The notes under the pieces: generated by a model
The model's database searches: none
What the model was told of the DNA's origin: nothing
Seen by the model: the letters and a program-made list of their open reading frames with translations, nothing else
Source: Mobula hypostoma
Lineage: Eukaryota
Assembly: GCF_963921235.1 (NCBI RefSeq)
Contig: NC_086097.1
Span: forward strand, 135,906,001-135,970,000
Reading direction: 5' to 3'
DNA length: 64,000 bases
In this document: piece after piece, positions 1-64,000 of the stretch
Layout of the letters: each line of letters opens with the position of its first letter
Position numbering within the stretch: the stretch's first letter is position 1
Program-made: the position numbers and the translations under genes

Positions 1-600
1 GAATATCGATGTGTGTAACTAGGGGCCGTGCACAATCCGGATTTGATGGGGACAGTCGTGAAAACGCAGAGGAACATCTGGAGTAACTTCTGAAATGCCT
101 GCTTCGCTACCGCTGCTACTGTGCGATCGAGAATCTCCGGAGATGAAGGCCCCAAATCCTCGGCTTTGTGTATCGCCTGTTGCTGGGGCTGGGGTCGAAA
201 GGCTCAGCAGAGATGGTGCTCGGTGCTCGGTGTTGAATAGGTGGTCAGAGGCTCAGAGTTTTTCGGTCGGACTTGGAGTCGGACTGCGGTCGGATGCTTC
301 CGGGATGCTGCTTCGGCAAGTTGGCAGCGCTGGAGGTTTACCGTCTGTGTGAGGTGATGGGACTTTCGAGAGACTCTGTGACTTTTGCTGTGCCATAGTC
401 TGTTCTTATCAAATTACAGTATTGCTTTGCACTGTTGTAACTATATGTTATAATTATGTGGTTTTTGTTAGTTTTTAAGTCGGTTTGTCATGTGTTTTTG
501 TGATATCATTCTGGAAAAACATTTTTATCATTTCTTAATGCATGCATTACTAAATGACAATAAAAGGGGACTGCGTGTCCTCATAATCATAATAATAATA
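1..600 (+). repeat. 3' portion of a non-LTR retroposon (SINE/LINE 3'UTR), truncated by the window start
   Basis: CpG-rich body followed by a T-rich 3'UTR, ACAATAAAA near 558 and a CATAAT/(ATA)n simple-repeat tail ending about 600. Confidence 0.45.
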
Positions 601-2224
601 ATCCAGGAAAAGCAGTAACAGAATGCAGAATAGATGTTACAGATTACAGAGAAAATGCAGTGCAAGGCCATCATAATGTAGATCATGAGTTTAAGCATCC
701 ATCTTATCATACAAGAGGATCATGTAATAGTCTTAATACAGTGGGATAGAAGTTGTCCTTGAGCCTGGTAATACGATGGGTGGAGTAGATGAGGGAACGT
801 CTGGGACAGGACGTGCTGACTGTTTTATGGAGGCAGAGAGCGGTGTAGACAGAGTCTATGGAGGGGAGACTAGTTTCCATGATGTGCTAAGTTCAAAGTT
901 CAAAGCACTTTTATCATCAAAGTATGTATATATACAACCTTGAGATCTGTCTTCTTGCAGGCAGCCGCAAAACAAAGAAACACAATAGAACCCTTTTAAA
1001 AAACCCACATAACAAAGACCGTCAAACACCCAATGTACAAAACAAGCACAACTCATGCAAACAATAAAAAGTAAACAAATGGAACACATAACATTAACCC
1101 CAGAGTCCCTGAAAGTAACTCCACAGCCACAACCTAGTTGAGTGTTGCAGCCAGTCCAGGCCCTGATGGCTGCAGGCCACAGCCACGGACCCAGTTCAGC
1201 ACTGAAGCAAGTAAACCTCTCGGATTGGTGAGCTGCTTCGTCCTTTGCCCTTGGCCTTGACGCCTTGATCTTTTTAATTTGGCTCGGTTCTTAAATTGGA
1301 CAACGTCAATTTGTCTTTTGATCTCGGGCCCGGGCCCCGCCACTTCAACCTAGCCCCAAGTCTGCTCCAGTAATCTCCAAACATTAGTTAATTTTCACTT
1401 TCAGGCCTGAGCCCCGCCACTTTGAAGCAACCCCAAGTCCGTTGCAGCAATGGCTGTTGAGGCCGTAACTGCGTTCTTGAGAGTCCATTTCGCTGAATCT
1501 TTCAGGATATTGTGAAAATGCCAGGACGTACCGAAGATTCAAAAGCCCAGCTCCCAAAGTAAAAATACAGGCCGTGGCATGCAGTAATCGTAGTTCAGAG
1601 AAAGTGAACTAATATAATAGTTAGCAGTTTTGCTTACTGCCTGTAAAGCATCGCTGTGTCTCACTAACACCATCTTTAACAGGACACATTGTTTCTATTG
1701 TGTGAACCTCACCAATCCATCGATTGGGACTTCTCTGATTCACCCCATTCCCCCCCCCCCACAAACCTCACTTGTATATCGTGAGGCTGGAATCAGAGGA
1801 TTGCCGATGGTAGTTTGGAGGACGTCACAGGAAAAGGGTGAATAAATCAGTGGTGGAGTTTGAGACCAAGGGTGGGAACTGAAGTTAACCTGCAGTGTTG
1901 CTAGAGTAGGTGCCAGTGAAATCTGGTGAACTCAGAGAGGGCACCTTACTTCTGCCTGGAGCTAAGTCACTTTTTCCAAGTCTCTGGTGCCACAATCGAT
2001 CCAGCATGGCTTGAATCTACAAGGAGTAGATGCAATGGAACTGGAGTGCTTCTAAGAAGAATAGTGATCATGGCTGGAAAATGAGGAGATCTGGAGGAGT
2101 GGGGGAAGAACCAGAATCAATGGCAATAAAGCAGGAAATGGAGCCAAGATGGTGGGTACTTAGGGTTAGGGTGAATGGTCCAGAAATGGTAGCTATCAAC
2201 CTCTAGACTGGGATAAATCAATTT

Positions 2225-2765
2225 TCAATAAAGTCACGCTCGTGCACAAGGACCTGTATGCACAGGTGCATTGACAAACTTACTTGCAACAGCATCACAG
2301 CCACATAGCACCACATATCCACCATTCACAGGAAAAGAAATATAACTTTAAGCATTAACAGGGCAAATTTTTTTACAAGGAAGGTCATAATTAGAACTAA
2401 ATAAGTCCTTTGCAGTGCAAGGTGATCATGTTTTTCCTGTAACGAGGTGGTAATTAGAGTTGGGCAGATCGGTTCAAGAACCGAATGGTTGAAGGGAAGT
2501 AGCTGTTCTAGAACCTGGTGGCGTGGGACTTCAAAGGTTCTGTACTTCCTGCCCAATGGTAGCTGCAAGAAGGTGGCATGGACCAAATGGTGGGGATCTT
2601 TGAAGATGTGTGTTACTTTTTTGAAACAGCGTCTCATGTCGATACACCGGGGAGGGATGTGCTGTGATATACTGGGAAACAACTACCGATCGTTATTAAT
2701 TGGATGATAATCACAGAGTAGCTGTTCTTTAACCGAATGGTATGGGAGTTTAAGCTTCTGTACTT
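2225..2765 (-). mobile_element. Rex1/Babar-type LINE 3' fragment (degenerate)
   Basis: ORF 2326-2682 reads RRCFKKVTHIFKDPHHLVHATFLQLPLGRKYR, matching the Rex1/Babar C-terminal motif RCxxKAxxIIKDPxHPxHxLFxxLPSGRRYRS. Confidence 0.65.
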
Positions 2766-2879
2766 ACTGCCAATCCTCCAATCAATCTGGATGTAATGAC
2801 CCAGCAGAATAGCCTGATCACTAGCAGATGAATTCCAAGTGTGCTGTCTTCTATTTTAGTAAGAAAAATAATTGCCTGG

Positions 2880-3200
2880 AAGTGAAGAAATTAAATAGGT
2901 TCGAGGAGCAAAGGGATCCTGGAGTGTAAATACACAAATCACTCAGTGTCACCGTGCAGGTTAATAAGTTCATGAAAAAGCAAACAAGGTGGTTGGGTTT
3001 ATTTGTGAAGGGAAGAAATTGAAATAGAGAACTAACACTGAACTTATATCAAGTTCTAGTTAGACCACACTTGGAGTACCCTATAAGGCTCTGTCACCAC
3101 ATTATACAATGGATGCAGACACTCTGGGAAGGGAACAAAATGGATTTCTGTTTCCAGATATGTAAGGCTTCGTCTGATGAAAGTTGTGGCTTTCCCTTGC
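2880..3200 (+). mobile_element. Old CR1 LINE ORF2 fragment
   Basis: Contains GTTAGACCACACTTGGAGTA (VRPHLEY) and AAAGCAAAC...GGGTTTATT, homologous to the post-RT region of the intact CR1 in this window. Confidence 0.6.
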
Positions 3201-3869
3201 AAGAAAAAAGTTGACAGTTGATTAGTGGGACAAAATTAAAACCCATACCACTGAAGGAGAAACTGCAAAGTAACACAAAGGCAAAAGTCTTGTGCTCACT
3301 GGACCAAAGACAGAAAAGGCGAGATATACTCACTGATAGGCAGCATCTGTGGACAGTGGAAGAGCTGGCCCGGATCAGAAGTCGGCCTGCAATAAATCAC
3401 ATAGAAAGTTTAGGAGAAAGCCCTATGTGTAGAGATAATTACAAATGTAGATCACTCCCCCTAGGGTGGAGGTGCTGAGGTGAATATTAGAGATGGGTTT
3501 ACAGGAAACTGGATTAACAAGCACTGGAGGGAGGAATGCCTCAAAGATAAAATGAAGAGGCTCGAGAACATCACTGACTACAAGGTACAAATGACCTGAT
3601 TTTACATTGTACATATTCTTGAAGGACTGACCCATTTTGTACATGCTGGTGGAGGGAAGGAAAAACATACAATATGAATACTATTCAATGAATGTTAACC
3701 AATTAACATTATCAAATTAGTATTACCCAAAGAATGTTACTCAGTGAGTGTTAGCAGTGAGCACTAACAAATGAATGCAAACACATTACTCTGGGAATGT
3801 TATTCATCACATTTTAATCATAAGTGTTTGCAATGAATACTCCAATTAATAGTGATCACTGGCGGTTTC

Positions 3870-4275
3870 CCAATATACTGTATCCTTCCTTCCCATCATC
3901 AGTGGTTCTTACAGCAGACTTTGCCTCAAGAAGGCAAAAACTACATCCTCAAACATCCCCACAATCTGGACCAGGATGTCTCCTCTCAGCTACCACTAGG
4001 AGCTACTTTCCTTCAACAAATTGGTTCTTGAACCAGCCTGCGCAACTTCATCTGGGTCTCACATTAATCAAGAGGAAGGAAGGATAATTAATATTGGGGC
4101 AACACTATGATCACCTTGTACAAAAGTGGATCTGGTTTTATTTATTTTCATTGTGGTCTTGTAAAAATTGTACAAGATTTATTTTCAATTTATGTTTTTC
4201 TGGTAACTGTTGTGTGTCTGATGCTATAATTTTTTTTATTGCACCTGTGTGTACATTGACAATGAACTGATATCA
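3870..4275 (+). mobile_element. Rex1/Babar-type 3' fragment
   Basis: TGCCTCAAGAAGGCA...CTCTCAGCTACCA...AGCTACTTTCCTTCAAC resembles the other Rex1 tails in the window and is followed by a T-rich UTR. Confidence 0.5.
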
Positions 4276-6239
4276 ATAAACATAACCAAAGAATACACAG
4301 CAATAAACGGAGCCCAATCAATATTGTTCAGTGCACGCCAACCAGAAACCACCACTACCATCTTCAATGTAATATGTTGGTTAGTAGGAATTCAATAGGC
4401 AATCCCTGCAGGAAAAGTAGTTAATAATGCTATTGTGCAGATTTCCACACAATGTTTATCTGTTAATAATGCAACGACTAGGCATTATAACAAGGTTGTT
4501 GCAATGCTTTGCTAGTAAGTCACGTCCTTTGGATAAATCATGCTTAAAGGGGCTACAATGAAGGACACTGGGAATAAGGAGACTTTTGAGGTTGATGCAT
4601 TAGGGTGAAGGTTACTTACACTCAATCGGTTTTAAGAATAATAACTCTTCATTATTGTTTGCAGAAGGGAGGAAAGTTAATGAATATTGAGACCCCTATT
4701 GAAGTACAGTTTGGTGGTACTGCATAAATAATACAAATCTTTTGTTTGATTGGCCTCTTGCTTGAAACTGATTGTTTGAATTAGGACTTTAGATGTTGCT
4801 AAGTCATCTCAGGCTGCTACAAGAGAGTATTAATCACTCACCGAGATGATCCTTTCTGCATCGAGTGCTAGACCTAATGTGAGTTTAATGGGCAGCTGAT
4901 GTGTAAATCCAACAGTTTGTTGAAACTGTCAGGGAAGTGGATGGCAAGGTGCCAGACTCATAAGGCAAATGACAAAACAGTACAAGTAGCATCAAGCTTT
5001 GATGCACAATGCCAACAAGTTTAAATTTAACTCTGCACAAAAACAGGTTTCCGTTTTATCAAGAGCAGAAATCTGGTTCAGATAAAATTTCATTGATACA
5101 AAACCACCATAAATAATTGCCTCTGTCAAAATAGGAAGTTGTACAAGTCATCAAACACTTGGAATGGAGTGAGCATAGTTTCTTTGCCTGTCACATTGCC
5201 TTTGAAAGTGAACTGGATATCCTCTTTGCAAATGTTATCCATGGGGGGGGGCAACATCCTCTCTCGGGGTATATTGTTTCTTCTGTGAACACGATCCAAT
5301 TGGGAGTCTTGGTCAGTGCAAGAACTAATCTTCCTTCAAGCCACAGGAAGAAAACATGACCTGCCGTACACTGTATTTTGGTAAGGAGACAGGATTCATT
5401 ACTCTCAATCCAGTCCACGCATTAGATGCCTGATTTTCATTTGCTAATTCTCAAGGGTAGCAGCATATTCATGGCCGTAGCTGGGAGAGCGAGTTGACAT
5501 AAAACATGGTGAGTTGCACCTTCAGTTGGAATTGGCCTAGAAAGAGTTGGGGGTCAAAAGCCAGGGGGTGACAGGTAGTCATGGAAATCAAATTCGAGCA
5601 GACCACAAGGAGCAGTGGTTTGGTAGAAGGTACAAGACCTGGGAGGAAAGCAAGACTTCTTTAAGATCCTTCCACCTTTAAGGAAAGCTAATCCCTAAAT
5701 ATTATATATCTTGTTCAGATGTTTTGCTCATGATTTTTTTTTCGCTTAAAGGGAAATAAAACCTTCTACAGAAGCTTGTTTTTTTGGCCTTGGTCCTGCT
5801 CTGGATCTTCTGTCAGGCATTGGATCTTCTGTCCACTGGAGTACTACAAATTTAGATAAAATAGGACTGAACTTTTAACAGTGACCCCTGAGCAGTTAAC
5901 GCTGTCACCTTACTACTACTGAGTCCTAGGTGATCCAGTTTACTCTCACATCCCAAGATATATAGATTGGCTGGTAACTTTGCCTAGTATAGGAGGAAGG
6001 CCAGAGGAGTTGTGAGGGAGAGAGAAGTTGATAGAATATAAGGAAAACTATAAATCAGAGTACTAGCAAATAGACAGGGATGGGATGTTTGCTTTCTGTA
6101 TGTTACAATGTCTCTGTTCACCCAAAGTCACCAGGAAGTCCTCCCTACGACCTTGAGAAACCAGACAGAGCAGACAGGACTCTGATTTGACAATTGCAAG
6201 AGTCAAAGTCCATCTTTCTGAGTCTCCAGATGCAGCTAC

Positions 6240-6470
6240 TGATGCAATATCAATTACTCCAAAAGACTGGTAGTAAAGTAAATACCGAAAGGCTTTTATT
6301 AACAGTAAATGGACACACATCCATGCTGAATATCTGTCCTGGACTGAGGGAGGAGCAGTGACACAATCTCCTTCATTCAGGGGTCTGTGGGAGGAGCCAC
6401 AGGAGCAGTCAACAGAGGGGCGTGTCCAGACAGGTAACCCAGTTACAACATATACACATGGTTTACCACA
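6240..6470 (-). mobile_element. Solo LTR
   Basis: TG...CA termini, flanked by GCTAC (6235-6239) and GCCAC (6471-6475), a 5-bp TSD with one mismatch. AATAAA on the minus strand near 6295-6300. Confidence 0.65.
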
Positions 6471-6993
6471 GCCACCTTCTATGATTTCCTAAGACAGTTT
6501 TATACTGACCAAATTCATTCAGGTTTCAATCACATTCTCTGCAGCAGACCACAGCTTGGTGAGCAGTGAACAGTGGCAGGGGAAGGCTCACCAGGTTATT
6601 ATGTCTTTGGGGACAGTAATAGCAAATGGTGCTCCTTTTTCTTCAAGGTAGTATTAAAATGAACACAACTCAGATATGTTTAATTTGTTTAGTGCGTTTT
6701 AACTTAGGAAATACATGAGCTCATGCTTGTCTTTTACAAAACTTAATTCAGCAAATTTATTGAAATATCAACCATGTAAAGATTAGCTGCTGGAATCCAG
6801 TTTTATTTTCTATGGTATTGCCCATGACAACCTAAAGAACTTGCCAGGTTTTTTGTACTCCTACAGCAACAATTTCCATTTAAATAGCTCAATTTAAATC
6901 CCTCAAGACCATCAACACATGGGATCCGTAGCACAGAGTTGGAGCACTCCCCCACCCAGTCCATGCTGGTGTTGAAGCTCTATTTGATCCTCC

Positions 6994-7410
6994 CTTCTCC
7001 ATGGATTGTCACCTTGTCATGGTGGAGAAGCTTGTGTGGTCCTGTGATCCCGAGAGAAATGCCCTCTGGAGCTATGCTCCTGGTAGGGTCACCCATGGCG
7101 GTAAGGTCGAGGGTGAGGTCCCAGACAAAGGACAATCCAACCAAGGCCTCAATGGTGGAACAGGCGGACGACGTTACTTTGAACTCAACGGCTCTGAAGC
7201 TGGATGAAGACTGCAAAAAATCCATCAGCTCCAACCATTGTGGTTTCCATGCCATTGGAATCAGTTGGTTAATTTGTGAAGTGTCGTGTGCTTCTTGGAG
7301 TGCAACATCAAGTACAGGTTAAACAAATACACGTACAAGCATCTTCGCTCTGTAGGCCACTTCTTCAGAACAAAGACCACCATTCTTGACCTCGAGGGAT
7401 AGCCATGACA
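6994..7410 (+). mobile_element. Non-autonomous RTE-derived short retroelement (RTE 5'UTR plus tail)
   Basis: 12-bp TSD ATTTGATCCTCC at 6982-6993 and 7411-7422. The 5' part resembles the BovB/Expander-type RTE 5'UTR (CCTTGTC.TGG...GGGTCACCCA...GACAAA). No RT coding sequence. Confidence 0.75.
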
Positions 7411-7619
7411 ATTTGATCCTCCTGTCATGTCTAAGTCTATCAGTGGAACTTACTTTTTCCTTCAGCCCCATTGGCTTGTCCAGCTTCTCTTCAAGTGCAT
7501 CAACACTATTCACCTCAACACTTGCCTCTGGGCGTTAATACCATATTCTTCCCCCTACTCTGGTAAAGTAATTCCTGCTGTGCTACATACTGATAAATTA
7601 TCCAAGTGCAACCAAGCAG

Positions 7620-8640
7620 GCACTGTTAGGAGAGTGCACCAGTACTTTTACTTCTCCAGAAAGTTAAGTAAGTTCAGCATGTCATTTTACAGCGCACGCT
7701 ATCGGAGCAGTGCTGCCAGGATAATCAAGGACACGACCCACCCAGCCAACACACTTTTCGTTCCTCTTCCCTCCGGGAGAAGGTTCAGGAGCTTGAAGAC
7801 TCGTACGGCCAGATTTGGAAACAGCTTCTTTCTAACTGTGATAAGACTGCTGAATGGATCCTGACCCAGATCTGGGCCGTACCCTCCAAATATCTGAACC
7901 TGCCTCTGGGTTTTTTTGCGCTACCTTACTTCCCATTTTTCTATTTTCTATTTATGATTTATAAATTAAATTTTTAATATTTACTAATTTTAACTGTTTT
8001 AAATATTTTTAATATTTAATATTTGTAATCCAGGGAGTGTGAAGTGCAGAATCAAATATCGCTGTGATGATTTTACATTCTAGTACCAATTGTTTGGCGA
8101 CAATAAAGTATCTATCTATCTATCTATCTATCTATTAATTAATTAATTAATTAATTAATTATGTCCCCGATAGCTCCCACTGACTTTTACAGATGCACCT
8201 TACAAAGAATCCAATCCGGACATGTTACAGCTTTGTGTGGCAACCAAGTGCAAGAAACTGCAGAGAGTTGTGGACACGGCTCAGCAAATCACAGAAACCG
8301 GCCTACCCTGCGTGGACTCTGTCTGCACTTCCCATTGTCTTGTGAAAGCAGCCAACATAATTGAGGACCCCACTGGCCTCAACCATTCTCACTTCTCCCC
8401 ACTCCCATCAAGCAGAAGATACAAAAGCTTGACAACATATACAACATGCTTAAGGACAGCTTCTATCTCACTTTATAGGACACGTAAATGGATCTCTTGT
8501 ACATTAATGGTGACCTCTTGACCTCACCATTTACTTCATTATGACCTTTGCACTTAATGAACTACTTGCACTGCAGTTTCCTGTGACTGTAACACAATAT
8601 TCTGCATTTTATTATTGTTTGTCCCTTTACCCAGCCTTGA
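7620..8640 (+). mobile_element. Rex1/Babar LINE 3' fragment containing a younger Rex1-type 3' insertion (7684-8160)
   Basis: ORFs 7427-7864 (IIKDTTHPANTLFVPLPSGRRFRSLKTRTARFGNSFF) and 8222-8521 (KKLQRVVDTAQQIT...LPSSRRYKSL). The inner copy ends in (TATC)n(TAAT)n and has ATGTC duplicated at 7679-7683 and 8161-8165. Confidence 0.7.
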
Positions 8641-8651
8641 TGTACTTATCA

Positions 8652-8810
8652 CAAACACAAGAAAATCTGCAGATGCTAGAATTCCAAAGCAAAACACACA
8701 GAATGCTGGAGGAACTCAGCAGGCCAGGCAGCATCTATAGAAAAGAGTAAACAGTCGAGGTTTCGGGCTGAGATCCTTCTTTAGGATGGAGAGGGAAGGG
8801 GGGAGATACT
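8652..8810 (-). mobile_element. Penelope-like element 3' tail with decayed hammerhead motif
   Basis: ATCTGCAGATGCT...CAGCAGGCCAGGCAGCATCTAT...CAGTCGAGGTTTCGGGCTGAGATCCTTC, homologous to the tail of the PLE at 28220-30526. Confidence 0.7.
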
Positions 8811-10087
8811 TGTTTTGAAAGGATCTGAATGGAGGGCATGCAACACAATGCTTTTTGCTGTGACAATAATAAGCCAATACCAATTACAAATATTGGATTT
8901 CTTGGTGGCCATCATGGGTGGCTCTGCCCTTCCCCAACAGCAGAAACGTTTTCTCTGCATCCACTTTGTCAAAAACCCTTTGCTGTTTTAACGTTCACCA
9001 TTAGCTCACCCCTTCAATCTTCCTTCACAAAAGGGACAAGACACTGTCTTCTCACCCTCTCCTACTGTGTATGTGCACCAGGTATCACCTGTTGAGCTAG
9101 ACTGAGGCTGAGCTGTTGCATTAACACACCTACCTGCCTGCCTTGATTCTGAATCCTTCCATTCCCAATCCTGAACAAACGTCTATTAATCCTGCTGTTG
9201 AATTCCATCATTTCCGCAAATTAGGGAAGCTGTGCAGCTGCAAGGAAACCAGTGAATGCCCTGTGCATCCTCCCAGTCCCTCTGGTTCTGCTGAGGAACT
9301 CTGTGATAGGAAGAGCTTTGTACTCTGTGAGCACAGAGGATAGCAGGGCTTTGCCTCAGGAAGGACTGGCACCTTCAAACGCTCCTGTCTTCAATTTCCA
9401 CAGTGCTCCTAGCTTTATCAAACACACGTGCAACTGATCAATCTTGCTCGCAACCAAAACATCACCATATGGGTACTTAAAAGATGAGCAGTACGAAGGA
9501 GACCCAAACAGTCTTTTATGTTGTTTGTTTTGGTGGAGGAACTAACTGTGGTTCTTCCTCTATCAGGAAGCAATCTAAATGTGAAGTAGCCAATAATAGA
9601 GAGGGAGCTTTCTGAAGGATACCTTTGTGGCCAATCGTGTTATGGTTGCCACTTGCAGAGGAAACAGAATGATGGAGGTCTTATTTATTTTCCTAATGTC
9701 AGGACTGTGCCTGAATGAAAAAAACAGGGAAGGTATGAATGAGATAGCTGACACGATGGAAAGGATAAGTGCCCGCAGATCCGAGATACGTATAGAAGTC
9801 AGGAGGTTGGTGGACGTTGTGAGAGAAGGAAGGGGTTAAAATGTTCCACAGGCCTCTCAGCTTAATTAGTTAAGCCAGCAGCAAATTCTATGATCAATAC
9901 CTGATTTAAATACTTTACTTCTTGCATGACTAGTGTAACATTCATAAACTAAGTTGAGATAGTCATCAGGAGAGTTTGGACAGGGCTCGTACGTGCTGGA
10001 GCTTTAGAAGAGCAAGAGAGATGAGTAAGCTTATAGAGTACAATGGTGCACTGACAGATTGCAGATTGCATGTATGTACACGCATGA

Positions 10088-10172
10088 GTGCGTGCGTGTG
10101 TGTGTGTGTGCGTGCGTGCGTGTGTGTGCGTGTGTGTGTGCGTGCGTGTGTGTGTGCGTGCGCGTGTGTGTG

Positions 10173-10224
<52 letters not shown>

Positions 10225-10268
10225 CGTGTGTGTGTGTGCACATGTGTGGGCGTGTGTGCGTGTGTGCG
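10088..10268. repeat. Compound (TG)n/(CG) microsatellite
   Basis: About 180 bp of almost continuous alternating purine-pyrimidine sequence. Confidence 0.95.
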
Positions 10269-10811
10269 TTGTGTGAAGACGATGTTGCCTTGTGTGTGAA
10301 GAATCTAGAATTAGGAATCCAAATTGGAGAAAACTGACATTATTTTTCTCAAAGGGCTGTTAACCTTTGGAACTCTCCTTCAAAGGGTGGTGGGTAATGT
10401 GGGTAATCATATGGATTCACTTGTTATGCTGCACAATTCTTTAAAGTTTCTTCTCTACAGTGGACTTCCATTTATTCCAGTCACATTCATGTCATCTCAA
10501 GGTTCTTTACAGTTGTTCAGTTTATTGTCATGTACACAAGTTTGGTAAAATTAAAAACCTGTTTCCAGCAGCTTCAGAGGCACGGAGGCTCAGAAAACAC
10601 ACAGAACATAAATTAAACGTAAGTTATATCAACCACTGAAGAACTAAAAAGACCGTGAAAAACAAAACTTCAGTGAAAAAAAATCGCAAACAGATTCCAT
10701 AGTAATCCATGGTCATGCAAAAATGTGGTCCATATTGTTGTGATGCCGAGGTAGGGTTAGGATTGTGCAGGTCAGCTCAGGAACCTGAATGTTGTGAAAA
10801 AGTAGCTGATA

Positions 10812-11152
10812 GAACACAACATAGAACATAGAACAGTACAGCACAGTACAGGCCCTTCAGCCCACAATGTTGTGCCGACCCTCAAACCCTGCATCCCAAA
10901 TAAGCCCCCACTTTAGATTCCTCCATATACCTGTCTAGTAGTCTCTTAAACTTCACTAGTGTATCTGCCTCCACCACTGACTCAGGCAGTGCATTCCACG
11001 CACCAACCACTCTCTGAGTAAAAAACCTTCCTCTAATATCCCCCTTGAACTTCCCACCCCTTACCTTAAAGTCATGTCCTCTTGTATTGAGCAGTGGTGC
11101 CCTGGGGAAGAGGCGCTGGCTATCCACTCTATCTATTCCTCTTATTATCTTG
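10812..11152 (-). mobile_element. CR1 LINE 3' end nested in a Rex1 fragment (about 10500-11300)
   Basis: ORF 10882-11349 is a chimera of Rex1 (HALFSLLLSSRSYRSL) and CR1 (KIIRGIDRVD...TRGHDFK...FFTQRVVGAWNALP). (CATAGAA)n tail on the + strand near 10820. Confidence 0.8.
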
Positions 11153-11474
11153 ATCCTCAACCTTGTGTTGTAGGACTTCAGGCTTCTGTAGCTCCTGCTT
11201 GATAGTAGCAGTGAGAAGAGTGCATGGCCAGATTGGTGGAGATCTGAGATGATAGATGCCACCTTCATAAGGTAGCGTCTGCTGTAGTTGCTTTCCATGC
11301 AGCTACATGGCTGTAGAGCTGTCAATGAGCAACACTGCATCACTGCCACTGAAGATGCAACGAGGGTAGTGAGCTGCTTTGGAGCAGTTTGAGGAAGTTA
11401 GCTGGTGAAATGCAGTGGCTGAGTTTGGGGTTAAGGTGGTCAGAGAATTTCAATGAGGTATTGGTGAACTGTGA

Positions 11475-12035
11475 CCCGGCTGATGGTGTAGCAGCATCAG
11501 CGCTGGACTTCGGGATGGAAGGTCCTGAGTTCGAATCCAGCTGGCTCCCCTGCAGGCTTCCCATCCATGCTGGGTTATGAGCTGGTGATCTCTTTGGAAG
11601 CTCACCCGGCAGAAGGCAATGGCAAACCACTTTTGTAACTTGCCTCGTAGGCGGTTCCTCACTACGTCAGAGAGATTAATTAAAGTCTGTCACGAGACTT
11701 GTGGCCCATCAGACCGGTTCTTATGTCGGTTTCAGTGGCGTGAAGCGACTGAGAGAACGAGACTCCTCCCCCCCACCCCCGGATAGGATGCCAGTCTATG
11801 GTGAGGTTGACTCCCAGCATTTTTGCCATTCTCAGTTGGGTAGACTGGAGCACTGTGTGGTTAAGTGCCTTGCTCTAGGACACACACGCTGCCTTGGCCG
11901 AGGCTTGAACCCATGACTTTCAGATCACTAGTCCAATGCCCTAACCACTTGGCCATGTGCCACACATGTCGGAGAGGCATGGAGGGAAATCTTCCGCTAA
12001 CCGGAGAAACTCCGGATGTGACGTACCTTTCCTTT
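11475..12035 (+). mobile_element. tRNA-derived SINE with RTE-related body, interrupted by a second SINE
   Basis: A-box-like TGGTGTAGCAG and B-box GAGTTCGAATCC (about 11527-11538), followed by the RTE/BovB-type motif GAAGGCAATGGCAAACCAC. Confidence 0.65.
11675..11967 (-). mobile_element. tRNA-derived CORE-like SINE (nested)
   Basis: Minus-strand head TGGCCAAGTGGTTAGGGC...GGGTTCAAGCC and CORE-like GTGTCCTAGAGCAAGGCACTTAACC. TSD GTCAGAGAG (11666-11674) / GTCGGAGAG (11968-11976). Confidence 0.7.
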
Positions 12036-12379
12036 TATTAGTGAACTAAGGAAAAGAACTGGAGGTTTGAAGGGCAGTCAAGGACGAACAGCCGGGGAAG
12101 TTTGGTTGAGAAGGAGCATAAGTTTAGAAGTGAAGTTGTGTGAGATTGGGGAAAAGGAGAAGGAAGCTTCTCTACCCCCAGAAAGCAATCACACGGAAAG
12201 AAAAGCAGGGAAGTGTTCTGGTATTTGCCAAGGCGCAGGAGGTCATGGAGAAAGTTGGAGACAGCTTTTGTGGACTTTATGCACCAGTTTTAAAAAAGGA
12301 GTGGGACCTGTTGGGACTTGTCTGCGGAGCAGGAGATTGCTTAGGTGTTAGTAAATTAAGAAGGAACAATAAAAAGAAG

Positions 12380-14700
12380 CAAAGGGAAAGCAGAGTGGCC
12401 TTTGTGGGAGTGGGCCAGGGTTAGAGTGAAAGGCTTTGACTTAACAGGCTTTGGCGAGAACAGGTGGAGGCAAAGAGCACTGACTCATTTGGGATAATTT
12501 ATTTTATTGTAGACCTTAAGCTTGAGAAGTCAGAGCTAAAGGTATAACAAATGTAGAAAAAAATGGTAGTTCAGCCAGTGAAATGCTACTCGTGTAAGAC
12601 GTTGGATTACTAGGGACTTAATGGTCTCCATGATGACTACATCTGCAGGAAGTGCACCCAGCTTCAACTCCTGACTGACAAGGTCAATGAACTGGATGTG
12701 CCCAGGACCATCTATGAAAACCTGGAGATGAAATTTTTACTGAGGTGGTCACACCCAGAGTACATGCTTCAGGGGTGACCATCAGGAGAAGTAAGAGGAG
12801 TGAGCAGTCAGTGAAGGGTTCCCTGTGGCCATTTCTCTCAGCAAGTATACCTCTTTAGATAGTGGTAGGTGGTGTTGACCTATGAGGGCACAGCAGCAGC
12901 AGCCAGGCCAGTGGCACCATAGCCAGCTCTGAGGCTCAGCAGGGAAGGTTAAAGTCCGGCAGAGTGATAATGATACAAGACTCGATAATTAGGGGGACAG
13001 GCTGGAGATTCTGTGAAAGAGTCAGCAGGATGGTGTGTTGCTACCCAGGTGCTAGGGTCCAGGATATCTCAGAGTAGTTGCAGAATATTCTCAAATGGGA
13101 GGGTGAGAAGCCAAATGTCATGCTGCACTTTGGCACCAATTGCATGAGTAGAAAAGGGGAAGAGGTCCTATGCAGTGAGTGGAGGAAGCTGGAAAAAGGC
13201 TGAAGAGCAGGAGCTCCAAGGTGGTAATCTCTGGATTACTCGCAGTGCCATATGCTAGTCGGGGCAGGGAGAGGATGATATTACAGATGAATGAGTGGCT
13301 GAGGAACCAGTGCAGGGGGCAGTGCTTCGGGTTCTTTGATCATTGGAATCTTTTTGGGGGCATAACTGAACTGTTCAAGAGGGACAGTTTGCACCTAAAC
13401 TGGGGGGAAATCAATAACCCCACCAAGATGTTCGCTAGTGCTATTCAGGAGGGTTTAAACTAGTTTGGCAAGGGAATGGGAACCCGAACACCAGGTCATT
13501 AAGTGGAGAGTTGGAGAGGAAGGTAGATGTCAGGGCCAGGAAAAACAAACAGGAGCCAAGTAATAGTTTGAAGTGTGTGCTTTTAATGCAAGATTATTCT
13601 GGGTATAGGTGATGAACGTCGAGCATGGGTCAGTACATGGAACTGTGATTTTGTGGCCATTAGAGAGACGGTTGAGAGAGACACAAATAGGTGCTTAATG
13701 TCCCAGAGCTTTGATGTCTTAGAAAAGACAGAAAGGGAGGTAAAAGAGGTGGGGGAGTCACACTATTAATCAAGGATATGATCAGAGCTGAACTCAGAGG
13801 AGACATAATGGAGAGATTGCTAACTGAGCCTACAGTGCTGTGCAAACGTCTTAGGCACATATATATTGCATGGATGCCTAAGGACTTTTGCACAGTACTG
13901 TAGTAATTATATGTATTGCACCATACTGCTCCTGCAAAAAAAAACAATTTTCATAAAATATGAAATATGTATGTGATGATAAACCTGATTCTGATATAGG
14001 TCCCTATTGTGGATTGAAAGTGGGAAAGTGGCGGAAAGAGGGGAATCATGGTTGGGAAAAGAGGAAGGGAGAAGTGGGGGGGGGGAACAGGAAGCACCAG
14101 AGAAACAGTCTGTAATGATCAATAATCTAATTGTTTGGAAACAAATTACTTTACTTGGTGTTCCAGGGCTGGGTGTGTTTCCATTGGCATTACCCACTGC
14201 CCTGACACTCCTTCTTTACCACCTGTCCCACACCCCTCTCACAGCACGCCACCCTCACCATTCCCAACATCCTTTGCTCCTACCAGATTTACAAACTTTC
14301 TCTCTGCTCCACATTGACAAATGCAGAACTGCACAGAAGCCTTAGGCACCCTAGCTATATAGACTGACTTTTGCACAGTACTGTATATGGGTAGAATTCA
14401 AAAATAGGAAGGATGCAACCAGTCTGGTGGGATTGTTCTACAGACCCACCAATAGCCATCGGGACATTGAGGAACAGATATGCAGGCAGATTTAGGAAAG
14501 GCGTAAAAACATTAGAGTTGTTGTCATGCTCAATTTCCCTAATAAAACTGAGATTTTTTAAATGCAAGAAGCTTCGATAGGGCAGAATTTGTTAGGTGCA
14601 TTCAGGAGGGTTTCTGAAATCTATAAGTCAATAGTCCAACAATAGGAGGGGCTGTACTGGACCTGGTGTTGAGTAATAAGCCTGGCCAGATGACTAAGCT
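12380..14700 (+). mobile_element. Degenerate CR1 LINE 5' half: 5'UTR, ORF1 (Zn-finger plus SGNH esterase) and start of ORF2 APE
   Basis: From about 12564: MVVQPVKCYSCK...DYICRKCTQLQLL; DSIIRG...MVCCYPGARVQD...HFGTN. ORF 13179-13463 (KVVISGLL...DSLHLNW...EGLN*) is followed by APE remnants (IWVEFKNRK, FYRP). Contains stops and frameshifts. Confidence 0.85.
13833..14383. mobile_element. Tc1/mariner-type non-autonomous element (two mini-MITEs flanking cargo)
   Basis: TIR CAGTGCTGTGCAAA / TTTGCACAGTACTG, TA at 13831-13832 and 14384-14385. Removing it restores the host CR1 APE sequence (ACTGAGCCTATATGGGTAGAA). Confidence 0.8.
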
Positions 14701-16914
14701 TCCTAATGCTGACTTTGACTTATTTTACCACTAGTCTCCAAGTACCCCAAAGCCTTATCCTTAATAATAGGCTCCAACACTCTCCTAGTCACTGTCGGTT
14801 AGGCTAACTGGTCTATAATTTCCTTTCTTTTGCCTTCCTCCCTTCTTAAAGAGTGGAGTGACATTTGCAATTTCCAGTCCTCCAGAACCATGACAGAATC
14901 AAGTGATTCAAATGCACTGGACTCCTGCATTCCTGGCTAACAGTATAAATCATCAGGGAGTGTCACTCTGAGGGTTCATCACTGAAGATGAGAGTATGTA
15001 AGTATTGAATCAAGCTCAAATGATGAGGGGTACCCTCCCTACACCAACATCGTCTGGACAATCAGAGGCCATGTCCATGTCACATCACGTTCTGTGGAGT
15101 CCACAGGACAGTGGTTGCCAATTCAGCCCCTCTGCATTTCTGCTCCCAACCTTTGTCCCACTGTCACCACCTCCTCCTATTCCAGACTGACATTCCGCTC
15201 ATCTGATTGTTTTATGATTATTGTCCCCGCACTTTCATTAACCCCACTAGACCTATCTCTATCCCTAATGCAACTCCTAATTTTGGTCCGATCCCTATCC
15301 TATCTCAGCCCCTAATGTTTGTCCTGTCCCGAGCCTCAATGTTAATCTTTTTCCTATTGGTAGTGTTCAAAGTCAAAGTTATGTCTATCGTTATTGCACA
15401 TATGAGTTACCATACAAGACTATGACTTAGCCAGTCAGGATACCATCAACAGCATATCGACAGAAATTTGTTAATGACAATCTGAACCTCCTAATAAATG
15501 TGGTTAAGGAACATCTTTTCTGTGATTCAGGTCACCCGATATGTAGGTGCTCTGGAATTTAAAGCTGCAGACTATTTCCATTATTGATCCACGTTTGCCT
15601 TCCTTCCCCTTCCTGATATCAACAATCAGTCTTTAGTTTTACTGCTGTTGAGTGAGATGTTGTTGTTGCTGCATCACTCAACCAGGTCCTGCAGAGCCTA
15701 ATCCAATCCCTAGGCTAAGCTCTATCCCTAATCCTGATATTAATGCCATCTATTGCCCTACACTAGCCCTTTTCCAAGCTATTTTCCTAACCTAAGAGCA
15801 GAGGTCCTTGGAGGATGCAGCATCCAACAGTCTAAGCCCCAGGACACAACACCCTGAACCATAAACGCCCAATAGACAGATGACCCAGAACTTCAACAAT
15901 TAAATCCCAAAGCCACAAGAGGGGAATTTGCCCCATGGTTCACAAATACATATCCCAACTCTACCATAAGACCCAATACCAACCCCAGTAAGACACAGTC
16001 AATGTTCCTACACCCAATTAATCCTTTCACCAAGGCTTCCAAAACTCCTTAACCCAGCCACCAAATCAATCCCCTGAACATGCAAACAGGAGCAGACTTC
16101 AGAATAGGTGAAAGCCATCAATCTGAAGACGTCCAATTCCAGCGTCCCATGGCTGTTCCTTCAACAACATCCTGTAAACAAACTAAGATACTGTTTGTCC
16201 TCCCCACGATAAGGGTAAAGCCTGGTGGAATTGTCAAAATTGATTTTATTGTCCATTTGCACAAAGCACATGTATGCACAGGTGCAATACAAATCTTACC
16301 TGCAGCAACATCACAGGCACAGAGCATCATATACAAAACATTTCAAGAAAAACATAAATAAAACACAAGTTATACACAACTTTTACAAGAAAAAGAACAA
16401 ATAGAGCTAAATAAAAGGCTCATTGTAATGAAAAGTGGCAAAGAGGCCATCATGCTGCTATATGAAGGCAGTGTTTAGGGTTTTGCCTGTTGGATTAAAA
16501 AAGCTGATTAGTTTAAGGGAAGTAGCGTTCTTGAACTAACAGAGTCCCAGTGGGAATTTAGGCTTCTCTCTACCTTCTGCCCAACAGTAGTTGCAAGAAG
16601 ATGGCAAGATCCTTTGAAGATTGATGCTGCCTTCTTGAGGTTGTGCCTCATGTAGATACGACTGATGGTGAGGAGAGACTAATAGAATGAGACATTGGCC
16701 AGGTTTACCATGAGGCTAATAACCTCAGGTGACAGAACAAACACCAGAAGGATAATCATTCTGTAACCCCCACCCCCCACCCAAACTAATACTTGAACCC
16801 CGATACACCTTCCCCACATCTACCTTATCCCAGCCCTACTTCATTTTGGAGATCTTCCTGAGCTGCTCTGCAGTTTGATTCCCATGAATCCACATAAACA
16901 CGAATCCTGAAGCT

Positions 16915-17495
16915 ATGTCTTTGATACACCATGGAAAGAGACTCTTCATCCCAACTGGGCCATACTGACCACAGCATCCTTCATGCCGGATATAGTTACA
17001 CATGTCCAGCCCATAACCATCAAACCCTCCCCTCCGTATACCTATTGAAATGCCCGTTAAATGTTGCAATTGTACCTGCCTTGATAATTCTTCCTGCAGC
17101 TCATCCAGGCACTCACTACCTTCAGTGTAAAGAGATTACCTCTCAGGATCTCTTTAAAATCTCTCTCCTCCTACCTTGTACTTGTCCCTTCTAGTTTTGG
17201 ACTCCCCGACCCTGGGGAAAAATCTCTGACTGTCCACCTTTTCGATACCCATCATAATTTTCTAAACGTCCTTGATGTCAACTCTTACCCTCCTGTGTTC
17301 CAGGTAAAAAAAATCCAGCGTGGTTAATATCTCCCTGGAACTCAGACCCTGTAGTTCAGACAACAATCTCATAAATCTCTTCTGCACCCTTTCGAGCATG
17401 ACAATATCCTTCCTATAATAGAGTGACCAAAATTGTACTCATTACTCGAAGTATGGCCTCACCAACAACTTGTACAACTGCAACATAATATCCCT
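16915..17495 (-). mobile_element. Old CR1 3' fragment
   Basis: Reverse complement of LYKLLVRP.FE....W and FPRVGESKTR motifs, plus a CR1-like 3'UTR. Confidence 0.65.
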
Positions 17496-17765
17496 ACTCC
17501 AAAGCTCTACCTCAGCAGCCATTCCCAGAATCCACAGGACTGGAGTGGAAGCAAGTCAACCTCAATTCCAAGTGACTGCCTGAGAAGTGTATTAAGATGA
17601 TAAATAATGACAACATTGAAAGGCTGAGCGAAGACCATCTATGCTCCATTGGAAGTAAGCCAATAAAACACATGGCTATTCCAGAAAGCAGTATGTGAGC
17701 TGTTGATTTCTTTCACGGGCATTTCATTCTTTAATTGGAGTATTGTCTGCAGTTCTGGTCACCTA

Positions 17766-19206
17766 TAGGGCCTATAAAAAGTATCCACACATTTCCCCCC
17801 CACCCCAGAAGCTTTCATGTTTTATTGTTTTTCAACATTGAATTACAGTGGATTTAATTGGCAGCAATTACAGCCTTGAGTCTGTGTGGATAGGTCTCTA
17901 AAAGCTTTGCACATCTGGACACTGCAATTTTGCCCCCTTCTTCTTTACAGAACTGCTTAAACTCTGTTAGATTGCATGGGGATCGTGAGTGAACAACCCT
18001 TTTCAAGACCACCACAAATTCTAAATTGGATTGAGGTCTGAACTCTGACTTGACCACTCCAGGACATTAACTTTATTGTTTTTAAGCCATTCCTTTGTAA
18101 CTTTGACTTTATGCTTGGTGTCATTGTCTTGATGGAAAACAAATGTTCTCCCATGTTTCTTGTAGGCTGCATCAGGTTTTCCTGCAGGATTTCCCTGTAT
18201 TTTGCTGCATTCATTTTACCTTCTACCTTCACAAGCCTTCCAGGGCCTGCTGCAGTGAAGCATCCCCACAGCATGATGCAGCCACCACTATGCTTCATGG
18301 TAGGGATGGTGTAGTTTTGATGATGTGTGATGTTTGGTGTTAGTCTGATGGCCAAAAAACTGAATTTTGGTTTCATTGGATCATAGAACCTTCTTCCAGC
18401 TGACTTCAGAGTCTCCCACATGCCTTCTGGCAAATACTAGCCAAGAATGTTTTTCAACAGTGGCTTTCTCTTTGCTACCCTCCCATAGAGCTGTGACTGG
18501 TGAAGCACCCTGGCAACAGTTGTTGTCTGCACAGTTTCTCCTATCTTAGCCTCTGAAACTTGTAACTCCTTCAGAGTTGTCATAGATCTCTTAGTGGCCT
18601 CCCTCACTAGTCCCCTTCAGTTTTTGAGGACAACCTGCTAGCCGGATTTACAGCTGTGCCATATTCTTCCCATTTCTTGATGATTGATTTAACTGTACTC
18701 CAAGGGATATTCAGTGACTTGGAAATTTTCTTGTATCCATCTCCTGACTTGTGCTTTTCAATAACCTTTTTGTGGAGATGCTTGGAGTGTTCTTTTTTAT
18801 CTTCATGGTGTAGTTTTTACCAGGATACTGACTCATCAGCTGTTGGACCTTCCAGATACAGGTGTACTTCTACTACAATCAATTGAAACACCTTGACTGC
18901 ACACAGGTGATCTCCATTTAACTAACTATGTGGCTTCTAAAGCCAATTGGCTGCACCAGTGATGATTTGGTGTGTCCCATTAAAGGGGGTGAATACTTAG
19001 GCAATCAATTATTTTGTGATTTATATTTGTAATTAATTTAGACCACTTTATAGAGATCTGTCTTTCAAAGATCATTTTGACATGAAAGAGTCCTTTTCTG
19101 TTGATCAGTGTCAAAAAAGCCAGATTAAATCCACTGTGATTCAATGTTGTAAAACAATAAGATATGAAAACTTCCAAGGGGGGGTGAATATGTTTTTTAG
19201 GCACTG
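17766..19206 (-). mobile_element. Tc1-family DNA transposon, decayed and internally deleted, inserted in a CR1 fragment
   Basis: TIRs (C>T)AGGGCCTATAAAAAG...GTGGATTTAAT / ATTAAATCCAC...TAGGCACTG with flanking TA. Transposase remnants PTMKHSGGCIMLWGCF...[11 protein letters not shown] (ORF 17957-18433) and LLETYPHRLKAVIAA. The host CR1 reads TGGTCACC-TA-TCTACAGGAAAGAT across the site. Confidence 0.9.
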
Positions 19207-19208
19207 TA

Positions 19209-19720
19209 TCTACAGGAAAGATATCAAGAAGATTGAAAAGTACAGAAAAAGTATATGCAGATTTTTCTTGGACTCAGTTACAAGGAAAGGTTGAATAGGT
19301 TAGGATTTTTTTTTCCCTGGGGCATAGGAGAATTAAGGGAGATTTGACAGAGGTATATAAAATTATGAGTGGCATCAATAGGGTAAATGCAAGCAGGCTT
19401 TTTCCACCGAGATTGAGTGCAACTAGAACTGCCAATTTTGAGTCGAATTTGAAAGGTGAAATGTTTAAGGAGAACATAAGGAGGAACTTCTTTACTCAGA
19501 GAGTGGTGAGAGTGTTGAATGAGTTGCCAGTGGAAAAGGTGAATGTGGGTTCAACTTCAATGTTTAAAAGAAATCTGGGTAGGTACATGGAAGGGAGGGA
19601 TATGAAGGGCTATGGTCCTGGTGCAGGTCGATGGGACGAAGCAGAATAATAGTTTAGCATGGACAAGATGGGCTGAAGGGCCTATTTCAGTGCTGAAGTG
19701 CTCTATGATTATGACTCTAA
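19209..19720 (+). mobile_element. CR1 LINE 3' end (continuation of 17735-17765)
   Basis: ORF 19344-19649 EVYKIMSGINRVN...NFFTQRVVRVLNELP, with a 3'UTR ATGGGCTGAAGGGCCT...CTCTATGATTATGA. Confidence 0.8.
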
Positions 19721-20364
19721 TAGTGTCAGAAGCACTTTGTTGCCCACACTGTAGCCTTCTGCTGTTTCTTTCATGTCCTGGTCAATTAATGCTGCTAATT
19801 TGTCAACATTAACTCATTCTTTTCCAAGAAGGGTCTGATCATAGGAAGCTGCCTCAGAAATGCGTTGAGACAGTAGAGAGCCATCACCCACTTAAATTAT
19901 GCTACAATAACTTCCCCTCTGCATGTTATTTTCCAGAAGAGAATTGTCAAAGAATTTATGATACGCAGCTTCCCAAGTTTGATCTGGACAGTGTTCAGTT
20001 GTACCCAGGAGAATCACAAGGCCTATGATGGCAACCCCACTATAATGGTCCTGGGTTATAAACTTGTACTCAAATGTTTCGTAATTCAGCAGACTTCATT
20101 TACAAGTAACCAAATCCCCTCCTTTATCCAAACCCTCTCCTTTATTTATTGTATATTAATCACTGCAGTGACAGGTTTTCAATCCAATCCTGGGGCAATG
20201 AAAGCATTGCATTGTTCTGGAAACATACACATTTGAAATGGTTGACCTATCCAGTCTTCAGAACCAGCCCTCATGGAATATCTAGGTGGTAAAACGGTGC
20301 CAGACAGCATTAGAATTGCAACAGTACATGCTGGAACTCTGCCTGTTCATTCCCGATATCAGAG

Positions 20365-22585
20365 AACATAGAACAAAGAACAGTACAGCACAGGAAAAGG
20401 CCCTTCAGCTAACAATGTTGTGTTGAGCCAGTCAATAACTGAACTAACTTTTTCTTCCTCTCCAAAGTCTATGTAATTTCATTTTCCTCATGTTCACGAG
20501 CCTATCTAAATGTCTCTTAAAAGTCCCCAAAGTTTCTGCGTCTGCCTCCACTCTAGGCAGCACATTCCACACACCCACCACTCTCGGTGCAAAAGGCTTG
20601 CCACTTACATCTCCTTTGAAATTACCTCCCCTCATGCCCTCTGGTACGAGACATTTCAACCCTGGGAAAAGGATACTGTTCGTCTACTCTATGCCTCTCA
20701 TAATCTTATGAACCTCTATCAGATCTACCCTAAGCTTCCGTCACTCCAGAGAAAGAAACCCAGCATTGCCCAACCTCTCATTATAGCACATGCCCCCTAA
20801 TCCAGGCAGCATCCTAGTCAATCTCCTCTGCACCCTCTCCAAAGCCTTGACACCCTCCCTATAATGTGTCAACCAGAACTCAAGATTCAGCCTAACTAGA
20901 CTTTTATAATGATGCAACATAACTTGTTGAATTTTGAACTCAGTACCTTGATTAATAAAGACAAGCAAGTCATATGCCTTCTTAACCACCCTACTACCTG
21001 TGTAACCACTTCCAGGGAACTTTGAACTTGGACCCCAAGATCCCTCTGCTCATCAACACTACAATGGTCTTGCCCTTATAATGCTGTCAATATATTAATG
21101 CTGTCAATATAATGGTCTTGCCCTTAACAGTGTTCTGTTCCATTACATTTGGCCTTCCAAGGTGCAACACTTCATGTTTGGTCGGGTTAAATTTCATCTG
21201 CCATTTCTCAGCGCATATCTGCAAATGATTTATAACCGGCTGTATTCTTTGCCAGTCTTCAACACAATCCACAACACCACCAAACTTCATATCATCTGCA
21301 AACTTACTAACCCACTCATCTACATTCTCATCCAGGTCATTTATATATATCACAATCAACAGACTGAACACCACTAATCACAGACCTTCAGATGGAATTA
21401 GCCGCTTCAACCACTGCTGTCTGTCTTCAATGGACAAACCAGTCCGGAATCCATATGGCCAATTCACCAGGGAACCCTTGCATCTTAATCTTCTGGATGA
21501 TCCTCCCATGAGGGACCTTGTCAAATGCCTTACGAAAATCCATGTAGACAACATCCACAGCTCTACCTTCATCAATCACCCTCGTCACCTTGTTAAAAAA
21601 CTCAGTAAAGTTAGTAAGACACGATTTGCCTCGCACAAAGTCATGCTGGTTCTCCCTAATTGGGTCATAGTTTTCCAAATGCTCATAAATCCTATCCCTA
21701 AGAACTTTCTCCTGTAATTTCCCTACTGATGTAAGATTCACCGATCTATAGTCTCCAGGATTATCCCTGGTTCCCTCCTCGAATAATGGAATGCCGTTGG
21801 TTACTCACCATTTCTCCAGCACCTCACCTGTGGCTAGAGAGGACACAAAGATATTGGTCAAGGCCCCAGCAATCTCTTCTCGTCTCTCTTCATAACCTGA
21901 GGTATATCCCGCCCCAGGGACTTATCCACCTTCATGCTCTTTCAGACTCCCAGCACCACTTTCTCATCTACCTCAAATACCCCAGCATATTAATACACAG
22001 GGCCCTGATCTCCCTATCCTCCACATCTTTCTCCTTGGTAGATACTGATATATAGTGCTCATTAAGGACCTGACCACATCCTCAGCATCCAAGCAAATGT
22101 CCTTGAGTGGTCCTACCCTGTCCTTAAATATCCTCTTGTATGTATATAATACCTGGGGATTCTCTTTAATCCTACTGGCCATGGACTTTTCATGGTCCTT
22201 CCTGGCTTTCCTAATTCCCTTCTTGAGTTCTTATCTGGCTTCCTTATAATACTCAATTTTGATTCTAGCATCCTAAACTTTACATGCTGTTCCCCTTTCT
22301 CTTGACTAAATTTGCCACCTCTCTCAATATGCAAGGTTCTCTTAACTTGTCATCCTTGTCCTTCATTCTGACTGGAACATACCTGCCCTGTACTCTGTAC
22401 AGTTGGTCTTTAAACACCTTCCTCATATCAGATGTGGACTTGCCTAAAAACAGCTGTTCCCAATTAACTCTCCCTAATCCCTGCCTAATGTTCTCGTAAT
22501 TTGCCCGTTCCGGTTTAATACTCTCCCACAACGTCCATACTTATCGTTATCTATAGCTATCTAAAGAGTTGTGGTCACTGTTCCC
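20365..22585 (-). mobile_element. Degenerate CR1 LINE ORF2 (RT) and 3' end
   Basis: Frameshifted ORF pieces QHDFVRGKSCLTN...VDVVYMDFRKAFDKVPH, YINDLD...SKFADDMK and LERVQRRLTRMLPG. Confidence 0.85.
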
Positions 22586-23288
22586 TTAGCTTCCAGTGTC
22601 TGTAAAGGAAAACTTGCCTGGCAAATTTGTTAGAGTTCTTCGAGGAAGTAACAAGTAAGGTGGACAAAGGAGAGGCAGTGGATGTCACTTACTTGGATTT
22701 TCAGAAGACATTTGATAAGGTGCCACACATGAGGCTGTTTAACAAGATAAAATTCAATGGCATTACAGGAAAGATATTGGCATGGGTAGAGGAATGGCTG
22801 ACAGGCAGGAGGCAGAGAGTTGGAATAAAGGGAGTCTTTTCTGGTTGGCTGCCAGGGACTAGTGGTGTTCCTCATGGGTCAGTATTAGGACCGCTACTTT
22901 TCACATTGTTTGTCATTGATTTAGATAATGGAATTCATAGCTTTGTGGCAAAGTTTGCAGATGATAAAAAGATAGGTTGAGGGGTAGGTAGTGCTGAGGA
23001 AGCAATGCAATTGCAGAAGGACTTAGACAAATTGGAATATTGGGCCAAAAAAATGGCAGATGGAATACAATGTTGGGAAATGTATGATAATATATTTTGG
23101 TATAAAGAACAGTAGTGTGGACTATTATCTAAATGGGAAGAAAATTCAAACATCAGAGGTGCAGAGGGACTTCAGAATCCTAATAGAAACATAGAAACAT
23201 AGAAACATAGAAAATAGGTGCAGGAGTAGGCCATTCGGCCCTTCGAGCCTGCACCGCCATTTATTATGATCATGGCTGATCATCCAAC

Positions 23289-26200
23289 TCAGAACCCAGC
23301 CTTCCCTCCATACCCCCTGACCCCTGTAGCCACAAGGGCCATATCTAACTTCCTTTTAAACATAGCTAATGAACTGGCCTCAACAGTTTGCTGTGGCAGA
23401 GAATTCCACAGATTCACCACTCTCTGTGTGAAGAAGTTTTTCCTAACCTCGGTCCTAAAAGGCTTCCCCTCTATCCTCAAACTGTGACCCCTCGTTCTAG
23501 ACCTCCCCAACATCGGGAACAATCTTCCTGCATCTAGCCTGTCCAATCCCTTTAGGATCTTATACGTTTCAATCAGATCCCCCCTCAATCTTCTAAATTC
23601 CAACGAGTACAAGCCCAGTTCATCCAGTCTTTCTTCATATGAAAGACCTGCCATCCCAGGAATCAATCTGGTGAACCTTCTTTGTACTCCCTCTATGGCA
23701 AAGATGTCTTTCCTCAGATTAGGGGACCAAAACTGCACACAATACTCCAGGTGTGGTCTCACCAAGGCCTTGTACAACTGCAGTAGTACCTCCCTGCTCC
23801 TGTACTCGAATCCTCTCGCTATAAATGCCAGCATACCGTTCGCCTTTTTCACCGCCTGCTGTACCTGCATGCCCACTTTCAATGACTGGTGTATAATGAC
23901 ACCCAGGTCTCGTTGCACCTCCCCTTTTCCTAATCGGCCACCATTCAGATAATAATCTGTTTTCCTATTTTTGCCACCAAAGTGGATAACTTCACATTTA
24001 TCCACATTAAATTGCATCTGCCATGAGTTTGCCCACTCACCCAACCTATCCAAGTCACCCTGCATCCTCTTAGCATCCTCCTCACTGCTAACACTGCCAC
24101 CCAGCTTCGTGTCATCCGCAAACTTGGAGATGCTGCATTTAATTCCCTCATCCAAGTCATTAATATATATTGTAAACAACTGGGGTCCCAGCACTGAGCC
24201 TTGCGGTACCCCACTAGTCACCGCCTGCCATTCTGAAAAGGTCCCGTTTATTCCCACTCTTTGCTTCCTGTCTGCTAACCAATTCTCCACCCACACCAAT
24301 ACCTTACCCCCAATACCGTGTGCTTTAAGTTTGCACACTAATCTCCTATGTGGGACCTTGTCAAAAGCCTTTTGAAAATCCAAATATACCACATCCACTG
24401 GTTCTCCCCTATCCACTCTACTAGTTACATCCTCAAAAAATTCTATGAGATTCGTCAGACATGATTTTCCTTTCACAAATCCATGCTGACTTTGTCCGAT
24501 CATTTCACCGCTTTCCAAATGTGCTGTTATCACATCCTTGATAACTGACTCCAGCAGTTTCCCCACCACCGACGTTAGGCTAACCGGCCTATAATTCCCC
24601 GGTTTCTCTCTCCCTCCTTTTTTAAAAAGTGGGGTTACATTAGCCACCCTCCAATCCTCAGGAACTAGTCCAGAATCTAACGAGTTTTGAAAAATTATCA
24701 CTAATGCATCCACTATTTCTTGGGCCACTTCCTTAAGCACTCTGGGATGCAGACCATCTGGCCCTGGGGATTTATCTGCCTTCAATCCCTTCAATTTACC
24801 TAACACCACTTCCCTACTAACATGTATTTCGCTCAGTTCCTCCATCTCACTGGACCCTCTGTCCCTTACTATTTCTGGAAGATTATTTATGTCCTCCTTA
24901 GTGAAGACAGAACCAAAGTAATTATTCAATTGGTCTGCCATGTCCTTGCTCCCCATAATCAATTCACCTGTTTCTGTTTGCAGGGGACCTACATTTGTCT
25001 TTATCAGTCTTTTCCTTTTTACATATCTATAAAAGCTTTTACAGTCCGTTTTTATGTTCTCTGCCAGTTTTCTCTCATAATCTTTTTTCCCCTTCCTAAT
25101 TAAGCCCTTTGTCCTCCTCTGCTGAACTCTGAATTTCTCCCAGTCCTCAGGTGAGCCACTTTCTCTGGCTAATTTGTATGCTACTTCTTTGGAATTGATA
25201 CTATCCCTAATTTCTCTTGTCAGCCACGGGTGCACTACCTTCCTTGATTTATTCTTTTGCCAAACTGGGATGAACAATTGTTGTAGTTCATCCATGCAAC
25301 CTTTAAATGCCTGCCATTGCATATCCACCGTCAATCCTTGAAGTGTCATTTGCCAGTCTATCTTAGCTAATTCATGTCTCATACCTTCAAAGTTACCCCT
25401 CTTTAAGTTCAGAACCTTTGTTTCTGAATTAACTACGTCACTCTCCATGTTAATGAAGAATTCCACCATATTATGGTCACTCTTACCCAAGGGGCCTCTC
25501 ACGACAAGATCGCTAATTAACCCTTCCTCATTGCTCAAAACCCAGTCCAGAATAGCCTGCTCTCTAGTCGGTTCCTCGACATGTTGGTTCAAAAAACCAT
25601 CCCGCATACATTCCAAGAAATCCTCTTCCTCAGCACCTTTACCAATTTGGTTCACCCAGTCTACATGTAGATTGAAGTCACCCATTATAACTGCTGTTCC
25701 TTTATTGCACACATTTCTAATTTCCTGTTTAATACCATCTCCGACCTCACTACTACTGTTAGGTGGCCTGTACACAACTCCCACCAGCGTCTTCTGCCCC
25801 TTAGTGTTACGCAGCTCTACCCATATCGATTCCACATCTTCCCGGCTTATGTCCTTCCTTTCTATTGCGTTAATCTCTTTTTTAACCAGCAACACCACCC
25901 CACCTCCCCTTCCTTCGTGTCTATCCCTCCTGAATATTGAATATCCCTGAACGTTGAGCTCCCATCCCTGGTCACCCTGGAGCCATGTCTCTGTGATCCC
26001 AACTATATCATAATCATTAATAACAATCTGCACTTTCAATTCATCCACCTTATTACGAATGCTCCTTGCATTGACACATAAAGCCTTCAGGCACTCTTTT
26101 ACAACTCTCTTAGCCCTTTTTAATGCTTGCCCTGGATTTGTCGGCCTGCCACTTTTACTTTTCCCCTTTGTACTTTTTGCTTCTACGCTCACTTTACACC

Positions 26201-26309
26201 CCTCTGTCTCTCTGCACTGGTTCCCATCCCTCTGTTGTGAACTAACCTCCTCACACCTAGCCGCTTTAATTTGATTCCCACCCCCCAACCATTCTAGTTT
26301 AAAGTCACC
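23289..26309 (-). CDS. CR1 ORF2: apurinic-like endonuclease plus reverse transcriptase (no AUG start; the frame opens at 26309)
   Basis: APE motifs NARS, ITETW, VYRPP, GDFN and SDH; RT motifs YLDFQKAFDKV, GVPQGSVLGP and FADD; CR1 C-terminus TRGH...FFTQRVVNLWNSLP. About 1000 codons without a stop. Confidence 0.95.
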   Translation of the reverse strand, partial: GDFKLEWLGGGNQIKAARCEEVSSQQRDGNQCRETEGCKVSVEAKSTKGKSKSGRPTNPGQALKRAKRVVKECLKALCVNARSIRNKVDELKVQIVINDYDIVGITETWLQGDQGWELNVQGYSIFRRDRHEGRGGGVVLLVKKEINAIERKDISREDVESIWVELRNTKGQKTLVGVVYRPPNSSSEVGDGIKQEIRNVCNKGTAVIMGDFNLHVDWVNQIGKGAEEEDFLECMRDGFLNQHVEEPTREQAILDWVLSNEEGLISDLVVRGPLGKSDHNMVEFFINMESDVVNSETKVLNLKRGNFEGMRHELAKIDWQMTLQGLTVDMQWQAFKGCMDELQQLFIPVWQKNKSRKVVHPWLTREIRDSINSKEVAYKLARESGSPEDWEKFRVQQRRTKGLIRKGKKDYERKLAENIKTDCKSFYRYVKRKRLIKTNVGPLQTETGELIMGSKDMADQLNNYFGSVFTKEDINNLPEIVRDRGSSEMEELSEIHVSREVVLGKLKGLKADKSPGPDGLHPRVLKEVAQEIVDALVIIFQNSLDSGLVPEDWRVANVTPLFKKGGREKPGNYRPVSLTSVVGKLLESVIKDVITAHLESGEMIGQSQHGFVKGKSCLTNLIEFFEDVTSRVDRGEPVDVVYLDFQKAFDKVPHRRLVCKLKAHGIGGKVLVWVENWLADRKQRVGINGTFSEWQAVTSGVPQGSVLGPQLFTIYINDLDEGIKCSISKFADDTKLGGSVSSEEDAKRMQGDLDRLGEWANSWQMQFNVDKCEVIHFGGKNRKTDYYLNGGRLGKGEVQRDLGVIIHQSLKVGMQVQQAVKKANGMLAFIARGFEYRSREVLLQLYKALVRPHLEYCVQFWSPNLRKDIFAIEGVQRRFTRLIPGMAGLSYEERLDELGLYSLEFRRLRGDLIETYKILKGLDRLDAGRLFPMLGRSRTRGHSLRIEGKPFRTEVRKNFFTQRVVNLWNSLPQQTVEASSLAMFKRKLDMALVATGVRGYGGKAGF
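26294..26303 (-). promoter_or_regulatory. Candidate -1 ribosomal frameshift site U_UUA_AAC followed by the ORF1 stop UAG
   Basis: The minus strand reads ACT TTA AAC TAG in the ORF1 frame. The -1 frame TTT AAA CTA GAA TGG TTG is ORF2. The same motif occurs at 13454-13463 (+). Confidence 0.6.
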
Positions 26310-27674
26310 TCAGTAGCCCCCGCTAATCTCCCTGCCAGGATATTGGTCCCCCGAGGATTTAATGCAAGACTCCCAGAAGGTTAATTTACAGGTTGAGTCT
26401 GTGGTAAAGAAGGCAAATGCAATGTTGGCATTTATTTCAAGGGGAATAGAATATAAAAGCAATGAGATAATGCTGCGGCTTTCTATGACACTAGTCAGGC
26501 CACACTTGGAGTATTGCCAACAGTTTTGGGTCCCATATCTCAGAAAGTATGTGCTGTCATTGAAGAGAGTCCAGAGGAGGTTCACGAAAATGATCCAGGA
26601 ATGAAGGGGTTGACATATGATGAGCATTTGGCAGCTTTGGGTCTGTATTCACTAGAATTTACAAAAATTTGGGAGTTCTCCTTAAAAGCTATCGAATGTT
26701 GAAAGGACTAGATGAGGTGGATGTGGAGAGGTTTTCTCCTACAGTGGGTATTCAGAATTAAAGGGCACAGCCTCAAAATTGAGGGGAGGCCCTTTAGACA
26801 GATGTAAGGAGGAATTTTTTTAGCCAGAGAGTAGTTGATCTGTGGGATGCTCTGCCACAGGCAGCAGTGGAGGCCAAGACCGTGGGTATATTTGAAGTGC
26901 AAACTGACAGTTTCCTAATTGCTCAGGGCATCAAAGGATATGGCGAGAAGGCAGGTGTATGGTTGACTGGAATCTGGGATCCGCCATGATTGGATGGTGG
27001 AGCATGCTGAATGGCCTAAATCTGCTCCTATGTCTTATGATCTTAAAGGAAAATTAGCAAACAATAAATTCAAAACAGAATATGATTCATCTCTTGGCTT
27101 CAGAGTTCCTGTGGGATCCCGATCAACTGCAGAAACAACTACTGTTTGAAAGCCTTTGCATTCCTAATGATCATCACAATCTAAAAGAGAAGCTCTTCGC
27201 ACTGAGGCAGCATGGATCCTTTGTTCTCTGGCCTTGAACTTTGTACTTTAGAACTTCACCCTCGCATCCCCTTGCCATAACTGTGACTTTCTGAATTGTA
27301 GCCATGGATGTTAGAACATATGACAAGACAAGGTGCCAAAGGCAGATAATGACCAAATGATGAAAATTTTATGGCAGCCATAGAGGATTAGTAATTGGTT
27401 GTGATGGAGTGCACCATCAACCATTTTGTTTGTCGGATTTCCACCTAAAATCTAGGTAGCACCTGAGACTTGAGGTCTAAGATCTGAAACCTGAGGTCCA
27501 ATCCATGGGTCCAAAGTCTAACTTTGAGGTCTAAGGTCCAAGTCCAAGGTCAAAGGTCTGAAGCCTGCATAAAGAGCTCTGAGGCTCGAGGTACTAAGCC
27601 CTGAGGACACTTTCTTTCATGTACTGCATCATTCTATGAAAGGGATAACATGCCAGCCTGGGTATTCTTTGAAC

Positions 27675-28180
27675 ACAAGGATGCACAAGACCGAAAGAAG
27701 CTGCAGAAGGTTGTAAATCTAGTCAACTCCATCTTGGGTACCAGCCTACAAAGTACCCAGGACATCTTCAGGGAGCGGTGCCTCAGAAAGGCAGTGTTCA
27801 TTATTAAGGACCTCCAGCACCCAGGGCATGCCTTCTTCTCACTGTTACCATCAGGTAGGAGATACAGAAGCCTGAAGGCTCACACTCAGTGATTCAGGAA
27901 CATCTTCTTCTCCTCTGCCATCCGATTCCTAAATGGACAGTGAATCTTTGGACACTACTTCACTTTTTTTAATATACAGTTTTTCAGTTTTTGCACATTT
28001 AAAAAAATCTATTTAATATACATACACTGTAATTGATTTACTTGTTTATTTATTATTTTTTAAAAATTTTTATTTGTTACTATTTTTTTCTCTGCTAGAT
28101 TATGGATCGCATTGAACTGCTGCTGCTAAGTTAACAAATTTCACGTCACATGCCAGTGATAATAAACCTGATTCTGATTC
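27675..28180 (+). mobile_element. Rex1/Babar LINE 3' end
   Basis: ORF 27650-27892 AQDRKKLQKVV...RCLRKAVFIIKDLQHPGHAFFSLLPSGRRYRSLKAHTQ, ending in AATAAACCTGATTCTGATTC. Confidence 0.8.
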
Positions 28181-28313
28181 TTTTAAATTTGTGACATGTC
28201 AGAGCAGAGAAAGGGCAAACAACAGGAATTCTGCAGATGCTGGAAATTCAAGCAACATGCATCAAAGTTGCTGGTGAACGCAGCAGGCCAGGTAGCATCT
28301 CTAGGAAGAGGTA

Positions 28314-28350
28314 CAGTCGACGTTTCAGGCCGAGACCCTTCGTCAGGGCT
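28314..28350 (-). ncRNA. Minimal type-I hammerhead ribozyme motif (Penelope tail)
   Basis: Minus strand AGCC CUGACGA AGG-GUCUCGG-CCU GAAA CG UC GACU. The core is intact with one stem-I mismatch. Confidence 0.7.
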
Positions 28351-28911
28351 AACTGAAGGAAGAGCTGGTAAGAGATTTGAAAGTGAGAGGGGGAGGGGGA
28401 GATCCAAAATGATAGGAGAAGACAGGAGGGGGAGGGATGGAGCCAAGAGCTGGACAGGTGATTGGCAAAGGGAATACGAGAGGATCATGGGACAGGAGGT
28501 CCGGGGAGAAAGACAAGGTGGGGGGGGACCCAGAGGATGGGCAAGGGGTATAGTCAGAGGGACAGAGGGAGAAAAAGGAGAGTGAGAGAAAGAATGTGTG
28601 TATAAAAATAAATAACAGATGGGCTACGAGGGGGAGGTGGGGCATTAGCGGAAGTTAGAGAAGTCGATGTTCATGCCATCAAGTTGGAGGCTACCCAGAC
28701 GGAATATAAGGTGTTGTTCCTCCAACCTGAGTGTGGCTTCATCTTTGCAGTAGAAGAGGCCATGGATAGACATGTCAGAATGGGAATGGGATGTGGAATT
28801 AAAATGTGTGGCCACTGGGAGATCCTGCTTTCTCTGGCGGACAGAGCGTAGGTGTTCAGCAAAGTGGTCTCCCAGTCTGCGTCGGGTCTCGCCAATATAT
28901 AGAACAACATT

Positions 28912-30189
28912 TTGGATTCTAGACCTAATCAGTTCCCCTCTCCCACCACTCTGCTCCGTCTAACGGAATTAGTCCTTACTCTTAATAATTTCTCCTTTCG
29001 CTCCTCCTACTTCCTCCAAACTAAAGGTGTAGCTATGGGCACCCGTATGGGTCCTAGCTATGCCTACCTTTTTGTTGGCTTTGTGGAACAATCTATGTTC
29101 CATGCCTATTCTGGTATCTGTCCCCCACTTTTCCTCAGCATTGGTGCTGCTTCCTGCACGCATGCTGAGCTCGTTGACTTTATTAAATTTGCCTCCAACT
29201 TTCATCCTGTCCTCAAGTTTACCTGGTCCATTTCTGACACCTCCCTCCCCTTTCTAGATCTTTCTGTCTCTGTCTCTGGAGACAGCTTATCCACTGATGT
29301 CTACTATAAGCCTACTGACTCTCACAGCTGTCTGGACTATTCCTCTTCTCACTCTGTCTCTTGCAAAAATGCCATCCCCTTCTCGCAATTCCTCTGTCTC
29401 CGCCGCATCTGCTCTCAGGATGAGGCTTTTCATTCTAGGACGAGGGAGGTGTCCTCCTTTTTTAAAGGAAGGGGCTTCCCTTCCTCCACTATCAACTCTG
29501 CTCTCAAACGCATCTCCCCCATTTTACGTACATCTGCTCTCACTCCATCCTCCCGCCACCCCACTAGGAATAGGGTTCCCCTGGTCCTCACCTACCACCC
29601 CACCAGCCTCCGGGTCCAACATATTATTCTCCGTAACTTCTGCCACCTCCAACGGGATTCCACCACTAAGCACATCTTTCCCTCCCCCCACCCCGCTTTC
29701 TGCAGGGATTGCTCCCTACGCGACTCCCTTGTCCATTCGTCCGCCCGATCCCTCCCCACTGATCTCCCTCCTGGCACTTATCCTTGTAAGCAGAACAAGT
29801 GCTACACATGCCCTTACACTTCCTCCCTTACCACCATTCAGGGACCCAGACAGTCCTTCCAGGTGAGGCGACACTTCACCTGTGAGTCGGCTGGGGTGAT
29901 ATACTGCGTCTGGTGCTCCCGATGTGGCCTTCTATATATTGGCAAGACCCGACGCAGACTGGGAGACCGTTTTGCTGAACACCTACGCTCTGTCCGCCAG
30001 AGAAAGCAGAATCTCCCAGTGGCCACACATTTTAATTCCACATCCCATTCCCATTCTGACATGTCTATCCACGGCCTCCTCTACTGTAAAGATGAAGCCA
30101 CACTCAGGTTGGAGGAACAACACCTTATATTCCGTCTGGGTAGCCTCCAACCTGATGGCATGAACATCGACTTCTCTAACTTTTGCTAA
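28912..30189 (+). pseudogene. Penelope RT C-terminal half plus GIY-YIG endonuclease (5'-truncated, catalytic YIDD missing)
   Basis: QTKGVAMGTRMGPSYA, LPFLDL, YYKPTD; Cys linker CKQNKCYTC; VIYCVWCSRCGLLYIGKTRRRLGDRFAEH; C-terminal PDGMN. Confidence 0.9.
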
Positions 30190-30478
30190 TGCCCCACCTC
30201 CCCCTCGTACCCCATCCGTTATTTATTTTTATACACACATTCTTTCTCTCACTCTCCTTTTTCTCCCTCTGTCCCTCTGACTATACCCCTTGCCCATCCT
30301 CTGGGTCCCCCCCCTTTTCTTTCTCCCTGGGCCTCCTGTCCCATGATCCTCTCGTATCCTCTTTGCCAATCACCTGTCCAGCTCTTGGCTCCATCCCTCC
30401 CTCTCCTGTCTTCTCCTATCATTTTGGATCTCCCCTCCCTCTCCCACTTTCAAATCTCTTACTAACTCTTCCTTCGGT

Positions 30479-30516
30479 TAGTCCTGACGAAGGGTCTCGG
30501 CCTGAAACGTCGACTG
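30479..30516 (+). ncRNA. Minimal type-I hammerhead ribozyme motif (Penelope tail)
   Basis: Stem I AGUC (30480-30483) / GACU (30512-30515), CUGACGA 30484-30490, stem II AGG/CCU, GAAA 30504-30507, palindromic ACGU stem III, predicted cleavage after GUC at C30511. Confidence 0.8.
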
Positions 30517-32187
30517 TACTTCTTCCCAGAGAAAGGGCAAATGGGCTTTCATGTGTCTTCGTAAGTGAAACTTCGGGTGGTTTCCAATGGAAATGTCATT
30601 CTATGAAGGGCCTTTCCACCAACCACAGAGGGTGACTCAGGAAGACAGCTGGTTGAAGAGAATGACCCTGGATGGGAAACTGTCAAATGACAGAGGATAA
30701 TAGACCGAGGGGAGGTAAACATGGGCTTGACTATGAACAGCCTAGACACATTAAACCACACTGATGAAACCTTTAAACTTGACACCATTTGGTCAGAACC
30801 ATAATTACTCACAAGACTGACAGTAAATGGGAATCTTTACTTGAAGAATGCTACATGATGCACACACAAAGGTTGGTAAAGTGGGTGGAACAGATATTAA
30901 TGAAAATTGAGACACATAATCATTGAATTAACTCAAAACAGATGAGTTCCAGTCATTTCTGGCTCGGCACTCAGTACACCATTAATAGTCAAGAACATCT
31001 ATTGAAAGAGGGGTTGCTGCTGGGAGAATGGAGCTTACAGGAGATCAGGCACGGGCACACAGGGTGCATGACCTTCTGTGATCCTGATTCCAGGATGTAC
31101 ATAATTTAGAAAACAGTCTGTCTGGACTTTACGGAGTCCACTGAGTTTTCATTGTGACTCCTGACCATCCATTTATTTTATAAATTTTATTAAAGTCTTT
31201 TGAGGATTGTGTGTGAGCTGAACTCTTCTTGGGATGTGTGTGTGTGTGTGTATGTGTTTATGGAGAAGGGTTTGTGTTACAAGGGAATAGAGGCTCTTCC
31301 CAATGAATTCAGCAGCTCCTCCCTGGGTCTGGTGTTCCTCAATGTTGTGACAGTTCTTCTGTTCCCTCCAGCACAAAACAAGATATTTCTCTTGTGTGAA
31401 AATACAGCAATGTGTCAGACGGATCTCTCACAGAAAAAAGCCAGAGAGGGTTGATAGATGCTGGTGACCAGTTTTTGTAAATCTAGTTAGCTCCATCTTG
31501 GGTACCAGCCTACAAAGTACCCAGGACATCATCAACCTTTCTGCTGCCATCCTTGTCAGTGTGGGGGACACAGCCAGTGCTCACCATCCAAACTCACCCA
31601 GGAAGATGAACAATCACTGAACAGGGAGCTGTTCAACACCTCTGACCTATGCTAATTTGCAATTGGTTTTAATCATCAATTAGCATAGTTTATAATTGTA
31701 GTTTAACTTTAATTATAGATCAATTATAGTTAAATTATAGCTTGAAATATTGAGATCCAGTGATAAACATTCGTTCAGTGTCCTATCCAGAGAGATTGTT
31801 CAATACAGAATTACATCGAAGCAAAATCATGACAGAAAGCAACATTTAGTGCTACAGTTACAGGGAAAGTTCAGTGCAGGTAGACAAATTACTCCCCTGT
31901 CTGTCCTCTCCTCTTCCCGCAGATGGTGGTTTATGTCAAAGTCAAATGAATGAAGCTTGGTGTTGGGGTCATGTGCACAAGTACATACATGTGCTGCAGC
32001 TTCACAGACACATGGTGTCAGATACACAGCATTCACAAGCTAAACGTACATTAAGCATAACTTAAATGCAACTTTTACAAGAAAGAACAGAATTAGAGTT
32101 TTCCACAATTAGAACAAAAAAAAGGAAGTCCATTGTGCAAAGTGATTGAAGTGGTCATTGCGTTGTTAGAGCTATTTTTCCATAAGA

Positions 32188-32260
32188 GGCTTCATAGCTC
32201 AGGAGTTAGAGCACAGGTCTTGTAAACCAGGGGCCCCGAGTTCAGATTTCACTGGGCGAC
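32188..32260 (+). pseudogene. tRNA-Thr(UGU)-derived pseudogene fused to a SINE
   Basis: GGCTTCATAGCTCAGGAGTTAGAGCACAGGTCTTGTAAACCAGGGGCCCCGAGTTCAGATTTCACTGGG has tRNA arms with anticodon TGT at 32221-32223, mismatched stems and a lost 3' acceptor strand. Confidence 0.75.
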
Positions 32261-32595
32261 GCAGTAGCATAGTAGATAGTGAAACACTATTACAGTGCCA
32301 GCTGTAGGACAGGGGTCCAATTCCGGCTGCTGATGGTAAGGAGTTTAAACATTCTCCTTGTGACTGCATGGGTTTCCTCCGGGTGCTCCAGCTTCCTCCT
32401 AAATTCCCAAAGAGGTACGGTTAGGGTTAGTGTGTTGAGGGCATGCTATGTGGGCACAGGAAGCTTGGTCACACTTGTAGCTTGCTCAGCACAATCCTCA
32501 CTAATATGATTTAACACAATGATACATTTCATTGTATGTTTTAATATTTCAATATACATATGACAAATAAAATTAATCTTTATCTTCAATCTTTC
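32255..32595 (+). mobile_element. V-SINE (HE1-like)
   Basis: tRNA-like head, V-domain GCATGGGTTTCCTCCGGGTGCTCCAGCTTCCTCC, and tail TGACAAATAAAATTAATCTTTATCTT. Confidence 0.75.
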
Positions 32596-32897
32596 CTTAA
32601 ACTGTAGTGATTAGGGTTGTACCAGTCGGTTCAAGAACTGAATGCATGAAAAGAAGTAGCTGTCCTTGAACTTGATTTTGTGTCACTTCAGTCTTCTGTA
32701 CCTCCTGTACAATGGTTGCTGTGAGAAGATTATCTGTCTTGGATGGTGGGGATCTTTGATGATGGGTGTTGCTTTCCTGAGGCAACACCTCCTGTAGATA
32801 GTACCAATGGGGTGGGGGGGAAGGGAAGATTTTAGCGTGTTCAATTCTTCTCCAAGGATCACCTCGTCATGGAGGAGAGAGGCGGTGTCCTCTGGTC

Positions 32898-33480
32898 TTA
32901 GACTCTCTCACCATGGGAAACATCCTCTCCACATCCACTCCATCTTCTGAATTCTAGTGAATACAGGCCCAGAGCCATTAAACACTCTCCATATGACAAG
33001 CTATTCAATCCTGGAATCAATTTTGTGAACCTTCTTTGAACCCGCTCCAGTTTCAGTACATCCTTTCTAAGATAAGGGGCCCAAAACTGCTCACAATACT
33101 CTGAGTGAGGCCTCACCAATGCTTTATAAAAGTCTCAACATTACATCCTCGCTTTTATATTCCAGTCCTCTTGAAATAAGTGATAACATTGCATTTGCCT
33201 TCCTCACGACAGACTCAACCTGCAAATTAACCTTTAGAGAATCCTGCACAAGGACTCCCAAGTGCCTTTGTGTCTAGTTTTTCTGTATTTTCTCTCCATG
33301 TAGAAAAGTCAGCTCTTTCATCTACCAAAGTGCACGACTGTACACTTCCCAACATTGTATTCCATCTGCCATTTCTTTGTCCATTCTCTTAATCTCTTGT
33401 AGCCTGTCCACTTCCTCAAAACTACCTGCCTCTCTACCTATCTTCATAACCATCAATTCCATCATCCAAATCATTGAAAT
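32898..33480 (-). mobile_element. CR1 ORF2 C-terminal fragment
   Basis: ORF 32898-33119 [36 protein letters not shown]. Confidence 0.8.
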
Positions 33481-34454
33481 ATGTGGATCCCAGATAGGCC
33501 ACTACAGCCACCTGAAGATCCAACAATAGACAACCCCCTTAGGAGAACATCATACTTGATTCGATTGATTGCACTCCCACTACTACTACTGCAACAATGA
33601 AACAGAACTCTTTAATCTTCTAAGAAAGTAGAGGAGCAGTCATGCTTTCCTTGTGAGTGCTGGGCTTGGGACAGGATCATTAATATCTGCTCCGAATGAT
33701 AATACAGCACTCATTTGCCATATAACCTGGATCTTTGTGCTGAGGTGGGGCTTGAAATCACGGCCTCCCTCTCAGAGGCAAGAATGCTTGTGAGCGAACC
33801 CATAACAAGCTGCAGTTTAGTACATCTACCACATGGTTCTAACACCAAAGGAACGGTAGTTGTTCAGATTCATCTGTGGCTAACTGACCGACTGAAGGAT
33901 AGTGATGTAAATGCATTATTCTGTCACTTTAGTTTTTGTATTTTCCAGTCTTATGTCACCCTGGTGTGGATTATTCATTAACAATCCAACAAAACTAGCC
34001 AATAAGAGCACAGTTTGCTACCCAACATTAGCTCTGTCTGGAAAGAATTGAGCTTTGTTGCAGCTAATCATAGTGGAAGACCCTGTTGTGCTTTACAGGG
34101 CATTGTAAGTGGACAACATTAACCCTTTTGACTTATTTCCACCTCATAAACAAGAGTGATTGATTTTTAGTTAATCTGTCCCTGAGACATTTAATTTGGC
34201 AAGCGACCTGTATGTCTGGAGCCATATTTGAGGCTTGCAGCAAGAGGGCAAGAGTAGTTAGCATCATACACAAAATTTCAGGCAGCGACTCTTCATTGAC
34301 ATTTCTGTCCGAAATGTCAACTGCTTGTTTCCCGCCATAGATGCTACCTGACTGTCCTACTGAGCGTGTCTGTATTTTGCATGTGTTGATCAAGGTCTCC
34401 AGCATCTGCAGGATCTCATGTGCCTCTGTGGCTGCAATTAGCATTTTATCTCCC

Positions 34455-34635
34455 AATCAGAAGGTTTTGGGTTGAAGTACCACTCCAGAGACCCGAGTAA
34501 GTATTCAGGCTGATGCTGTGGGACAGGACAACTGAGGAAGTATTATTTGGATCAGGTAGCTGCAAAAAGTCCCATTGCATTATTCTGTGTGAGGAAGATG
34601 TCCTGGTGCTTTGGACAGTATTTATGCCTCAGCTT
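34455..34635 (+). mobile_element. Deu-domain SINE remnant (SacSINE/AmnSINE-like)
   Basis: TCAGAAGGTTTTGGGTTGAAGTACCACTCCAGAGAC head and AAGTCCCATTGCATTATT...TCCTGGTG...TATTTATGCCTCA. Similar heads lie on the minus strand near 33740-33790 and 48145-48195. Confidence 0.5.
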
Positions 34636-34699
34636 CTACAAACCAAGATCACCCATCCAGATGCATAACCTGATTTGCCTTTAAATTTGTTTTAAATCT

Positions 34700-35118
34700 C
34701 CTTTTCCGATAAGAGGTACACACCACTAAACTTAAATTAAAAGCGGAAAGCGGAAAAATGAAGGAATAATCTTTACAGAAGAAAAAGTTAACCAATGGGA
34801 GAGCATGACCCTGAATGGAAGACATCCCCATTATCTGAGCAGATTAGATGCCAACAAGGAAGTGTCAAATGCCTGGCTCAGGGTGGGAGACCTTATCCCC
34901 AGAAAGAGGGGTTCCTTAAGGCAATACAGTACCAGGGGGGTTAACACAAAAAAATCAAAAAAACATAATAAAAGATCAACACATGTAACATGATAAATGC
35001 AGAAAAAGTCAAGAAACCAGTAACAATCCAAGACATTATAGGATCCTGCAGCAGTTTAACATAATCTGATTCTTTACACAGGCACAATCAAGTGGCAAAC
35101 ATCATTCCCCAAAATATT
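34700..35118 (+). mobile_element. R4/Dong-clade (restriction-like endonuclease) non-LTR retrotransposon fragment
   Basis: Manual translation across frameshifts gives DKRYTPLNL, QWESMTLNGRHP, SNAWLRVGDL, EGFLKAIQYQGVNTK, DKCRK and TIQDIIGSC...HRHNQVANII (CCHC knuckle plus RHN motif). Confidence 0.7.
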
Positions 35119-36490
35119 GCAACACACAGCAAAGTTGCTGGTGAACGCAGCAGGCCAGGCAGCATCTCTAGGAAGAGGTACAGTCGACGTTTCAGGCCGA
35201 GACCCTTTGTCAGGACTAACTGAAGGAAGAGTTAGTAAGAGATTTGAAAGTTGGAGGGGGACGGGGAGATCCAAAATGTTAGGAGAAGACAGGAGGGGGA
35301 GGGATGGAGCCAAGAGCTGGACAGGTGATTGGCAAAAGGGATACGAGAGGATCATGGGACAGGAGGTCCAGGAAGAAAGACAAGGGGGGGGGAACCCAGA
35401 GGATGGGCAAGGGGTATATTCAGAGGGACAGAGGGAGAAAAAGGAGAGTGAGAGAAAGAATGTGTGTATAAAAATAAATAACGGATGGGGTACGAGGGGG
35501 AGGTGGGGCATTAGCAGAAGTTAGAGAAGTCGATGTTCATGCCATCAGGTTGGAGGCTACCCAGACGGAATATAAGGTGTTGTTCCTCCAACCTGAGTGT
35601 GGCTTCATCTTTACAGTAGAGGAGGCCGTGGATAGACATGTCAGAATGGGAATGGGATATGGAATTAAAATGTGTGGCCACTGGGAGATCCTGCTTTCTC
35701 TGGTGGACAGAGCGTAGGTGTTCAGCAAAGCGGTCTCCCAGTCTGCGTCGGGTCTCACCAATATATAAAAGGCCACATCGGGAGCACCGGACGCAGTATA
35801 TCACCCCAGCCGACTCACAGGTGAAGTGTCGCCTCACCTGGAAGGACTGTTTGGGGCCCTGAATGGTGGTAAGGGAGGAAGTGTAAGGGCATGTGTAGCA
35901 CTTGTTCCGCTTACATGGATAAGTGCCAGGAGGGAGATCAGTGGGGAGGGATGGGGGGGGGGACGAATGGACAAGGGAGTCGCGTAGGGAGCGATCCCTG
36001 CGGAAAGCAGTGGGGGGGAGGGAAAGATGTGCTTAGTGGTGGGATCCCGTTGGAGGTGGCGGAAGTTACGGAGAATAATATGTTGGACCCGGAGGCTGGT
36101 GGGGTGGTAGGTGAGGACCAGGGGAACCCTATTCCTAGTGGGGTGGCGGAAGGATGGAGTGAGAGCAGATGTACGTGAAATGGGGGAGATGCGTTTAAGA
36201 GCAGAGTTGATAGTGGAGGAAGGGAAGCCTCTTTCTTTAAAAAAGGAGGACATCTCCCTCGTCCTAGAATGAAAAGCCTCATCCTGAGAGCAGATGCGGC
36301 GGAGACGGAGGAATTGCGAGAAGGGGATGGCGTTTTTGCAAGAGACAGGGTGAGAAGAGGAATAGTCCAGACAGCTGTGAGAGTCAGTAGGCTTATAGTA
36401 GACATCAGTGGATAAGCTGTCTCCAGAGACAGAGACAGAAAGATCTAGAAAGGGGAGGGAGGTGTCGGAAATGGAGCAGGTAAACTTGAG
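35119..36490 (-). mobile_element. Penelope-like element 3' portion (same family as 28220-30526)
   Basis: ORF 35511-35837 encodes the GIY-YIG domain VIYCVRCSRCGLLYIGETRRRLGDRFAEH. The tail hammerhead at 35181-35217 carries a CUGACAA core change. Confidence 0.9.
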
Positions 36491-37814
36491 TTTAGTGTTG
36501 AGGTGAGTGCAGGTATCCTTACTGGTTCAGGGGCCTAATGGTTGAGGGGTAATAACTGCTTCAGCACCTGGCGCTGTGGGATTAAAGCACCTGTATCTCC
36601 TTCCTAATGGCAGCAGTGAGAAGACGGATGGCCTGGATGGGTCCTTGATAATTGGGTTCTCTTATCCTTGTGTGCACAAATCCAAGGTCACTCCATGTCT
36701 GCCTTGCTCCTGTCAGTAGTAATGTGCAGGAGCCCAACCAAAGCGCTTGCTCTCTCATAGTACACTACTTCTGCAGGGATTGCCCAGTGCACTCTCTGCA
36801 CCTACTAAGGCCATCACTGACTTGAGGTTAGCTTTCGCTATGCTCGGCAACGTTGTCTGACTTTCACTCTGTTGTCTTTCCATAAACTTTGTATTTCAAT
36901 CTTACATAACAGGAGGGCATTTGGCCCATCTTAACCATCTCATCTTAGTCACAGACCAATCCATTCCCCAATCATTTTTCAGGTATCATTTCCTTCCTCT
37001 CAGATTCCACCCCTCAGCTATACGCCAGGAGAAATCTACCCACCAATCCGCACGTCTTTGGCATGTGGGTGAAAAGGTGACCTCCACGTGGACAGCAGCA
37101 GAGGTCAGGATTGAACCTAAGTTGCAGGGGCTCTGGCAGATGTGCCACTATACTGCCCTGTCATTAGGGTCTCCAGTTTGTCTGAAAATCCTTAGAATAA
37201 CTGTCCGTTCAAAGCCCATCCTTCATGTACTTAGCATCGATTTCTGTCATGTGCACATGTTCAATCCTACCTGATATTAAGATAATAATTCACAAGACAG
37301 ACAGAGTGCTAAAACCTTGTTCATTTCTTTCTCTGTCATGTAAATACACAGACATGACATACAGTACATTGTCATTTAATATTGGGCGGATGGCCTTGGA
37401 GAGACATGAGAGAGTTAACAGCAACACAGAATGGATTGGTTGAATAGCCTGCCTCTTCACTGTCGTCCCAGCGTAATTGGAAGGGACGGTGTATGGGAAA
37501 ATGTAGGAGTTTGTTTCAAATTAAAGTCAGTCCAGTCTGTGTGTACAACGGGAGGCTGGCTCAGTATCACTTGTCCCTGCTCCACCACCAAAGAGCTGTT
37601 TCACCTCAACTCACATCTGCTTTTGATCTGCTTCCTGGAGAACCCGGAAGACTAAGATGAGTTATAAAAGCCTTTCAGTCCTTGTTAGGTGCAGATCAAA
37701 AGCAGGATCAGGGATATGGGGGTCACTGAACAGGAAAAAATATTAAAACCTGCAGATGAAAAGGAAACGTGCAACTCATAGAAATCCAAATGAAACAGTC
37801 AGCAGAGTACGTGC

Positions 37815-37832
37815 AGAGAGAGAGAGAGAGAG

Positions 37833-37875
<43 letters not shown>

Positions 37876-37892
37876 ATGAGAGAGGGAGAGAG
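37815..37892. repeat. (GA)n(GT)n(GA)n compound microsatellite
   Basis: Directly visible. Confidence 0.9.
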
Positions 37893-38559
37893 ATGCAATA
37901 CTGCATTTTAAGTATTTTTAAAGGCAATAAGGTTACATGAAGGTTTGAAAAATCGGGGTAAGAAAAAGAGTGGAGGGATTTTTGAAGTACCTAGACTTTG
38001 TCCCAGTATCTGCAGGCTATCATGCGGTGCCACCTGTCCTTGTGCTTTTCACCTCCCATGTCTGTGGCCAGCCAGCCTCGTGTCAAGAGTCAACACAAAA
38101 TCTGGCAGCCATCTCCTACTCCCTGCCGAGGGTTTCCGATAACTGGTCCACAGTGGTAACGTCCTCACTGCGTGTCTGTGCACCTTGGGGGCAGCATCTA
38201 TTACCAGCCCAATGTCCCGATGTTCTCTCAGTGAGATGCCTGGGGGCAGGGTTCAGCGGGAAGCTTTAACCCCACCCCTTCAGCTCATAAGAGCTTAGTT
38301 CTGAGAAGCTTGTTGAAGTAACTATGTGCTTACCGGTCCCAGATTTAGGAGACTCCAGCCTAGACTGACCATGCCTGCAGCAAATGTCTAGGTTGTGTTT
38401 ATTGTCATAGGTACAAGTACATGTAAAATGAAAAGCTTGCAGCTGCATCAAAGCCACATGGTATCATATGTGAAGCATTCACAAGGTAAACATAAATTAA
38501 ACTTAAATTATCTGTAGTTGTTACAAGAAAGAGCACAACTAGAACAAAAAAGGACAAAG

Positions 38560-38785
38560 AGAAGAAAATCTGCAGATGCTGGAAATCCAAGCAACGCACA
38601 CAAGACGCCGGAGGAACTCAGCAGGCCAGGCAGCATCTATGGAAAAGAGTAAACAGTCGATGTTTTGGGCCGAGACCCTTCACCAGAACATCAGTCCTGC
38701 TGAAGGGTCGCAGCCCGAATTGTTGACTGTTTACTCTTTTCCATAGATGCTGCGTGGCCTGCTGAGTTCCTCCAGCATTTTGCAT
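38560..38785. mobile_element. Fold-back element made of two Penelope tails in inverted orientation, nested in a Rex1 fragment (about 38390-39430, minus)
   Basis: GGAGGAACTCAGCAGGCCA.GCAGCATCTATGGAAAAGAGTAAACAGTC is the reverse complement of GACTGTTTACTCTTTTCCATAGATGCTGC.TGGCCTGCTGAGTTCCTCC. The centre is near 38690. Confidence 0.8.
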
Positions 38786-39904
38786 TTATCAGAACAAAGT
38801 CCTTTTTAAGGCAAAGTAATCAGACTGTTCAGAGTGTTGCTAGGTTGAGGTGGTGATTAGTGCTATGCAGGTTGGTTCAAGAACTGAATGGTTGAAAGGG
38901 AAGTAACTGTTCCTGAAGCTGGTGGTGAGGGATTTCAAGCTTCTGAGTCCTGAGGGAGGGCCTCAGCCTGAAACATTGATTGCTATTCATTTCTGTAGAT
39001 CCGCGTGACCTGCTGAGTTCCTCCAGCATTTTGTGTGTTGTTGTTCTGTACCACCTAGCTGATAACAACTGTGTGAAGATGACATAGCCCAGATGGTGGG
39101 ACCGTTGATCGTAGATGTTACCTCCTTGAATCAGTGCCTCTCAAAGATACCACTAATGTGGGAAGGGATGTGCTCAAGGTGTATTGGACAGAGTCCAGTT
39201 CTCCCAGCTGCTGCTTCCCATTCTAGTGCATTTGAATTGCTGCACCAGACCATGATGCAACCAGTCAGAATATTTACAACAGTACATTCATAAAAGTTTG
39301 TTTGAGTGTTCAGTGACAAGCTGAGCTTCCTTAACCTTCTAATGAAAGTAAACACTCTGGGGCGCCTCCCTTGTGATTGTGTCAATATGCTGGGCCCAGG
39401 TTAGGTCATCCAATACGTTTGCCCAGGAACACCTCAGATTCTCTGATTCCTGTGTGATGTTACTTCAACTACAAGGACATGAACTCAGCTTGTTGTTCCT
39501 CTGGCCCAGGGAGAATGAACTTGCAATGACAGATATCAGGAGGACTCTGTGACTGTTGGTCTGGATTATCTTGTGTGTCCATATTTTCCTTTGGTCCTCA
39601 CAACCCCTTTGTAATTGGGGCAATTCTGTCAGATTTAACACTTTCTCATTCCCTCATTTTCTAATAAAGCTGATCAAAATTTTCACTTCACTTGAGTCAG
39701 GAGTTCCAGTCTTCTGGCTGCCGTGATAACCAAGGTGGTCATTTAGTACTCCAAAAGCAAATTTTCCAAATGATGGGGTCCACCAGATTCAAATACACTG
39801 GTTTGAACTGGATACAAGTTATAGAGTCCTGGAGCACGTCAAAAAGCCCTCTGGCACACCTTGTCCATGCTGAACATCACATACTATCTATACTACTCCC
39901 ATTG

Positions 39905-41635
39905 GTCCGTCGTCTTGCCTTGCCTTGCGTCCTTAACTCCTGGTGGAGTCATCAGGGTGCCGTCATGTCAAGCTTTGCACCAGTCTGCTTCATCTGTCGC
40001 GGTTGTGTGCCAGAGATTGGGTCATTGCAAATGTTTTCCCTGTCCATCCTTTAATGTTGTCCATCCATCTTTTCCTCTGTCTACCTCTCCTTCTTTCCCC
40101 CTCCACAGTTCCTTGTAGAATGGTCTTTGCAAGGCCACTGGATCTTGTTACGTGGCCGTACCATCTCAGCTTTCTTTTCTTCACCGTTGTGAGAAGGTCT
40201 TCATGGGGGCCAACGTGGTGCTGGATGGTCTTGCGGATCTGCTCGTTTGTGATGTGGTCCAAGTAGGAGATGCCCAAAATGTTGTGACAGCATCTCATTT
40301 CCAATGCCTGTATCTTCCTCTGTGGCTCTGCTGTGAGGGTCCATGTCTCACATGTGTACAGGAAGATGGAGAATACTAATGCACGCAAGAGTCTGATCTT
40401 GTACTTCATGGTGATGTTGCTGTCCCTCCATATTGTCTTGAGTTTGGATAGTGCAGTCATTATATGTGCGGTTCTTGCCAGGACCTATGGTCTTGATCCT
40501 TCATCACTGATGATTGCCCCCATGTATTTGAACTGCTGCACTGTCTCAAGTTTCTGACCATAGACTGAGATGTCTGTTGTGATGTCACAGTTGGCATTTG
40601 CCATGAGTTTGGTTTTCTCGGCACTTATTTCCATTCCAAACGTTGTGGAGGCTCTGTTAAGATGGCTGACCAGGTTGGCCAGTTCGTCCTCTTGTCCTGC
40701 AAGTCCATCAATGTCGTCAGCAAATCTTAGGTTTGTGATGTTCCTCCCTCCGATGCTGACTGTGCCCACATGATCTTCAAGTAAACACTCATGATTTGTT
40801 CCAGGAAGACATTGAAGAGAGTCAGGGAGAGGAGGCAGCCCTGACGGACTCCTACAGAGACATGGAACCACTGGTGCCCTGAGCGAGCACTGCACTGGTT
40901 GCCTTGGCGTAAAGCTGGTGGATTGTATGAATCAGCTTATGCCCCATGTTGAATTTCTTCATGGTGGCCAAAAGGCATCATGCCAAACTCTGTCAAATGC
41001 CTTCTTGAAGTCTATGAAGACATGGTAGAACTCTCTCTGGTGCTGGAGGTGTTTCTCACAGAGGGGGTGGAGGTTAGAAATCTGCTCAGTGGTGCTTTTG
41101 CCCTTATGGCAGCCTGCTTGTTCCTCGACAATGATGTCTTCTGCCTGAGGTCTCAGTCTGTTCAAGATGATTCTGAGCATTACCTTGCTTACATGGCTGA
41201 TCAAACTGATGGCACGGTAATTCTGGCAAAGTTGGAGATTGCCTTTCTTGGGAAACGACTGAGTCCAAGGTGTCAGTCATTCACCTGTTTGCCAGACCTT
41301 ATTGTAGATGGTGGTAAGCGTGTCTATCGTGGCTTCTCCTCCATGCTTCAGCAGTTCAGCAGGGATGTTGTCAACTCCTGCTGACTTCCTGCACTTCAGT
41401 GATCATATTGCGGCTTCAACATCGTCAGGCGTGATTGGATAGTCATCCTCATTGGAAGATTCCTGTACATTCAGCATGCTTGGATTCCCTTTGCTCTGGT
41501 AGTTGTACAGTTCTGAACAGTACTCTGTCCACCTTTCCATTATTTCCTTTTCTTCTGTGAAACTTTTGACATTTTTGTCTTGGATGGTGTTCACTTTGGC
41601 TTGTTTTTCTTTGGTAAGATCTTTCACCAGTCCAT
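39905..41635 (-). mobile_element. RTE-clade (BovB-like) LINE, 5'-truncated and degenerate
   Basis: ORF pieces RWTEYCSELY, LISHVSKVMLRII...FIDFKKAFDRVWH, NLRFADDIDGLAG and CETWTL...RKLRWYGHVTR...GRQRKRWMDNIK. (GCAAG)n-like tail. Confidence 0.9.
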
Positions 41636-43279
41636 CATCTATATCTTGGCAATTCAAGTGTTGCTGGAATACCTACCTCCATCACCCCCTCAGGCATATT
41701 CCAAGTACTTTCTAGGTCAAAAATAATTCCTCAGATCCCCTCTAAACCTCTTAACTCTTATCCTAAACCTCCGCCATTTTGACACCTATGCCATTTGGAC
41801 TTAAGACACTAAACTTGGATTTGGAGAGGTAAAGTGAATATTTAAACCCTCAAAAGCAAGGCTTGAATAAAATACTGGGGCCTTTCTCGGTCAATCTTTC
41901 TCTCTTGTTCACCAAAGAAAATTCAAACTAGTACGTTTGGGATCTTAACCTGTGATAATTGATACCTAATAGCCACAGTATATTTAGGCGAATACTTTCA
42001 TGTTCCATGTCTATGTCATTATCTACACTGAACCCTTTTACCAGCACTTGGTCCACCATTTGCTAGAGTTTCTGCCTGCACCACCCCCTCAGTCTGTGTG
42101 TTCCAGATTCCAACCACACTCTGGGGGGAAAAGTTAATCCTCAGATTCCCACTAAGTTTATTACCCCTTATCTTAAAACTATACCCTCTAGTTTTAGACA
42201 TAACCCTTTTGCTATAACCCTGAGTGAAATTACTGCCAGATTGAAACATTATAGTGCAGTATTCATAACCAAACTGTTCAAATAGAAGTTTTCTTCCTTG
42301 TATTCATGGTCCAATGCCGATTAGAACTTTTTAATGGACTGATTTATATAATTAACTCACCCATCTGTGTGTATAAATGCATCTGAAGTCCATCAGTATG
42401 CTCTTTAACAGTTACAAGGAAAGTAGACATCTGTATGTACTAGTGAGTCTGAAATTCATTAGTTACATCGTTACAACATTCTGCTAACAATATGCCTTGC
42501 CCTATATGTGAACTGGATGTGTATTCCTATGAAACTATGAAATCTACTTGAAAAATCTTTCAGAACTTGTATTTACAATAAGCTTGACTTTCTGAAGCTG
42601 GATATCCGTGAGCCTGAAAGCCATTAGTAAGGTCTTTGTAATCTCGGCAGTACAACGGACCCGTCTACCTACCACTGCCTGTCTGTCTGAAATACAAACT
42701 CACAGCAGCTGTAATAATCTGGCAAGAAGAACAACGCTGGTTAATTTTGACTAGTTCAATGAAGGATGGAGAATTCAGAACAAGAGATGGGCAAAATACC
42801 CTGTCGGTGCCATAGGTAAGGTCATTGAATTTATGGTGACACCTGCTGGGATTTTGTTGGACTTTGTGTGTTCATCTTCCCACCTGTGAAGGCACAGTGG
42901 GTACTCCTCCAGAGATCTGGATTCTAACCTGACCTCTGGTGCTGTGTAGAGTTTGTACGTTCTCCTTATCAACACGTTGTTTCCTTCATGGGATTCAAGC
43001 TCCCCACGTCCCTAATACCTGGCAATTGTTAAGTTAACTGACGGCTTTAAATTACCCCCAGTGTAGATGTAAGAATCAGGAGCAGTGCGAGTGAGAGAGA
43101 GGATAGTTACAGGGGAGTGTGGGGAAAGAGGATTAAACTACCTTACTCTGAGGGCCAACAGAGGATCAATGGGCTGAGCAGCGATTTTCTGTCCTCTGAG
43201 AAGCGCTGCACAGCAATGGCACTCTCCAAATAGTTCCATTCCAATATCAGAGAATGTATACACTATACAACCTGAAATT

Positions 43280-43863
43280 ATAGACAATGGACAATAGGAT
43301 CAGGAGTAGGCCATTCAGCCCTTTGAGCCAGCACCGCCATTCACTGTGATCATGGCTGATCATCCACAATCAGTACCCTTTTCCTGCCTTCTCCCCATAT
43401 CCCTTCAATCCGCTATCTTTAAGAGCTCTATCTAACTCTTTTTTGAAAGCATCCAGAGAATTGGCCTCCACTACCTTCTGAGGCAGAGCATTCCACAGAT
43501 CCACAACCCTCTGGGTGAAAAAGTTTTTTCTCAACTCCGTTCTAAATTGTCTACCCCTTATTCTTAAACTGTGGCCTCTGGTTCTGGACTCCCCCAACAT
43601 CGGGTACATGTTTCCTGCCTCTAGTGTGTCCAATCCCTTAATAATCTTATATGTTTCAATCAGATCCCCTCTCATCCTTCTAAATTCCAGTGTATACAAG
43701 CCCGGTCGCTCCAATCTTTCAACCTATGACAGTCACGCCATCCTGGGAATTAACCTTGTGAACCTGCACTGCACTCCCTCAATAGCTAGAATGTCCTTCC
43801 TCAAATTTGGAGACCAAAACTGTACACAATACTCCAGGTGTGGTCTCACCAGGGCCCTGTACA
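43280..43863 (-). mobile_element. Young CR1 3' end
   Basis: ORF 43370-43714 GLYTLEFRRMRGDLIETYKIIKGLD...TRGHSLRIRG...FFTQRVVDLWNALP, with a 3'UTR similar to the element at 23185. Confidence 0.9.
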
Positions 43864-45832
43864 AAAATTCTTACACTTTGCAGACTTCCATGAAACAGAA
43901 GAGAACCCCCAAAAAATGAATGATAGAAAAATAGAACCCCAAAACCCCCCCTCTCCCTTCCCATGCACAAGCAGCAGCAAAACATCAACCTCCCCTCCCC
44001 CCTCCTTCCCACCCATTTCAGCAGGAAGTGTCAGCACCCACTGTTCACCAAGCAACAGCCTCAAAAGAGAGACCATGATCTGCAGTCAGCAAAAACTGTT
44101 GTTTACCCGACAGTCTGCCAGGCCATAGGCTCTCTCTGTCACTAACAAGGGACAGAGAGGTGTCGCCCGTATCACAGTGAAAGGGGAGAGCCACAAACCA
44201 TCGCTGTTACGATGTTACAGTTTGCCGTGTTGGTTTTTTGTTCCCAGATTCTCCGACTTGAGAATCAGCAGCAAATTATCCTTAACATTGAGAGAGAGAG
44301 AGAGCAATCAGTCGAGTGTACAGGGATTTCCATAAGCTGCATCCACTGCCACAGAATTCCCATGTTCCTTCTCCCACAATGCCTCAGTTGGTGACACTAG
44401 CATGGAATCGGTTGTCCACAGGGCCCGGAGTCCCAGAGGTGTACATCTCCCAGGCCGGATCTCATAACAAATCCATAGGAATGGCTAAGGGCACCAATGA
44501 ACATAATATCAAAAGGGTAACTTCACTGATGTTCACCCGACACACTAGATAACTGACTCTTCAAATAACACCTAATTGGTAATTGGTTTACTATTCCTAC
44601 ATGTATCAAGGTACAGTGAAAAGCTTTTGTTTGTTTGTCAGACAGACAAATTATTCCATACACAAGTTTATCGAGGCAAAAGGAAGAACAGTCGCAGAAA
44701 CAATAATGTAAGAGTTACAGAGAAAATGCACTGCCCGTAGAAAATGAAAGGACCGTGATAATCTCGAATGAGAAATCAGGAATTCTTTTCCATATATGGG
44801 TATGCTCAGAAGTCCTGTAGCAGTGGGATTGCCGTTGAGTTGGGTGGTGCAAGTTCTCAAGCTTTGCAATGGGAGGGGTGAGAAGAGGGAAAGACTGGGG
44901 TAGGGGGAGTCCTTGATTATGTTGACTGTTTTCCCAAGTAAAGTGTTGATGGAGTCAATGGAGGTGCGTCTAGTTTGTATGGCTGCATTCACAACTTTTT
45001 GTAATTTCTTGCGGTCTAGGCAGAGTTGCCACAGAAAGGTGAAGCCAGAAGCAAAAACATGGCAGAAGGAACACCCTCATCCAGTCTTGTGCACAGTTCT
45101 GCTGTCTTATCTAAAAAAAAGATACCCTTGTGTTTGAGGTAGTGTAGTGGAACTTCGTCAGGCTGCTGGTTTTGTCTTATGAGGTGGGACTGAGCAGGTT
45201 TAGCCTGGGCCTGTGCTCGGTGGAATTTAGTAGAATGAGTGGTGATATCCTTCAAATGGAAGATTCTTACCGGGCTTAACATGGTAGAGGAAATGGGTGA
45301 TATTTCCCCTGGCTTGGGTGTCTGGAATCAGGGTCACAGATTTGAAACAAGAAATTGGCCATTCAAAAGCTGTGATGAGAAGCAACTTATTCAGCCAGTG
45401 AATGGAGAATCCACAGAACTCTCTTCCCAAAGTCTGTGGAAACTCCCTCACTGGGTGTGTTCAAGACAGAGATCAGTGGGCTTTTGGAGTTTAAGGAGTC
45501 TAGTGATGTAGAGCAGGAAAGTGGTACTGAAGTGAAAATCAGCTGTGATCTTGCTGAATGGTGGGACAGTCATGAGGGGCCAAATGGCCTAATCCTGTCC
45601 CACTTTTCCCACATCCCCCACCTTAAATTATTCAAATTCAAGTTTAGAATCTTTCTTTTATATTATCCTGTTGTGCAGTGTACGAGATTCATAGAATCAA
45701 GAGGCACAGAAACAACCCCTCCATCCTAACTCGTACATGTCCACAAAGATGCCTATCTAAGATAACCTGCTTTTGGTCCATATGTCTCCAAACCTTTCCT
45801 ATTCATGCATCTGTCCAAATATCGTCTGGACC

Positions 45833-46393
45833 TGTTGTGGATGAAATCACTGGAGGGACAGAGTCACTGGTAGATACAAAGCAGCTTCTTCATTCGACAC
45901 AAGGTACAGCAGGCATCATACGGACGGAGACGCTTTCGGTAGAAAGGTCTGCTAGCCCAATGTGGGCTCAATATTTATTTGCTAAACACAAAAGGCAAAC
46001 GCTACTTAAAAAGTTATAGACAATGCATAGACAATGCTTCCTTTTGAAGCTACATACAAAACATCACACCTTCTGACTTCATCCTTTCCTCCTGATGCCA
46101 ACATATCTGGGTTGGTACTCACAGCCTTTAGGAGTACAAGTCAAATCCGCAATACATTTATTTGGCATTTTATGTGCTAACATAGAGGACAATTAATATT
46201 ATAGAATATAGCTAATACCGTCTTCAAAACTACAGCATCTGGTCAAACTAAGACGTCAGCAGCAACTGGTATACACAGCTTTTAGGAAATGCATTGTTGT
46301 GAACTCAATCCACAGTACTTTGTCAAACAGAAGACTGGTGGCCAGAATCATTTAAGTGTAAATGAATCATCTACCCAAAAACTCCCTCTAACA
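45833..46393 (-). mobile_element. Solo LTR inserted in a CR1 fragment (about 45690-46870)
   Basis: TGTT...AACA termini and perfect 5-bp TSD GGACC (45828-45832 and 46394-46398). Strand is tentative. Confidence 0.8.
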
Positions 46394-47274
46394 GGACCCA
46401 CCACAACCACTTCCTCTGGCAGATTCTATATACCCACCATTCTCTGGGTGACAAGCATCCCCTGAAGGTCCTTTTAAAATTTTCCCCTTTCATCTTAAAC
46501 CCATGCCCTTTAATTTTAGATTTGATACCGTGGAAAAAAACCTGTCACCACCCTCCTTTTCATAGTCTCTCATATTTTTTAAACCTCTACATTGATACCC
46601 CTCAGCCTCCCTTGCTCCATAGAAAGCAGTCCCATGCTACCCAGTCTCCCCTGGTAACTCAAGCTCTCCAGTCCCAACAACATTCCTGTAAATGTTTCCT
46701 GCACCCCCTCTAGTTTAATGACATTCTTCCAAAAATACAGTCACCACTTCCCAAGTGGCACTCAACCAATGATATGACATCCCAACATTTCTGGTCAATT
46801 CCTTGGCAGACGAACAGAAGCAAATTATATACCTTCTTCACCACTTCGGCATATGAGTCACCCCTTTCAGGGAATTATATGTTGATAAGATTTGAATTTA
46901 TTTTATTTAACCTTGCTTTTTGATATTATCATGATCCATCCCAGTTATACAAATTGCGTTAGTTTCTGGAATTTGAACTTTAACTCCAGAGTAGTTAGTT
47001 ACCAAACCATCACTATTGGAACTGTGCCTTTATTTCCTCTTAGTTCTATTACTCAGAATCCTGATGCAAGTTCTAACCCCTAAAGATAATAATTATGCTC
47101 TTTATCACTACAATAATGTCCCCTTATTTACAAGAAATTGCAAGAAATCAAACTTTAAGTTACCATTCTTCTTGTTGCAAGGGAAAATGTCAAAAGAAGT
47201 TTGAGCAGGAAGAGAAGGTTAGGATTTGTATAAGGTCTTTCAGGGCTAGGGGATTTCAGCTCTGGGACTCTGTA

Positions 47275-50200
47275 GGTCAGGCACCATCTATGGAAATGAA
47301 TAAGCAGTCAACGTTTTAGATCAAGACGCTTCTTCAAGACTGGACAGAAAGGGGGAAGATGCCAGAATAAAAAGGTGGGGGGAAGGGAAAGAGGATAGTT
47401 AGAAGGTGATAGGTGAAGACAAGTGGGTGGGAAAGGTAAAAGGCTGAAGAGGAAGGAATCTGATAGGAGGGGAGAATAGCCTGTAGGAGCAAGCGAAGGA
47501 GGAGAGGACCTGGGGGGGGTGATAGGCAGGTGAGAAGAGGTAAGAGGCAAGAGTGGGGAACAGTAAAATTGGGGAGAAGGGAGGGAAAATGTTCTTACCG
47601 GAAAGCGAAATCGATATTCATGCCATCAGGTTGGAGGCTACCCAGATGGAATATAAGGTGTTGCTACTTCACCCTGAGGATGGCTTCATCTTTGCACAAG
47701 AGGAGACCATGGAACAGAACAGGAATGGGAGTCGGAATTAAAAAGTTTTGACACTGAGAAGTTCTGCTTTTGGTGGATGGAGAGAAGGTGCTCAGTGAAG
47801 AGCTCCCCCAATTTACAACGGGTCACACCAGCGTAGAGGGAAGCCACGCAGGGAGCACCGGATACAATGGATGACCCCAGCAGATACATTTGCCTCACTT
47901 TGAAGGATTGTTTGGGGCCTGAATGGAGGTGAGAGAGGAGGTGAATGAGCAGGTGTAGCACTTTGGCCACTTGCAGGGATAAGTGCCGGGAGGGACAAAT
48001 CTGAGTCAGGGATATCCCTCCTGCTCTTCGATGAGAAGATGCCCCAGTGCTGTATTTTTTGTTACACTCCAAAGAGCCATTATCAACAGAGCAGCACCAT
48101 CAGAACCGGACTGCTGATTTAAATTGGGGTACACGCTCCCGCACCTGGAGTGAGGCTTGAATCCATGAATTTATGGCTCAGAGGCAAGTGCACTCGTGCT
48201 CGTCAAGGCTGTGGAAGAAGGCTTGAGGCAAAACAACAGCCTGGGTATAAAGCTATGCTGTGAGATAATTGCTGGTAAATGCACACCGTAAAAACGTAAA
48301 CACGAGGAAATCTGCAGGTGCTGGAAATTCAAGCAACACACACAAAAATTGCTGGTGAATGCAGCAGGCCAGGCAGCATCTATAGGAAGAGGTACAGTCG
48401 ACGTTTCGGGCTGAGACCCTTTGTCCTGACCTTGGCCTGCACTGTAAAAAAGTAATTGTGGGGCTGTGGAAGAGGTAGGAATAGGACTAATTGGAGGTCA
48501 CTTTCAGAGAGAAAGCACAGCCTTGATGAACTGAATGGCCTCCCACTGGGCACAATGGGTGATCCACTCTAGCATTGATTCTACTTTTCTTTGACAAACT
48601 GAGCAAGAAAGAGGGAAGAAAATAAAAATCTGGGATTTATTTGGTAGTGTTCATCGTGTTCTAACCTATTTCTATATATGGACATTCTTCATTCTTATTG
48701 GCTGAGGAAGTCATGTGATATACCTACTCAAAATGGTGTCAATAACTAGAATGCCCGGTCCAGAAAGTAACTAGTAAGAGTACCAATACGAAGTTCAAGT
48801 GTTAAGCGTTCAACTTTATTAATAACGCACAAAATGCTGGAGGAACTCAGGTAGTACCTATGGAAACAAATAAACAGGCAATGTTTTGGGCTAATTATCT
48901 ATCATCAGGTGATAGAGAAAGCTCGTCGAGTGGGGAGGTAGATGGGTGGAAGAGAAGGGATAAAGTGAGAAGCTGGCAGGTGATAGTTGGAAAAGGTAAA
49001 AAGCTGAAGAAAAATGAATCTGATAAGAGTGGAGAGTTGACCATGGGAGAAAGAGAAGTAGATGGGGGCAAACTGAGGGAGGTGATAGGCAGGTGAGGAG
49101 AAGAGGTAAGAGGAAAGCTAGAATGGGGATTGGAAAAAGAAAGGAGGCGTGAAGGGCAGAAATTGCTGGAAGTTAGAGAAATTGATGTCCATGAATGTTG
49201 GAGGTTACCCAGATGGAATATGAAGTGTTGCTCCTCGAGCGCTACTCTGGATTTCCAGCATCTGCAGAATCTCTTGGTGATTATTAATAAGTAATTATAA
49301 TTCTTTGACATTCATAATGTTCAGTTGGAAATATCAGGAGCACAGACAGAAGAGATTTCATGTTCAGTTAGTGACTTGAGAGCTAAGCATTGCTACCAAA
49401 ATGAGAGTTTACTTGTACAATCTTCCTGCTTGTTCTTTCTTCACATTTCAGGCTGCCAGCAGCTGCGAATCAAACAATGTTCATTCCTGGTAGTGTCACA
49501 AGAGATTAAACATAGTGCTGGAGGCGACAAAGGGCTGCAGATGGTGGGATCTGATGGGAAAGGAAGATGGAGCTGGGAACCAAATGAGGGAGATGGGGAG
49601 GGCAGATGTTGGGGAAAGTAGGGATTGGTGAGAGGTAGGAGGAATGTTTGGGAGATGGGCAGATACAGAAGGTGGAGGAGGGGAAAGAAATAGTGTACTG
49701 AGGGTGGGGGTTCAAGCAGGAGATGTGTATTTCAGGAGGAGAGAGGAAGGGATAGAGAGGGATCAGATTACCTGAATTTGGGGAACGCGGTGCTCATGCT
49801 GTTGGGTTGCAGACTAAGCAGGTGGAATATGTTTTCCATCGACAACTGACAGGATAATTGGGTGGCCAACCACTTTAATTCCTGTCCCCATTCCCATTGA
49901 GACATGTGGGTCTATGGTCTCTTCTACTGTCATGATGAGGCTACTCTCAGCTTGGAGGAGCAATGCCTCATATTCCGTATGGGTAGCTTCCAACCTGACA
50001 GTATGAACATTGATTTCTCTAAATTTGGCAATTTCTTTCCCCTCCCCCTTCTCTCTTTTCCACTCTCCATTTTGGCTCTGCTATTAACTCCTTTCTTCCT
50101 CTCTCCCACCTATCACCTCCCTCTAGTGCACCTCCACCTTCCCTGTCTCACACAGTGCACTCTCTTTGCCTATAACATTTCTTCTTCACCTTTTCCCTAT

Positions 50201-50485
50201 CACCTCTCAGCTTCTCACTTCAAACCCCCTCCCAACCCAACTACACTCCCCCCCCACCACTGCAACTCACCTGGCTTTGCCTATCACCTGCCAGCCCGTA
50301 CCCCCTTCCCTCCCCCTCTCCTTCTTATTCTGGCTTCTTCCCCTCTTGCTTTCCAGTTCCATTGAAGGGTCATGCTCTGAAACATTGATCCTTTATTTTA
50401 TCTCCATAAATGCTGCCTGACCTGCTGAACTGCTCCAGCATTTCGTGTGTTACTCTGCATTTCCGGCATCCGCAGAACCTCTTTT
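47275..50485. mobile_element. Cluster of older Penelope 3' fragments (about 47275-48000 -, 48298-48430 -, 48825-49280 -, 49500-49830 -, 49850-50485 +)
   Basis: GIY-YIG C-terminal remnants (LEEQCLIFRMGSFQPDSMNIDF; LEEQHFIFHLGNLQ), purine/pyrimidine-skewed 3' regions and decayed hammerhead tails. Confidence 0.75.
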
Positions 50486-52215
50486 TCCTGGAATATGGTG
50501 TGCTGTTCTTCTAGTCTGCATTAAATCTCTGCATCTTGCAAACAGGACTACCGTACCTGGGCATGCTGAATGAGGAAAAGTGCCATTTCTGGCATACCGC
50601 ATTGGACATCAAGTATCTACCTCAGAGACATTACTTACACTCAACTAAATATCATTATGGCAACAGTTAAGTGATTGGCACATGTTACACTGTAACCTTA
50701 GACCATTTTAACTTATTTAGCAAGTCCATAGTGGGACCATGGCATTGTAAGTTAATGCCCTCTGCTGCCCATTGTTCATCGACCCCATTGATCTTTTGAT
50801 AATTGAGAAGCTGAACATAAATTATTAAGATAAACACAGCCATTAACTCCACCCTTCAATCTCTAATGACTTGTGCCTCAGCTGACAGATCTCCTATTTC
50901 AGGCTTTAAATTTAATTATCAGCAGATGCTCATTGCATATAAGACTTAAAAAGAACTGCACAACCAAGGCAATTTTGGAAGTCATAAACTGACGGAGTTG
51001 AATGTTATGGACCTTGAACCCACAGTTACTAGAAATACAATAGGTTCCAAATCAAAAACAAGTAAATTACTTCTAACTCAAATACTTTGTAAATGGACCA
51101 AGAATTGTTATTATTAATCTGTTGAAGACAAGACCAGGTGCACAAGGAGCACTTATATGTTCAACAAAATCTCTTGAGAAATAGAATTTCAGGAGTTGCA
51201 TTCCACCCAAGCTTGAGTTCAGTCTCAACCCAGAAAGTTATATGATGTAATGTACATATATACGTGACAAATAAAGCTAATCTCTCTCTCTTTAAAGTTC
51301 TAAGCTCAAGGCGATTTTAAATGACTGCACAGAGCAGAGCTATTCCATAGAATCAAGAAAAATATTCAGATTTACTGCTGCAGGTACAGCGATACTCAAC
51401 ACTGTTCCTGGAAAAAAGAACAAAGCCCACTAAAGTCATATGTCACTCTAAAACATAACCTGCAGAACTACAGTCAGTCTAGTGATGTGCTAATGAATTC
51501 TCATCCATATCTTTTCTGGACATATCTTTTCTAACTCCAGACATGACTAGATAGACTGAGGGCCTATCCTTAATCTTGATTTATATGGTGTATGTTCATA
51601 ATAGTCTCTTGACCTGCCTTCTGTTTCCCATGATGGGCAGGCATGAACTCATCCAAAGCTGCAATCACCACCCCTAAATCTATAGCAAAGGCTGGAGCCC
51701 CATCTGTGCTTACTTCCAAATAAATGCATCAACATTAAAGTTTCATCTCATTTTTAATGCTTCTATCACCTTGCCCCCTCTCCATTTCTATAGCATTCTC
51801 TAGCATCTACATTTGTTTAATTCTAATTTCCTACATGCATTTGCTAATTTCAATGCTACATTCCAGGTTGTCATGTTTTCATATACCTGGGCCCTGGTCT
51901 CTGGAATATACTCCTTAAACATTTCAGTCACTGGACTTATTTTTCCTTTAAGCTGCTTCTTGAGAGAATACCTTTTGGGATGATATATTCTGAGGCTCAG
52001 TAAGGTGTCAGATTTGTCTGAGTACATCAAGGTAGTAAGAAGAAAAATATTCTGATTTAATGCTGCAGGTACAGAAAAAGCAGAGTGTGCAGTGCAGGTA
52101 GATAATTAAAGTGCAAAGGCCATGATGAGGTAGATTAAGACTTAAGATTAGATCTTCACCTTTAGTATGTAAGAGATTCATTCAGAAGTCTCATAACAGC
52201 AGGATAGAATCTGTC

Positions 52216-52445
52216 TGTGGTGTATTTAATATTTCAGTAATAAGATATTGTTTGATTAAGCATTCTTTGTTTGCATAATTCATTATGGGTTATATAATAG
52301 AAGAATGTGAATAGCATACTTTATTACACCACCACTTCGTATGTGAGCACCTTACTAAATATAAGGAAAGGAAAACCTCGGTAGACCCATACCCTAGCTC
52401 TTGGGTCTTCCTTTCAATTAGTTTCTGGAGTTACAAAACATAACA
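52216..52445 (+). repeat. Gypsy 5' LTR
   Basis: TGTGGTGTATTTAATATTTC...TTACAAAACATAACA, a direct repeat of 58752-58989. Confidence 0.85.
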
Positions 52446-54116
52446 GTGGTGACAAAATAGTTTTAAAATGAACCCAAGACAACTACCAACCTGTTGAAGT
52501 GCAGCACGTGTTACTTCAGAATGGGACCTAGACAGTCGACTTTAAAAAAAAATAGGCAAAATTTATGGGTTCATAAATAGCAAGTACTGGGTGATAATAA
52601 TCATAAATAATAAAAAACAGAAATGGCTGGCTACATCAAAAAATAGACATGTTTGATTGCACAACAGATAACTAGATGATGTATAGTGAATGAATTGCAC
52701 AGTATTTTAAAACAAATGGAATAGCCAATAAGAAACAAGCACCAGTGTCACGGAACGTAATAGGTGGAAAAGCACTTAGTTTACTGAGAAGTTTGACTGC
52801 TCCAACCAAACCAGCCAAAATGAGCTTTACTGATATCGTGAAAGTAATACAGTTACATTTAGAACCAGAACCATTGTTGATTGCAGAACACCTTAGACTT
52901 GATAAGCCGAATCAAAAGAAAGGGGAGCCCATTTCAGCTTACGTGGCTGGACTGAAAAAATTGTCTGAGCAATGGCAGTTCAGCAAAGGGCTTTATGATG
53001 CAGTGAGAGATCAGTTAGTTTGTGAAATCTTACAAAAAAGCATTCAAAATGGCTCTTAACTGAAACACTATTAAAAGAGTAGTTGAAATTGCTGCATCAA
53101 TGTAAATGCAGCCAGAGACGCATTGAGTAGCACTCAGGAATGAAAACGAATGTGAACAAAATTGCAAAATCCAAACAGAAATATGCCTGGCCAAACAAAT
53201 TGTGTTACCGTTGTGGCAGAGGCTCACATACACCAGATCAATAAAGGTAGAACTTGCAACTTCCAACAAAGTAGGACACATACAAGGAGCATATTGGGCA
53301 GCCAAAATTACATGGATAGCACAGGGAAAAGAAAAAGATAAAATGTCAAGTTGCAGTTTCAAAAAGAGCAGTAATCTGCATTCCATTGATGAAAAATCTG
53401 ATAATGATGAGAGTGATATGGGAATGAGTAGACTCGAGATTTACAATTGAAAATTACCAAGGGACAAGCAATATGGCTTACACTGGAAGTGAGCGGTAAG
53501 TTAATTAAAATAGAATTGGACACGGGTTTGGCTGCTTCAGTCATTCCACAAAATCTGTTTGAACGGCATTTCAAAGATACTGAACTGAAGCCTGCAGATA
53601 TCCAACTAAGAACTTATGCTGGAGGAAAGAGAACTCCTGTGGGAATAACATTTGTAACAGTAAAATACAGCAAGCATTATGGCTGTGATTGGCTGAGACA
53701 ACTACAACTTGATTGTAGATCCATGCACCGTTTGCATTGCATCCCCTGCAATGGAGTCAACTGAAGGTGAATTAAGAAAGTACTGGATAATTCCACAGCT
53801 GTGTTCAGTGATCACACTGGAAAACTCAAACATATGAAGGTTAAAATAATGGTAAATAGAAGTGCCACGCCCAAGTTGTACAAAGCCTGTCTAGTTCCTC
53901 AAACCATCTGTGATAATGTTGTCAATGAGCTAGATCACATAGAGACTGAAGGGAATATTTCCAACGTTGTGTGGAGCCCATGGGCACCACCAGTAGTCCC
54001 AGTAGCCAAGAAGGATGTGTCTGTCAGGATCTGTAGTGATTTTAAGGTCTCCATCAACTCAGTACTGAAAGTAGCTCAGTACCCTCTGCCCTGGGTAGAC
54101 CTTTGTAAGTCTTCCT

Positions 54117-54727
54117 AGAGGAAAAGCACAGCAGTACCTCTACTCCCTTAGGAATTTGTGAAGATTCGGCATGACATCTAAAACTTTGACAAACTTCTAT
54201 AGATGTGCAGCAGAGAGTATATTGAGTGGCTACATAGAGCGTTGTCGCAGGAAAGCAGCTTCTATCATCAGAGACCCCCACCTCCCAGGTCAAACTCTCT
54301 TCTCACTGCTGCCATCAGAAAGAAAGTACAGGAGCCTTAGGATTCAGAGCACCATGTTCAGGAACAGTTATTACCCCACAACCATCAGGCTCTAGAAACA
54401 AAGGGGATAATTTTACTCAACTTCTCTTGCCCCATCATTGAAATGTCCAACAGCCAATGGACTTATTTTCAAGGACTCTTCATCTCATGTTTGCAATATT
54501 TACTTATTTATTTATTTATTCATTCTTTCTTTCTTTCTTTCTTTCTTTTATTATTTGCACAGGTTGTTGTCCTTTGCACATTGGTTGAACGCCCAAGTCG
54601 GTGTAGTCTTTCATTGATTCTATTATGGATTTATTGAGTATGCCCGCAAGAACATCAGTCTCAGGGTTTTATATGGTGACATATACTGTATGTGCTTTGA
54701 TAATAAATTTAGTTCGAACTTTGAACT
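54117..54727 (+). mobile_element. Rex1/Babar 3' fragment nested in the Gypsy RT
   Basis: ORF 54171-54395 MTSKTLTNFYRCAAESILSG...LFSLLPSERKYRSL, with tail GAACTTTGAACTTT. Confidence 0.8.
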
Positions 54728-56249
54728 TTAGCAAAAAGAACTTAGCTGAAGCCTACCTACAGATGGAGATGGAAAAAGTATCCAAAGTATTTCTCACCAT
54801 AACTCCCGCAAAGGGCTTTCTTGCTATGGTAGGCTTATTTTGTCTCAAAGAAGATGGCACCAACAAACAACGCAACCAAAGGTGATGTCCTTCAGACAAT
54901 TCACAAAACTACTTTTTTTACTTCTTCTTTCAAATATGATACTGGCACTATTGGAACCTGTGATTTACAGTTTGATGGTGTGCTTTCAGGCTGATTGAGC
55001 CATCTGGTGCTTTTCTGTCTCTGAGGAAGTTCGGTGAGGTTTCAAGCGGAGTGGGTGGACAGGAGACGGGGAGTGAGCCCATGATCGACTCCATTTCTCG
55101 CCAATCCAGCCAATAATAAAGTGGAGCAAGATTGAAATCAACAATGATGAGAGTGACAGATGAGCATGTGTTCAGTGCTGTCTGCCTGTGTTTGACCAGT
55201 CCCTCACTCTCTTGCTCTCTCTGCTGCTGAAGGAAGACGGCTGCATTTGACTGGTCTCTCTCTTCCTCTCGTTTGATGGTGGAGGATGGCGTCAGAGTCT
55301 TGGGTCTTGGGCAAGGTTTAATCAACATAGTTTGTTGAGTGGACACTACAGTTCATGTTATTTGTGTTTCTGGTCTCTGGTTACTCTTTTTTTTATTGCT
55401 ATTTTGTGCGATTTTGATTGGGGCAGACTGGCTCTACAGCCTGCAGTCAATGAACAACACAACACTGAACTGAACTAAACGGAACATTCCTAGACTGTTT
55501 CAATGACTTTGTGGTTTGATGTTTTATATTCTGTGTTTTTCACTATTTTTTTTTTGTTGTTTGCATGATTTGTTGTTTTTTATGCACATTGATGTTTTCT
55601 TTGCACGGGCTCCATGGTGTTTTTTTGTTTCAAGGCTGTCCGTGCAAAGCCAAATCTCAGGGTTGTATATCACATAAATACTATGGTAATAAACCTACAT
55701 TGAATCTTTGTATCTTTTTGGAGGATCATCTGCACTTGCACTCTGGCAGAAAGCTATGGACCAGGTTCTGCAAGGCTGCCTTGGGCACTCAGTGTTACCT
55801 GGATGACATCATTGTTACCAGTGACAATGACAAAGAACATCTCCAAAATCTCAGTACAATGTTAAAAAGATTAGAAGGTTACGGGCTCAGAGCACAAGCA
55901 ACAAGTGTGAATTCTTTAAACCAAGCATCACTTACTGTGGTCACTCCAGTGACGCACAAAGATTACACAAGTGTGCTGAAAAAATTCAAACAGTAGATGC
56001 CCCAAGACCAAAGGATGTGTCACAGTTGTGGTCCTTTTTAGGATTTGTAAATGACTATAACAGATTCTTGCCAAACCTGGTAACTGAGCTCCACTATTGA
56101 GCTCATTACTATAGATTGGGAAGAAATGGCAACGTATAAAACAGTGTGACTTTCCAAAAGACAAATAAACTGGTGATGTCAGACTTTGTACTCACACATT
56201 ATGATCCACATTGTCCAGTGAAGCTTAACTGTGACACCTCACCTTATGG

Positions 56250-56467
56250 CAGTGGTCCCCAACCACCGGGCCGCAAAGATGTGCTACAAGGCTGCAAGGA
56301 AACGATATGATTTGGCGATATGAAATGATATGAGTCAGCTGCACCTTTCCTCATTCCCTGTCACGCACTGTTGAACTTGAACACCCCCGACCCCCCGGTC
56401 TGCCAGTCTGCCAGAATATTGTCAATATTAAACTGGTCCGCGGTGCAAAGAAGGTTGGGGACCCCTG
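56250..56467. mobile_element. hAT (Charlie-like) MITE
   Basis: TIR CAGTGGTCCCCAACC / GGTTGGGGACCCCTG and perfect 8-bp TSD CCTTATGG (56242-56249 and 56468-56475). Confidence 0.9.
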
Positions 56468-57650
56468 CCTTATGGTATATCTGCAGACATGTCACTTGTT
56501 ATGAGTGATGGATATGAACACTCATGTCCCTGCATCACATTCCCTTACTGCTGCAGGTAAAAATTACGCACAGATTGACAGAAAGCCCTTGAGTCTGGTT
56601 TGGGGTGTAAATTGTTTTAACCAATTTACCCTCATTGCTGATCATCAACCACTAGTGTCCATTTTCAATCTACAGAAGAGCATTCCACCACCAGCAGTAG
56701 CACGAATGCAGAGATGGGCTCTGTTTTGGGGAGGACATAACCACAAGATGAATCCCAGTTCAGGCCTGAGGATGAGGAATGAGCTGATGTTTGGCTGATT
56801 TAAGCTTAGGGCCAGAATGTAAAGGTTGGGGTGTCAGGCCCAGGGGCAAAGGATGGGCTAGTGTTCTGTGAAGTTTACTTGTCTCTGTGGTGAACTGAGG
56901 CTGTGGCCTGCAATTAACAGGCTCTGAACTGGCTACAGAGATGAAATGCCTTGGTGGCTGTAGACTCACTTTCATGATTTTAGTTCTGAGTGTTACTTGT
57001 TTGCATTTTATTGTTTGCACAGTTCGTTCTTTTTTCACACGTTGGGTGTTTGATGATCCTTTTTATTGGGTTTTATTGTTTGTTTCTGTGGCTGTCTGTA
57101 AAAAGATGAATTTCAAGGTTGTTTATAGCATGCATACTTTGATGATAGAAATACTTTGAACTTTGTAAAGGACAACAGATCTTGGAAATGCTGATATATT
57201 GTCCTGCTTACCCTTGGGAAAAGAAATACCTGAAAAAACTGCAAATGGCTTGGCAGGAAGGTTTCTCTGGAACTAAAGTAGACTCTGAGAAATATTAGCA
57301 GAACACACCACTCTGACGCAGAATCAGAAGCTCTCAAATTTCTTCCTTGGATACCGCAATGCAACGCACTCCATAACCAACAACTCACTCGCTATGCTGT
57401 TCCTACGTCATCCCTTGCACTCACACTTGGATCTCCTCAACCCAATCTCAGAAGGAGAATGCAGGACAGGCAGCTGAGACAAATAGAACGCTCCTCAAAC
57501 AAACACTCTGGCGAGGGACTACAGAGGTGATCAAAAGTGGGTACTTGGAATGATTACTGGACCACTCTCCTGCATAGTGCAGATTGCTACTGATATCACC
57601 TGGAGACAACCCATTGATCAGTGGAGAGCAGAGCTGACTGTTAGAAGAGG

Positions 57651-57777
57651 TCCTGACGAAGGGTCTCGGCCTGAAACGTCGACTGCGCCTCTTCCTAGAG
57701 ATGCTGCTTGGCCTGCTGCCTTCGCCAGCAACTTTGATGTGTGTTGCTTGAATTTCCAGCATCTGCAGAATTCCTGT
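57651..57777 (+). mobile_element. About 130-bp Penelope-tail mini-insertion beginning with an intact hammerhead motif
   Basis: 12-bp direct repeat TGTTAGAAGAGG at 57639-57650 and 57778-57789. CUGACGA 57653-57659, GAAA 57673-57676, GUC 57678-57680. Confidence 0.85.
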
Positions 57778-58751
57778 TGTTAGAAGAGGAGGCTGTCCAG
57801 GGCTGTCAGAACCACTTTGTACAGCGCCAGACTCAACTCCTACAACCACCATGGAGAAGGCCCCAGAATCTGAGATTTGTTTCACAGGCACGTCTCACCT
57901 GCCAAGCAGAATGACCCACCCCCCCCACCCATCAGGAAAGATGTTATCTCACAAGAGTAAGAAATCCTCCACAGCGATTAACATCTCCTCCACTATCTCC
58001 ATCAGCACAGACAAACCACAAGGCTGTGTGCCTAGTCCCCTGCCCCTGCTCTACTCACCTTACACTGTGTGGCCCAACAGAGCTCCAATGCCATATTCAG
58101 TTTGCTGACGACACCACTGTCTTAGGCCAAATCAAAGGTGGTGACAAATCAGCATATAGGAGGGAGATTGAAAATCTGGCTGGTGGTGCCATAACAGCAA
58201 CCTCTTACTCAATGTCAGCAAGACCAAGCAGCTGATTATTAACTTCAGGAGGAGGAAACCAGAGATCTACAAGCCAGTCTTCATTGGGAGATCAGAGGTG
58301 GAGCGGCTCTGCGACTTTAAATTTCTCAGTGTTATTATCCACAACCTATGGACTCACTTTCAAGGACTCTTCATCTCATGATCTCAATATTTATTGCTTC
58401 TTCATTTATTATTAATACTTTTTTTTGTATTTGCACAGTTTGTTATCTTTTGTACACTGGTTGTCCACCCAAGTTGGTGCGACATTTCATTGATTCTATT
58501 ATGGTTATTATTCTATTATGGATTTATTGAGAATGCCCACAAGAAAATTAACCTCAGGGTTGTATATGGTGACATATATGTACTCTAATAATAAATTTAC
58601 TTTGAACTTTGTACTTTATATCTTTAGGCCTGAGTGGGACAATTCGAAACTTACTATGCTGCTGATGTCTATCCAGTAGTTGTATTATATAGTACACTGT
58701 TTATTAATGAGATACATCCTATATTGAGTTAGAGTTTATAGCAGAGACGAG

Positions 58752-58989
58752 TGTAGTGTATTTAATATTTCGGTAATATTTGAGTATTATTGTAAATATA
58801 TTGTTTGATTAGGCATTCTTTGTTTACATGAACCATTGCTGGTTATATGTAAGAGGTAACTGAATGGCGTTTGTCATTATGACAGCAAGTCATATGTGAG
58901 CACCTCACTAAATATAGGAAAGTACAAACTAAGTAGACCCATATCCCCGGCTCCTGTGCTTTTCTTTCAATGGGTTACAAAACATAACG
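58752..58989 (+). repeat. Gypsy 3' LTR
   Basis: TGTAGTGTATTTAATATTTC...TTACAAAACATAACG, preceded by a purine-rich tract. Confidence 0.85.
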
Positions 58990-59227
58990 CTGTCCTTAAG
59001 CCTGGTGGTACATGCTTTCATGAATTTACTTGCACAATCCTAAACATATCTCAGCAACTGAACACTGTGGACCACCTCCTGCCCTACCATAGACTTGGCT
59101 CTGACTGTGTTATTTTTTTCCACAAATGCCTTAATTCTGAGTCTTTTTCTCATCACAGTTTTGTATAATTTATGAATAACTCATGAACAATTTAAGTTCC
59201 ATGTGCTGTCTGAATTTACAACTGATT

Positions 59228-59560
59228 CCTTCTCCAAGTGTTGTCATCTTGTCAAAATGGAGAGGCTGGTTAGCTCCTGAGATCCTGAGAGTGATGTCGT
59301 CTGGCGTCTAGCCTATGATGGGGTCATTAATAGCAGTTAGGTCAAAAATGAGGTACCTGTCAAAGAGTGATCCAACCAAGACCTCAACGATGGAGTTGGC
59401 AGAAGATGATGACCATCACATCAGCAGTGATCTTGCATTCCACGCTACTGGACCTTGACCCCAATTTGTAAAGGACTGTGTGGTAACAACCAATGCATCA
59501 GCCTCCCCATTTTTAAAAAAATCACACATGGGCATTGTCCATGCAACTACTCGGAAACTC
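59228..59560 (+). mobile_element. Older RTE-5'UTR-derived element related to 6994-7410
   Basis: CCTTCTCCA...TTGTCATCTTGTC...GATCCTGAGAG...GGGGTCA...TCAAAGAGTGATCCAACCAAGACCTCAACGATGGA aligns with 6993-7160. Confidence 0.6.
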
Positions 59561-60789
59561 CTTGGGAGAACGTCATACTATTACTACTACCACCATGTGT
59601 CTGTAGATGCTGCAAGCAGGTTTTTCATTGTACCTGTACCTACCATACTTGTGCATATGACAATAAACTCGACTCGATTTGACTTGACTTGAATGCCACT
59701 TGTGTGGTTGTAATGACAACAAAACTCCCAAGTGTGGAATCCATCCAACGACTCATAAAGTTCCGCTTGGGCCCAGCTGCGTAAATAAACGTTTGGCTAA
59801 CGGTGACCTTTGGGAGGGAAGACCTTTGAAAATAATCATCCCAACAGGATGGTACGCTGACCCAGGGATCTGACAACGCTCAGATGAAGTTTCAATGAAA
59901 GCAGTGCCGGGATTTTGATCTCCGCAGGTTGAAGCTTCTATTCCGCAGAATGCCTCCAAGCTGATTAAACTACCTCAGGATCAGGAGTTATGGGAAGCCC
60001 AGGATTGGTAATGAGTGGATAAGGAGACTTAAAAAGCTGGATCACCGGTTTGTATGAAGCAATGTAATCATGTGCTGTTGGCTCACTCTACTATGAGCTT
60101 AGTAATAGGATTATCAGGCAGACAGGTAGAAAGAGTCAAGGGTGTGCACACATCCTTCTTAAAGGATCCCCACTGACTCTAGGAGATCCCTGGCTCATGT
60201 AATTGGTAATTGATTTATTATTTCACATGTACCGAGACATAGTGAAAGACATTGTTTTGCAGGCTATTTATACAGATCATTCCAAAATATGCACAATGAG
60301 GTAGTACAAAGGAAAAAACAATAACAGAATGTGGTACATATATAGTGTTACAGTTACAAAGAAAGGGCAGTGCATGTGGAAACTAAGGTGCAGGGGCCAA
60401 GAAGAGGTAGGTTGAGAGATTAGTAGTTATATGAGAGTTCCATTCAAGAGCATCCTAAAGGCAGGGTAGAAGCTGTCACTGAGCCCCATAGTGCACATTT
60501 TCAAGTTTTTGTCTCTTCTGCCTACTGGAAGCGGGAGAGGAAAGAGAATGACTGAGGTGTGGGGCTCTTGATTCTGTTGCTGGCCTTCCCAAGACAGCTG
60601 GAAGTGTAGACAGTGTCCATGGTGGGGAGGTTGGCATGCTTGATGGACTGGGCTGTGTCCATAACTCTCTGCAAAAGTTTGAGAACTTCAGATCCATACA
60701 TCAGGAGCATACAGGAGCTCTGCATAGGTGGTAGAAGAAACATACTGTCCCACAAGCTATCCCATTTGTTGGTTCTAACATCATATATC

Positions 60790-61130
60790 ATATAACCATA
60801 TAACAATTACAGCACGGAGACAGGCCATTTCGGCCCTTCTAGTCCATGCCGAACTCTTACTCTCACCTAGTCCCACCGACCTGCACTCAGCCCATAACTC
60901 TTCATTCCTTTCCTGTCCATATAGCTATCTAATTTAACTTTAAATGCTAACATCGAACCTGCCTCAACCACTTCTGCTGGAAGCTCATTCCACATAGCTA
61001 CCACTCTCTGAGTAAAGAAGTTCCCCCTCATGTTACCCCTAAACTTTTTCCCTTTAACTCTCAACTCATGTCCTCTTGTTTGAATCTCCCCCACTCTCAA
61101 TGGAAAAAGCCTATCCGCGTCAACTCCGTC
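60790..61130 (-). mobile_element. Young CR1 3' end
   Basis: DGVDADRLFPLRVGEIQTRGHELRVKG...FFTQRVVAMWNELP, with a (TATATGGT)-like tail. Confidence 0.85.
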
Positions 61131-61869
61131 AGTCTGCTCAGAACACAGGAAACAGGAGTGGAAGTAAGCCCAAAGAAAAGTGGTGTTGTCTTCTGCAGGA
61201 GCTTTGGGCAATTGCTCCTGGGGATCTCCCACTCCTCGAATCACTGCAGGAGCGCTGGCCAGTTTTGCACCCTTCAACAAATGGTGGTTCACCTGCAGCA
61301 TGGCACCTCCCAAACACTGCCTCTCCCTCACTCCACAATGGAGTGATGACCTGCATGGAGAAAAGGTGCTAGCTCCTGGTTGCTCTAAGCATTGGAAGAC
61401 CTCCAGGTTCTTAGTATAGGGTAAGCAACAGCTGAAGCTTACAAATTGGCAACTGAGATCTCCAGATAAGGGCACTGGGAAAACAGATGTTAGCAATACA
61501 AACAAAAACGCTTACTGTTCATTCAATGGCTACTTTATTCTATCCTATCACAGTCATCCGCTGTTGTCCCAGCCACTGCCCTCCTCCAACTTCTCTACTT
61601 CCTCAACAAACTAATGTTCATCTCTTGTCTAGTTCTGATGAAGGGTCCCGGAGCAGACTGTTGACCTGAAATGTTAAAGAGACAGGAAATTGCAGAATCA
61701 CAGTACAGTTTACTATTGTATGGTCTCAACCTGAGTTATCAATCATCCCTTTGCTTCAGCAGATGCTGCCTGACCTGTTGAATGTTTCCAATATTTTCTG
61801 TTTTTATTTCATGTTATTTGTTTCATTGTTCCCTCTGTTTGCATTGTCACAGGGATGGTTATAAATTGG

Positions 61870-62050
61870 AGACACAAGAGATTGTAGATGTTGGAATTTG
61901 GAGCAACCTACAAGATGCTGGAGGATCAGACAGCATCTGTGGATAGAAATAGGCGGTTGATGTTTCAGCTCGAGACCCTTCATCTGGACTCACGTGAGAC
62001 CATGTCCTTCCACAGTTGCTGCCTGACCGATTTGAGTTCTTCCAGCATCT
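61870..62050. mobile_element. Decayed fold-back Penelope tail element
   Basis: Minus arm ending ...GATGTTTCAGCTCGAGACCCTTCATCTGGACT, followed by plus-arm remnant TGCTGCCTGACC...GAGTTCTTCCAGCATCT. Confidence 0.55.
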
Positions 62051-63097
62051 GGACTGATGGTTATAAGTTCTTGATTAATGCTTCCTTAACTCTCTCTGAA
62101 GGTAATTTTGCCTGTTACATTTGTTACAACAGACTTTGTTGAAGAATGCTACTCTGGTTGAACTGTGAGGTTTCTTGTCTTTTGAATAAGAATATTGTGT
62201 TCAACGCTTACTCACACAATCTCGGCTGACCTCACAACCGGGGGAAATTCCCATTGTAATGGTGAGGGCTACCAGGTTCAAATACAGAATAGGACTGAAT
62301 TCAAGTCATAGAAACATCACAGAAACAGGCGCTTTAGCCCACCGTGCTGAACTTCAAGTACCCATTTACTAGCATTGATCCATTATTTGTAATGCCCTTG
62401 CACATCTAGATACTTCATAAATGTTCTGGAAAAACCTGTTTCCAACATTCTAATGGGTGGATTTCAACCACCCCCTAGGTGAAAAAATTCATCCTCGGAT
62501 CCTCTTTGAACCTCCTAATGCTTACCCTAAACCTAACCCCTTGAGACAAGCTATCAGGCTGTGATTCAAAGAGGTAAAGAGAATATTAAAATCCCAAACG
62601 TAAGGCTCTTCGTTAACATTCCTCTCTTGTGTGACTGAAGAAGGTTCACACTGGTGTATTTGGAATCTTGCCCGTGATAATTGACGTCAGCCAACCATAA
62701 TAAATTTGTGCAAACATTTTCAGATATTCTTTCCTTACAAATTAGTGGTTGTGAGGTTGGTTAGATCAAAATTAGAGTAACAAAACCCTTTACAGGCTGT
62801 GGGTGAAGTTGTCCAATAGACAGCTCAATTAATCCTTTCAGTTTCAAATGCCATGTGATTTATGATGTCCCCAGGCCAGGAGAATGAGTATGGATGCAAA
62901 TAAATGGAGAAAATACTGGAAACACTCAACAGGCCAGTCAGCTTCTGTGGAGAAAGACGAAACAGTCTGAGATTATTCATCAATATGGATACAAATCCTG
63001 GTACAAAAACTGTTCATTGAAGTGACTTAATTGTGTAACTGCTTTATTATTTCACCTATACCAAGAAGCAGTGAAGAGGTTTGTTCATGTGTCATCT

Positions 63098-63248
63098 CGA
63101 GGCAGACACAGTAGTGAAATTTAAGAGACTATTAGACAGGTATATGGAGGAATTTAAGGTGGGGGGTTATATGGGAGGTAGGGTTTATGGGTTGGCACAA
63201 CATTGTGGGCTGAAGGGCCTGTACTGTGCTGTACTATTCTATGTTCAT
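63098..63248 (+). mobile_element. Short CR1 3' end (same family as 10812-11152)
   Basis: GAGGCAGACACA...TTTAAGAGACTATTAGACAGGTATATGGAGGAAT...GAAGGGCCTGTACTGTGCTGTACTATTCTATGTTC. Confidence 0.8.
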
Positions 63249-64000
63249 ATAAATAAATAAAATGCAAGGTAGGTTTGATGAGATTAGGAGTTATTCTTTA
63301 TTATATGAAACAGTGATCAGGAGCCCATCTTTCTCAATTTTAAAACCCACAAAGTCCAAGCAGATATACAAAACAGTCCCAAAACACGTTTTATATCACT
63401 ACGTGACTACTAAACCCACCCCGCCACCTCCTGCAATGTGTTGATGAACAGGCATCAATGTTTGGGTCAATGTTTTAGATCAGGTTTAATAACATACTTC
63501 TAAATTGAGGCAGGATGCACATTACATCTGCCTGTCTTTGCTAGCCAGTAAAAGCATTCTCAAACTCAGAGCACTTCTTGTTTTTAAAGTTTCGCCTTTA
63601 AGGTAACTTAAACCATTCTCTCCTGGCTGGTCCATTCTCACTGCCACCTTCCACAGGGAACTGAACATGATTAAATATCTACTCATGTTTTGATAAAATA
63701 TGCTGTGGTAAAGCAGAATGTGGAAGTGGTTAGTTGTAGCTTTGTCCTTTCTGTCCCGAGGTAGCGTTTCCACATCTCGCAAGGCAAGAGCAGCAATTGG
63801 CAAAGTATCAATTTAAACAGGGTTGTAATTTTGTTATTTCAAGTAATTTTTTGTGTGAAATCACAGCTTCTCCCAGGAAGGACTGTTGAGGAAACTCACT
63901 TAAAGTCACTCTTGCAACACTTTTTATTTGCATCCAGCAAGTATTCCTGCATTATGTGAAGTTACACAGGAATGTTTTGGAGAGCATAACATGCCAAAGC

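Follow-up and report, generated by a model that had tools for sequence, protein, structure and literature searches.

The window analysed here is the whole 64,000-nucleotide stretch of the Mobula hypostoma genome, and it contains on its minus strand a young CR1 LINE, whose features are collected in Table 1. The host of this insertion is an older CR1 on the opposite strand, a LINE nested in a LINE; the ORF2 remnant of the older element lies on the plus strand at 22609-23185 and 26360-26956, and its reading resumes across the 4-nt duplication. Because the young copy is truncated at 26359, only 21 ORF1 codons remain, and all of them (21/21) are identical to the end of the 311-aa full-length ORF1 annotated in Mobula hypostoma (P0201). 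An abundant CR1 family, whose other copies run on into the esterase past 26359, is seen in the contigs of four coded runs. The original prediction had taken ORF1 to be an esterase, and the match of the tail to P0201 bears this out, as does the best match of the family profile and model, which is to the solved zebrafish ZfL2-1 esterase (4C1B, an L2 homologue). A Pfam search of ORF2 placed both APE (Exo_endo_phos) and RT (RVT_1) above the cut-off, so both marks of the esterase-type CR1s, APE and RT in ORF2 and an SGNH esterase in ORF1, are present. Judged by its domain content, its 3' repeats and the homologues of its ORF1 in birds, turtles and sharks, the element is a CR1 LINE. A second CR1 (~12560-14700, plus strand) has a whole ORF1 (~12560-13463) with a zinc finger and an esterase, and its -1 frame runs on toward APE remnants. 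Elsewhere in the window, a Penelope-like element is present in two copies, at 28903-30189 (+) and 35511-36526 (-), with a GIY-YIG domain (Pfam match at the cut-off) and, in the first copy, a 428-codon open stretch. Three further segments, at 17957-18436 (-), 39990-40484 (-) and 55520-55996 (+), are by eye what we take to be remnants resembling Tc1/mariner transposase, an RTE-type LINE and Gypsy-type RT, respectively.

Table 1 Features of the two CR1 junctions in the window
Feature	Position	Strand	Remark
Second CR1 junction, identical heptamer + TAG	13454..13463	+	diverged, decayed CR1
Young 5'-truncated CR1 LINE	23185..26359	-	3' end of (TTTCTATG)n-type repeats
Target duplication flanking the young CR1	23181-23184 + 26360-26363		4 nt
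ORF1 tail, final 21 codons + TAG	26294..26359	-	C-terminal helix of SGNH esterase
Slippery heptamer U_UUA_AAC	26297..26303	-	X_XXY_YYZ phase with ORF1
ORF1 stop UAG	26294..26296	-	immediately 3' of heptamer
ORF2, APE + RT	23289..26309	-	1006 codons, stop to stop; first ATG within APE domain
AUG-free linker, slip site to Asn of APE motif NARS	26073..26303	-	77 codons, -1 frame
G-rich tract	26277..26290	-	starts 6 nt after heptamer

On the minus strand, ORF1 of the window copy ends ACT (26305-26303) TTA AAC TAG, and, as at -1 frameshift sites, the heptamer is in phase with the upstream ORF. The -1 frame is bounded upstream by TGA 26312-26310, a codon that varies among copies of the window CR1 family in the run contigs. 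On recheck, the positions originally given for the ORF1 end, the heptamer and the TGA were all correct, and the intact ORF2 of about 1000 codons that had been placed in the -1 frame was recovered at the length given in Table 1. Its first Met is residue 209 (202 when counted from TTG 26288), past NARS (80), ITETW (105) and VYRPP (179), which agrees with the earlier claim that the first in-frame AUG lies inside the APE domain and after the NARS and ITETW motifs. In the 128 kb of both strands, TTTAAAC runs directly into a stop at two sites, each of them the end of a CR1 ORF1, and X_XXY_YYZ with any stop behind it is found at 22.

At the protein level, the decayed ORF1 tail used as a query gave 84 matches, and a profile built from 24 of these, picked for their L-N ending, gave 787 matches, 120 of them listed. 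All proteins were anchored on the H-L motif by a profile cut before the tail. Among the matches listed, 107 proteins were new; 103 of these reached the motif and 91 ended L-N 17-25 residues on, the other 12 comprising one protein that ends I-N and eleven whose records are truncated, fused or shifted. Stopping exactly 21 residues past the H-L motif is common to 117 of the anchored proteins, and 116 of them end L-N and one I-N. L-N is retained in 93/94 when the 23 alignment-seed sequences are set aside, and in 49/49 after dereplication, at a median esterase identity of 41% (42 proteins long enough to compare). Of 114 ORF1 proteins extending as far as the H-L motif, 99 have the stop at the same position, and positions -3 to -8 show an entropy of 1.8-2.9 bits or have at least two common residues. 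Outside the profile listing, 72 mostly weaker proteins were available, of which 59 reach the H-L motif, 31 stop nearby and 20 end L-N, the rest including tails unlike CR1. The named sources of the L-N ORF1s are chimaera, sharks, rays, skates, sturgeon, eel, Xenopus, poison frog, turtles, lizards and birds; a word-index search with an 85-aa ORF1 piece as query gave no match among 33 candidates. Two SGNH hydrolases recorded from bacteria, P0199 (Pseudomonas aeruginosa) and P0232 (Klebsiella pneumoniae), both on contigs of 3-4 kb, are vertebrate CR1 ORF1s with the L-N end and are likely host contamination in bacterial assemblies.

The same region can also be followed in the -1 frame. F-K-L stands at the expected place in 4/25 run-on proteins and in P0003 (the five being P0003, P0098, P0109, P0160 and P0217), and three further run-on proteins read L-N-Q or L-N-E, a single base change away from stopping at TAG or TAA. 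In some ray-type families (P0195, P0212, P0112, P0003 and P0217), the G-run before the heptamer varies in length, and the gene models accordingly have extra Gly residues or in-frame esterase-APE fusions. The in-frame esterase-APE gene models P0003 and P0217 were rejected as evidence of translation, since the length of this G-run varies between copies.

For comparison at the DNA level, a junction-blind pattern, ending 21 codons before the junction, retrieved five metagenome loci and one genome locus (L006). L003 and L005 were chance matches of this pattern and L006 was without CR1 similarity, and all three were dropped before junctions were counted. Five DNA junctions were compared, namely the window copy, the copy at 13454, and L001, L002 and L004 from the junction-blind pattern. 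The heptamer is intact in four of the five, and TAG is present in four of the five; the decayed L002 keeps the heptamer and has lost the intact stop, and the decayed L004 carries one C within the heptamer. All ten bases are present in L001, whose ORF1 is 96% identical to a sturgeon protein and whose linker is 35 codons long, so that window copy and L001 agree at 10/10 positions over heptamer and stop. In the alignment of their linkers and APE domains, these two use the same codon at 12/42 identical residues and agree at 3/12 fourfold sites. As synonymous sites between them are saturated, ten identical bases need RNA-level selection or dual coding; with L-N-stop already granted and with the codon usage of the window, this codon set would be expected by chance at ~0.005 per lineage. 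Among the five DNA junctions, then, the heptamer is conserved beyond protein constraint. Within the window family, no substitution falls at 26268-26306 among the variants listed (40 of 50 rows, four runs), which is weak evidence, as gaps of equal length are found at 25969-26012 and 26094-26159. Neither an APE query nor the DNA pattern found CR1 in viral contigs, and no CR1 was found in plasmids. Conservation of the heptamer's phase across CR1s, proposed as a check of the original prediction, holds at the protein level in jawed vertebrates and at the DNA level in the junctions available. On the sequences compared, vertebrate esterase-type CR1s close ORF1 with U_UUA_AAC_UAG and have ORF2 in the -1 frame; this junction is real, ancient, strongly conserved and recoding-like.

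Canonical -1 signals are bipartite and include a stimulator, as set out in the available text of PMC7618472 and PMC3835772. No stable fold was found in the 90 nt downstream of any of the five junctions (z -1.1 to +0.7 against shuffles), and an Rfam search gave no real match, a NEAT1 match of 14.7 bits against a cut-off of 60 being dismissed as chance. No stem-loop or pseudoknot was found 5-9 nt downstream, which leaves room for long-range or protein-dependent stimulators. In a crude pseudoknot scan, only the decayed L002 scored above all 40 shuffles. Its pseudoknot-like pairing (L002:1340-1436, minus strand) starts 5 nt past the heptamer, and simple folding of this segment is not unusual; sauropsid-type families may carry structure absent from ray and sturgeon-like families. 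Once L002 is offset by one base to allow for the T it lacks, all five junctions have in common within the G-rich tract only a G at 8 nt and a GGG at 12-14 nt past the heptamer (GGG at 26285-26283 in the window copy), and this shared GGG could be an RNA signal or a Gly constraint. G4Hunter gives 1.48 for the window copy versus 0.88-1.36 in the other four junctions, so that by score a quadruplex is possible in the window copy only, perhaps also in L002. A conserved G-quadruplex was rejected because the four-run G tract is not conserved and only the single GGG is common to the junctions. The G-rich tract had been proposed as the stimulator of the shift; its spacing from the heptamer stands, but the absence of a fold at 5/5 junctions and of a conserved quadruplex tells against a canonical role. 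In sequence, the CR1 junction thus resembles a -1 frameshift site but falls short of the canonical form in its stimulator.

How ORF2 would otherwise begin depends on the stretch between the heptamer and the endonuclease. Going upstream from the heptamer, the -1 frame meets a stop after 2-17 codons, none of them ATG, and in neither the window copy nor L001 does an ATG appear from the last stop in this frame as far as NARS. In these two the downstream ORF is open from the heptamer and is without a start of its own, and some subfamilies have a linker AUG. By rough shares of contig depth, an ATG in the ORF2 frame arises through a variant at 26192 in ~17% of X2, 95% of X6, 8% of X5 and 0% of X13, and through one at 26167 in ~9% of X6; several ORF2 homologues likewise have a Met within the linker. 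The earlier description of ORF2 as AUG-less is therefore right for the window copy and L001 and too general for the family as a whole. Such linker AUGs are optional, as expected of a variable coding linker, yet they permit reinitiation in some lineages. At ~26112 the window linker is 27 nt shorter, in frame, than that of related copies (an insertion in X13; loose ends in X2, X5 and X6), and this length variant fits a coding linker that tolerates changes in length. The near-cognate codons that stand in frame between heptamer and NARS are TTG, ATT, GTG and CTG in the window copy versus two ATT in L001, and none stands at a matching place in both. UUG 26288, which had been offered as an alternative start of ORF2, was rejected on this ground as not conserved.

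The main rival to frameshifting, which we regard as unlikely, is that L1-like termination-reinitiation yields ORF2 as a protein of its own, with a restart at a nearby AUG or non-AUG codon and with the ten bases serving as the termination/reinitiation context. It has precedents among LINEs, since initiation of L1 ORF2 is of unknown mode and independent of its AUG according to the available text of PMC5009743, and silkworm SART1 uses an overlapping stop-start (PMC3894237, in the portion available). Folding of the junctions predicts no frameshift stimulator, which also speaks for it, and suitable start codons do occur, in the linker of some ray subfamilies and in L004, where an ATG lies two bases past the ORF1 stop. 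An in-frame AUG that overlaps or adjoins the stop, as SART1-type coupling requires, is found in L004 alone among the five junctions; the window copy has an AUG beside its ORF1 stop, but out of frame. Against reinitiation, the linker ATGs are polymorphic and missing from the intact window copy and L001, near-cognate codons are not shared, and reinitiation leaves unexplained both the perfect in-phase X_XXY_YYZ heptamer and the conservation of F-K-L in the -1 frame up to and across the stop.

It is also conceivable, but in our view very improbable, that L-N-stop is kept for the ORF1 protein itself, as a helix cap, for membrane or partner binding, or as a degron, and that its slippery look is a by-product. 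The terminal helix does form part of the SGNH fold, and it would be plausible for a hydrophobic residue to lie close to its end. However, I, L, V, F and M are tolerated at other buried positions of the helix, whereas L and N are nearly invariant. Moreover, the solved homologue 4C1B stops two residues short of L-N, and the final helix of an AlphaFold model ends before the last two residues, so the fold has no obvious need of L-N. No nearby position is more variable than the one before Leu, yet a residue whose codon is unable to end in U stands there in only 2/49 proteins, compared with 18 and 19 for the two positions ahead of it; this codon-ending test at -3 gives p=0.005 overall and p=0.33 for polar residues alone, and it is confounded by helix packing. 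Selection on the protein would also be unable to fix the synonymous choices seen in the DNA, and the start of ORF2 would still be missing. Least probable of all is a separate ORF2 mRNA, with CTAG as a 3' splice acceptor or TTTAAA as an internal promoter element, for although the stop ends in YAG and esterase and APE are bridged close by in a turtle gene model (P0214), there is no polypyrimidine tract upstream, the contigs of four runs, which drop rare forms and in one case may come from RNA, have no joint ending at 26293, and a start codon would still be needed.

We consider it likely that ORF2 of vertebrate esterase-type CR1s is made as an ORF1p-ORF2p fusion by programmed -1 frameshifting. 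Most ribosomes would terminate at UAG and release ORF1p of ~311 aa, and in a minority tRNA-Leu and tRNA-Asn would re-pair one base back on U_UUA_AAC. The slipped ribosomes would then cross a linker of 35-77 codons into APE and RT, giving a fusion of ~1,310 aa whose transframe junction would read T-L-N-L-E-W, or L-K-L where the slip precedes Asn decoding. Since there is no conserved 3' stem-loop or pseudoknot, the pause would likely come from slow termination at the adjacent UAG, perhaps assisted by the conserved GGG 12-14 nt downstream. Efficiency of the slip would probably be low, giving a high ratio of ORF1p to ORF2p. In published work, a nearby stop matters for the -1 shift of pea enation mosaic virus, and cardioviruses use protein-stimulated shifts with longer spacers; by analogy, such precedents may extend to CR1. 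Of the original proposal of a CR1 fusion by frameshifting, the phase-conserved slippery site that joins the two ORFs is retained, the G-tract lacks support as a canonical stimulator, and the lack of an AUG is not universal. A wider reading, which we put forward tentatively and would stop short of calling probable, is that a gag-pol-like fusion of esterase, endonuclease and RT has been made by the dominant LINE of sharks, reptiles and birds ever since jawed vertebrates arose, through a structure-free -1 shift driven by slow termination at the adjacent UAG and by the GGG 12-14 nt downstream, which a protein may read.

How LINEs translate ORF2 is described as an open question in the part of a review available to us (PMC3894237). 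If the frameshift model is true, the CR1 replicase would be a protein of ~1,310 aa with a membrane-binding esterase, unlike the free ORF2p of L1. The annotation of CR1 ORF2 would change, as first-ATG calls cut into the endonuclease, and so would the construction of active CR1s for retrotransposition assays. The model would also bear on whether host factors that act against frameshifting could restrict a LINE, and the junction would represent an old cellular -1 signal working without obvious RNA structure. In the accessible portion of PMC2734521, chicken CR1 ORF2 is given as ~95 kDa, which is short for APE and RT and would fit a first-ATG call inside the endonuclease.

No report of CR1 frameshifting was found in the literature covered, and the CR1 descriptions of 1997-2003, which lie outside that coverage, may hold an earlier suggestion. 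The available portions of the CR1 literature, including PMC4120745, PMC3905857, PMC13708176 and PMC2734521, gave no account of how ORF2 is translated; the word 'frameshift' is absent from the main text of a 2026 chordate CR1 survey (bioRxiv 10.64898/2026.01.13.699120), and CR1 is not mentioned in the accessible text of PMC5009743. The junction sequence was not found in the supplementary material available for PMC4316615, PMC2734521, PMC4120745 and PMC4255032, the F-K-L matches in that of PMC4316615 being unrelated, in frame and near the 3' end of ORF2.

Among known systems, the element belongs to the same class as the vertebrate CR1s with an esterase ORF1 (subgroup 7, ORF1 type IVB) described in the available text of PMC4120745, with which it shares a zinc finger and SGNH esterase in ORF1, APE and RT in ORF2, a tandem-repeat 3' end and 5' truncation. 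U_UUA_AAC is listed among the shiftiest heptamers on mammalian ribosomes in the accessible part of PMC5009743. The coronavirus and arterivirus 1a/1b sites, of the retroviral gag-pol type, have the identical heptamer in the right phase and the polymerase ORF in the -1 frame (PMC3835772, Table 1, as available). Unlike these viral sites, the CR1 junction has no pseudoknot or stem-loop 5-9 nt downstream, its zero-frame stop adjoins the heptamer, and its host is a LINE. An adjacent stop is present at some retroviral frameshift sites too. Among APE-type non-LTR elements, ORF2 of Dictyostelium TRE5-A and TRE3-A is stated to need a -1 frameshift in the accessible part of PMC5911963, so that among LINEs in general the idea has a precedent. 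These elements differ from CR1 in clade, host and ORF1, and are likened to it here by their stated need for a -1 shift. Mammalian L1 and SART1 resemble CR1 in having a bicistronic RNA from which ORF2 is translated after ORF1 (PMC5009743, PMC3894237, in the portions available); they use reinitiation or an overlapping stop-start to make a separate ORF2p, whereas in CR1 the frames overlap on a slippery heptamer. What would be new is thus a known -1 mechanism, in a variant form, in a known element.

What the first reader, a model, noticed from the sequence alone, without database searches (positions are those of the whole stretch)
30479..30516. Minimal hammerhead ribozyme in the Penelope tail, probably active as a dimer
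Seen: AGUC-CUGACGA-AGG(GUCUCGG)CCU-GAAA-CG-UC/GACU has every hammerhead core nucleotide, 4-bp stem I, 3-bp stem II and only a palindromic ACGU in place of stem III. Copies with an intact core lie at 28314-28350 (-) and 57650-57684 (+); a G8-mutated copy is at 35181-35217 (-). Decayed copies lie near 8750, 34290, 38655-38730, 38950, 47310, 48395, 50360, 61635 and 61960. Established: Penelope-like elements carry minimal type-I hammerheads, and such short-stem-III variants can cleave as dimers. Inference: more than ten ribozyme-derived motifs in 64 kb imply a very large genomic hammerhead load that could cut host pre-mRNAs.
Basis: partly seen in the sequence, partly recalled or inferred. Interest (0 to 1): 0.7.

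Follow-up and report, generated by a model that had tools for sequence, protein, structure and literature searches.

The report
Penelope-element minimal hammerhead ribozyme copy
This is a real, intact-looking copy of the small self-cutting RNA motif that Penelope-like jumping genes are already known to carry, sitting in a dead, shortened copy of such an element, so it is an ordinary example of a known kind.

Summary
The motif is real. All hammerhead core bases lie at 30480-30515. A structural descriptor finds 2 hits in the window against 0.02 per shuffle. It sits in the pseudo-LTR of a 5'-truncated Penelope-like element (RT, CxxC linker, GIY-YIG). This is the minimal hammerhead described in 2014 for metazoan, including fish, Penelope-like elements. 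This scan has already noted it elsewhere in this genome and in others.

(1) Stem II is more likely 4 bp behind an unpaired A than AGG/CCU.
(2) The 28315 and 30480 motifs are opposite-strand arms of one insertion with a 15-bp target duplication, so they cannot pair within one transcript. The nearest intact same-strand copy is 27 kb away.
(3) The monomer folds into a rod that hides the core.
(4) The copies span the cut site, so their templates were uncut.

Only 3 of 12 aligned copies keep the core, and there is no double-sided covariation. Cutting of host pre-mRNA is unsupported. One lead: 5 of 14 short arms (4 insertions) begin at the ribozyme's 5' edge, possibly a transcription start. Cleavage was not tested.

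The parts
30480..30515 (+). Minimal type-I hammerhead motif (the finding); T30479 and G30516 can add a wobble pair to stem I
30480..30483 (+). Stem I, 5' strand (pairs with 30512-30515); also the position at which several short copies begin
30484..30490 (+). Core box C3-A9 (CUGACGA); its GACG can mis-pair with CGUC at 30508-30511
30491..30503 (+). Unpaired A (between 9 and 10.1), then 4-bp stem II 30492-30495/30500-30503 with CUCG loop
30504..30511 (+). GAAA box, palindromic ACGU (30507-30510) in place of stem III, predicted cleavage after C30511
   Evidence: numbering from established hammerhead convention
30190..30526 (+). Pseudo-LTR of the sense arm (pyrimidine-rich stretch, hammerhead, only 15 nt past the cut site; no tail)
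28903..30189 (+). 5'-truncated Penelope-like ORF remnant, 428 open codons: RT C-terminal half, CX4CxxC linker, GIY-YIG endonuclease
28220..28904 (-). Inverted arm of the same insertion: endonuclease C-terminus, pseudo-LTR, hammerhead, full tail
28315..28350 (-). Hammerhead of the inverted arm; core intact, private C-A mismatch in stem I
28205..28219 (+). Target-site duplication, left copy (15 bp)
30527..30541 (+). Target-site duplication, right copy (15 bp)
35119..36490 (-). Third young copy of the element; hammerhead at 35182-35217 with A at core position 8; short 3' end
57650..57777 (+). About 128-bp solo insertion of hammerhead plus tail with a 12-bp target duplication (57639 and 57778); intact core; begins at the hammerhead 5' edge
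38554..38785 (.). Two inverted decayed arms, both beginning at the hammerhead 5' edge (one long-tailed, one short)
38946..39041 (+). Decayed hammerhead-headed mini copy inserted in another repeat that resumes on the far side
61872..62055 (.). Decayed inverted pair with an 11-bp flanking duplication; the minus arm begins at the hammerhead 5' edge
34271..34419 (.). Decayed inverted pair with its junction inside the hammerhead; 7-bp flanking duplication
48296..48431 (-). Short copy truncated inside the core
8651..8788 (-). Decayed copy, older subfamily
47265..47995 (-). Older copy with endonuclease remnant and decayed hammerhead at 47306-47341
49862..50483 (+). Older copy with endonuclease remnant and decayed hammerhead at 50355-50390

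Best explanation
The motif is the minimal type-I hammerhead carried in the pseudo-LTR of an endonuclease-positive Penelope-like retrotransposon with a Neptune/Nematis-type linker.

Shown: this copy is one arm of a dead two-armed insertion. A 5'-truncated sense arm and an inverted arm are bounded by a 15-bp target duplication, and each arm has about 2% private changes.

Inferred: each arm was primed from one nick of the target on uncut element RNA. The sense arm was primed by a 6-nt microhomology 15 nt past the cut site.

Inferred: in the source element the ribozyme is latent. Alone it folds into a rod in which the core pairs with the CGUC of the cleavage strand. It cuts after C17 only when a second copy supplies stem III through the palindromic ACGU (tandem transcript or two RNAs in one particle), the element's protein refolds it, or both. 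Its target is the element's own precursor RNA. This dispersed copy has no partner in cis and is most likely a silent passenger that will decay at its CpG sites like its neighbours.
For: Core and descriptor. RT-GIY-YIG ORF directly upstream, with 59 full-length relatives up to 50% identical. CX2-5CxxC linker in 58 of 60 proteins, the query included. Inverted arm and TSD. 14, 12 and 11 private differences in 603 columns among three young arms. Rod fold with core pairs at P 0.96-0.98; hammerhead conformer 1e-3 to 1e-6 in six contexts. All 12 aligned copies span the cut site. Literature: no monomer activity and low dimer activity (PMC4209133); protein-assisted, dispensable for insertion, unprocessed RNA the main template (PMC11167929).
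Against: No cleavage assay or RNA-end data. Nearest-neighbour folding ignores tertiary contacts, ions and proteins. Covariation is not above shuffles (410 of 500 reach the score), so selection on the structure in this family is not shown here. This copy has G-U rather than the conserved G10.1-C11.1. The clade name rests on one motif, not a tree. A 2017 paper whose title reports cleavage as dimers could not be read, so dimer activity may be higher than I allow.
Confidence: 0.85

Rival explanations
1. One reading: this and the other intact dispersed copies are active in vivo as trans-dimers and cut host pre-mRNAs that contain them.
For: The core is intact in 3 of 12 aligned copies. The family is very abundant: 7,796 to 66,814 contigs laid on a 751-bp stretch in each of 4 runs. 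Minimal hammerheads show some dimer cleavage (PMC4209133). A preprint reports retrozymes depleted from Xenopus introns and exons, which fits a cost to genes (10.64898/2026.07.22.740005, passages).
Against: No intact same-strand partner within 27 kb. The inactive rod and extended duplex dominate. A 4-bp intermolecular stem needs high local concentration (inference). No host exon domain in 97 plus 13 ORFs scanned (short exons would be missed). No strand bias among intact copies (2 plus, 1 minus). No read ends at the site in Anolis (PMC11167929).
Confidence: 0.07
2. The motif is kept mainly as a non-catalytic cis signal. Its 5' edge is the element's transcription start, its palindrome pairs two template RNAs in the dimeric particle, or both. 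Cleavage is secondary.
For: 5 of 14 short arms (4 insertions) begin within about 3 nt of A30480's equivalent, each with an independent junction sign: TSD, inverted partner or interrupted host repeat. The top loose-end site in 4 of 4 runs is this position. The edge reads YYANWYY like an initiator (consensus recalled). The two arms of the finding's insertion overlap by about 600 bp, which suggests two templates. The Anolis protein is predicted to be a dimer and insertion does not need cleavage (PMC11167929).
Against: Clustering is weak once paired arms are merged: P 0.05-0.25 for any 5-nt window, 0.001-0.007 for a fixed one. The loose ends are confounded by a private mismatch in the reference and by an older subfamily with a different upstream sequence. 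The same edge also reads as a 3' splice site. No RNA 5'-end data. Head-to-head repeats have a published self-priming explanation (PMC3846280).
Confidence: 0.2
3. Chance likeness: a repeat end that merely resembles a hammerhead.
For: No Rfam hit; no double-sided covariation.
Against: 2 descriptor hits against 0.02 expected, although the two are copies of one family. The position in the pseudo-LTR, the unpaired A and the palindrome all match the published consensus (PMC4209133).
Confidence: 0.03

Closest known systems
Minimal hammerheads (min-HHR) in the pseudo-LTRs of metazoan Penelope-like elements, including Xena, Poseidon and Neptune of fishes (Cervera and De la Pena 2014, PMC4209133; parts 1-2 of 4 read: abstract, results, discussion, start of methods)
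   Same: Type I, 4-5 bp helix I, unpaired base between 9 and 10.1, palindromic 15.2-16.2 without helix III, location in the pseudo-LTR, mostly dispersed single motifs, some close pairs on opposite strands.
   Different: Helix II is 4 bp (7-8 bp in the Schistosoma families). This subfamily has G-U at 10.1-11.1 instead of G-C. The density here (about 20 family fragments in 64 kb) looks far above the 4,000-9,000 motifs per genome reported for coelacanth and Xenopus, but those counts are descriptor matches and I had no genome to count.
Hammerhead of the Anolis Poseidon element PAc (Frangieh et al. 2024, PMC11167929; parts 1-2 of 4 read; supplements listed, not read)
   Same: Stems I and II only; two alternative 3' ends about 35 nt apart (tail); copies made from uncut RNA.
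   Different: PAc's ORF starts at stem II, whereas this subfamily has no ATG there and its ORF start is not in the window. This element has a CxxC linker, which PMC8557442 assigns to Neptune and Nematis. Protein-assisted cleavage was shown for PAc only.
Short-stem-III hammerhead variants that cleave as dimers (Lunse, Weinberg and Breaker, RNA Biol 14:1499; seen only as a reference title and through passages of review PMC6765202)
   Same: Palindromic, extremely short stem III; association with Penelope-like elements.
   Different: Could not compare sequences or rates; paper not held.
Animal non-LTR retrozymes (10.64898/2026.07.22.740005; part 1 of 5 and passages read)
   Same: Non-autonomous, hammerhead-bearing sequences derived from Penelope pseudo-LTRs; reported in one chondrichthyan.
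   Different: Retrozymes are defined as tandem arrays. The copies here are dispersed solos or inverted pairs, each with its own target duplication.

Membership tests
min-HHR of metazoan Penelope-like elements | Conserved core CUGANGA, GAAA, UH in type-I order | tested here: met
min-HHR of metazoan Penelope-like elements | Short helix I (4-5 bp) and a helix II | tested here: met
   4 bp plus a wobble pair; 4-bp helix II
min-HHR of metazoan Penelope-like elements | No helix III; palindromic 15.2-16.2 | tested here: met
   ACGT at 30507-30510
min-HHR of metazoan Penelope-like elements | Unpaired base between positions 9 and 10.1 | tested here: met
   P 0.86-0.95 against 0.02; 12 of 12 against 8 of 12 paired
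min-HHR of metazoan Penelope-like elements | G10.1-C11.1 pair (a consensus trait, not part of the published descriptor) | tested here: inconclusive
   G-U in this copy and 8 of 12 copies, G-C in 4 of 12; C variant 24, 34, 66 and 76% of summed contig depth in four runs
min-HHR of metazoan Penelope-like elements | Located in the pseudo-LTR downstream of an RT-GIY-YIG ORF | tested here: met
   290 nt after the stop codon; same arrangement at 28315 and 35182
min-HHR of metazoan Penelope-like elements | Compensatory changes in the helices | tested here: inconclusive
   0 double-sided changes among 12 decayed copies; 410 of 500 shuffles reach the score; the variation is mostly CpG-type
min-HHR of metazoan Penelope-like elements | Self-cleavage as dimer or with protein help | not testable with these tools
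   needs an in vitro assay
Endonuclease-positive Penelope-like element | RT followed by C-terminal GIY-YIG in one ORF | tested here: met
Endonuclease-positive Penelope-like element | Inverted 5'-truncated arm, target duplication, 30-40 bp tail at one end | tested here: met
   compare PMC8557442 and PMC3846280 (passages)
Neptune or Nematis clade | CX2-5CxxC motif in the RT-EN linker | tested here: met
   CKQNKCYTC; 58 of 60 proteins; feature from PMC8557442 (passages)
Neptune or Nematis clade | Placement in an RT tree with named reference elements | not tested
   no named references were fetched
Canonical type-I hammerhead (Rfam families) | Stable helix III and loop-loop contact; Rfam match | tested here: not met
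   0 hammerhead families among 9 Rfam matches at E up to 5
Non-LTR retrozyme | At least two consecutive tandem units with complete hammerheads | tested here: not met
   intact same-strand copies are 27,169 nt apart; only two decayed plus-strand fragments lie close (61632, 61718)

The most novel reading that the evidence does not exclude
In this family the hammerhead is the first 36 nt of the element's transcript, with its stem I edge doubling as the initiator. Short hammerhead-plus-tail RNAs made from any pseudo-LTR are then copied back as roughly 130-bp mini elements. The ACGU palindrome pairs two such RNAs inside the dimeric particle, like a retroviral dimer-initiation site. This would explain at once the flood of solo minimal hammerheads and the two-armed inverted insertions of Penelope-like elements, with cleavage as a late, regulated step.
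Probability: 0.12. Interest if true: 0.62.

Novelty: new member of a known kind. Interest (0 to 1): 0.2.

Why it matters
As a class it is known since 2014, so one more copy changes little. The family is still a good test bed for an open question, namely what Penelope hammerheads do. It has very many copies of graded age with mappable junctions. A peak of 5' junctions at the ribozyme edge, or at the cut site, can be measured genome-wide, and so can intron orientation bias of intact against core-mutated copies. If the host-RNA-cutting idea were true it would be a large unrecognised load on gene expression, but nothing found here supports it.

Tried and rejected
Rfam scan: no hammerhead family. 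The MIR6020 match at 38637-38746 (34.7 bits, gathering score 118) is just the inverted pair.

No whole genome is held for this window, so there are no genome-wide counts of my own.

Pattern scans for more copies gave 0 loci, 32 loci and 1 locus. In one search, 28 of these 33 loci gave an alignment, none longer than 28 nt and none reaching the hammerhead; all were dropped as chance.

Sequencing runs: no RNA holder listed on record, so nothing is concluded on expression. All four runs laid were contigs, which cannot show RNA ends; the table of begin and end places was empty. Depth differences along the stretch were not used.

A cis-dimer between 28315 and 30480 was rejected because they are on opposite strands.

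My first label 'Poseidon' was dropped after the CxxC linker was seen.

The N-termini of 59 relatives did not map to the tail (best hit E 0.008, outside any pseudo-LTR). The frame from the ATG after the hammerhead is open in one older copy but closed in a young one. The ORF start is therefore unresolved.

An extended stem I at 61635 was considered and set aside; by eye the 3' side looks like an inverted tail end. 62968 was considered as a copy starting at the cut site; its upstream bases look like a decayed core.

No TSD of 6 or more nt was found for 38946, 8786 or the 35-36 kb copy.

Host exon scan: 97 of the 155 stop-to-stop frames of 85 aa or more (those in or near known elements left out) plus 13 earlier frames gave only retroelement domains.

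Literature searches listed no paper on this family or on 5' junctions clustering at the hammerhead edge; most subscription papers are not searched. The 2017 dimer paper is not held.

Full report
1. Observation. Window 30480-30515 holds every hammerhead core base in type-I order, with C30511 as the predicted cleavage base. A descriptor requiring both core boxes and both stems hits only 30484 and 57653; 200 dinucleotide shuffles average 0.02 hits. The two hits are copies of one family, so they are not independent. Rfam returns 9 weak matches, none a hammerhead. A profile built from 10 copies finds 22 hits at E up to 1 (18 below 0.001) and none on the reversed window. Of 12 copies aligned over the 36 nt, 3 keep the core: 30480, 57649 and 28350, the last with a stem I mismatch. 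That mismatch is private: over 97% of the contig depth in four public runs shows the pairing base.

2. Structure. The favoured stem is G-U, G-C, G-C, U-G with a CUCG loop, behind an unpaired A30491 (0.86-0.95). In that register the first pair holds in 12 of 12 copies (8 G-U, 4 G-C). The C variant makes up 24, 34, 66 and 76% of summed contig depth in four runs (not copy numbers). An unpaired base at this place is part of the published consensus (PMC4209133). There is no double-sided change in either register and the score does not beat shuffles (410 of 500). Most changes are of the CpG-decay type, so selection on the fold is not shown here.

3. Folding. The monomer's best fold is a rod (-10.0 kcal/mol) in which GACG of the core pairs with CGUC of the cleavage strand (P 0.96-0.98). 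The open hammerhead conformer is 1e-3 of the ensemble alone and 1e-5 to 1e-6 with flanks (six contexts, two copies). For two strands, an extended duplex (-28.3) beats the double hammerhead (-9.5). These numbers ignore tertiary contacts and proteins.

4. Context. The motif lies 290 nt after the stop of a 428-codon frame (28903-30189) with a GIY-YIG domain. 59 proteins of 750 or more residues match it at E up to 1e-30, the best at 49-50% identity, most with an RT domain. The window holds only their C-terminal half. A CX4CxxC linker is present, as in 58 of the 60 proteins. PMC8557442 (passages) gives such a linker to the Neptune and Nematis clades; no tree was built. An inverted arm (28220-28904) carries the endonuclease end, the pseudo-LTR, the 28315 hammerhead and the full tail. 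A 15-bp duplication at 28205 and 30527 bounds both arms, so they are one insertion. The two arms and the copy at 35119-36490 have 14, 12 and 11 private differences in 603 columns. The sense arm stops 15 nt past the cut site, where the family sequence TAGAGA meets the target's CAGAGA; I infer priming by microhomology. Family copies end at two places about 35 nt apart, matching the Penelope tail. That the host is a cartilaginous fish comes from my recall of similar repeats and from earlier AI notes; it was not tested.

5. What this says about activity. The two hammerheads of this insertion face opposite ways, so one transcript holds only one in sense. The next intact plus-strand copy is 27,169 nt away. 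All 12 aligned copies carry both sides of the scissile bond, so their templates were uncut or re-ligated. This agrees with the Anolis element: cleavage only with protein, not needed for insertion, no read ends at the site (PMC11167929). It also agrees with no monomer and low dimer activity in PMC4209133. The family is very abundant: 15,054, 7,796, 66,814 and 44,450 contigs were laid on a 751-bp stretch in four runs. Abundance does not show cutting. No host exon domain was found (exons in frames under 85 codons would be missed). For balance, a preprint reports retrozyme depletion from Xenopus introns, and the 2017 dimer-cleavage paper could not be read.

6. A lead. Of the 20 profile hits with E up to 0.23 (two weaker hits dropped), 6 extend far into the pseudo-LTR and 14 are short. 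Five of the 14 begin within about 3 nt of the stem I edge: 57650 (12-bp TSD), 38946 (the host repeat resumes), 38689 and 38693 (an inverted pair, one event) and 61990 (inverted pair, 11-bp duplication). Their upstream 30 nt do not resemble the long copies'. Under uniform ends over 150 or 80 nt, P is 0.006-0.05 for 5 of 14 arms in any 5-nt window. It is 0.05-0.25 for 4 of 13 once the pair is merged, and 0.001-0.007 for a fixed window. In all four runs the largest listed loose-end pile is at this edge (114, 59, 477 and 303 contigs). Its agreement is low (0.38-0.43), like the true 3' end (0.42-0.43) and unlike most other listed sites (0.55 or more). The reference's private mismatch and an older subfamily's upstream sequence confound this. 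The edge fits an initiator consensus (recalled) and equally a 3' splice site; in Drosophila virilis the intron ends at helix I (PMC4209133), while the start lies 46 nt before the intron (PMC2377424, passages). I rate a non-catalytic cis role at 0.2 and the full novel case at 0.12. I noted this idea before seeing an earlier AI note on about 130-nt hammerhead-headed minis in another genome. Another note reports one insertion starting at the cut site instead. Neither was checked on its own DNA.

7. Comparison and verdict. It meets the testable defining features of the minimal Penelope hammerhead and works like one; catalysis is untested. It is not a canonical hammerhead and not a tandem retrozyme. 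Seven literature searches listed no paper on this particular family. The scan has noted the same family several times in this genome. Observation confirmed, interpretation partly supported, new member of a known kind, interest 0.2.

Noticed in passing
window 23289-26309 (-): Uninterrupted 1005-codon frame with APE endonuclease and RT domains (a LINE ORF2), so a fairly young non-LTR element.
   Followed up: no
window 11894-11962 (-): tRNA-like sequence below the Rfam gathering score (23.5 against 29 bits), probably a SINE head or pseudogene.
   Followed up: no
window 55520-56795 (+): RT and RNase H-like fragments, probably a decayed LTR retrotransposon.
   Followed up: no
window 39990-41276 (-) and 21427-21804 (-): Further RT fragments of decayed retroelements.
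   Followed up: no
window 28316 and 28347 in public contigs (table 5c): Runs X19 and X20 each show a joint from 28347 to 28316 with three letters between; the kind is not shown. It could be a fold-back at stem I or a head-to-tail hammerhead doublet that could dimerise in cis. X4 shows opposite-strand joints at 28347.
   Followed up: no
window 61631-61797 (+): A hammerhead-like copy with both core boxes and a 13-nt larger stem-II region, followed 86 nt later by a second decayed plus-strand fragment; nested structure unclear.
   Followed up: partly
window 61983-62003: The junction of an inverted pair is a near-perfect 16-nt palindrome, like the junction palindromes described for rotifer Penelope elements (PMC3846280, passages).
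   Followed up: partly
window 30480-30515 and family: The young subfamily has four CpG sites in 36 nt, two in essential places (core 7-8 and the palindrome), so host methylation would inactivate copies quickly.
   Followed up: partly
window 28298-28314 (-) and family: Just after the hammerhead, a pyrimidine run followed by AG and then ATG resembles a 3' splice site; CUGAC of the core resembles a branch site (consensus recalled). No matching donor was established.
   Followed up: no
window 28216-28300 (-): The tail is predicted to be structured: an 8-nt sequence after the hammerhead is complementary to one near the long end, enclosing a hairpin that ends at the short end.
   Followed up: no
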